From contig OZ316894.1 in the NCBI GenBank assembly GCA_973895155.1, forward strand, positions 24,178,709 to 24,242,708: a stretch of DNA of 64,000 bases, in the 5' to 3' direction. The notes beneath the pieces are model-generated. The model made no database searches. It worked only from the letters and a program-made list of their open reading frames with translations, and had not been told where the DNA came from. Shown in pieces: positions 1-64,000 of this stretch; positions within the stretch are counted from its first letter, which is position 1; each line of letters starts with the position of its first letter. The position numbers were made by a program, and so were the translations under genes. Source of the stretch: Marsupella aquatica. Lineage: Eukaryota > Plantae > Marchantiophyta.

Positions 1-3000
1 GTGGGAGGATACATTGGGAAGGAGGTGCGAGCTGTGACAGGGGATAAGCTTCCGATAGTATTGGAGCTGCAGGAGGTCACAGGAGGCAGGAGGTCACATT
101 GGTGGAGCTGCGGGAGGTTATAGCAGGCAGGAGCTACGGGAGCTACGAGAGCTGCAAGAGGTTACATCAGGGAGGAGTTGCAGGAGCTATAGTCGGTGAG
201 GAGCTATTGGTTGGTCAAGAGCTGGAGTTAGGTTTGTGCGCTTCCCTCTCTCTCTCTCTGACTGCTCGAGTTTTGAAAATAAGGGTTCGGCTGCCAAAGT
301 AAATTAGGAAACGCCATTTTTCCTGTCTGTCTGTTGATTTCCGACAGTCCCTATCAATTGTTCGATTGTTCACGTTGGTCCCTGTCTTGTTTGTTGGGTT
401 CTAGCATTGCCTAAACAGATCCCCCTAGTTCCTGTACAGTTTTAGGCTGTTCATCCTATAGCCACTGTCAAGTCTGCGCCTAGACTTGCTCAATCTTTCA
501 AGTCCATGACTGTTTTTGTTATGCAGCAGAATGTAGCCTCTCAAAATAAATCATTCACACAACTCTGACCAAATTAGCAGTTCAAACTGCCACTCGTCTC
601 CCTGGTTCAACCCAATGCACATCAATTGATCAAATCCTCTGCCAGTATGTAGAGCACAATCATATATTTGATGAGGCCCCATATTTTGAGAATTGTTGAA
701 GGCAGCCCTTGGTTTGGGGTTTAGTAGGGAATGAAGATATAAGAGTCGGTTATTGAAGTTTGGTGATCGAGCCTAGTGTCTCAAGAAGAGCTTAAACTGT
801 TGTGGGTATTTTATAGTATTCCAAACGGTTGGTTCACTTTGTCATTGACCTCACGGTATACCTGTTTTGAAGTTTGGGCCAAGCGCGAGTAGAATTTTAC
901 CGCCACTTAGACTCTATCTACATATATGCGGAGGTTCTCAACCTCGTACACATAGGCACCTGCAGAGCACTAAGCTAACAAACAATACTGGATGTGTAAC
1001 TCAGGTCTCACTGATTCTCTCTGGCCAAGTATCATTCTCCGTTTCCATCTCTCCATTCCACATCCCATTTGGTGAAGCTCATGCAACAGATGGCAATGCT
1101 TTCGACCTGTGCCTTAGACCCCAGTGTTAATATACAAGAGGTTTAAGCTGAGTGAGGCATTGAAGTAGAATCACCGGCTGTTAATCCTCGCAGAGAAGGA
1201 CCTGCCCTTGACAGTACCATAGCCCAGACCTAGTGAAGACCCACTGAATGACAAACATCTGCGTATGTTGGATCTCTGTTGCGCTCTACTTTCTTTCACA
1301 TATTTTCTTGTCTCTGTCCTCTATGTTCAGCTGTGGACTAGCTCAAAATAGGGTATGTAAGAAACTCATCATTTTTTTGCTTTTTGTACAAGGATAGTAA
1401 GAAATACATTTTAGCATTAGTAAAGTACTTAGGGTTTGCAACCCTAAGTCACTAAGGAAGGATAGTAGGGAATCATGGAAGGGAAAAATATGTTGTTCTA
1501 AGAAGATGTAAAGGGATAAGTGAGGTCTTTATGGTAGGGCAGCAAATATTCTTTCCTTAGTTAGGATAGGCGACTAAGTCGGGACCGGAAAATGACCCAA
1601 CACCTGACATCTCATTTTTGGCTAATATTTCTCCCATGGGTGCGGGGAGGTCCCTAGGGAACCCTGAAAAATTATGAAGTGAAGTAGGGTCTCAACCTAG
1701 GAATTGTGAGTATTTTGGCTGAACTTAAAATAACCATCTAGCGGGTCCCGGAGAAATTAGCCAAGGGGTAGATATTTTTAGTTCGAGGTTAAAATTGGGT
1801 ATAGTATAGCCCATAATATCCCTTGAAAGTCTAAGAAGTAGTTTATCAACTTTGGTTAGTTTTTGGGAGCACCTCAAAGATTGGGAAAAGTAATGCAACA
1901 TATAGATATGGGCAAACTTAGGTATTTTTAGAAAAGTCAGTGCGGGGTATTTAGTGCGTTTGACAAATTCAGGAGGGAGTCCTATGTCCAAAAATCCCAT
2001 AACTATGCTCAGAAGTTCTTTTAGACCTATGGGTGATTTTTGGCATGGCTTTAAAAAGGGCTAGTACAAAGTTTTCTCCCGCGAGAGAACCAAATTTTTT
2101 CTAAGTGTGGAAACGCGACGACGCGGCTGCGACGAGGCTAGCACGAGGCAGGAAGGAGTCTAAGCACGAGGGTGGCTGTGAGTTGAGTGATTAGACTATG
2201 AAATCACATGGTGGAAAATCTATGGTGGGCTATTGTTGCTCCAGCACGAGATCGGCTAACTTAGGCAATGTGAAATTGATGCAGCAGCTGTCTAGTAAAC
2301 GTGATCTCTGCCTGGATGCTGACAAATTGAGAAAGGGCAGGCACTACATAGGCTATAGAGCTTGCTGCCAAGGAAAACATGGATGCTGCTGGCTGATTCA
2401 CTCTACTGGCTGATTCAATGTGCTGGCTGATTCAATCTGCGGGTAGGTAAGCTTGTGCTGAGTAAATTCAAAAGAGAATGGCTGGCAATTGAGAATCCAT
2501 GTGCTGAGAATTGACCAGCTGCTGCAATTTACAGCAGTTGTGAGCTATGGCTACTCCTGAGCAAATCAATCACAATCCAGCCCAACAATTAGAAGGGACT
2601 CAGTCATAAATCAGAGGAGAAGCTACTGCAAAAATCAGTCAAGCAATTAGTCAAGGAATCATCCTCAAATCAGCTGTACAATCAGGCACGATGCTAAGCT
2701 CTATAGCTTCTGGAAAGACTGGACCTTATGAGGAACTCTCTCAGGTCGACACCTGGTATACACATAAGTGTAAACCGGGACCTATGACAGTGTAATTCAG
2801 AGCCCTTTTGCACATAAGGGATTGAGAGAGGGAAAATGCCATAAATTGAGCTAGGGGCATCCATTGGGGCCCATATTTTTTGTGCCAATTCAAGGAAAGG
2901 TAAAGCATCGTTGAGTGAAGGTAGAAACCCAGGAAAAGAAATACCCAGAGATATTTTAAACCGTCGCCATGGGGGGTCCCGCTAGCTTGCAAACGGGAGC

Positions 3001-4296
3001 TGCCAAGGGGGAATGAATACCAGATGTAGGACCAAACACTTTGGGTACCCATACCACTTTAGTAAGGCTCTAGGAAAAGTACTTACCTTTGGTCGAAGGT
3101 GCAAGGCCATCAAGTTAATAGAAGTGAGTATAGAGGGTAGTTTGCTTAGGGTAGTATAAAGGGTACAAGTCAAATAAGGCCAACTTTGACTAGGCATAAC
3201 TTTGGACTCAAGTACTCTTTTTGCGAGCTTTCAAGTGCATTGGAAAGCTGATGAAGAGGACCATAAGTGGGAGCAGGTTTGGAGGTCAAAGCATGCAACT
3301 CATGTGTGGCATATTCCAGGGCTTGGAAGGAGTCAAGCAATAGGTTGTAGAGTGAGCTATGAATTATAGTTTGGACTTGGTGTGTTAGAAGGACTTGGGG
3401 GAGGTATAGTTGGACCCCAGCTCAAGCTCGGTGTGGTGTGAAAGGAGAATAGTATATAAGGTGGAAGATTTCATTTGTTGAGGACCAGAAGTCTCATTCT
3501 TAAGTGTAAGCTCTACCTTGCAAGTTGGGGCTAAGATTGAGAAGGGGAAGGAGGTCCATGCTTAGTGTGGAGAGTGTGTAGTGACCTTTTATGTAAGGAT
3601 TGAGTATACAATAAAAGGATTCTTCCAATCTTCATTGTGACCACTAAGTGTGACTAAATGTGAAGTGTTTGAGAGCAAGAGAAGAGTCCATGCTAGGATG
3701 CAATCTTGGTCTAATCGTGAAGGGGATGTGCTGGTACACAACCAAGGCCAAGGAGGCAAGGTTAAGGTGGAGCACTACTTTGAGGTTTAGAGATGATTGT
3801 ATCTTGAGGGTGGAAAGTATCTTGCTTTGTGTGAGAACCAAGAGGAAGAGTTCTTTGCAAGAAGAGTTTTTCTAGAGCTCAAGGGGGTGTGTGGACCCAA
3901 ACCAAGGCCAGGGGGGGCAAGGTTAAGGGGTAACACTACCTTGAGGATCTTGAGGGGACTTAAGCTTGAAGAGAAAAGTACTTGGGGTTCTTGGGTGTTT
4001 GTTTTAGGGTCTACTCTAAGGTGACAGCTTGGAGTGGATATCCCCCTTGCTAATCCTTGGAGTAGAGGAGAGAGAAAAAGTGGGAGTGCAAAAGTAGTCA
4101 AGGTGACTACCTCTCTAGAAGTGGAGAGTTGAAACTACTTGTGTATGGTGTACTTAGACCTTGCATGCACATTTCAGAAGTTTGGTCAATCCTTTGTGAC
4201 CCTGGTATGACATGAGCAAGTATTAGGTAGTTTTTTAGGGGAAAAGATGCTTAAGCTCCTTGACAAGTGTTTGACATAGAGTCGCACCCTTGTTTT

Positions 4297-4314
4297 TGGT
4301 GCCGCTGCCGGGGA
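4297..4314 (+). promoter_or_regulatory. Primer binding site (Athila-type, tRNA-Asp-like)
   Basis: TGGTGCCGCTGCCGGGGA preceded by a T-run, close to the Athila consensus TGGCGCCGTTGCCGGGGA. Confidence 0.75.
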
Positions 4315-4423
4315 CAACTCTTTGCAATTTTTGTTGTGGGAGTGGAGCCACAAGACTTGGAGGTGTGTTTGCAGGTTTGTTGTTCAAAAGAAGAAGGGAG
4401 ATAAGAAGGTGATTGTGAGTGGC

Positions 4424-4702
4424 ATGCCCACTACAAGGAGTCAAGCACTAAGAGAAGCATCTCTTAGTTTCAACATTGGTGACCAGTTGGAGCAATCAGA
4501 GTGGCTGGACCTTCAATTTCAAGCTCAAGGTGATCAAATTGAAGAGTGGAGTGAGACATCCTCTTCCACTACCGACACAAGTGAAGAGCAAGAGGCAACC
4601 ATGGTGGTGACTCAAAGAGCAAGATTTCAGTACAAGACATTCCATGGCAAGCCCAAGGAGGATCCTGATGCTTGGTTGGAAGACTTCATTGGGACAGCCC
4701 AA
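4424..4702 (+). pseudogene. Retrotransposon Gag N-terminus, truncated
   Basis: MPTTRSQ...YKTFHGKPKEDPDAWLEDF matches the F-x-G-x(3)-EDP-x-x-WL-x-x-F gag motif. Similarity stops abruptly at ~4702. Confidence 0.7.
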
Positions 4703-5134
4703 TCCCATTGACAACACGCCAAGTTCTCCAGCAGCAGACCACTCAATATTGAACTCGGAGGAATACGCCTTTGACGGAAGATGAAGTTTAACCCATTCTT
4801 TCATGGAGCTCAAGAATGACCGAAACAAATCCCCTTCCTTCAATTCCAACGAAGACTACAGGTCCAATTACAAGAGTCTCCCCTTCTGACGTTCTGACCT
4901 TTATGCACAACACGGGTTCCCGTCTCTTTGTTGTGCTAAGATATAATCAAAATCAACTCTGGAGAACTCAAGGCCCCAACGGAAGTCTGGGTTGCTTTGC
5001 TCAAGCAAGACTCCCTCAGAACAATCTGCCTCTGAAATTGGTGGTTTCAATGCATTGAGAGTACTTCCTGAATTGCCACAACCATGCATAATTATTAGTT
5101 TTGTCACTGGAAATTTGGGGTTCTCTATAAGTTT

Positions 5135-5761
5135 GGACAGAGATGATCTCTATCCGATTCCGACTAGAGGTCACTCTCCCTTCCTTGGATAGAGATCATC
5201 CCTGTCCAACTGGACAGAGATGATTTCAGTCATAGGATAGGAATGATCTATATCCAATTACTAATTCAAATCATCACTACCCTCTGCTTGGGTAGAGATC
5301 ATCTCTATCCAACTACAAAGGGATGATCTCTATCTAGGCGGATGATGGGGCAGAGGACGAGAAAGATCCAAAACCTTTTAAAAACTTTAAATCATCTCTA
5401 CCCACTATGTGGATAGAGATCATCTCTATCCAACTGGACAGGGATGATCTCTATCCAAGTAGAGAATGTTAACGATTTGTATTGAATTACTAACATCTCT
5501 ATCCAACTTTACTATCCTATGCTTGGACAGAGATCATCTCTATCCATAGACAGGATGGGAATGATCCGTATTGAATTACTAATAGAAATCATCACTATCC
5601 TCTACTTGGATGGAGATCATCTCTATCCAATTGGACGAGGATGATCTCTATCCATAGACAGGATGGGAATGATCCGTATCGAATTACTAATAGAAATCAT
5701 CACTATCCTCTACTTGGATGGAGATCATCTCTATCCAACTGGACAGGGATGATCTCTGTCC
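5135..5761. repeat. Left array of a 21-bp palindrome (GGAYAGRGATSATCYCTRTCC), with a 108-bp internal duplication
   Basis: Repeated ggatagagatcatctctatcc / ggacagggatgatctctatcc, often in pairs separated by aact. tatccatagacagg recurs at 5541 and 5649. Confidence 0.9.
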
Positions 5762-6865
5762 GGTGCCTAAAACTTGAGGTACTCACTTGGGTTGAGCAAC
5801 TGAAAGGCTCTAGAATCCTCCAAGGCCGTGTCTACCACGTCCGCAATGGAGGAGAGATCCGTCTCCTCTATTGGCTCTGTAGTCAAGTCCACTTGAATAG
5901 GCCTACTTGACTCCATATTTGAACACGTGGCAATCTGGACACGTGGCGGATCAAGGGGCGTTAGATTTAGGGCAACTAATGTGGCGGCGGTGGAGACTGA
6001 GTAGCAATGGAGGAGGAAGCAGAAGAGAAGCGGAAGCACATAGGAGGATCGAGATGAGAGAGAGGATCGAGCACAAGAGGAGCAAGAGTAAGAGGAGCTC
6101 AACAGGAGCAAGAGCAGAGGAGGAGGAGGAGCGGAGGAGGAGGAGGAGAATCACAAGAGGAGGAAATGAAGAATGAGGTCAAGAGAGGACCTCTTGCCTC
6201 CTTTACCCCCTCCCATGGGGGAGGCCGATGATGTACGGCCAATGATGTGAGGCCGAGGATGTACGGCCGACTATGTGAGGCCAAATGCAAAGTACGGCCA
6301 CTAGTGAGGCGCAACCCTCAAACAAGCCCTAACCCTCCACCGCTGGTGAAGGTCGATTGCGCCTTATCGCTTTGCCTCATCTTTGACAGCGAGAATTACG
6401 CTCCATCCCTCTTGAACAATGGTATAAGAACCCCGCGAGCAACCTCATTGTTATTTTCCTTCTTAGATTTTCATTCAGTCTCTCAACGAGCTCCGTTTAT
6501 TACGGAGCTCCATTGAGAAACTTTGGAATTTAAAAGAACCGCCAAACATCCAGTTTTAACCTCTCCTCTTTTATTTTAGATATATGCAAGAAAATTTGTT
6601 CCTTCTACACTATTGAAGCATCTAGTTAACCAGCTTACATATAGCTACCCTTCAGCACTATATTTTAGTCATTTGGTTGACTAGTAAAATGATAGCATAA
6701 AGTCAAGTGAGTTTGGGGTTCAAGAATCATTTCCAATACAGGTAACTCTCAATTAATTTCTCCATTGAAAATATTCCATTGATATTTGCAAATTTTGAAA
6801 TCATATAACTAAGTTACCTAGTGTTGTTTGATTTTATTGAATTGAGAAGATCCTAGTGAAACTCA

Positions 6866-8467
6866 GGATAGGGATCATCCCTATCCACCATTTGGATATG
6901 GATTTTATTGTCTAGAGATCAATTCTACTTAAATACTTGCATTGTCCTTGTCAGCTGTTTGGATAGGGATCATCCCTATCCACCATTTGGACAAGGATTT
7001 TATTGTCTAGAGATCAAGTCTACTTAAATACTTGGATTGTCCTTGTCAAGTGTTTGGATAGGGATCATCCCTATCCACCATTTGGACAGGGATCTTACTA
7101 TCTTTAGATCAAGTTCACATACTTGGATTGTCCATGTCTGTTGTTTGGATAGAGATGATCCCTATCCATGTCAAGTGTTTGGACAGGGATCATCTCTATC
7201 CACCATTTGGACAGGGATCATCTCTATCCGCCATTTGGGCAGGGATCATCCATATCCGCTATTTGGACAAGGATCATTCCTATCAACCATTTGGACAGGG
7301 ATCATTCCTATCAACCATTTGGACAGGGATCATCTCTATCCGCCATTTGGACAAGGATCAGCCCTATCCGCCGTTTGGACAGGGATCATCAATATTAGCC
7401 ATTTGGACAGGGATCATCCCTATCAACCATTTGGACAGGGATCATCTCTATCCGCCATTTGGACAGGGATCAGCCCTATCCACCGTTTGGACAAGGATCA
7501 TCAATATCAGCCATTTGGACAGGGATCATCCCTATCAACCATTTGGACAGGGATCATCTCTATCCACCATTTGGACAGGGATCAGCCCTATCCGCCGTTT
7601 GGACAGGGATCATCTCTTTCAGCCATTTAGACAGGGATCATCTCTATCCACCTTTTTGGACAGGGATCATATGACCCTATCCATCATGTAGACAGGGATC
7701 ATTCTTGTCCGCAATTTGGACAGGATCATCCCTAAGTATGTGTCTTTTGGACTCTATCATCTCTATTCGCCTTTTGGATAGGGATCATCTTCATCCGCTG
7801 TTTGGACAGGGATCATCCCTATCCGCCGTTTGGGCAGCAATCATCCATATCAGCTATTTGGACAGGGATCATCCCTATCAACCATTTGGACAAGGATCAT
7901 CTCTATCCGCCATTTGGTCAGGGATCATCCCTATCTGTCATTTGGACTGGGATCATCTCTATTAGCCATTTGGACAGGGATCATCTCTATCCACATATTT
8001 GGACAGGGATCATATAACCCTATCCATCATGTAGATAGGGATTGACCCTGTCCGCAATTTGGATAGGATCAACCCTATCTATCTTTTGGACTCTTTCATC
8101 TCTATCTGCCTTTTGGATAGGGATCATCTTCATTTGCCATTTGGATAGGGTTCATCCCTATCTAATATTTAGACAGTCACGGATCATCCCTATTAACCAT
8201 TTTGGACAACGATCATCCGTATCCGCCTTTTGGACAGGGATCATCCCTATGCATTTTCAGGACAAGGATCACCCTATCCAGCATTTGGACAGGGATCATC
8301 CCTATCCGGTGTTTGGACAAGGATCACCCTATCCTCCATTTGGACGGGGATCATTCTTATCCGTTGTTTGGACAAGGATCATCCCTATCCGTTGTTTGAC
8401 ATGGATCATCCCTGTCCATTGTCTAGATATTTAGTAACAAGGGATTTTAGGGCTAGATAGGGATCAT
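6866..8467. repeat. Right array: ~28-bp tandem minisatellite ATTTGGACAGGGATCATCTCTATCCGCC built on the same palindrome
   Basis: Dozens of units with a ~28-bp period in the core (7180-8420). Higher-order 4-unit repeats occur near 7377-7600, and ~7660-7800 is duplicated at ~8000-8140. Confidence 0.95.
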
Positions 8468-8605
8468 CGACGTAGTGTGAGTATTAGGTTCAGGTTTTTT
8501 TTTGCTTCATATGCGTTGTCCTTGGATAGGATTGACAACTTTTCGCTTCCTAGTTGGGATCATCTTTAACTAATAATTTACATTTCAAATCGTGCAGGTG
8601 AAAGA

Positions 8606-11600
8606 ATGATGGGAATATTTGTGAGAGGCAACAATGTGATATTGACTATTGACGGTTACAACGTTGCAAGCGGGATAGTTCAAAAAATCAACCCGGAGGA
8701 TAGTGTTCAAAATATATTGTTGAGAGAGAATCAAATTGGTGTTCTCATTGACAAAGTTTTTGACCAAACCGCAAAACTACCATTTCCGATGCCTCGGGCA
8801 GAAAACCTTTTTGATGCCATTGATTCTTGCGTTATTTGGGATTTGTCGTGCGCATATCTATCAACAACAACAAATTCTCAAAAATGCATCAGTGTAGGTA
8901 GTTGTTCAAATCGACTGGAGAGTAATTTGGAGAAAATCCCAATTGTAGAGGAGGACTCATCAACTACTCTGAGGCAAGGGGACGAGGTTGAAATGTTCAT
9001 CTTTGGGTGTTGTGTAGCCCTTGGAGTTGTTTTTAATACAAATCCAATGGACAGATGTCACAACATTTTACTTGGTGAATCACGGATCAGTGTGAGGGTC
9101 ACTGATATCATTCATGGGAGAAGGGTTTTACCTTACAAACATAGTGGGGCTGAAACAATTGATGAGGCAAAAGACTCATGGGTTCTCTGGGATGTGGCGG
9201 ATGTCCGAAGTAGAAAGAGTTGCTCAAAGACGGATGCGGGTGACAATATTGACATAGAGCGGAGTTTTGTTGTGGAGTCTCCGTCAGCTGAAATTTCTAA
9301 AACTAATTGTGACTATTTCCAATGGTCAAATTGGATGTCAGAGTTGGTCGAACTATACATTGGTTCAGATCGAACCAATAAGGTTGCCACAGGGACTATC
9401 ACAGTGCCTCAACAAACAGCGGCGGTTGATGATGAAATCCTTGGCGTGGACCATGTAGGGATTGCTATGAAAGATGTGGTGGAATCACAATACTTTCCCA
9501 ACATCCATAGGGGAGTAATTACTTTGGTTCGATGGCGAATTGATTCAACAAAACTACTTGCAAATGGGAAATTTTTGTCGGACATTTTGGTTGAAGGTTC
9601 AGAGAGGATGGAGTCAGTGGATAGGGATGATCTCTGTCCAAATATAAATGACAAAGGAATGCCGCGCACAAGGCCATACAATTTCAACAAGAGGAGTCAT
9701 GTAGATCCGATTGAAAAGAAGAGAAGGTTGTTGGAAACCAAGGCAGTTTCAAAAAAAACGGAAGCTTCGATTGATGAAATTAAAAGAGAGAATTGTTGCA
9801 AGCAAAAATGTTGTCTGACTATGCCAAGAGAAGACATAGAAGATATTCGGATAGAATTTCACGGTATGTCTAGCGAGTCAAAAACATCACACATTTTCAA
9901 CCTCTTCCACTATAGAGAAGATGATGTTTGTGATAAGGGTATGGTTGTATGTAGACATGCATTTGCAATCATCCATGGCTTTAGCCACACAAAATATTAT
10001 GATTACAAAAGGAGATCTGTGGAAGGTTGCAAAATTGGGTTCCATGGAAAGACAGGCTCCATGAAAACAAGGTCAAATACCTTGCATGCGCGAGCTCTAT
10101 TGGAGGATTTTTTGACTCGAAATGCAGAGCCCATGCCTCATATACCTTATGCTGGGGCTCATGGAACAGACTCCATTGAGTATCGTCTTCCAGCGTGTTA
10201 CAAGAAGTTGGAGATTCTAGAAGATCTGAGAACAAAGATGAAGGAAGAGGGGCTTCTTCCAGTTACAGAGAATACTCTGTACAAGATTTGGAGCAAATCA
10301 TTCGCAAACTTTAGTTTCCATAAAGATGGCGCATTTGCCAAGTGTACTCTTTATTGTGAATACAAAGATAGTTTGATGCAAGAAAGAAGGAAAAAAGAAC
10401 GTGCTGAAATTGAAGAAAAACGAGCGCAACATCTTTGTGAGCAAATGTCATGTAGATATGTTTATTATGCTCATCGAGTGATGGCCAAGCAACATCCAGG
10501 AGAATATCTTTGCATCATTCATGACAAGATGGATCAAGCAAAGACGTGGATTCCAAAAATGGTCAGTATTCCTAAATCACTTTCAGGTCATGGAATGCCA
10601 GTACCTATTGCTCTCACAGGGATGTTGACCCATGGAAGGGATCCAGGAGTTTATGCACACTTTAGTGTCACTGGCCTTTGGCTAGGAGATGCCGATTTCA
10701 CGGTGACATCCTTGGCTAAGTGTCTTCGAGACCTTGAGAAGTACAATGGAGACAAGACAGGTGACATGTTGGATGACCTTTATTTGGAACCTCATAGACC
10801 TTTCTTTCAAGCCCTTCTTGATTTTGATGCATTTTTTAAGGGATATTTGGAACCAAAGGGTATTCCAATGAATAGGTATATTGGTTCTGAAGATGCAGTC
10901 GAGAGTCAGACGGAGACGGTCTCCACCCAACATGGTGAGAATCAAGGAGGGGACATGCATGGGGAACAAGGCAGTCCAACTTTCAAGCCCTTGCCAAGGC
11001 ACCTAACGTTGCAAATGGATAATTCAGCAAAGGATAACAAAAACCAGACTGTCATGGCATTTTGTAGTGAGCTTGTGAGTAGAGGAGTATTTGAAACTGT
11101 TCAAATGTCTTTTCTAATGGTTGGTCATACGCACGAAGATGTCAATGCACTCTTTTCGAAGGTATCATATCAAGTTCACCTTCCACCACTCTTGGTCAGA
11201 TCTTATGGCAGATCTGACCTTCAAGATCTGCTCCAGTTGGTGGAAGGTGCATAAGATCTGACAACAAATTCTCTTCTTTTACCTAGTGGAGAGCCCTTAG
11301 CTAAATCCATTGGAGAGATACACAAAAAATCTGAAGAGATTATCCCATTTCTTAACAAGTACCTTGATTTTTTGAGAAAGAGTTGCACTGATGAGACATC
11401 TATAGCATATAAGGAAAGATTTCCTCTTGTGAAATATTGGGAGAGAATTGTGGAGTTGTTGACAGATGGGCTCGCACTAGAAGGGGAGGGAAATAATCAA
11501 TTTCCCTTGAAAAATGAGTTTTGGCCTAAGACTAACCACGGCATTGGTTACAAGGTCAACCAACCAGAACAAAGTGGTCCTCCAAGTGAAGATGAGGAGA

Positions 11601-12148
11601 ATGCAGAGATGGCAGGTCTTCAAAATGAGGTCTTGGAAGAGATGGAAGATCAAGCAGCACCATTTGTTGGATCTCGAGCTGAGAGAGAACAAGGACGGTG
11701 GATTCCCCTACAGGATATTCATGAAGGGAACTTTGTATTTCTTCGACCCGAGGATGACTGGGAGAAGAAAAACGGTGGAGGGCATTTCTGGTTGGTGAGA
11801 GCTTTGGGTTCAGTGGACCCTAAGCATGAAGTCCCAACTACTGCTTCAACAAACCCTCATCTGCCTCAACAATATGCTCCAATGTTTCTAGTCAAATGGT
11901 GGAGGCCTAAACACTCTAAACTTGATGTGACTGAGAGTGCACGGTATCTAAACTGTGTCATGTCCACTAAGACATGGGAACGCGATCCAGGGTTTGGTGA
12001 GAACACTCAACATTGGCAGTATGCAAATTCTGCAATGTATGGTTTTAAATCTAGAATGAAAGAAGAAAACATGGCGGGCAGAGGTTTGAAGATTCCTTGA
12101 AATGTTCTACAAACTGTCCAAAGTTATCTCCAAAGGATGGACAAGTAG
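8606..12148 (+). pseudogene. Sola/DUF7869-like DDE transposase with three N-terminal Tnp1/En-Spm (DUF8039-like) repeats; disrupted
   Basis: Motifs CCKQKC, IIHDKMDQ, LQMDNSAKDNKN and FLMVGHTHEDVNALF. ORFs 8606-11254 and 11372-12100 are in the same frame, separated by one TAA (11252-54) after a scrambled segment. A TGA at 12098-100 precedes a final TAG at 12146-48. Confidence 0.75.
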
Positions 12149-12422
12149 ACTTAGTTGTTACTAGTGAACTCAAGGTATAATTAGATAGTTATTAGTTTTA
12201 TGTAAGATAGTCACTCATTCTAACATAGTAAATTACGTACTAGTTATTTACTATTCTAATAGTTTTAATGTGAGACCATGCCATTGAGTGTTAGTTATAC
12301 TATCTCCTCATTTTCTAAAGGTTTGATCATTATGAATATGAATGTTTGTTTTTTTTGCATAAATAAAAATATTTTTCTATTCATTCCTTTCTTTTAAATG
12401 ATTATAATAAGAGTTGCTAGGA

Positions 12423-12770
12423 AAATGTATACTTTTTAGGCCAAATGTACACTTTGTTGCACTCAAAGCTACACTTTCTAGACCAAATACACTTAAATGT
12501 ACACTTCTAAAGCCAAATGTATGCATTTTTCACTCAATTGTACATTTTTTAGGCCAAATGTATTCAAATGAACACTTTTTAAGCCAAATGTACCTATTTT
12601 GATGCTCAAATATACACTTTTCATTGCCAAAATGTACACTCTTTAGGCCAATTGTACATATTTCTATCCCCAAATGTACACTTTTCATTGGCCAAATGTA
12701 CACTTTTTCAAACCCAAAAGTACACTTTTCATTGCCCAAATGTACATAAATCAAATAATAATACACTTTT
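12423..12770. repeat. Degenerate ~21-23-bp tandem array with core GCCAAATGTACACTTT (likely transposon subterminal repeats)
   Basis: Roughly 15 copies of ccaaatgtacacttt variants directly downstream of the DUF7869-like gene. Confidence 0.85.
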
Positions 12771-12779
12771 AATGAATAG

Positions 12780-14289
12780 GCTGATGATTCCGTGTTATGC
12801 CGAAACTGTTATGCTTGCTATTCAACAACACCAAATAAATGTCCTGAGTTGTTGGATACTGCCAATTGGGATAATGTCAGCAAACAATACGACTTCCAAT
12901 GCTCAGGTTGCGGATCTCGAGTCACGGCCCCGAAACAATTTGCAAAGGTTAGTGATTTCTTCTTGCGTTACTGTTGTTGCACACTTTTGTATGACCAGGG
13001 TATGGTATGGGTATTTTTAGGGTATTTATGGGTTATGATAGAGTAACTTTTGTCTAACTAGTGTGACCCACCGCATGCAGGGTGATCCCCGAAATATTGC
13101 ACTCATGGCACACTGGGATGGATTTCAGTCTGCCAAGACTGCCCACAAAAGCACCTGGACTGTAGAGGTCCAAGTTTTAAGCGCCGGGTCTCAAACCAAA
13201 ATTCCACCTATCCCTGTTCTTTTTATCCCGCCATGTGATGACGACAACATAGGAAAAAAAAAGCTGAAATGCTTGGATGCTTTCTTAGAACCATTCATAA
13301 GAACTCTGGAGGAGTTGTTTGTGGATGGGATAGAGGTGGATTACAATTACCCTGTGGAATTATTGGCTGAAGAATTACCCTGTGGAATTATTGGCTGAAG
13401 AATTACCCTGTGGAATTATTGGCTGAAGAGGATAATGTACCGAATGACTCCAGGTGTGTGCTACGAGCACTGTTAGCAGTTTTCACTGGAGATCATCCTG
13501 CACAATGTAAATTTGGGGGCTGGAATGTTACAGGTTATTCCGCTTGTAGGAATTGTAAAATGAGCATTCGATGGATGAAGTGCAAGTTTGATCTTCCTCG
13601 ACAGGAGACTGACCAATCACAACCCCGAGGTTTTCTGGGAAGGGCTGTGTATGACAACAATAGGATGCAGATGAGATATCCACCACCTACACGGAAAATT
13701 GAAGAGGTGAGGGAGGCGGCCAGGAACATGACCAGGGCAGGAACAACTGCAGAGAGGATGAAGATAAGCAGGGAGTGCGGGATTTCAAACATGACCAGGG
13801 CTTGGCGACTACATGAGCTTACTGGATTTTGTTTGAGCAAGGATCTGGTGTATGATACAATGCATATCCTTGCCTTGTGCCTTTTCAAGAAATACTGTGA
13901 GCTTCTAGTTTCGAGTGTTCCCTGTCAACATCAAAAACAGTTTGAAGATGCTCTGGAGGAGGTTACTGCTAGGAAACCGAGAGGTTTTGATGGAAGGTGG
14001 CCTAAACAACCTTTTGAAAGATTGGGATACTTCAAGGCTGAAGAGTTCACGCGATTCATATTGTATTGTCTGCCTCATATCCTCCAACAGATGGACATTA
14101 GTGTCCACTCTGACCTTGGGACGCTTGGGATTCTTTTGGTAGAGATTGCACGCCTCTTTTATATCAGAAGTAGACAAGAGGGTTGGACTACAGCCACATT
14201 GAAAAAAGGCAGGTCTCTACTGGCTTCTTGGAGAGTTCACTCAGAAGAGGCTTGGGGCCCAAATGGAGCAATTCTAGAGCATGTTGCTG
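12780..14289 (+). pseudogene. EnSpm/CACTA-like (Tnp2/TnpD-type) transposase, 5' part
   Basis: Exon CRNC...CSGC...KQFAK, intron 12948-13080, then GDPRNIALMAHWDGF, LDAFLEPF, FTGDHPAQCKFGG...ACRNC, VYDTMH and FKAEEF. Frameshifted by the 28-bp triplication at 13345-13428. Confidence 0.8.
13345..13428 (+). repeat. Perfect 28-bp triplication AATTACCCTGTGGAATTATTGGCTGAAG
   Basis: Three exact copies. The 56 extra bases account for the frame change between ORFs 13063 and 13410. Confidence 0.95.
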
Positions 14290-14343
14290 GTGAGTCATTT
14301 TGTTTACACTTGCTACATGACCATGATGACAGTGGGTATTCAT

Positions 14344-16551
14344 TGTTGGTCGAGATTCCGCCGCTGTCCTGAGGATAAGCAAAGAGGTGGGAAAGGGCCT
14401 CAAGGGACACGCAGGGTGTATGGCTGCTTGAGATAGGAAACGGTTGCAAACAAGACAAAGTATCTACCCTAACCTTTCATCCACATCATCACAAGCAAGC
14501 AAGCATGCTTTCGAAACTCAAGCCATTTACATACTCATATCCAATCACAATCAAAATAACTAGTTCAAGCTTCCCAATGTAATCCTCACAAGTCTAAGCC
14601 CAACATTCAATTGGTCACCATTCCTTTTCCAACACTTGATTGCACACAATCCCTTGCAACCCTCTAAGGTACACAAGTTCAAGCTTACATCAATGTGGTC
14701 AAGCTAAGGGTCACTCTTGGTTGTGGCTAAGACAAGTGGGACATCCAAAGGTATGCAAGGCATCTCTATGCACCATTCAAACATCCAACTTTCAAAACAT
14801 GGGAAACTACTTTCGAAAAGTGACCTAGGGTTGGTCAACAAACTCCTTAACAAACATGGAATTGACCTTAGTCCCTTCCTCTAGTAGAACCACCAAGTAC
14901 AATCCACAAACAACCCATTCCATCAATCGAAAATGCCTTCACTCTTTACTCTTGCAACTTCCCTCATGCATAATAACTACTTTCGAAAGTACCTTCATTC
15001 AACCCATCTACTTTCAAAAACACCTTCAAGCTCACAACAACATTCGAAAATGGCATGAAGACATTCATTCTAACCATACCATCACTCATAGCCAAAGCAA
15101 GGCATCAACACACATCTCAAAAACGAGGATACCTCTCCTCTAAATGCATAGCAAGAAGGCACATGTAGCATCATGGCCTCCAAGTAAAAACATGGGTCAC
15201 AAGCAAGACCCTCCTAGCAAAAATCCCTCCATAGCCTATCCAAGCTTCAAAACCCTAGTCTCCTTCTCTCATACTTCCTTCTTTCAACCAAATCTACTTT
15301 CGAAGCTTCAAGTCAAGGAGTTTACAAGAGAGTAGGCCTTCTTAGTGAGCCATCTCTAATGCAAGACTCCCAAGCTTCAACAAGATTAGGTCTCATCTCC
15401 TCTAAGCTTTCGAAAATCTCCTACAAGTCCATTCTCCTCAAAACTTGAAGCAACAAACCTACATTCGAGTATGCCTTCTTGTGGGCAATCTCTCATGCAA
15501 GCTCCTTATACTTCCTACTCACATCCTACCTCCTTCCTAAGGCTTCGAGTCAGCCTCTCCTACATTCGAAACCTCTCTCCAAATCCTTAGAAAAACCGTC
15601 ACAAAACTCAATCTCTTCACATTCAAAGCTTCTACTCCATCTATCTCTTCACAAAATTGCCTCTACATCTCCTACCCTCAAAATCCTAAGGCCATGGCCA
15701 AGGAGGAGGGCTCCCCCTTCACTCATGCTGGAGCTCCTCTCAAGAGGTTCGCTCCTACCTATTCAAAACTTACTCAAAGACTCAAAAACTGCCAAAAGCG
15801 GCAGCACTTTAGCAGCATCACGGTGTGAGAGAGAGCCCACCCTTCGAACTCTCCTCTTTAGTACTCTCGTGGGAAGGCCTGGGGCAAGGCACAAGCCCTC
15901 CACTTATGGTTTAAGTCCTAGACAATTTTCAGCCCTTGATCATCCATCAAAAAGATCTAAGGGTCAAAAATGAGCCAAAATACCATCCTTTGTAACTTTG
16001 TAACCAAATGAGGCTTCGCACTTTCGAAAAAACCTCGACCTCCTCCAAACCCTAAGGCACGTCCTCATCCTCAATCCTATCCATTCATCCATTGACTCAA
16101 CCAAGATCCACCGTTGATGTAGGTTCAATGAATCTAGTCCTTATTTCACAAAACTAGGAATCTGGCCCATATCTCACAAAACTGATGCACTTGGACCAAA
16201 CCCTCTTACATGCCTTGAACCTGGTCACCTCCTCCATGTATTCAATGAACCTGGTCACCATATCGCCAAAACCCTAGATACCTTGCTTGTTGAGCAAGCA
16301 ACCTCCATTCCGCCAATCCGCCAAATGATAACTTAATCGCTGGTCACAAATGAAAAACATACCCCACAATAGTAACAAGGGTGGGTAGGCTCGACCTCAT
16401 CCCTACCTTGACCCTCATAACTCTACTTCCTCCTTCACATTGGTCAAGTTAGCTCAAGTCAAGTCAACTTGCCCAAGTTAGAAGCAAAATTGGTTTCAAC
16501 TTCCTTCACAAAACATGAGGATTCCTCCTTTAGGATGGAAACCTCATGACA
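14344..16551 (-). repeat. Putative 3' LTR (~2.2 kb)
   Basis: On the minus strand it reads TGTCATGAGG...CTCGACCAACA (TG...CA). It is non-coding and similar in composition to the LTR-like tract at 3.2-4.2 kb. There is no partner LTR and no clear PPT. Confidence 0.45.
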
Positions 16552-17215
16552 CCGCCGGAATGATCCCCAATAGGCTTGGTTAAGCCGCTAAGACCTCTCT
16601 CAGCTCGACACATCCAACTCTCTCACTCCCTTGCTTACTTTCCTTCCTTCTGGTTGATGTGGGCACTCTTCACACAAGTTAATGCGACACACAAATAACA
16701 AAATGACTCCTTCTGACTGAGTCATACCATGCACTTGCCATACAAACAGTACATCTCATACACAAGCTCTGCGAACTAAGCCGTGAGGCCAACTCTATTA
16801 AGCTCTTAGGCATGAGGAAACATGAATATACACAAGGTCACGGTATGACTAACCGAGAGCTTCTCTTACTACTTGATCCCAGCCCGGCTGGTGCAAACTA
16901 AAAACTTGCTAAAGAAGAGGCCCTGAGCTCCCCGCTGCCCAGGTACTTATCCTGGTAGTGGATCCGCCTAATTCTTTGCAGCGTAAGCCTAATCTACCTA
17001 ACAGTAACCTACCTGCCCGAAACTACCTATGTACAGCAAGGCAGGAGCACAAGTGTTGCTCCTACCAGTGGAACCGCAATCCCACTAAGCTAAGTGTCAG
17101 GGCCGCTCCTGGTCCAGATCCTAATCCTAAACTTGGAGATCAGCGCCCGCCCTGCCCACTCACGCCTCCTACCTCCACGTCCGCCCTTCCTAAAAGGAAC
17201 GGCGCCCTTGCACCG

Positions 17216-20200
17216 TCACGACACCGGTTGTGGATCCTCAATGGACGCCCCCAACGCTTCCTCCTCAACCACTGTCGTAGGTTCGTTCTCTGACAGATTA
17301 CCTGCCCTTGACTGAGTCAACTCTCCATCGGCCTGACTAGGTCTACCATCGGCATCGGCGTCAGCTTGGGAATCATTCTCGGCTACAGCCTTAGCCTCGG
17401 CTATGGTCTCCCCGGCCTGCTCAAGAGGCGGATCTGGGATACCGGCCTCATTATTGAGTAGTTCGGCTTGGGCCGCGCCATCCCCACCTTTGGTGATAGC
17501 GGGATCTATTGCCGTGTTCATGCTGGAGGTTGGCGCTGGGTCTACCTCCTTAGTCACCACGGCCAGTGGGGTCGTATTACTCCTTGACCCTGAAGGTTTC
17601 CGCTTCTTCTTCTTTTCTGGTTCGACAGCTGGTCCCTTCCCCTTCCCACTTACTTTCGTCACTGGTGCAGGTGGCGCGGCTTGTTCTTTGGCCAGTACCA
17701 CTCCTGGTAACTTGGTTGCCCCAATTGGAGTTGGGCCTGATGAAGACAAGCACTTAAATACTGCGGCTTGTTTCTTCAGCCGCTCTATTTGGTTGTCGGC
17801 CCGCTGCTGTAGGTTCTCCATCTTCCTCGTGATTTCCTCCAACTCCTCCTGGGTCTCATCCAGGTCCTTGCGCGCCTCCTCTAGTTCCTTCTGGGCTTCC
17901 TCCCGTTCCCTGTGGGCTTCCTCCAGTTCTTTCTTCAAGGTAGCCCTCTCCTCCCGGGTTGCTCTTAGCTCCTTGTCGAGCTCTGCAATGATGACAGACT
18001 CCATCTGGTTCATCTTGGCATAAGTCTGATCAAGCATCTCGTCCTTCTCCCGTAGGTCGTCGGCCTTGAAGCTGGCCGTCAGGGACGCAAGCTCCTGCTG
18101 CAGCGCCATAATCCCTTGATAGGATTTCCCTAACTCGGCCTCCTTCTGCTCAAGGGCTCCGCTGATTTTCTCGAGCTCCCCCTTCAACGCCCATTCCTTT
18201 CTTTGGGTCTCCGCCATGGCTCGGTTGTTGGATGTTATGTGGGCCTCCTCTACATTCCTCAGCTCCTTCTTCCATTTCTCCCTGTCCTTGATTGCGTCGG
18301 CCAATTCTCCTTGGGTCCGCGTTAGTAGATTCTCGATCATCCGATTATCAGATTGTGCGGTATCCAACTGGCCCTACATGATATTTAGCTCATGCCGCTT
18401 AATCCGCAGCTCATCTTGGGCTTTCTTGGCCACCCTCAGGTCCTTGATTTCGGCTTCCCTTTCCCTAAGCCGAGGATGACCTCGTCCTTCTTGCTTCTTT
18501 CCAAGGCCACCACTTCTTCTAATTGGCGCTTCTCCAACATCTCCCTCTGGAAAAAGGGTCCCTGCTCCAACTCCTCCCCAAATATGTTGAGCGCCAGTTC
18601 TCCACACATCTCCCTGTACTCCATGGCTCTGTCTTTAGCATAGGTGGAGGAAGTAGAAGTCATCGGCATCATCCACCGCGGCCTCTGCTCCCAAGCCGTC
18701 TTGTGGATCTCTTCAATCGTGGCTAGAGGTTTGCTTCCTTTTTCGGCTAGCCGCTTGATGTCCTCCGGCCAATCTCCACCTGGCAAATCCTTTTCTCTAG
18801 CCAGTGCTGCCTCCTCTGCCTGCCTGATTCGCTCCTGAAATTCCTGCGCCGTCTGTTTTATGCCATCAAAGCTCGGGGGAGCAACATCTGGTGGGGGAGA
18901 CTCAGGGCTACTCTGCTGGTTGGGGTCCCCTCGTACTACCCTTGGAAGTGTGGGGATAAACCGGCCACAGGTCCTTACTCCTGGAACGTGATGGTCCGAC
19001 CCATAGCCGGAGTTATCATGGCTGCAGTCCTCCACTGCCTCCTCTACTTCTTGGACTTCCGGCTTCTCCCTCTCCTCTTCGTCGGTAGGAGCTTCAGGCA
19101 ATTCTGCCTCAGATTCAGAGCTTGAGACTCCCACGTACATTCGAACACCCTGCTTGGATTCTGGCCTGATTCTGCTTAGGTTGACCTTTGGGGCAGTGTC
19201 CTGCATTGTTGCCGTTGCCATTGTCGTTGCCGATGCCGATCTCTTCTCTTTCTTCAGTAGTTTCAGCAGTTTCTGCATGCCTGGTTGCTGCATCGGCAAG
19301 TCTTCCTTCCTTGGCCTAAACACCTGCTCGATCGTCGGGCTAACAAGTGGTTGAGGCTTCTCTGCTACCGGCCTCGATGCTGGGGCTTCCTCGGGTGCCC
19401 TTACCTGCAGGGGAAGTACTGGGGCAAAGGTCTGACCTCTGGCATACCGGCACAACAGCGGCATGTGATAGCTCCCCATGCCGATTACCTGCTACTCCTC
19501 CTTTAAGATCTTCTTCAATTGGTTGAGGAGGTACCCATTGTAGTCCCGGCTTGGGTCTGGCCTCTCTGCCAGATAGACCTGTGCCTTGCCGATCTCTGCC
19601 CTCGGCAAGTTACAATGCATGGTCACCCGCAAGAAGTCGATCATCTCTCCTATGTGCGGGTTGGTGCAGATGTTCCGGAAGAAGCCATTCTTCGTTGATG
19701 GCCCGGGGAACGACCAGAACTCCTTGTCAGGCAAGGTCTTCCTGGTATCAACTTTGGTCTTATTGCCTATCAGCAAGCCAAACACTTCGGCAATCACCTT
19801 GGGAGTAAGATAGAAATCCTTCCCATATATCCTCGTGCAATTGGTCTCGGGTTCCCATGACCCCACGAATTCTAATAGGTCTGAATCCGGTACCTCTGGC
19901 TTCAGCCATGATAATCTTACAAAGGCCTCTAAGTTGGATCCGGCCATGAAGCCTTGGTACTTCTTGGTCTGCATGGCCGTAAAGCATGCATCCTCCTCCC
20001 GTGCAAAATGTAGTTGCACCTCCACCGGTAGGGTTGCCGCCCAGCCTTTCCAGGTGTCATCCCTGGTTGGAATGGCATTGATGGGATCGACCTCTTCCTC
20101 TTCGGCTTCTCCCTGCCTCCTGCTCTACTGCTCGGCTGGCTTCCTTGGTGCCGCCGACCTCGTTCTTTTTGCCGGAGTGGCTTCATCGTTGACGGCTCCC

Positions 20201-20826
20201 TTCCTCTTCATATCTGCTGCCGTGGAGGTTTCTCCTAGCACCGTTGCTGGGGTCCACCTTTCCGTGCTACCCTTCAATTCCCAGTGTATGTCATTGCAGT
20301 TCTTGATGGCCTCTCGAATGCCGATGATTCTGTCTTCGCAAAACAGAAGATCGTCGAGCTGATTGGAAGTAGGAGTCCACAAGAACTCGACGTTGATGAG
20401 TTTGCCTCCTAAGAAATCCGTCTTCTGTAGCTCCCACAATCGAGCGAGCTCCTGCCATTCTCGAGCGGCCCTTTCTGATTCCTCGTCCTTGTAAGTCTTG
20501 ATGTACTCAGTTGCCCGTTCGAACAGGCATCCCCAGAAATGTGCCGCTTGATTGACGTTGCTCATACCCTCCTTAGGTCGATCATCGGTATCTACTCTCT
20601 CCCCGAGTGCTTGCCTAAGCAGCTGACAGTAGTTGGCCTCCCGTAGTCGTCTGCCTAGTTCGTGCTCGCAAATGAGCCACCATCTCCTGCAAGCGCTCCT
20701 TACCCCTCTCCTCTTCCGGTCCTTTCTCCCGTTGATCCTTCCTAGCCGCCGACGCTTAACGCGCCCTAACCCTAATCTTGTTTTCACCCCCAGCGTCCTT
20801 ACCTCCGGCCTCGGCCTGGGTTCCAT
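17216..20826 (-). pseudogene. Retroelement extra ORF (~1,200 codons): basic N-terminus, plant-transposon-protein-like domain, long coiled coil
   Basis: ORFs 20125-20832, 19492-20025 and 18436-19479 are co-framed and separated by single TAGs. One frameshift near 18460 joins them to 18374-18607 and 17216-18367, which are also co-framed with a TAG between them. Confidence 0.7.
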
Positions 20827-20936
20827 GGTCACCCCTAATTGTTTATATTTTCCTTGTTTTGTCCCTATACTAAGGTGTTTCTAGGGTGCATTCCTGCTTT
20901 ACCCACCTAACTGGCCGAGTGATTCCTGGCTAGGCA

Positions 20937-22269
20937 TCACACTATGTTTATTGGTGCTACTGCTTCGAGAGGATGGTATCAGACTATGGACGCACCAGAA
21001 TAAATCAGAAGGACCAGGAAGTCACTTATTCTCTTCATTTTGCACGACGCTTTTTCACAAAAATATTGTCGTACATTTGGGAAGATGACGATGGACTTTT
21101 CCCTCATCAGAGGGCTTTGGAGAAAGTTCATGCATCCCTGCGTGTCCCTGCGGAGCATCGTAAGGAGCACAGGTGCAGAGTCACTGTACCACCATCTGAA
21201 TGCCCACACTAGCACGAGAATTTGGTGCCAATAGTTTCAAGTCAAATTCTAGCGATGGAATTGTGGGATAGTATGATATCCTCTGTGGAGTCATATGGTT
21301 GCAAGCACATGTTGTTGAGCAAAGGGGTTGGCATAGGCTCAAACAGGAAGCTGACAAAGAAACTGGGGCTGTCCGCCAGGATGTCATTGAAGCAGCATTG
21401 GATAGATGTTGGAGTATTCAACATCAATGAGGACCACGAAATTAGTGAATCTTGCACTCCATTGCGATCAGCTGTGTGGAGAGCTGAAGTGTACAGGCCT
21501 GGCAATCACGTTGTTGTACTGGTAGATGGGAGTACAGATGCTTCACATCCTCAAAACTGGAAAGCAGTACTCCAAAATATTTTCATGCAAGAATTCGATG
21601 GCCACATGGACATATTCTTTGAGGCGGATTGGTATAAACAACAGTATACACAGGATCCTCGGCGAAATTTACTGTCTTGGGAACGAGATGAGTATTCCCT
21701 GTTTACTCTTTTGGAACCAAAAGTATATCACGCACATGGCAACAACTGTAGGCCTATGTCAAGAATTCTACACAAGTTCTTCCCAATTCGAAGAGGCGGG
21801 AGGGAGGTTGTAGCCTTGGAGATTGGAGATACTTTAGTACGGGAACTCCCTACCACAATTGCAAACTGCCTCCTTTCCCAGAGGTAGGGGACATAATGAT
21901 TGCAATAGTGGACTCACTTTCCATCCCTGACGTGTGTGTTGTAAGGGAAGTCCTCCTTCCCAGGCGCGATGCGGCAACAGAAATGCAAGCAAGGTTGTAG
22001 GAGTGGACGGTGCTTCTGACGGGGAGGAGGAGGAGGAGGGAGGGGATGACATGGTAGAATCGCACAATGCAAATGATACTGAGAAGGACCTCGGGAAGGT
22101 TGGTGTGAGCTGGTTGTCTGTACAGGGTTCTCGGTCAAGTTGCCCAATCTACAAGGCAGCGTCACAAATTGATGAACACATCACCTTTCAAATATTAGTT
22201 GCGTTGAGGCTTGATTTTCGTGCAATTGGACTTCACCATGGTATCCCTGTATGGTGGAATACCGTATAG
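20937..22269 (+). pseudogene. EnSpm/CACTA-like transposase, 3' part (includes a BAH-like beta domain)
   Basis: SHYVYWCYCFERMV matches the W-x-F/Y-x-FER motif of EnSpm transposases. It is followed by VYRPGNHVVVLV...WKAVLQNIF...FFEADWY and a frameshifted PPFPEVGDIM segment. Confidence 0.7.
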
Positions 22270-23016
22270 TAATACCATGGAAAGTCCCAAGTACGACAAA
22301 AAGAAAGATACTATGGGATATGACAACACTTGAGAGGCACCGTTTTGTCAATAACTGAATACTGACCAGGATGCAGACCGTAGGATGTGTGAGATGCAGG
22401 TCAGACGTGAGCCTGTGATGGTGATGCTATGGTGCTTCGCACGGGGTATGATCGGGGACGGCACGGGTCACGAATATCATTGGATTCTGGGTCGGACGTG
22501 ACATAATGGATGGGTATTACCAGGTTACTTGGGAACGTGATAAAATGTACGTTGGGGTAGTGAAAGGACGGTGCCACCGATCGGAGACAAAATCTTTGTT
22601 GTGAGATCTACTACTGAAACTGCAGTGACTAAATGATGCATGCCACTGCGCACATGAACGCCCTATGAGGAATTCCTTATAAGCTTTGGGCAATGGTGCA
22701 AGCTCCTGAGCTCCAGTGTTTGATTGTGTAGGTTTCGTAAATCTTTGTGGCTGACAAGTCTGCCATTGGATAACACTTGGGGTGTTAGCGACGGAAGCAA
22801 GTATCGACGAGCGCGGGGTGACGTTGGAGGATTGGTGAAAGTATGGTTTGTCGACATGATCGTCCAGCGCCGGTCGCATTGTTGATGCAGAGTGACGAGG
22901 ATATCACAGAGCGTATGTACCCCTCTTTCACTCAACTCCTTTGGTTCTTAATTCCGCATGAAGTATATTGATCGGTTGTTAGAATGGCGCAACTAAGGCC
23001 TGCTTTGTTTGTACAG

Positions 23017-26000
23017 TCGTGACGGAGACAATTTGGAAGTCATGCTCGGGGAGGGTAATACGGCATTATCTAGGGATGGCCCCAGTAGACCATAATTTAG
23101 CTAGAAAAGCTGGTTTGGTTCCATGTTTTGAACTCGACTGGCCCAGAGTTGCAATTCTTGCTGTAAAGGAGTTTGCAGTAGGGTATGATCAAGATCGAAA
23201 TTGTGTGTCATTCCGGGGTGCAACTCACACATTCAATAGAGAGGTATTGCGAGCTGCATTTGCTTTTCCGTCTGGAGAATGGGCCCGATTTAAACCTGGG
23301 TTGGTCCAAGGTCAACTAAATTCCATGTTTTCTGCCAAGACGAAAGGCAACCCATACAGTCTAGACAAAATCACTGCGCCATATATGCAGTGGTGTGGGA
23401 TAATCAGGGCGATTTCTGAATTGCTCTCAAGCAAGAGAAAACCCACTCAAGTCACCTCAAAAGACATGTGGGTATACTGGGCGTATTGGTGGGATACGAT
23501 TAGGGTACGTGATCATTTTAGAGGAGTTGAAACTCCCGTGGTGAAGCCCGATTGGGCACATTTGGTGTACGATAATCTGACGAGTGAGATCCTCAGGTTA
23601 AAGTCACACCTATCGAAGAATGGTGTCGTAGACAAACAACTTCCTTGCTATTGTGGCACTGCTATAACGCAGATTCTTGTACACTACGGGTATTCGCTGG
23701 AGGAGCTTATGGTCGAACAACACGAAGATGATCATGAGGAGGACGACAAGGAGGAAGGGGACAATGGGCTCACAAGAGGACGAGGAAGGGGAGGCTGGCT
23801 CAAAAGAGGACAAGGACGGGGATAGTGGCTCACAGGAGGACGAGGAAGGGGATGACGGATCACGAGAGGACGAGGAAGGAGAAGATGGCTCACGAGAGGA
23901 GGAGGAAGGGGATGGTGCGTCTGACGGTGAGGGGCAGCCATCGGAGGTTGTGCCCCAATTCTCCAGGGATGAACATAAATGTCCTCAGGGTGAGCACAAA
24001 TCGCCGCCCTCTGTGCCAGAGTGCATGCGTGTTCTATCACAGCACATACGTGTGCTAGAGGTTGATCTTGCAGAAAAATCGGACATGCTACGAGAAGCAG
24101 TGGAGAATCATAAAAAAATGGTCCTCGATTTGATGAAAGAAACGACAGACAGAGAGTCCGCATATTAGAATTGGAAAGGCAGGTTGGGTTGCATTCAAAA
24201 CAATTTGGCAGTGAGACATCGAGTGGAGAAGGTGAGAGCGGAGGTGACGAGAGATGTTGTGAGGTTCTGGTAGGTCTTGGTGCCAGGGTACATGCAGGTT
24301 ATGATGTAGAGGCATCACAGCGTAGCCCAATTTCAGAGTTACCGCCAGTTTCTGGTGTTCCAGCTATAGTAGAGGTACCAGCAGCAGCACCAGTAGAAGC
24401 AGGTACTTTCCCAATTTATTATCCTGGTGTTCCAGCTATAGTAGAGGTACCAGTAGCAGCACCAGCAGAAGCAGGTACTTTCCCAATTCATTATCCTACT
24501 TCAAAGATACAGCGAGAGGAGTCTATGTCGAGTGGAGGTGACTCACCAGTTTTGGTAGAGTTACAGGCAGCCGCACCACCAGTACTGGCAAAGGTACCGG
24601 CATCAGAAGAAGAGATGTCACTTTTAGAAGGAGAGGCACCAAATGCTGCACCAACATCAAAAGTAGAGGTCTCAGCTACAGAGGAGGACAAATCATCGGG
24701 TGCAATTGCATCAAAAGTACCAGGGTCACCTCCGATTTCTGTTCTATTTCACATGTGTTCCAACTAAGAGTCCGGGATGGGAGGCTAGGACGAGTCACAT
24801 TTCATGACAACCAAATTTTCCTCGTGCTTCAAAGAGAGGGCGAGAGGACTCTATTCCGAGTGGCAGTCACTCACCGGCGAAGAGGAGGGCTATCGAAGTG
24901 GAGGAAGAGGAGGAGGTAGAGGAAGAAGAAGAAAAAGATGAAGTGGAGGATGACAAGCATTCAGAACAAGACATTCACTGGGAAGAGTGTGCCACAGAGA
25001 GTGGAAAGGTTAGCGATTTTTTTTCCTTTGTTGTGTGATTACTGTTTTTTCAGAAACAATGTTCAAGCATATCTAACTTGGCTGTGAGCGAGATCAGCAG
25101 ATTGATATCCAAGGGTCTCACTTGACAGAGGAGGCATGCCCTCCACCTGGTACAATGACTACAGCTCTATATCCACACCAACGGATTGGTCTTGCATGGA
25201 TGTTGGAACGCGAATCCGGAAAAAGCTCTCCAATTGGTGGGATGTTGGCGGATGACCAGGTACAAAAGCCCCCAAATTAAGCCGAAGTTTTCATTCAGTG
25301 GGATACTTTGGGGGTATTTTTGGAGTATGTTAGGGGTACGCGCGCACCTTGTCTGCAAGTGAGTGGGTCCCTGACCATTTTCTTGGCTTGGATTTTTTTA
25401 GGGAATGGGGAAAACCATGCATGTCATAGCGCTATTTCTCGCGAATCGCCCTCATAAGTGTGGGCCAACTCTAGTTGTTTGTCCAGCCAGCGTGGTGATT
25501 CAATGGGGCCAAGAAATAGCTGCAAGGACCTCCAAGATAGCAAAAGTGAAGGTCCTCCTCTACCACAACAAGAGGAATAAAGACATCAACTTTATTTCAA
25601 GCCATGACGTGGTTGTCACTACGTACTCAATCATGATAGGGGAGTCTCCCATTGCTCCAAAGACGTCCAGCGTGCCAAAAGGGAGTATGAAGAGACCTGT
25701 AAAAAAACCTAGACTTGCAGGTCCACTGTTTTTAAGATTAGTTGGCTTAGGTAGTCATGGATGAGTGTCATGTCATGAAAAATAAAACTAGTCAAAATTT
25801 CAAGGCCTCGCATTGTCTCAAGGCAGAGAGGAGGTGGTGCCTAAGCGGTACACCCATACAGAATGAGGCTTCTGATCTGTTTCCTTACTTTAGTTTTCTG
25901 AGGTATTATCCACTAGGAGAGTGGAAGGAATTCTCGCAGTTAAAGAAGCTGCTGAAGACAAGGCCAAAGATAGCGAATGGCATCCTCTCGAAACACTTGG

Positions 26001-27751
26001 TTGCGATTGCGCTCAGGAGAGACAAAAGTAAGCGTGCATGCATATATCATGGTAGAGTTCACTTTGTTTAATCCCAAGCCTGATTTCTTTATCAATTGTG
26101 CATTTACCCTGCCACTATGCTTACATGCAGGCATACTCCCACTGCCCCCTAAGACGATCGAGGTGCAAATTGTTGAATGGAGAACACAGCAAGAATGAAA
26201 CGCTTATTTTGATCAGGAGGAAAAGAGTAAGGAGTTATACAAGGTACGTAAGGCTCTTAATAATCCCCAATGTTGAAGACGTATGAGAGTTCAATTTGAT
26301 CCCTTGAAGGTGTCTGTTCGGTGGCAATTAATGTGCCTGTAATGTTGTAGGAATTCTGTGACGCCGAAAGAGGTGCCTTATCGAATGTGTTGAGCGTTCT
26401 GCTCCGGTTGCGACAATTTGCAATGCACCCGAAACTTCCTTCATTATGTAAAATTCGCGAAGAGGAGATCGGGAACAAAGTGCAAAGAACGCCCCTTAGT
26501 GAGCCTCAACGAGCCTGACTCGTGTCAGAGTTTCAACAATTGAAGATTGGAAGTGCTTGCGTGGACTGCAAGGTGAGTACAGTCACTCTGTGTACGGGGT
26601 ATGATTGGGGTATGATTGAGGTATTTCAGTTAACGTGCTTTGCCTAACAATTTCTGTACGCACTCACTTTAACGGTTGGATTGTGCAGGGGGGCTTGATT
26701 GGAAGTCCATTTCAGATTTCTGGCTATGGCCATGTATACTATGGCATTTGTGCAATAGACCGGGAAGCTGGAACCTGCAAATCGGCAAAATGTTCAAAAT
26801 ACGTGACAGCCCAGGTCCTATACAGGCCAGCTGATTTGAGGCTAGTCAATGGTGGTGCGGAGTCAAAAGGGAAGGCGCGAAGAGAATATGATGTCCGACA
26901 CCCACCTTCTCCAAAATTTGATGCAGTCTTGGAAAACCTGAAGTCGATTCCGCTGGACACTACAGGACAGGGCAGCAGCGAAAGCTTTGTGCCCAGGCAG
27001 AAGGCTCTTGTTTTCTCACAATGGACTTCGTGTCTCGACATGCTTGAGCCACACATTCTGAAGGCTGGTCTAAAGTTCACAAGGATTGATGGAGGAATGA
27101 ATTCCAATGTCAGAGAACAAGCCTTGAATGATTTCAAGACGATCCCAGAGGTACAACCATCATTATCCGTGCAGATCGGTGTCTGTATTTGTTCAAAGGG
27201 TAAACTCTTTATATTCTAATTAAACTATTTCTACTCATTTCATGCAGATCAACATTATCCTCTTGTCCTTGATGGCAATGAACACAGGACTCAACATCAC
27301 TGAGGCTACACATGTTCTTATGGTAGACGGGTGGTGGAATCCCACGGTATAGGGCAAACAAGGCCGGTGAAAGTCGTCAGGTTTATCGCCGAAGATTCGA
27401 TTGAGTTGAAGATTTTGGAGCTGCAAGTAAGATTAGAAGTGCTTGCATGGACTGCAAGGTGAATAAAGTCACTCTGTGTATGGGGTATTATTGGGGTATT
27501 ATTGGGGTATTTCAGTTCGCGTGCTTTGCCTAACAATTCCTGCATGCACTCACTAGTAATGATGAATTACGAATTCCATATATGTGGTCTCTAATTGTAC
27601 GTATGTTGCATGTTTTGTGCAAAACAAAAAATGAGTGATGATCAGAGACATCATGTATGGCTGTGCAATCGGGAAAAAAGATAACATGGAACAAAATCTG
27701 GAGTTCATATTGGGAGAGAATCGGCAGCAGAGGTTCAATGCATCAGAGTAG
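23017..27751 (+). pseudogene. Transposon accessory gene: plant-transposon-protein domain, acidic linker and SNF2-RING-helicase (CHR27/CHR28/FRG-like)
   Basis: Motifs LYPHQRIGLAWM...GGMLADDQ|GMGKT, TLVVCPASVVIQW, DVVVTTYS, MDECH, RRWCLSGTPIQN, LLRLRQ...HP, degenerate RING, KALVFSQWT, RIDG, GLN, WWNPT and GQTRPV. A phase-0 intron at 25009-25100 links it to the upstream acidic ORF. It has several frameshifts and stops, and motif VI is deleted. Confidence 0.85.
23750..23915 (+). repeat. 30-bp coding minisatellite (GS[QKR]EDEEG[DE]x)
   Basis: About five units of ggctcacaggaggacgaggaaggggatgac-like sequence. Confidence 0.8.
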
Positions 27752-28089
27752 CTAGATGAGTTTTAGCTAAGGTTCTCTTCGGTGCTTGAGTCAGTTAGGC
27801 AGTGACACTCTTACTGTTCATTTACTTGTCAGTGCCACTCTCGTTTCCTCCCGTTGTGATTTTAGTGCAGCGGGACAACGATGAGACTAGGAGGACAGAG
27901 CCTGAGTGGGTCTTTCCTTGCCACATATGTACCTGTTCGAGCCTTCTGCGGGAGCATTATGAATTGAAAACTTCATCTTTGAATCACGTCCACTGTTTCT
28001 CATGTCCATTGTTTCTTTGGTATTCTTTCTTGTGTTCTTTTGTGTGTGTCTAGGGTTTAGGTTATGCACTTGCAAGACACACCGAATGA

Positions 28090-28349
28090 TTACCTTAGGG
28101 ACATAGGTAATTTACAAGCATAGCAGCCCGTCCACGTACTACAAGGAGATTTGGTTCCCTACTAAATATGGGACAAATACCTTACCATGAATTGCTTTGA
28201 TAAGAGGGGAATGAATTCCCAACTCATCTTCTGGAAATTACCCCCAATAGTAAGGGGGCGGGGAGCATGAGGTACGTTGGGGTTAATTTCCCTACTTACC
28301 CCCTATATTCCCCTCTTTCAAACTCCTAACCTTGCAGATCTTCCTTGTG
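28090..28349 (+). repeat. Putative right subterminal region and terminus of the CACTA-like element (CACAAGGAAG... on the minus strand)
   Basis: Cluster of inverted TACCCC/GGGG motifs, ending in TTGTG at the Copia junction. Confidence 0.5.
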
Positions 28350-30130
28350 AGTATATCCACACATACCTTGAGTAATCGTCTATGAACGTGACATAGTATA
28401 ACCATCTAGAATGTGAGGGAGTAGGGGTTGGACCCCACACATCACTATGTACATACTCAAGTACCTCCTTGCTGGTGTGAGTTCCAACTCCAAAGGGTTT
28501 CCTGTGCTGCTTTCCTAGCACACAGTGCTCACAAAATTCCAACTTAGTTACAAGATTGCAAATTAGAAAGTAATCCTTTTTTCTGAAGAATAGCCAAACC
28601 TTTTTCACTCATGTGGCCCAAACGGAAGTGCCACAGCCGGGTCATCTCCTCATGAGATAAAGTTACATTGGCTTCATCACAGACTACACTGCCCTCCAAA
28701 ATGTATAGATTGCTATGTCTCTTTCCCTTCAATACAACTTTAGTACCAGTTGAAACTTGAAGAACACCATTAGCAGAACTCCACTGATGACCATTTGCTT
28801 CTAAAACTCCAAGTGAAATGAGATTTTTCATCATGTTGGGAATATGTCTCACATTCCTCAATGTTCTTACAGCACCATCAAACATCTGAAATCTTACAGA
28901 TCCAAGTCCAACAACTTGACATGGGATTCCATTTCCCATCAACACTGATCCGTTGGAAACCGTGTAAGAACTGAAACAATCTCTCCTAGAGCAAATATGA
29001 AAAGTACATGCACTATCTAGAATCCAGTCATCACTACCTGGATTTGACACTACGTTGAGAGCATAACCTTGACATCACAATATGTCATCATCATCGAGTA
29101 AATCTACCTCATGCGAGCTCAATGCCGCGTTAGCAGAGGTAGTAGGGACCTTTACTCGACAATCCCTTTTCATGTGGCTAGGCTTGCCACAATTTTAACA
29201 TGCAAGAGGCTTCCTCTCTTGCGATTTCCCTCTGGATTTAGATCTCCCCTGTGATGTAGATCTAAACCTGTTCTGCCCATTCGTGCGCTGCGCTGCTCTT
29301 CCCCTGTTCACATTGAGCGTAGTGCCAGAAGAAGATGCTGTCTGTGATTGACCCAACTTCTTCTGAGCATCATCAGATAGCAAGGAGCTCACCACTTCAT
29401 TATACGAAATGGACTTCAGATCTCTGTACAAGAGCACCTGTTTCAAGCCCTGATATGACGGCGGTAAGGAGCTTAGCAGAAACAAGGCCTTATCCTCATC
29501 TTCAACTCCTTTTCCCAGGTTTGACAAATCCACCGCTAGACTGTCAAACTCATCCAGGTGATCCTGCATCTTTCTCCCTTCTTTGAGCCTGAGGCTCATC
29601 AAGAGAGACTTCTTGTACAACCGGTCTGACACATCTTCTCGGTAGTACTTCTCTCTTAGAGCCTTGAACAGTGATGCGCAATCCGCATAATCATCCAACT
29701 GCTTGATGATGTGCGGCTTGAGATAAAGCATCACTGCATTGACAGCAATCACCTGCTCTTGTCTCCACTGCTTCTCTGAAATCTCCTCCTCTCCATCATA
29801 CTGCTCTCGCGAAGAGAGCAAATGAGCTAAGCCCATGGCTCGTAGAACACCCTTCACTTGCTTCTCCCATAGCAAGTAATTAGTACGACCATCGTACTTC
29901 TCCACCTCAAACTTCACTCCTCCAAATCTAGCCATCTCCCTCTTCTTTCCAACTACCGACAGCTTTGGTAGTAACACAACTTCCTCCACTGCACGCCGCA
30001 CCGGTGATCGTACCGGTGTCACTAGTTCCTCCTCAAATGGTAGCAGCTCCTCCTTAGACTCTCTGTCTGACCATCGCGATCCTGAAGCTCCACCGATGCC
30101 AATTCTTCCAGTATCCTTCGAGTCACTCAT
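28350..30130 (-). pseudogene. Copia gag-pol (gag, CCHC, protease, integrase N-terminal part)
   Basis: KFEVEKYDGRTNYLLW; C*NCGKPSHMKRDC (stop at 29195-97); WILDSACTFHIC; LWHFRLGHMSEKGL; LEYVHSDVWGP; YYVTFIDDYSRYVWIY, then truncation. Frameshifts are present. Confidence 0.92.
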
Positions 30131-31709
30131 ATAAAACAATCACAAAAAAACGTCTTTTTTCGAAACTTCTCATAAAACTCAAAACTCAACACCGTTGCGT
30201 AGCCCACAAAGCTAGGAGTCCAATATTGAAAGCCGAAATCAAAATTGAAATTCGACAGAAAAGTTATTCAAATTTTGGTCAGGGTGGGTAAAACCTTGGG
30301 AAACTCCCCCGTTTTGACCACCTCGGAGAATAACCAAAATACCAAGTACAACCCATCGTCAGAATCGCAATGAGATTGGTGCGCAGCGTTGCTAACTCCA
30401 GTGGCAACGTCCTCACCAAAAAAGAACCAAAAAAGTTACCATGTGGCGGATGGAATCCTTGTCGGACGGCCAAAAAACAACTCTCTGTTTTTTGGGAATA
30501 TTCCCACACAGTCCAGCAGGTCTCACAGGGGGCCATTCCCCCTGTGGGAGCGGTTAAAATGGAGGGTGGCAGGTCCCGGCACATGAGGAAACTAGGGAGA
30601 AGGAAAAAATGCTAAAAATGGGGCCTAAAGGGGGTGCTAAAGCCCCTTAAAGCCAAAAACAATTACCCCTGTATTCGGCCGGGGTCGCGCATACGGGGCC
30701 GGGAGTAGTAGTGACGGGCCAGGGCGCATGCTTCCGCATACTCGACAAAAAAAAATTAAAAAATTTGGGGCCGGGGAGGAGTAGCGACGGCCGGCCAGCT
30801 GTCGCGAGGGCAACCGGCGTCGCAAAGCAGTCAAAAGGGGGGGGGGTCGGGGCGGCTGTTTTTGCGCCGGCCGGCGCTGCGTAAACAGCCGCGACAGGGG
30901 GTAGCCGGGTATCGTAGCGGGATGTGAGAGGTTAAGTCGAGGGTATGGGAGGCCGGGGTGTGTATACATACTCCGTGTGTATAAACACAAAAAAAATCAC
31001 ACTAAAGTAACCAAAAAATTTGCCACTAAAAGTGAGAAAAATCCCGGTTACACACCTTAAACGCCGCAGTTTTAAACAAGAAAAATGAATGCCGCCGACG
31101 GGAAAAGTTGCCAAATTTCACCGGCACAGTCTGCTGCTTCAGCAGAGAAAATAATTCCGCCGCGTCGCCTTCACTCCGCGTCAAGTACCAATCCCGGGCT
31201 CAAAACGACCGCCTCACCAAGATCAAACCGTTGAGCCGTAGCACTTCGCATTTCTTCCACCAAGTCGGACGTCACGAAGAGAAACCTGGTTCAGATGAGA
31301 ACAAGCTCCATAGCTTGTGAAAAAACCTGAACGCCTCCTTCACTCGTCACGACACACTCGGTAACAACTCGGTAGCAATTCAACTACCGAAATGACCAGC
31401 TCGCTTCAAGCTTCAACTTGAGCTATAATGTGCGATCCCTCCCGCACCGCACGGCTCACACCGTTGAAAAATGCGATCTCTGGTCTCTCCCCCGAAAAGC
31501 TGTCGAACACGAATAAAACCTGAATGACGCAAATTTCAATTCCTCCGCATACCTATCAGCGAGTTCTAACCACCGTTAGAAAGCCCTCTCACTAACCTAT
31601 CCTCACAGCCACACACATTCGAATTTCATGCGACGAAACTCCGAATGTACCATCGGCAATGAACGCTGGAAAAACCTGTCACGAAAAAACCTTGTCACCT
31701 CCCAGGCAT

Positions 31710-31721
31710 GCTCTGATACCA
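31710..31721 (-). promoter_or_regulatory. Primer binding site (tRNA-iMet)
   Basis: TGGTATCAGAGC on the minus strand, 2 nt after the LTR's CA. Confidence 0.92.
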
Positions 31722-31723
31722 CT

Positions 31724-32067
31724 TGTTGAGCATAGACGACATTCGTAACAGCAAGCCCATGAACCATCCAACGCACAATAGTCGACACAGAGAGATACGT
31801 GGTTCACCTCCACATGAGGCTACGTCCACAAGAACACACAAGAGTTTTACTGCACTCTAGGCCGACCGGCCATACCAAGCATCCACAGCACAAGCTCTCC
31901 CTATCTCTCAACTAGCTCCATAACAATGAGCCTAAGTTCCACCAGGGTCTGGCATCAGCCCTGGCTATATGCACACCAGCACTACCGCTAATATTAGCTA
32001 AGTCTTAACCCGAGTTAGACTAACTCTGGTTAGCTCATGAGTCACAAGACTAGAGCAATATCTAACA
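31724..32067 (-). repeat. Copia 5' LTR (~344 bp)
   Basis: Minus strand reads TGTTAGATAT...GCTCAACA and includes the GTGGACGTAG...GAACCACGTA U5 motif typical of Copia LTRs. Confidence 0.8.
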
Positions 32068-35000
32068 ATATTCATAGAATATTCCATAAATTTAGGGGTA
32101 AAAAATATAGTAAAAATCAACTTTATTTTCTTAAGTTTTAGGGTGTTATTACTTGTAAACTCCACATGTGATATGGGCCCGCGAGGGAAAAATGAATGTG
32201 TAGAAAAATTGTAATCTATATGTGACAATTGAGCTTATTTGGGTGCCACCTGGCCTCCTTGGTGGGAATTGTCTCCTTGGCTCATGAGTCAGTGCTTGCT
32301 TTCCCCCCTTTGTGGGGCTTTTGAATATTAAAAAATATTTTTGAGTAAATTAAGTTCATTTGGTTTTTACAATTGGGCAAACTACTTAAGGCCGTATGAA
32401 TAAAATGTGAAGCACTCAATCTATTCAAAGTTTCATCTATTTTGAATAGATGAAACTTTATAAGGTCTTTACATAAGAACCAAATTAAATGTACTTTAAA
32501 TGTTATTTTTTAAAGTAAACTCTTAAAAATAGGTAGAGTAATTATGTGGAGGGGAAGAGTATTGGGAGAAAGCAGTGAAGCTCTCAATAAAAAACTGCTA
32601 TGGCCACTGACATACTTTTAGGATAGAAGTGGTGATAGAGTTAGTGACAAAGAAAATTTATGGATAGATGTGCAGATTTGGTTACTGACATTGTACTTTA
32701 TCTACAGAAATGTAAATAGCAATGTCCAAGTACACTTTTATGTTTTGATCCAGTCCATGCAGGTTTGGTTTATCCATGAGAGCTTCACTAACAAAGTGCC
32801 AGTCCATCTGTGCTTTAACTTCAAGTATTAACCTCTTTGCAACTATTTGAAAAAGAAATAAAAAAGAAATGAAAAAGGACATTATTAACCTCTTTACAAG
32901 TATTAATAAAGCGTGCATAAGTATGGGGTACATGAACGAACTTAAACTGTCTACCATTTCTTATTTAGGGACACAAATTCAAGTGTAACCAAATTAAAAT
33001 TTACTTGGCCTAAGTTATTGTGAGTAACACTAATTTTGCACCTATAAGTACCGTCATTTTTTAACCTCTTTTGTCAATGGAGCCTATTGAATGTTTAAAT
33101 ACGAAGAGTTCACTAGGGGGCAATGAGCATCTCGATGACAATCCAATCTGTCCAGTCAACCCTATTCTTACAGTCCACCACAAGTTCTGCCATTTTCAGT
33201 GCTACCACTACCATCCAGATTGCCATCGAGGTTTCCAGCCATGGTGTGATGGTGTAACCCATATTGTCCATTTTGGTTTGGTGATCTACTCCTGAGGGAG
33301 TATTAACAGAAGCTCAAAACTCTGGCTCAAACTTGTCAAAGGTGGCACTGTGAAGGCAGCGTCTGGCAGGCAGGGATCCTGGTTTTTGACATGGCAAGAG
33401 AGGGTGGGGCATGCAAAATGGGTTTGGCAAGGAGCTTGCAACAAAGATAATTGTCCCAGTCAGGTATTCCCCCCAACAGGTGGCGATGCAGGAGCGGGTG
33501 CAGTAAGTAGACAATCCATTAAAATAATAGAGTAGTTTCATGCACCTATCCAGTTTAATCATGCACTATGAGGGCTTAGTCATGCACTATGAGGGCTTCA
33601 GGGAGGAGGAGGCTAGGATGCGTGACAACAGCTACATATGGGAACTGCATAAGTGATTGTCCAATCATACAATTATTGGGTAGTCTATAAATGATTTCCA
33701 TTGCATTTATCACAGTCCACACCATGGATAAGTGCATGACCTCACAACACAATTATTAGGGGAAGTGCACCCCAAAGTGCATAACCCATTGTCCTTGCAA
33801 TTATTAAGCGGGATTCATTGGTTTGTTGAATGGGCCTCTTGGCCTTCTCAGGGTCTTTCCTTTTACGCTCCCTCTTCATTGTGTCTTTTTTGCCTTTGGG
33901 ATCAGGTCTCCTGTGTTCATGTATTTTTGGAAGTGTTATATATAGTGGGCAGTGTATAAATAATAATTTCAATGCACTGTCACAGTCCAGACCGTGGATA
34001 AGCACAATCATTTAGGGAAGTGCTAGCATCTAATAATAATAAGTGCTAGTATCTAATAATAATAATAAGTGCTAGCTACCTTTCAAATGTACGCTTAAAA
34101 GGTAAGGTCTTAGGCGTCCTACCTAGTCGTTCCAGTCCTCTGGATGACTGGATCTCTGTGTCTGATGAGAGGAATGACACTGTACCTCCTGCCTACTTTT
34201 CAATTTGATCTGTAGCAAACACCATTTTGCTCTGTAATAATTACCGTCTTTGGTGAGGTATGAAGAACGATCAGAAGAATTTCACTTTCAGTCGACTGAA
34301 TGATGATTCGCTTGAAAAGTCCCACTCGGACCATACTATTAATGACGGGAGAAGTAAGAGTCTCGAACTGAGCTTGCGAGACGATCATCGGTATCCCTCT
34401 GAGCTCCTGGAAGTTTCACAGCTGCTTCAAGGTTTAACTACAGTTCGGAGGTGTGAAAAGAAAATGAGTTCGGAGCAAAACCTGCAGTTCAAGGTGTGAA
34501 AAGCCAATGATGTCCGCTCGTGTGAGCCACCTACTCAAGTGCCACACACACGTTACTCATGCTTTTGTCGGCAAATTTGAGCGTCGGATGTCGTCGTTGG
34601 TACCTGTATGGATTATGGCAACAGTGAATGTCAGAGTCAAAGGTACGCCAGGATGAAGTGTTGCGGCCAAACTGCCAAAGTATATAATTCAACGCATGCA
34701 TTTGCATGTTGAACACGATCGAAGCTGCATTTCGTAGATCAGACCGTAGAGGATGCATGCCCCGCAAGAAAATCACTACGATGGCTTTCGCAAGGCTTAA
34801 ATCAACGAACGATGAGCACAATCTGAGCGCCTTTGGAAAGATTGACGCTTAAATTGATAAGGTCTGTGTGGTTTGCTCGAGCTGTAAGAAGATTGTTGTT
34901 GCTTAAACCTAGGCCGTTGCCTGCTTTTCAAGTCTCTAATTCTATTGGGAGTGTTTTGAATCGGATTGACTGTCACTGTAAGACCATTGCGAACACAGAA

Positions 35001-35511
35001 AGTGCCTCGAGCATGTCTGACCTCGCTGGAAAGCTTGAATAATCTCCCTTCGTTCGTCTTAGTGAGAGACCAGACCGCAAACATGATTTATTAGAGATTT
35101 TAGATTTGATCAATAAAAGGTCCCAAATTGACAATTTCTAATTTCGAACAGGCTAGGCTAGATCGTAAAGGCTTCATTCCAGGATAGTAAATGAACGAGG
35201 AGTGCAGAACATCCATCTTCTTAGATTTTTCCCTTTTTTTCCTGGCGCTTTGGATAGTGGAAAGATGTCGACAAGTGAGTTTCAATGGTTTAGACACTGG
35301 AACTTTGGTCACTCTTGCTCGCAAACAATCCAAGAGGGATTGATTTGAGACTAAGAGCATTATTAATGCAGGATTGGTACTATTGCCTTGGCACAGCCCG
35401 GCCCTCCAATCGATCTGGCGTTGGAGAGAACTTCATAATCGAAATGGTTGTGATCAATCAGAAGTTCTAGCTGGCAAGGGATCCCTCCCGGACATATACG
35501 CCGGTACGAGG

Positions 35512-38500
35512 ATGGCTTCTCCTTCAGGAAGTACGCCGCAGGAGCCGGGAGACGTGGAGACAGGATCCAATAGTAGCAGGAGCAGCAAAAGTAATGACAG
35601 TTCGAAAGGCATTCTCGGAGTTCGGGATCCTTTTACCGTCTCAGGAGCTGCAGGACGGTCAAGAAGGGAAGACGACGAAGAGGGATTGAAGTGGGCCGCT
35701 TGGGAGAGGCTTCCATCCTATGACCGCTTGCGAACGACTGTGCTTGGCCGACACAATAGCAAGGGAGAGAAGGTGTTCGATCACGTTGACGTCTTGAATG
35801 TAGGTCCTGAGGTAAATAAAGCTTTCATCGATAAGCAATTCCAAAGACAGCCAGAGGTTGACAATGAAGACTTCCTGGTTAAAATACGCAAGCGCCTTGA
35901 TAAGTGAGTTTTACACAAACCATTTCCAGTTGAATATTCTTCTTGGTCACACGAGCATCTTTGAATTGAACCCGAAACACCCCCATAAATGGATGTCAAT
36001 TGTGGAATCAGCGTCAGTTTCGAAGGGGCATTTTCATATTCTTCCTGCGTCATTGCCAGTCGTTGTTCAAGACAGTTTAGATATATGATCTAGAAGCTAC
36101 CTCAGTGTGTCTTGTATGAAAGGATGCCTACGTAACCCTCTATCCATGTACACATAGGTGGATCGGAGGGTCTCGTATGAACCAATAGCTAATCTTGATC
36201 CATGTCGAATTGACACATCCTTAGAAGGCCTTGTCCAATGTACGTTGAATTTCTGAGAAAAGTGAGGACTCTTTCGACAAGCTATATATATTCAGAGGCA
36301 CAATTGAACATTTTTTTCCAGAGTGGATCTCAAGCTGCCAACTGTGGAAGTTCGATACGAAAACTTAACACTATCTGCTGCTTGTCGTGTCGGCGATCGA
36401 TTTCTTCCAACCCTTCCAAACACATTCGTTAATGCAATGAATGTAAGGCATTCTCAACCCTTGATTTGGACATTTAGCTAGACCTTCGCTATTTCGTTGA
36501 TTTGGTTAAAGTAATTTTGTGATACGTTAGGACTAGCTTCAGCAGCGCAGCATAGGGACTTTTACCCACCGACATTTGTATCGCCTGTGGCAAGGACGAA
36601 AACTATATATTATGCTTGTCCGTGAGTCACCTTATCGAAGTGTTTAAAGTGCCAGATCCATTATTAGAAACAAATAAATATAAACAAACTCTACAGTTGA
36701 CAAGCTCAGATTTCTAAATTGATTTGAAGTCTGACCTGGTCAGGAGGCCATTCTGAAGCGTAAACTATCCATGGAATGTGTTAACTCAAGAAACTATATA
36801 GCCTTCCTCGTCAATCCTCTCTTCCCTGAAAAAGTTTAATTTCAAGTATGTCCGTAACGAGCGGAATGTGGGATGATGCTTTGATGGTAAGTGGATCAAG
36901 GGGTATGACTAGGAATCATGGTTTCTGATAAATCAATTGATACATCAGATGGAATCGAAGGTACATTACTTACATCCAACGGGGCCTGTGCAGGACTTCC
37001 TAGGTATTTTTAATCTCTCGTTCGTGAAGCAGAGATACATCACCATCTTACACGAGGTCAGCGGGATCATCAAGCCTGGCAGGTCGTTAACTGACCTTTA
37101 ACGTTCCCACTATTTTGATTTTATCTTCTCTTTTTACTCCCATCTTTTCCATTATTTTCTGGAGTATTCTTTCTTTTTCTCGGCCTCTCTATGCACCAGA
37201 TAAGGTATTTAACTGCTGGGCTCAGATAGTCTATACTAAGAGGTACCCGGAAGTGATCAGCACTGCTGCAATATCTCTCAATTGAAGTCATATCTAACTG
37301 GTTGTGTGTTCGTCTGCAGAATGACGTTACTCCTCGGCCCTCCCAGCTCCGGGAGAACGAGTCTTCTCCTTGCACTTGCAGCATCACTGGAACCCAGTGT
37401 GACGGTAATGTCCTTGCGTAAATCTTAATTCGTGAACGCCTTTCGCATCTCAATACATTGAATCGAGCTCGTGACAAACGCAAGTTCGCGATGCGGGGTG
37501 TCGTGTACAGTTATTTCAGTCGCAGTCTATTATGAATATAATATAAATGTGCGGAGCAATTGATGGTCTCAGAAAACTCAATTGAAATTTTTTTGACAAG
37601 GTGGACCCTGAGAATGTGGCCCATAATACTTCCGTGTCTGACTATAATCATATATTTTTCTCTATGACTTCAGCAAACAGGGACCGTCACCTATAACGGA
37701 CATACCTTTGATGACTTCCTGCCACAAAAGACGGCGGCGTACATTAATCAGAGTGACATGCATTCGGGGGAGTTTACCGTAAGAGAGACATTGGATTACG
37801 CCTCTCGCTATCAAGGGGTTGGTTCTCGATATAGTGAGTTGGCCAGTGTCCGCGCTTAAAGTAATTTATCATTTTCAGAAGTTTTCATGTGACCTCTCTA
37901 AGTTCCAGAACAATGTGGATACACAGTGTCCCAGTCTTATGAGGCTGTGTTGCGGATGATCTTCTCTGGTTCTTCAGAGCAATATGTAGTTAATGTACCA
38001 TGCCTAATAATACAGACTTTACACTGCGATCTTGCAGACCTGCTAACAGAACTCGTGAAGAGAGAAAAAGAGCTCGGAATCTATCCCGATCCAGATGTTG
38101 ATTACTACATGAAGGTGAGGTGACGCTCGTTTCATGTATTTTTCCTTAGAATTTATTGATTTAATTCTCCTGGTCTCACTTGGGATGCATTTGTCCAATT
38201 TTATCAATCATTTCACCTTCAGATCTGGTAAGCAGAGGTCACACGATTTTCTTGAAACAATGCGCTTTGTTGCTATAGTGAAACCTTGGTCTGGTAGCAA
38301 GAAGTTTTGCTTGTAATGCACAGCTAAAATAGTAAGGACGTCATGTCTAGCTGGAAGACCATTGACTGCAGTCGTGTCCGTTTTGACACCAAGTTGTCCA
38401 AACTACTTGCTTACAGACAACTTCGATGGAAGGCGCATCGCACGACCTAGTAACGGACTACATAATTAAGGTGCTCCTCTGATTCTGGTCGCCTCTTTGC

Positions 38501-41500
38501 AATCTTGCGGTTGGTGACCGTGTCTGTGCGCTATCCCGTAATGATTGAAAGTTGAAGCAATTAATAACAGAATCAGAGCCTGCTCACATTGTGGATCATA
38601 CTTGTGAGACCGGGAGTGAGACCTTGCGATGCGAATATGGCAATGGATCTCTGTCCACTGCCGCATTCTCGATCATGGACTCCACCTAAATCGACTGTAG
38701 CTGATCAAAGCTCGATCTAATAGTTCTGAAAGGGTTCTTGTTCTTCCTTGTTCGATCTATCTCCCGACCTCAAATCCAGTGTTATGTACAAAATCTTCAA
38801 AACTAATTGAAGTTGGCGTACCATGTTTCTTTTGATCCTAAGCTCAAACTTGTCTCTGATTGGCCAGATCTTAGGACTAGATGCCTGCAAAGATACGTTG
38901 ATTGGAGATGAAATGCGCCGAGGGATATCTGGGGGGCAAAAGAAACGAGTAACAATCGGTAGGTTTCCATTCACCATGCGTGCGAAATGTCTGATTCCCC
39001 AAGCAGTCCAATCCTTTCAATGAGATTGCTTAGAGGGAGATAATTTAGCCCCCAGTCCGTGGAGTACTCCAGCGGAATGGGAAACTATCATGTGCTATCA
39101 TGGCTCAGTTGTAGGATTTAGGCCGGACAGATCGAAGGGGAGAACTAACACTAGATGTCAAGAATGTTCCGTGAATGCAACGAACTAATCATGTTTAAAT
39201 ATCGGGAAATTAATTTGACTTCTGACTCCGGCCTCCTCAAAAACAGTGATGTCCAAAATAGGACCATCCAAGCGTGTAAATCATGGTTCTAATTGTGTGC
39301 TGATAACCGATTCTTGGATGTGGCTACCTAGGCGAACTTCTCGTGGGACCGTGGAGGACTTATTTCATGGACGAGATCACGAATGGTTTGGACAGTTCCA
39401 CAGCATTCCGGATAATTACATGCCTGGGTCATTTTTGTCACGTCATGGAGATGACTATGCTCATTGCATTGTTACAGCCCGCTCCAGAAATCTTCGAGCT
39501 TTTCGATGATATCATTCTGCTCTCGGACGGGCAGATTGTCTATCATGGTCCTCGTGAGAATATAGAGGAGTTTTTCGCCTCTTGTGGTTTTAAGTGCCCT
39601 GCGAGAAAGGGCCTTGCTGACTTTCTGCAAGAGGTAATGAGCCTTTGCGTATTTGTCCTTTAAGAGAATCCTATGTCAAGGTGATGCTCATTTCACCGGG
39701 ATTTGATATTTATCGCCTTCTACCTTCTTTAAACTTAAAACGGAGCTACTGTTATGTTCTACGTCCATCGCTAGTCTCAGAATATGCTTCAATACCATCT
39801 GATTCATTTTTTAGTGGTGTCCCGAGCAATATTCTTAATTGTATTTATCATTCATTTAGTAATGTTGCTACTCGTATTTTGTCAGGTGACCTCTCGGAAA
39901 GACCAGGAGCAGTACTGGGCCGACAAAAGTAAGCCCTATCAATATGTTTCAGTTACCACTTTTAGTCGAGCCTTCAAGGACTTTCATGTGGGAGTGAAAT
40001 TACAAGAAGACTTGGGAACTTCATATGACAAATCGGAGAGTCACAGTGGAGCTTTGTCGTTTGAGCAATGGCCACTCTCTCAGTATGATTATTTCAAAAT
40101 TACATTCCAAAAGGAAGTGCTCTTTTTGAAGAGAAACTCCTTCATTTACATCTTCAAAACAGTTCAGGTACTTCGCGCTTCAAACTATGCGTTCACAACA
40201 ATTTGTGACCATTCTTGTATTGACAAGCCCTAAATTGAGCCTCTAAATTGACGTGAATTCTGGATGCAGATGTTAATACAAGGTTTAATACTGGCAACAG
40301 TGTTTTTCCGCACGAGAATGCATAGACGGACTTACGCCGACGCACAAGTTTGGAATGGAGCTATTTTTGCTAACTCAATCACCGTCATGTTTACCGGATT
40401 TGCCGACGTGACTCTCACAGTAGTTCGGCTGCCGTTCTTCTACAAATTACGGGACAAGAAAATGTTCCCAGCTTGGGCATTCGCTCTTTCAACCCTCGTG
40501 ACAAGGATCCCCTTCTCACTTACGGAGGCCACAGTTTTCGTTGCCCTCACTTACTATCCAATGGGCTTCGCTCCAGCCCCTGGAAGGTGAGAAATTGAAC
40601 GATGTCGTTAGAATCTGGCTGTTAAGTGAAACCGTGGATGCAACCTTGTGGAGAAATGCTTATTTGCTGGCTGGAAGTGACGAACTTCGGCAGCTCTTAG
40701 GTTCAAAGAATTTAGTTCTGGTTGTGAATTGACGCTTGCACAAGAACATTGAGAAATTCTAACAGAAGGGTTAGCATGTATTCTCCATTTACTATTATCT
40801 GCTCATGCATCCGCTCAAAAGTTGCCAGAAAGCATATTGAGTTTCCTTCCATTCTTTGCTTTGCAGATTTTTCAAAGTGTTGCTGATATACATTGTCGGG
40901 CACCAAATGGCGTCGAGTATGTTTCGTGCGATTGCTGGATGGTGCCGTACCATGATCATTGCAAACTCGCTAGGGTCCCTTGTGCTCACCATGGTTTATT
41001 CCCTTGGAGGATATATTGTCCCACGTTCAAGATTCAAAAAATGGTGGATCTGGGGCTACTGGATATCCCCTCTCTCGTGGAGTATGATAGGAGTCTCGGA
41101 AAATGAATTTCTATCCTCAAAATGGGATAATCAGGTATGAGTCAGATTTCGACCATGCTCGCGAGAATTTAAAGAGTACATTATGAAGAACGTTTGACCC
41201 ATTATTCTGAAAACCACTGTTAACTTCATCTGTTTCAAACTGATTTCCCGACTGATTTTAAACCCTGAGAATTACAGTTCGATATTTCTCTATAAGCATG
41301 AAAGACTGAACAGACCCCAGAGCATATATATCTAGTAAAGTTAATATGCAAAAGATATGCAGTGCGCTGTGAAACAAAGTAAGATTCGAGTAAGTTTTCT
41401 AATATCAGGTAGTGACTAGGCTAGCCTGCGTTACTATTAATATCGATCAAATGCCAGCGGACTGGCCCAAACTTTCCGAGACTTCACGAAGTGGGATATT

Positions 41501-44500
41501 TACGGCGCTTGTACGTGTATCCTTTGTTCGTTCAATAATTTATTCCAAGCATATGTCTCCACACTATATCTATGCAAAGTGTGAGCTGTGATATAATTGT
41601 TTTTGTTGAAGAAGTACTAACAGTATAGTTCAAACAGTTTTTTACGGCGCTTTTCCATGGATGTTTACAGCGCACTCCAGGGTACAAAGAAACGCTTGGC
41701 AAACTGCAGTTGCATCTTGCCGGGTACTATCCACATAGCTACTGGTACTGGATAGCTGTCGGGGTGATCGTTTCACAGATTTTTATCTACAACTTTTTGT
41801 TCATCACGGCGTTGACATATATGAAAGGTGCTCCTACTTCCCGCACACGATCTTCCATTTGTTTAAACAAAATTGTAGAACCTCGCTGTTCGTACATGAT
41901 CAAAATGTTGACTGTGGGACTGTGGTGCATGTAGCACCCGGGAGGCCCCAGCCTGTCATATCCGAAGAAGCTCTTGCTCAGTCCGAGGAGAATCGGACTG
42001 GTCTGCCATCGGAAAGTAAGATCCAAACAACCAGATCTGAATCCAAAGCCTACGCCTCTGAATCCCCTTCCATTGCTCCTGGAGGTCCATCAGGTAAGGC
42101 CATCATTCATTTTTATACGAAAATTAGCATGTAAATTTCCGATTCTCTTGACGATGCAGTTGAAATCAGTTGGCTCGCTTGGAGTTCTATACAGTATAGC
42201 ACACTCCCTTCCCAGGAATCATTTTTACTGGCGGGGCATGCATGCACTGCCTATATATAGGAAATTGAAATTAAGAGCTGTCTAGTACGACATATTAAAG
42301 TCACAGGCAAGTATACTGCAGGATCAACATCGATGCCTACTGAACACAATCCAGAAGCGGACCTGCCGCACAAGGCCTCAGAATTAACTCCGCAACCATC
42401 AGCAAGCTCAAGAAGGTCATCAAGGACCTCTATGGAATTAGAAGGTGCTGTGGGTGCACCTGCAAAACATGGAATGGTTTTGCCTTTCCAACCCTTGACA
42501 ATTAGTTTCAACAACATCGGCTACTATGTCGATATGCCTTCGGTACTTCCCCTGCCTATTACGCTGTAAAATGTCTACGTACAGGTGTTCCACTTAGTTA
42601 TTAGAGCATAGTAACTGACAATATAGTGCGACACTTATTAGTCATAATGCGCCTACTATCAAGTGTTTCTTTCGTAACTCAAAATATTTTGCGACAGAAA
42701 TGGTATACGTAAGAGCAAGCTTCCTGAGGTTGTGGACTTTCTGAACAATGGTACGAGGATTAACGTTACCAGTTGGGCACACGATTGCAAATTGTGACAG
42801 GAAATGAGGCAGCGTGGTGCAACGGAGGATAATCTCCAGTTATTGCGGAATATCACTGGCGCTTTTCGACCTGGTGTTCTCACTGCTCTGGTGGGGGTCA
42901 CAGGAGCTGGGAAGGTAAGAAGATGGACCTCACCCTATATCCCATGCTTGGGAAGTGTTGTCTTGTACCACAGTACCAGAAATGCGGCCCTGGTCTAGAG
43001 GACGACGTTATGGTGGTTGAACGATGATGAGATACCAGCCGAAATGAATGAATGAATGAGATTCACGAACCTAGCTTGGCCTTGTCTGCTACTCATGATG
43101 TTCGTCAAAATAATGTGAGAATGTTGTCTTAACGCACCGCAGAGTACACTTATGGATGTCCTCCTGGGAAGGAAGACGAGAGGCACCGTCACGGGCGAGA
43201 TCTATATCTCTGGATTTCCCAAGAAACAGGAGACATTCGCGCGGGTGTCAGGTTACTGCGAGCAGAATGATATCCATTCTCCCCAAATTACGGTTCGCGA
43301 GTCCCTCGAATTCTCCGCGTTTCTCCGCCTTTCTCCGGATGTTAATGACGAAAACAAGCAGGTACGGGATTGTGCAACAGCCCCAGGAATGATTGGATAT
43401 ATTGTTTGTCAGTGCTTTACTGCGAGCAGAACATCGAATCGATAGTCACTTGAACTGTCCGTGACCACCGGTGCACATGAATTTTCTTGTGGAAACAATG
43501 TTTGTTCAGCACAGAAGTCTTATTATTGCGAGACAAACATTGAAACACCAAAGTGAATCGTAATGATTAATGTCACGCAGCAATTTGTGGACGAGGTTTT
43601 GGACTTAGTTGAGTTGACTACTTTGAAAAACTCTATAGTGGGACTGCCCGCTGTATCTGGTTTATCTACCGAGCAACGCAAACGACTGACCATAGCAGTA
43701 GAGCTGGTCGCGAATCCCTCCATCATTTTTATGGACGAGCCAACATCTGGTCTTGACGCTCGGGCAGCAGCCATTGTGATGAGGGCGGTTAGAAACACAG
43801 TTGACACTGGTCGCACTGTGGTCTGTACCATTCATCAACCCAGCATTGACATATTCGAGTCTTTCGATGAGGTAAGTCAATTTTTCCAAATTAAAGTCTA
43901 GGTTTCGATCACCTTTGTTAGACTTTCCTAGCTACAGTTGACCTTTCCATTGAATGATATTCATTTGATATTCTGCCACATACTGTATACGCATTCGTGT
44001 GGGTAAGTACTGCCTGACGGAAAGGTGTTGCAATCTCGTATCATCGCAGCTATTGCTGCTGAAGCTTGGTGGGGAAGCAATTTATGCGGGTCCATTGGGA
44101 CGTGACTCTCGCCACCTGATCGATTACTTTGAGGTGTGAAGCTTACTTCAACATATGGTAACCTGTATTAAAGAGAATCGGCTTACAGATTACTATCTAT
44201 ATATAGAACTCAGATATTCATTTGTGCTTCCCTTCTTCACTGTGATTGACACCTAGCTTTCCTCTCAATTCGTTCAGGCCATTCCCGGGATTCCTCCGAT
44301 TAAGAACGGCATCAACCCTGCAACCTGGATGCTAGAAGTCACTACGTCGGACATGGAAAAAAAACTTGGACTCGACTTTGCTGAACATTACAGGAATTCA
44401 GATTTATCTCAGTACGGGCGAGAGCTTTCCTTCAGAATTTAGAGTTTGAATTCCACCCTCTACATAATGCAAATTGTGATGCGAAACTGGTCGTGATCAG

Positions 44501-46218
44501 CACTCAAGATTCTTCCATAGAGTTTTTTGGTATTACTCATTTAACTTCTGAAGAACTGAAAAGCAGCTAAATCCGCACAATGGCATGTAAGGTTTTGCTC
44601 AGAGCGATGACAACTTTGCTCGCGCGTGCATGGTCATGAATTGCAGGCAAATCAAAGGTCTCGCAGATGACCTAAGCAAGCCTGTTCCTGGTAGCCAGGA
44701 CCTGCACTTCCCGGATAAATTCTCGCAGCCGGCGATTCGGCAACTAGCTTCTTGTCTATGGAAGCAAAACTTGACGTATTGGCGCACCCCAGACTACAAC
44801 AATGTTCGATATTTCTTCACGATTTTTTCGGCTCTCTTTTTCGGCACGTTGTTCTTGCACGTAGGCCAGAAACGGTGAGAGTCTTGCTTTTTCCGAAGGC
44901 AGATCTCACTCTAGTCTTTTTTTTTCGAAGCCTTTCCCTGCTTTGCCCCTCGGTTGTTTCACCTCAAGAAGAACAAACAGTTGGCGATCTCATGAGAGGT
45001 GGTTAAGTCTACCATTGAAAGAATCTACTTAGAGTATCGGGCTTAGACCCTGTAAGTAAATGCTTCACGTTTCGTTTCTACATGTTGCCGTGTTCATAAC
45101 AAGCTCCGATCAAGCTGTTCATCACAACGTTTTAAGAAGACTTTGAGTTGAATCATTTAATATTTACACCAGCCCATGGTTTAATGCTGTTGCTGTGCTT
45201 ATAATGGCAGGTCTACCCAGTTCAATATCTTGGAAGTTATGGGCGCAATTTATGCCTCTAGTCTTCTGATAGGAATTATTATGTCGACCACTGTTCAGCC
45301 AATGATAGGAACAGAACGCGCAGTGTTTTATCGGGAGCATGCAGCTGGGATGTATTCCTCTATAGCCTACTCTGTGTCCCAGGTACATCACTCTGGCCCC
45401 TTGTCAGTTACATAGATATCGATATATCTCAGAATTTTCTCCAATTTATTACAAGACTATAATGCTTTGAAGGCAAGGTTTTAATTCATTGACTTATACC
45501 TGTGTTGCTCGATGCAGATCCTAATTGAAATACCGTACACTTTCGTGCAAGCTCTACTTTACAGCTCGATTACATATTCATTGATTAACTTGGAGTGGAA
45601 CGCTGATAAATTCTTTCTGTACCTCTACTTCACCTTCTGCGTCACCATTCTATTTATCTATTACGGAATGATGACGGTGGCTCTTACTCCAAATGTACAA
45701 GTTGCCACAGTGTTGTCTGCCTTCTTCTTCAACGTCTGGAACATTTTCAGCGGCTTCATTATCGCCAAGCCAGTAAGCCTGTCTTATTGAACTGCTCTCT
45801 TATGTTCGGTGTCGCCTCTATATCGCTACATATGGTTGATTACGATAGCCACTATGAAGCTTTCCGCAAAAAACCTAAAAACACTTCAAAATTGAATCAG
45901 TTTCATCGTATTCTGACCTGTTTGAACTGGGAACTTGTGCAGAGAATGCCAAAATGGTGGTCGTGGTATTACTGGGCCTGTCCTTTAGCGTGGCACATCT
46001 ACGGGTCTGTCACTGCGCAATTTGGAGATCTGCACGATAAATTACTCCGTGTTACTGGCGAAGCGGAGCTTGTATCGATCCCCCACTATCTCCGACAAGC
46101 CTTCGGTTTCCGTCACAGCTGGCTCGGCTTTAGCGTTGGAATGACCGTCTTGTTTCCATCTATATTTGCCGTTACCTATGTCCTGGCAATCAAGTACATC
46201 AATTTTCAGCAAAGATAA
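35512..46218 (+). CDS. Full-size ABCG (PDR) transporter, multi-exon
   Basis: [150 protein letters not shown] and C-terminal INFQQR*. Introns are GT-AG. Confidence 0.96.
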
Positions 46219-49200
46219 CTGGCAACGCTCCTATCCAACAATTTCGTTGATTCAATTGCACTATGAATCAAGAAATTAGACACGAGAATTCCCTCGGGAG
46301 AACATTGGGTGCAGAGGGCATGTGGCGATGGAGAATTGTGCTGGAAACGACTACTCAGAAGAGTAGAGAGACTCGATTCTGGCTAGTTTTCATGCACATC
46401 TCAGTTGGGCACAAGCAAAATATGCAATTTGTTTGTGTGAGATGTACGGGATTGAATAAATAATGAAGATCACTGCGCAGTTCCGTCATCAACCATGGAG
46501 GTCCAGCGTGTGCCTATCGGCTGAAGCTGGGCAAGCGCAGCCCGTCAGGAAGACCGAAAGTGTGAATCAGTCCACGACGAGTATTTTGTCATGTGTGCAT
46601 TAGGAGATCATTCCAATTTTGCCCTCGTTTTCTCGCAGTTGCCAGAAGCGCTTGAATTAATGATGCCCACTTGAAAGTGTCTCGATAGCAAAGGGAGGCC
46701 GCTCCTACTTAGCTCAGGGGAATTTTCGGGTTCCTACAATTGCAACAAAGGAGATTCTCCTTCTGCATCGTCATCGTCGATCCGCCAGAAATCAATTTAG
46801 AGCATAGCTGAGCTTTGATCAAGGCTAAGCTGCATGATCTAATTTGGAATTCTTCTTATTAATTAGATTCTCTGTAACCATCGACTCCGTAGCGTTTACT
46901 AGAACAGGATAGCCTACTTTTGTACAGTCTTGAACACTTTTTCTCGTGTTTGAAGCCATAATGGACTCCGTCGGTAGTGGACCTGCTATTTGGAAACAGG
47001 GTTTATTTTATTCAATGGAGTTTTATCATTCCACTATCTCCTCTAATGCTGTCGACTACTGAAGCTCAGATGTTAGCACATGATTGTAAAGGTATCAAGA
47101 AGATAAGCACGTTGAGTCGTATACCCTGCAGAATAAATAATCAAGTTGACCCATGCAAATGCTGAAGGACGCTGCATCCTTTAGCAAATGCAGCTAGCCA
47201 GTCAAATGCAGCAAATGCAGCTAGCAGTGCAAGATGATTAGATGATTAGCAATTCTACTGACACTGTTCTGAGATCAGAAAGATTAATAGACTTCCGAAT
47301 CGACTAACCTACGGGGCCTGGTCACCTATAGTCCTGATTTATTTCAGTTTTAGATCGAACAAAACAAAATAGTCCTAATTGTTGTAACTGAAACTATTTG
47401 GTCCAAGATGCGTATTTCTATTGTCCCTATTTGTCCATTATGCGAAGTTTTGTTCAGACCCTTTTGCTGCCACAATTTGGGACGCTACTCATTTGAATTC
47501 TGTTTCAATAAAAGGGTCAGAATCAGTCTAGAGCAGCAAGGACGAAGCGAGCATCGGAGGACAACTCAGACTTACTGTTAGTTCCTTCAATGCTGTTTCA
47601 ATAAAATAATAGGAATAGGAATCAGTCAACTCTCGCGAGGGCTATGCGCAGCTATACGCCTCGTATCGGAGGACACTTGAAAGGCACACTAAAGGAGCGG
47701 AGTTCTCTAAGACTGCGGTGAAGATCCGTGTACTAGGATTTGTCCGGATTGGCCATCTTCATCAACATTCCCACGCCGCAGAGATATGTGACGCATAGGG
47801 CAGCAATTCCTCGCTGCAGCCGAGCACTCGGTAGTTACGTGTAACGTATGCAACAGAAATTGATGTTATGGTTTTGCTTAGGGTCTTGTTAGAATGATGT
47901 ATGGTGACAACCCCTGAAAAGAATAATGCTCAATGGTCACATCGATCCCTGTATCCATGGATTCCGCATAGTCATTGCCAGTGTTGCGAGGACTGCTGGG
48001 TCCACAATGATGGGAATGTTTTATCAGGATCAAAGATCGAACTGCCGGCTCAGGCTGCAGGCCCTTCCCTCTCGTTTGGGAGAATCTCTTTCCTGTCGAT
48101 GTGGAGAATGTCGCTACAATCTCAGTTCAAGTTACTTCATTCAGATTACTCATCCACAAGTTCCTGTCTTGCGACCGAACGGATCCTGTCGTATTTCCAT
48201 CCTGACGAGGCTTGATCCTGGAGATAAAAGATCACAAGAATTTTCTACATGTCTACTATTAATACAGTGGTGGTTTTGACTTAGCGACTGTTATACTTCC
48301 GTTATCTCCGAACAAAGAAGTCCTCAACTCGGGATGACTGAACGTCGCTGTTGCGGCGGCCGAAGACTTACGCACAGCCCATATCGTTAATGTCCCTTCA
48401 GATTAGGCGACGACCGGAGAGTGCAGAAAAATTACGAATATGATTAAGTCTTGACATCGTTTATCACCAATTTGACGGTCACAGCTCCATTAGTTCATTG
48501 ATTAAATGACTGGTGACATTTCTTGTAAATGTATTGCTATATGTGTACGAGTTTGAATAGCTTCGATTGAGAGCGCTTGATTTTCCCAGTGAGAGAAGAT
48601 TTAAAGGGTACTTACTTCTCAGCCGATCTTAAAGAGAAACCCCGAGAGAACCATCTCTGCTATCCTTAACGTCAGTGGATCCAGTCATTGTACATGCCGA
48701 TTGAAGCTTTAGTGTCTTCTCCCTTCAGCGATCCTTTCTCGTGGGTATGGGCTATGGCATCTTGGTATAGTTTACCTGGCTGGTGCATATTCCAGGTTTT
48801 TTAAGAAACAAGGATTGCAACTCATAACTTGATTTTGAATGCTGCCCTCGTCTTCTTTAGGAATGGGTGGATGGTGGGGTATGGTCTTGTGTGCTTTGTG
48901 TTTTCTATTGCAGAAAAATATCGATCCCTTTTGGTAGTGATGCTCATCGAATGTGAGTTGATGAGTACTTGTTAGGTCGGTACGTGGCGTGCAATTGACT
49001 CTCAAATAGCTGCCTCTCGTATAAATTCTCTGGATTGGGAAGACGGTTTTTGAGCTGGGCAATGACGATTAATCAGCCGCAACCCCTAAATCCCTAAACA
49101 CATGCCGCAGAGAAAATACAGCTTTTGCCATCGTAATCAATTCTACATTTTATTTGAAACGAATGCAGTACAAGAGCGACATGGAATCATCGATCGTATA

Positions 49201-50343
49201 CAGTTCCGCTTCCACAGGAGCGTGCCGTCCAGGAAAATGAATGTTAATCTGAGAAAGCTGAAATGATTTCGACAGCATGACATGGCCACCAAGATCTATC
49301 GCAGAGGCCTACACAAGAGCTTACTGTCTGGAAAGCAAATGATTCGGCTATGATATCTGGGCATTTAAGATTCATATACAAAGTCATGCTTACAGGAGTG
49401 TGCCGTCTGAGATGCTATTTAAAACGATTTCAGCAGCGTGACATATGGATGACTAAGATGCTTTGTATGACATTTCTTTCTACAAATTTAAATAAGTTAG
49501 AAGATTTCAGGAACAGTTGGTGGGCGATCCAAAAGAAGAGAGTCCGATTATTTTGCAATAGAAAAGAAGAGCAACCTCTGTCTGCCTGAATAAATTGCAA
49601 CTTTGTCCAGTTTCTAAGAGACGCACTTTCTCTATCGAACTACGCCGTCCGGTACGCCCTCAAACGGTGAGCAGAATCAATTAACGAGCGGAGAGCGGAC
49701 CAGTGACATCATCAAACGATTCTGCCTTGCTCTCACATCAATAATATTGGTTTCCTGGTAGGGCTGCTCATCAACAAAAGTAATAAACAATCTAAGGCGT
49801 CTACCGAATATGCTATGGGACCTGACAAAAGTTAGGAATCAAAACGGTCTACAGTGTGCAATCTTGGAAACCTACAAAGCATTTGATACGTGCACGTCGC
49901 CTTTCAACGACGCACAGAGTGCTATTTTAACAGTTGGTCCGATCGAGCAGAAATGATATTTTACTTCGACTTACAATACAAATTTTGTAGAACAGGGCAA
50001 CTAGGCCCGCAGGATCGACGAATTAGAACAATACACCTCTTACTCTGGTGTTCTAACTAGAGACCTTCCATGTGATCATCCCATAGAAGAGGCCGTATTG
50101 TGTCTGAATGCAATGTTATCTAAATCTATAGTCTGATGTTCGAATCGAGGAACATCCTACCGCTCGACCTCTGTATGTAAGCTACAGAAGTGTGGGTGAA
50201 CTATGCTAGTTAATGGAAGTAGCAAGAGGCGCTGTTGTGGTCGAAAGTAACATGTGACCTAATGTGGTCTTTTCTGTCTTCCTCCTCATTAAACAGACCC
50301 GTGGAGGTACCCTCCTGAGAAACCACTTTAGAAGAGCTTCGAA

Positions 50344-52265
50344 TCATGCAACGAGAGCAGGAACTTTGGATGCTGATCTATACTTGACGAAGGCATTCAC
50401 TAAGTCGTCATTCGTCGAGATGCCGTCGACAAGGACATTTGTTGAATTGTCATCTACTTTACCAGTCCTCGAGTTCCCATTGCAGTGACCGCTCGCTGAC
50501 TTGCCACTGACATGACCAATCCTTGAGTTGCCAGTGCCATTGATGACATAACCAGATGCAGAACTGCCGTTGACCCTATAATTCGTTAAGTAGCAAGTGA
50601 CCAGCTTAGCTTTTATTTCCTCAGGGAGTCGACCTGGCTTGGAGTTCTTGTCGAGGACAACTACCGTGGATTTAGCGGACATGACCAACTGCACATGCCA
50701 GTCAGTTAATTCAGCACTCATATGAGTAATTAATCGAGCATGGGTAGATGATAGAATGATAATTGAACTGGGTTTCTGTCGTTGCTGCTACAAGAGCTAT
50801 CTCCTTTCCAATTATACAACCATCAACTCACAACGAGAGTTATTGAAAGCAATTGCTCACTCGTACATCTCTTTCAGGAAGCCTGTAGATGTGGTCTTCA
50901 AATATCAGTCGAACTGCAGTTGTTCCCGCCACTCGTGAACTTACAATATACCGATCACCACTCTGTATCAATCCACCATATATTAGAACTAACACGACGA
51001 ATTTCCAACCTTTAATTTCACTGAACAAGGAGAGTGGGCAACGTGTAAGCGTTGCCGAGGTGAAGCTACGGTAGTCGTTCCCCTTAGTACAACGGTGATG
51101 GATCCTTTAAGACATGGTGAGAACCAAACCAGTAATTGACATATCATGGACTCTCAAAGACTACAGATGGAGTTTCTTTATTCCGCAGAAATGGAAAGAG
51201 GGCGTACTCTGAGAGGTGACAAGAATTTCATGGACATGTCAGATATCGCCATAGCTCTCCCAGTCTGAGTCACCGCATCTGGACTGAAACCGATGTTCTC
51301 CAAAAGCTCAGTTCGTGCTGCACATGACAGCAGACCAACGGATCGTATCCTGATTAGAGAGTGACTCAGATGTGTTAATTGAAATTGCGAGGAGAAATAT
51401 TGCTAGACTCCTAAGGCTAGCAGGACAAAACAGACGAAAGGTCACCTAGAACTTAAACTCGATCCTCACTCGAGAAACAAAGAATCTACATTCTATCTGC
51501 AAGATGCAACTTCAGTACGTTCAAGCTGTTCAACTTTTATACTGATTATTATCGATTATTATCGAAGGCTAGATAAGAGACAGAGACGTATCGAATAAAT
51601 GAGGAGAATGCTCACCGTGCTGGCAAAACTGAGCGTAAATGGCATTGTTTACGACACCGTAGTGATCAAGCTCATAGTCACGAACTTTCTCCTCGATTTC
51701 GTACGATTCGAGCATTCTGTATAGATGATCCGCAGAGATTAGCGAGTGCAGAGAATTAATCAAACAGAATCGACAAATTCTTGTGATTCTCACGCCTATG
51801 ACGAGCGGTCGCAATTGTTTTCCTGACAATAAATTATGGGACAACGAAGACGCTGAGTCTACTCCTTTTCCGTGGGCATCGATCAGAACGCACAGAGTAA
51901 ACTTACTCAACGTTCGCGGGCAATTTCTCGATCTCGGGCACCGACAGAGCATGAGCAGAAATTCTGCAACCCCCGCGGGAGCAGCGATGATCTTCGCTAC
52001 CACGGTGCCGAAGCGAATTGCCCAAGCCGCTGAACGACGCCGATGTGGATAGAGATCTCTCGAGAGATCTCTGTAGTACCCCGCCGCTCAGGAATGCCTT
52101 CTCAAAGCCGCCACCAGAACCAGTCTGGTGAAAATTGACAGCCATGTTAGCTCTTGCGTGTAAATTGCACTTAGGCGTGCTTGCTGCTCCTCCGAAGCTG
52201 CAGCCTCCTTCCCTACCTCTGCCCACCTGTAGGAGAGGCGGACATTGACGAGTAATGCTCGTCAT
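50344..52265 (-). CDS. Acyl-lipid/acyl-ACP thioesterase (ALT/MKS2-type single hotdog fold), probably plastid-targeted, 5 exons
   Basis: [23 protein letters not shown]|[10 protein letters not shown]...MKFLSPLR|[11 protein letters not shown]...[12 protein letters not shown]|...[13 protein letters not shown]. Ser/Arg-rich N-terminus. Alternative start at 52145. Confidence 0.88.
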
Positions 52266-53930
52266 TGCGACTGCGGATAGAGCTAAGTAAACTCGTGTCG
52301 CTCTAAGTCACTTACTTGCATTGGAGTCAGAAAGGAAGCTTGCACTGGATGAAAATGTAACGGTCTATATACCTTGGGTTTCCACCTTGGAATCTGGACA
52401 ATTATCGTTCTCTCTCCGAGCATGTCTCAGACGCTCAAACAAGACAGCTAGTCTTGACCATCTAAATGAATGCTCACGGCAGGCATTATTCCGCCGCTTT
52501 TGGGAGCTTGTCGATTTTGGGCTTGTACTACAGTTCCACTATCTTTTACTGTATATGTCTTTTGTCAATGGTTCTCATTCCCTCTCGGAGACTTCGTCCG
52601 ACAGAGTATGGGAAAACGAGACGACAAAGTTTGACTTCTATTTCAACATCGGCAGCGACCTCTGCGCGTTGGAAATTGGAACCTGGAACGTCACCATGAC
52701 TTCATCGGAATCCTTGAAAAACCTTGAGTTCCCATACAGCCCAAGGAATGGTTCGAATCTCCTTCTCTCTCGGAGACTCTACTGTACCGACTCCTTCTAC
52801 AGTAGAGGGAATGATGGAACAACGAGACGACAACGTCGGAATTCAATTTCAAGTTTCAACCTCTTCGCGTTAAGGCTTGGGACCTGAACAACTGAACAAT
52901 AGAACATCCCAGCTTAATTTTTTAGGTTTTTTGTTATTCGCTTGTGGTTAATGTCACCTGGTGAGGAAGGAGCGTATGCTATGAATATCCAAATTTTGTT
53001 GGATGATTCTGACCATCAGATTTTCCCAGGTGGGAACCTGTGGCTGGAGGACAAAACACCTAGGATTTTCGCTAAAAGTGTTGAAGGCTTTTCAGTGACA
53101 TGGAATCTAGTAAATTCTCGCCACTAAAAACCCTCAACAGAACATCCCCTAAGCCTCTTGGAATCCCTGATAAACCCTGTCAAGAGTACTCAAAGACAGG
53201 TCCCGAGACAGGTTTGAAGGCCGGCTACTTTCAATAGAGTCGAACTCACGAAATGAAAAAACAAATCCAGGAATCAATCATGGATACGACTTCGGTGGTT
53301 TCTTTCTTATTCTGGAATTTGTACTGTTGTCCCCAATTCAGGGCCTTTTGAGAGCAGTCATGAACGTACTGTCTTATTGAAATTGAGCGAATCAATGATA
53401 CCCGTTTATTTTTATGAAGACATTGAAGCTTTACCTTGAATAAGAAAAATGGTTCTGTTTGTGGTTAGTCGTTATCAGGTTTTAGCCAACAGAATCAACG
53501 TCAAGGTCTCCCGTCCCCAAATCAGCATAGACAAATCGCTTCATACTGGTCCCACTTTCAAACTCCAGCTCACATGTCCCCAAACATGTCTACAGAAGGT
53601 TTTGCATGGAGCTGTCTCTCATTAGAGGAGTCACAATTTTCCAAACAAGCGGATCACTTTTGGTAGATCTAATTTTAAGTCACTAAGTATTTTAATTTGT
53701 CGCCTCTCAGGTTCTTCCCAAATACTTACTGACACTAACAAGTCAGTGTTCTTGAGAAATCACTCATTGGATTATTAGAATAAAATTCTAATAAATGAAA
53801 GTTATTTTTAATTTTTTTGAGCTAATAATTATAACAAAAAATTATACTAAATATATTTAAAATTTTATCAAAAATGGTACAAGCATTTTTTATTTAAACT
53901 TATCTTTTAATATATTTTTTCAAATTTCAT

Positions 53931-54118
53931 TGGTTTTACTGTAAATGATTCACCAGGTCAGAATAATTTACACAACACTCTTAATAGTACTAGTACCGCT
54001 ATTTTCAATAGTCTATGGCACTAGTTCTGGTTTTACTGTAAATGATTCCCCAGGTCAGAATAAGTTACACAACACTCGTAATAGTACCGCGTTTTTCAAT
54101 AGTCTATGGCACAAGTTC
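53931..54118. repeat. Tandem duplication of ~95 bp
   Basis: tggttttactgtaaatgatt...gtctatggcac occurs twice in tandem. Confidence 0.85.
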
Positions 54119-54446
54119 AACACTGAACACTTTGGAAGGCTTTGTAGAAATGTCAAGGCCAAGGTGACTATACTTTTTTCTAGATTCTCGGACAGAAATG
54201 GTAGAGCTAATAACTTACAGACGTGTCATGCAGAAGAATTCACTTGAAAATGTAGGAAACCGAAGATAGTAGGTTGCCAGACTTCAAAGAAAACAAGAAA
54301 TTATGTCAACGAATACAATACTTTTCCGAGATTCTTTTTCATTCTTTAAAGAATCTATCAGGACATTGTAGAATAGACTCAATGGTCCTATGTTCCACGT
54401 AACTATGTCCAATACACTTTCTCATCGTTGAATCACCAGGGTCCCT

Positions 54447-54960
54447 AAAGTGTCCAAAGCTTCTCAATTTTTCACTTCCCAAGAATGTTTCAAACCCTTT
54501 CTATCATGATCAATTGAGATGAGGCAAGAGGTAGAATTGCTTAGAATTGCGCCAAATGTACACAAAGTTCGTTATAAAGTGTCCAAAGCTTCTCATTTTT
54601 TCACTTCCTAAGAATGTTTCAAACCATTTCTATCATGATCAATGGAGATGAGGTAAGAGGTAGAATTGCTTAGAATTGCGTCAAATGTACACAAAGTTGG
54701 TTATAAAGTGTCCAAAGCTTCTCACTTTTTCACTTCCCAAGAATGTTTCAAACCATTTCTATCATGATCAATTGAGATGAGGTAAGAGGTACAATTGCTT
54801 AGAATTGCGCCAAATGTACACAAACTTCGTTATAAAGTGTCCAAAGCTTCTCACTTTTTCACTTCCCAAGAATGTTTCAAACCCTTTCTATCATGATCAA
54901 TGGAGATGAGGTAAGGGGTAGAATTGCTTAGAATTGCGCCAAATGTACACAAAGTTCGTT
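54447..54960. repeat. Tandem repeat, 4 x 129 bp
   Basis: aaagtgtccaaagcttctca starts at 54447, 54576, 54705 and 54834; the units are nearly identical. Confidence 0.95.
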
Positions 54961-55590
54961 TCAAGCAATAAGAAAATAGCTACAGTAGGTGCAACAGGGG
55001 ATTGGCAGCGACGAACGAAATGTATATAATTTTTATTTATGAGCCCCGAGGAAACTCCCTTATCCAAGCGGACTGAAACCACTACCCACTTCCAGATCCT
55101 GGGTGGGCTATTATTTCTACCGTTGTGGCTGGGGATGTCCGGTTTGTGGGGTCTCTTTGGTCTGCTTGGGGTCTTCTTCTTCCTTCAATGTCCCACATGG
55201 CCCTGAAGGAAGACACCAAGATCGATATTCAATATCAACCATGCAGATATGGTTCGACTGTGGCAAAACTTGGCTTAAGCGCTAAATTCTTTGAGAAATT
55301 TCACGGATTGGAAGCACTATTGCTTAAGCGCACTCGTCACTGGCAGTACGTGCCCTTAGATTGAATCTGGATTCTAAACTCATATCAACCCCCAGGTCAA
55401 CCCCAAAAAGAACTCAACTTCGAATCTCAATTTATAAGGGAATTCGAAGTAAGTTATCAGCGTCTTGGCCAATTGCATATTGTATTGGGATTTTCCCACA
55501 GTAGCCCACTCCTGGGTTACCGAATTTGCTGAGACATTAGAGTGGATCTTCATTGTTGTTGTCTTGTCGTTGTTTGCGTTAAGTTGAAGA

Positions 55591-59518
<3,928 letters not shown>

Positions 59519-59548
59519 CGCATATGCGATCGGTATGTGATTGCCCTC

Positions 59549-59755
59549 TGCCTTCGATTTGAACTCGATCGTCAAGTCAGTACCCAAATTTTACTTTCTT
59601 GCCAGCAGCTCTTGTTCGATGAAATATGCTCTGTTGTACATTCAATGACTATTGTGCCTTCGATTTGAGCTTGATCGAGTCAGTACCCAAATTCTACTTG
59701 CCAGCAGCTCTTGCTCGATGAATTTTGCTCTGGTGTACATTCGATGACGATTGCA
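59549..59755. repeat. ~105-bp tandem duplication immediately upstream of the OPR-like start
   Basis: tgccttcgatttga...gtcagtacccaaatt...gccagcagctcttg...gtacattc occurs twice. Confidence 0.8.
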
Positions 59756-61360
59756 CCGTGTTGTATTATACCAAGGACGAAGTAGGGAGAGAACTCCAGG
59801 GCATCGATAACGTACTGTACATGTCCGCTGCTGAGACTGCGGTCAAAGGTGGGCATAAGTCAAAGAATGTCAGCTGCGCGACTGTTTTGCTGCATGGGCC
59901 CACATTCCATCGACGCACTGGAAGTCGACTACTAGTCTACTAGAGAGATGGAGTTGCCACTGCAGGCGTGGTGACCACGGTTTTGGACAAGGTGGCGGCG
60001 AACAAGAGCCGGAGACTTTGACACCAGTCCTACTTCAGGTGGGGAATTTGAGACGTGCACGAATACGATCAGCAATGATACTTTATCCCAGTAGAAGTCG
60101 CTCATACAGTTGAAATACCCCTTCCGGAAGGGAGAGTACACCACACTTAAGACTGCAACTCCTTGCAATGAGGACTATCGGCAAGTTATCGCTAGAAGAA
60201 GAAAGCTCCGGTTCGAGGTCAGCATCCACTGCGAGCATTGATCGCATTGACAATCATCCATCAAAACATTCTGGACGAGGTGTTTCAGCGTGTGATGGGA
60301 TCGGAATTGACAAAGTAAAGAGGAGAAATCCTGCTCGTTGACACGGAAGGCAAAGCAACGGAAGGCAGTTGTCAAATTCCGTACGTCAGCGCCAAGCATC
60401 CAAGAGCATCACCTCATTCACAACAGGGAGGATGCCCGTGGGCAGAGTAATGAACGAATGAGGTACTTCGTATCCCGGAATCCATCGTTTACTCACTGCA
60501 CTAGGAAAACCTTGCATCTGACAATTTTCATGGAGATTTTCCCTCGTCCTTGTTGAGATGGATACAAGATGAGAGAAATAAAGGCCGAAGTAGGGCTTCG
60601 ATTGTACCCTGTAGTTGAACCTCTAAATGTCCACTCATCCTGGTTGTATCTCCTTAGCATAGACTTTGTCTTACATACTCAGGATGAATCCAGGGGATGC
60701 TTCTTCTTAAATGAGTTGTTCCTCGTCCATTCTAGTTTTCAATGGAGGGAGATAATTGAACAATATTGGGTTCACATGAAGCGAGAATAATCGTAGCCGA
60801 CCAAGACGAATGCTTCTGGATAAAGTCTACGTCTCTGAGAAGAAAATCGTCACTATGAGCGCGACGAACACAATCAACCTTTATTCTGCGTAACTTATTA
60901 AAGTCCAACATGACAAAAATAGTGCCACGGGAAGGGAAAAGGACTGTCCCTACCTGATTTACTCAAAAAAAGTCATGCCTCCGGCTTAAATTAAAAGAAT
61001 TCTCCCTGTCTCATTACTCAAAACAAAGCGGTAAGCAAGTTGGCCAAAATTGCATCGTCCTACAGATAGGAAAATGCCTATCTTGCTTCTACTCCGATTC
61101 GAAGAACTATAGTCTCAGCTTCGCTCTCACAGGTTCCACTTGGGGAAGGGGAATGACAAAATCCTCCAAGCCATTAAAAATCTCCCGTATTTCATTGCTC
61201 CCACTCGGCCATATTTTGACCTATGCATGTCTGCGACATCTTAATTATTAAGATTCTCTCTAACTCAATGACGAATGTCATGACATGCCAGATTGGCAAC
61301 CACAACTCAAAGACAAGTTTATCCAGGTAAGAGAACAATGGCCACGATGGCCAATGCCCC

Positions 61361-64000
<2,640 letters not shown>

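Follow-up and report, generated by a model that had tools for sequence, protein, structure and literature searches.

The window analysed here, a stretch of 64,000 nucleotides of the Marsupella aquatica contig OZ316894.1, contains the left part of a CACTA-like element. The likely left end, assigned from sequence (5105..8430, + strand), has a CACTG terminus at 5105, subterminal repeats that occur in either orientation (5105-5770) and, near them, a 28-bp tandem array (7178-8417). It is followed by a DUF7869 transposase-like gene (8570..12100, +), recognized by a Pfam match to DUF7869 (E = 1.8e-30) and by its open reading frames, which has a single internal stop, at 11252, and whose N-terminal part found no match in an ESM Atlas search. 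Judging solely by its position, this gene would be part of the same element as the TnpD-like (CACTA tnp2) transposase gene, whose 5' exons with DPRNIALMAHWDG lie at 12780..14289 (+) and whose 3' part with HYVYWCYCFER lies at 20942..21887 (+). Two adjoining Transposase_21 matches of the latter gene (profile positions 84-110 and 118-156, E = 0.0077-0.019) were below the Pfam cut-off, and we take its motifs, including DPRNIALMAHWDG, to be those of TnpD. A 22-bp tandem array (12423..12746, +) lies 5' of the TnpD-like exons; one homolog, P0023, reads through text resembling this array. The TnpD-like gene is interrupted by a retrotransposon-like insertion of about 6.6 kb (14346..20941, - strand, ends approximate), which is outside the family unit, and an SNF2-RING gene lies 1.2 kb behind the TnpD-like gene. 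Family sequence then adjoins a truncated copia element (28350..32069, -) with a 5' LTR, gag and the start of integrase, and the right end of the CACTA-like element was probably lost at this junction. The CACTA-like setting proposed in the initial annotation was supported on the left side by the terminus, the subterminal repeats and the TnpD-like gene, but not on the right, where no matching terminus was found within the 64-kb window.

The exons of the SNF2-RING gene are located at 25101-25259, 25402-26027, 26131-26243, 26351-26572, 26689-27150, 27248-27426 and 27623-27751 (+). Pfam matches to SNF2-rel_dom (E = 2.8e-14 and 3.3e-17) and Helicase_C (E = 3.3e-6 and 1.4e-5) confirmed the SNF2_N-RING-Helicase_C helicase that had been read behind the intron ending at 25100, with ADDQG and WCLSGTPIQN motifs and a RING that is degenerate in the window copy (Y replaces C at 26725 and 26740). 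The motifs read were ADDQ|GMGKT, which is split by an intron, ERRWCLSGTPIQN, KALVFSQWT, WWNPT and IGQTRPV; these agree with the earlier list for ADDQG/GKT, FSQWT, WWNPT and GQTRPV, but ERRWCLSGTPIQN carries E and not K as first written. The window copy is dead, as was previously claimed: ten breaks of frame, stop or splice type were counted, a stop codon is present at 27350, and motif VI is absent due to a 31-nt deletion at 27347-27353. Nineteen of 24 listed differences are of the C>T type, and 15 of these 19 are in CG or CHG, compared with a background of 30% (p = 2e-5), which shows that this copy bears methyl-C decay. Therefore, if sister copies confer protection, it did not hold for this one, which speaks against the anti-silencing reading given below.

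Six of the seven host core introns of land-plant FRG genes match introns of the window gene in position and phase, and all six core introns of the window gene are matched, in a comparison that covered 20 modelled loci of 80 host loci and had no plant RAD5/RAD16 control; all six introns are present in the host models L011, L015, L019, L060 and L063. These common intron positions and phases show that the gene was captured as DNA from an FRG (Ris1-like) host gene, in agreement with the capture of a host remodeler that had been proposed. The specific link to CHR27/CHR28, also proposed, was not sustained. Each of the 14 land-plant host rows was 35-38% identical to the gene over about 590 columns. 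A 15-row tree, which omitted 20 of the 35 rows of a quick tree, placed the gene inside the land-plant rows beside the FRG1/2-type group with support of only 45/87, and in AU tests neither an FRG4/5-type placement (p = 0.21) nor a position outside all land-plant hosts (p = 0.34) was rejected. The labels FRG1/2 and FRG4/5 are those that we take the host rows to have from their motifs rather than from named references. In the 35-row quick tree, from which named RAD5 and RAD16 were absent, the gene had a long branch arising at an open fork that lay beyond the host FRG clade. The helicase-C query matched three bacterial SNF2s only. None of the 80 host loci contained the VANC-like domain described below, the TnpD-like gene or the DUF7869 gene.

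Upstream of the SNF2 exons, a long exon begins after a phase-1 acceptor (AG at 23015-23016) with a putative VANC/PMD-like domain (23017..23723, +) whose frame is open from 23019 to 23723. A start at the ATG at 23076 was dropped, because homologs align from 23019. There are 21 homologs at E <= 0.001 (best 2e-41, 44%), and no Pfam match was found for the domain, nor DUF1985 or PMD in the 18 homologs scanned. Searches of the PDB by sequence, of BFVD by fold and of viral and prokaryote contigs for relatives gave no match. Single-sequence fold prediction was uninformative (pLDDT 36.8); a model with pLDDT 91.5, searched against 48,161 chains, had 9lnk_A (VANC21-DNA) as the only chain with Z >= 5 (Z = 8.3, rmsd 4.3, 205 aligned; next 2.2), where Z below about 13 may reflect an arrangement common in helical folds. 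Foldseek, which used the same model, gave 9lnj_A with a TM of 0.54 (E = 1.3), the other rows among the matches listed being at most 0.22. The domain is therefore predicted to have the VANC21 fold, with a middling match and with only 4-8% sequence identity to VANC21. The ESM Atlas provided leads at 0.86 toward the plant mobile domain and Athila/Transposase_32 types, one homolog (P0024) matched Transposase_32 below the cut-off (E = 0.0046), and the profile of the domain matches a retro-like ORF within the window. The available texts of PMC13547354 and bioRxiv 10.1101/2024.09.27.615353 describe Athila/Transposase_32 domains and the plant mobile domain (MAIN/MAIL1) as structural kin of VANC.

The remainder of the long exon (23724..25008, +) encodes acidic repeats with a 30-bp unit (23751-23917), a predicted coiled coil (a heptad-like stretch at about 24016-24200, judged by eye), a Pro/Ala/Glu linker with a 72-bp duplication, and a basic and acidic tail that ends in ESGK. 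The order noted previously, in which a transposon-type domain opens a decayed gene and is followed by acidic repeats and a coiled coil, is seen in the sequence, and the domain is now tied to the VANC fold. The phase-0 intron reported between ESGK and IDIQ (25009..25100, +) was also found, with GT and AG borders, close to where host genes have the intron that precedes the DLSQP exon. The breaks in the linker exon are at 23766, a shift near 24150, 24752-24755 and a stop at 24805.

Sister copies could be read from assembled contigs. Seven X1 contigs, from the 3' part of the TnpD-like gene to beyond the SNF2 gene, had depths of 386-480, a ratio of 12-15 to the rare-variant baseline, which was 31.5; for instance, the contig over the 3' part of the TnpD-like gene (20967-21978) had a depth of 399. 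The ratio was 6-14 in X3 and 7-28 in X4, from which we estimate 6-28 copies; the family would number about a dozen near-identical ones. The equal depth of TnpD-like and SNF2 contigs supports the earlier proposal that the gene is carried by a multi-copy element, and the captured gene is very probably carried in a young family together with the TnpD-like gene. The linkage of the VANC-like exon with the SNF2 exons in other copies is likewise drawn from equal contig depth, as no displayed contig runs across 25008-25101. The window differs from the X1 contigs at 56 of 3,843 bases, and the X1 sequence has an in-frame motif VI. Five of the ten window breaks were readable in sister contigs and all five were open, including two in the linker exon (23766 and 24752), the shift near 24150, which the fusion needs, not being among the five, and the base at 27350 likewise lying outside what the contigs showed.

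Because sister copies lack the frameshifts at 23766 and 24752, the frames are joined toward ESGK. We consider it likely that a transposon exon replaced the N-terminal exons of the host gene via the phase-0 intron, which would result in a single protein some 1,300 residues long. Alternatively, the VANC-like exon and the SNF2 exons could be separate products of the element, made through a stop of the former's own or by alternative splicing. This would agree with the longer homologs of the domain, which stop after the coiled coil, with the lack of a still longer homolog among 577 candidates in a weak search, and with the shift near 24150 and the stop at 24805, neither of which was seen resolved in the sister contigs read. 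However, the 21 homologs, all too short for an SNF2 (longest 479 aa), look like single-exon calls, so that the fusion is neither shown nor excluded by them, and separate products are made improbable by the joined frames, by the exon behind 25100, for which no separate start context is shown, and by the position of the joint near a host phase-0 intron.

Arrays of GGGTAT with an exact period of 11 bp were found on the same strand in four introns: four units in the TnpD intron (12996..13039, +), three in the intron that splits ADDQ|G (25310..25342, +), three in the RING intron (26595..26627, +) and three in the last intron (27481..27513, +). The last of these is within a 126-bp duplication of the RING-intron region, and two of the four arrays thus represent one duplication. 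In other copies, the RING-intron array carries one extra unit (an 11-nt insertion behind 26603). An unbiased scan of hexamers and periods ranked GGGTAT at 11 bp first, with four places, against at most one in 60 shuffles and three control stretches, and no such array was found in 841 kb of host loci (80 loci). That the captured gene has the array in three introns and the TnpD-like gene has it in one, whereas 0 of 80 host loci do, indicates a history shared inside the element. In the tail of the homolog P0007, 22 of 24 residues can be accounted for by an 11-nt unit whose core is GTATG. Exact GGGTAT occurs 17 times on the + strand of the element and never on the - strand, and the arrays are located 24-56 nt 3' of 5' splice sites; they could act in RNA.

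The VANC-like fold together with the 11-bp intron arrays is the best support for the anti-silencing or self-targeting idea. As a tentative reading, to which we give a little less than an even chance, a multi-copy family of the CACTA type carries a captured FRG SNF2-RING gene behind a VANC21-fold domain as one spliced protein, which would bind the GGGTAT arrays of its own element and remodel chromatin against silencing. In such a protein, the VANC-like domain may well bind the arrays with one unit per helical turn, the coiled coil would permit multimers, and the motor would displace nucleosomes or silencing factors from the element. Running counter to anti-silencing is that host FRG1/2 promote silencing, according to the available text of PMC8171942. 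It is possible, although we hold this less firmly, that an anti-silencing system of the VANC type arose independently in a CACTA lineage and was armed with a stolen silencing-pathway remodeler. The transposon would then encode a self-targeting, sequence-specific chromatin motor driven by ATP, and the 11-bp intron arrays would diverge between related families together with the domain that binds them.

This reading has parallels in the VANC proteins of VANDAL elements (structures 9LNK and 9LNJ), with which the window domain shares its predicted fold and the window gene shares its layout, in which a variable region rich in repeats and a coiled coil come after the domain. In the part of PMC5735166 available, VANC21 motifs form same-orientation tandem arrays in introns of the element, with varying copy number, as in the window. 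Similarly, a captured host enzyme domain (Ulp1) is attached in KIU (PMC13317346, in the available text). In contrast to VANC, the carrier is of the CACTA type (TnpD-like gene, CACTG) and not a Mutator-like VANDAL, neither sequence similarity nor a DUF1985 or PMD match was detected, and the motif is GGGTAT rather than YAGTATTAY or AGTTGTMC; in contrast to KIU, the attached enzyme is an SNF2-RING motor and not a Ulp1 protease. VANC is described as dicot-specific in the text of PMC13547354 available. The plant mobile domains of DNA transposons that the available text of PMC5418596 reports are in MULEs and fused to transposases, not SNF2, and the window domain lacks Pfam membership in that family. 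Chromatin- or DNA-acting cargo proposed to resist silencing is likewise carried by the CACTA-clade EnSpm/Plavaka elements (fungal TET/JBP; red algal PAG1-3), but these cargoes are dioxygenases, methylases or SET domains, and element-borne SNF2 is absent from the main texts (PMC12730594; bioRxiv 10.1101/2025.02.11.637652, as far as available). In two supplement files of PMC12973397, "SNF2" does not occur and "Helicase_C" occurs once, in a Carex CACTA cluster. Our literature search, which covered texts other than the bioRxiv supplements, found no report of a CACTA element with an SNF2 gene or of a VANC/PMD-SNF2 fusion. A second transposon superfamily appears to combine a VANC-like domain with target-like arrays. 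If the preferred reading is true, VANC-like systems reach beyond Mutator-like elements, a silencing-pathway remodeler has been turned on its host, and nature offers a DNA-addressed remodeler for which a short target motif is a candidate. Since the attached enzyme is of a known type, the effector is visible and could be tested with a single Walker A mutant.

Compared with the Arabidopsis FRG/Ris1-like proteins (FRG1/CHR27, FRG2/CHR28, EDA16/FRG4, FRG5), the window gene has the same domain order, ADDQG, WCLSGTPIQN, C-x4-C RING end and six introns, but its N-terminus is replaced, it lacks the host intron HQ|KIAL, and it is multi-copy, element-borne and on a very long branch. The stem of 2.0-5.2 changes per site and the change of 63 of 204 host-conserved columns, including motif V (K>M, L>T) and DEAQ>DECH, would be expected if the fusion were real and self-targeted but its motor weak or dead, a decoy that sits on the element and sequesters host FRG partners such as SUVR1/2, with which FRG1/2 associate (PMC8171942, in the available text). 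We regard this as unlikely, since Walker A, DExH, motif III and FSQW persist, as does motif VI in X1, and many of the changes in the window may be private decay. Furthermore, the relatives P0004-6 retain Walker A, DExH and motif III, and conservation within the family follows that of the host (columns invariant in the family make up 52 of 80 host-conserved sites compared with 30 of 115 other sites, p = 8e-8).

Besides remodelling against silencing, which we prefer, the fusion might serve transposition, with methylation being irrelevant, by stripping the ends of the element or its target sites of nucleosomes or proteins. Its accessory-gene position behind TnpD and its nearest solved eukaryotic relative by sequence, the DNA translocase Rad5 (E = 5.9e-19), are consistent with such a role, but the arrays are internal and intronic, away from the end, which has a different 28-bp motif, and the sole fold match is an anti-silencing factor; a transposition role is accordingly given a low probability. 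Least likely, by a small step, is that a fast-evolving host FRG paralog was recently picked up as passive cargo in the manner of Pack-CACTA, with the arrays as unrelated intron features or splicing signals, because, even though P0004-6 could be host genes, all motor exons to the stop (eight counted) are present in order, the frames are open in sister copies at the readable breaks, and the array is common to transposase and captured gene.

The initial annotation had described a remodeler gene joined to an upstream domain, and we located all of its parts, the upstream exon, the phase-0 intron and the exons for SNF2_N, RING and helicase C. The upstream exon starts after an AG at 23015-16, with a stop-free frame at 23019-23723, and its remainder has acidic repeats of 30 bp, then a stretch that resembles heptads, and last a linker of low complexity that closes with ESGK at 25008. 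The intron is clean, as described (25009-25100, GT..AG, 92 nt), and in the exon model SNF2_N, RING and helicase C are spread over seven exons 3' of 25100 (Pfam E 3.3e-17 to 1.4e-5). This copy is indeed dead. Its breaks come to ten: frameshifts at 23766 (+1), near 24150, at 24752 (+4) and at ~25735-53; stops at 24805, 26196, 26516 and 27632; a 31-nt deletion at 27347-53 that removes motif VI; and damage to the last acceptor (27620-22). Its RING has Y in place of two cysteines.

Host genes for comparison came from a metagenome scan (best 80 of 223 loci), in which most loci carry FRG motifs, a set biased toward FRG because the patterns WCLSGTPI and DECH were used; the FRG labels of the host rows are our own assignment by motif. 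With X written at each break, the read-through of the window copy could be aligned end to end with the best transcripts, at 31-35%. In spliced models of 20 genomic loci, a few of which merged or misplaced an intron, host introns fall at ADDQ|G (0), RRTK|G (1), FK|EY (0), C..C.N|D (0), PE|V (0) and LQ|EEK (0), and the window gene shares all six in equal phase, only HQ|KIAL being absent. Because positions and phases are shared, an FRG gene was captured as a genomic copy, in agreement with the proposed capture of a host remodeler. Furthermore, a host phase-0 intron lies 14-16 residues before the PPxG motif and the fusion intron 17 residues before it, suggesting that a host intron, or a point close to one, may be where the host N-terminal exons were replaced. 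The proposed link to CHR27/28 was too specific, because identity to all land-plant host rows is an even 35-38% and the protein trees, which left out named RAD5 and RAD16, fix no place among hosts. In these trees the window gene and three relatives (P0004-6; 55-62% identity, with exon ends and DECH in common) form a single clade (100/100) on a very long stem. Family-invariant columns number 52 of 80 at host-conserved sites versus 30 of 115 elsewhere, the pattern that long purifying selection would be expected to leave.

No Pfam family was found for the upstream domain. It has 21 homologs; in the longer ones the domain is followed, as in the window, by an acidic linker and then a coiled coil. 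When a domain model from the 21 sequences (pLDDT 91.5, pTM 0.88) was compared by VIA-align with 48,161 chains, the sole match with Z of at least 5 was DNA-bound VANC21 (Z 8.3, rmsd 4.3, 205 residues; runner-up Z 2.2), and Foldseek again returned VANC21 (TM 0.54 but E 1.3). This match of the predicted fold is of moderate strength, but it is isolated and spans the whole domain. Weak sequence leads agree with the VANC/PMD direction; a structural kinship of VANC with the plant mobile domain (PMD) is reported (PMC13547354; bioRxiv 10.1101/2024.09.27.615353). The retrotransposon-like insertion in the TnpD-like gene of the element encodes, at 19495-20124 (-), a domain that hits the profile of the VANC-like family (hhalign, probability 81.6 and E 1.1e-5; hmmsearch E 8e-4), possibly the kind of source from which the VANC-like domain came.

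Arrays of GGGTAT at an exact 11-bp spacing lie on the + strand in a TnpD intron (12998) and in SNF2 introns (25312, 26597 and 27483), those at 26597 and 27483 being one duplication. The window has no further GGGTAT array at 11 bp and none at periods 9, 10, 12 or 13, and host loci totalling 841,292 bases gave none either. Since GGGTAT had been picked by eye, an unbiased scan of all hexamers at periods 8-14 was run; GGGTAT at 11 bp topped the list, with 4 places, and neither 60 shuffles nor three control stretches gave more than 1. Contigs of other copies have one extra array unit. A 126-bp piece (26543-26668), the end of the RING exon in its first half plus the array, is copied to 27429-27554 in the last intron (90% identical), which may be a way for arrays to spread. 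Decayed GGGTAT-like units 5' of the VANC-like exon (22442-22474 and 22510) failed the array test. In P0007, a homolog whose domain is 44% identical to that of the window, residues ~399-424 read through an 11-nt tandem array whose unit is akin to that of the window but distinct from it. Targets of VANC21 and VANC6 are reported to be tandem same-orientation motifs that lie in introns or upstream (PMC5735166).

We infer, tentatively and at somewhat less than an even chance, that the VANC-like and SNF2 exons would be spliced into one protein, whose VANC-like domain would bind the GGGTAT arrays of the element while the FRG-derived motor would keep cognate elements open against silencing. Its predicted mode of action would resemble that of VANC/KIU, but it does not belong to VANC itself, the window domain having no DUF1985 signature and its carrier not being Mutator-like; the motor is a derivative of the FRG family. 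It is a degree more doubtful that a CACTA lineage independently evolved VANC-type anti-silencing with a stolen remodeler, its arrays diverging alongside the binding domain. No SNF2-bearing CACTA element was found among the papers that literature searches listed; for a survey that covered 1,007 plant genomes for active TIR elements, two supplement files contain no SNF2 and a single Helicase_C, which belongs to a CACTA cluster (PMC12973397). The position of arrays near 5' splice sites was counted against the favoured reading. Separate products from the VANC-like and SNF2 exons are an unlikely alternative. Among the contigs listed, none spans the fusion intron.

The supposed CACTA-like element was recovered in part: a CACTG end at 5105, behind which subterminal repeats lie in either orientation, and a TnpD-like gene are present, and no right end was found within the 64-kb window. 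The gene's 5' part, from near 12780, has Transposase_21 below cut-off and a DPRNIALMAHWDG motif, which we take to be a TnpD signature; the 6.6-kb retrotransposon-like insertion interrupts the gene, which resumes at 20942 (HYVYWCYCFER). The VANC-like/SNF2 gene begins 1.2 kb past the end of this ORF on the same strand. We consider a role in transposition about as improbable as separate products. A DUF7869 transposase-like gene (8570-12100) stands after the CACTG end and ahead of the TnpD-like gene, so the element may have two transposase-type genes, or the DUF7869 gene may mark a nested element. Its ORF contains one copy of the subterminal motif (9613-9646). Residues 28-135 of P0023, another homolog of the upstream domain, match a 22-bp repeat region at 12414-12786 (E 2e-5, low complexity) and pass straight into a VANC-like piece; P0023 probably arose by deletion from a related element. 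The ~28350 edge of a copia element (28350-32069, -), truncated in integrase, lacking a 3' LTR and from a family of very high depth, adjoins the element. Beyond lie host-like genes at 35344-46218 (+; ABC-transporter-like exons by eye) and 56177-56821 (-; Oxidored_FMN E 2.5e-27) and a four-copy tandem repeat of a 129-bp unit (54446-54960). Gene content as a whole marks the DNA as that of a plant.

Contigs of four of the six listed sequencing runs were compared over 20900-32800, and those covering the gene contain introns. Seven contigs of run X1, reaching from the 3' part of TnpD across the SNF2 gene, show depths of 386-480; the baseline, 31.5, is the median over seven rare-variant joints that lie in copia sequence. 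Depth gives 12-15 copies in X1, 6-14 in X3 (3 contigs) and 7-28 in X4 (6 contigs), which are estimates, since contig depth does not equal a count of copies and a baseline that is heterozygous would cut the figure by half. Break status was readable at 5 of 10 sites in other copies' contigs, and all five breaks are absent there, while the other five sites were counted against the favoured reading. The absence shows directly for those at 23766, 24752 and 26516, for the shift at 25735-53 through a net length change of -1 that two contigs have, and for the deletion by a joint in X1 that adds 31 nt, keeps the frame and contains motif VI. The altered motif V and RING of the window copy were counted against the favoured reading. 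A dead-motor decoy is about as improbable as separate products. Of 3,843 bases compared with X1 contigs, 56 are different in the window copy; 19 of 24 listed differences are of C>T type in the window, 15 of these 19 in CG or CHG, which indicates that this copy was methylated and decayed recently, a further point counted against the favoured reading. Passive cargo is the least probable alternative. Carriage of the gene by a multi-copy element family is well supported.
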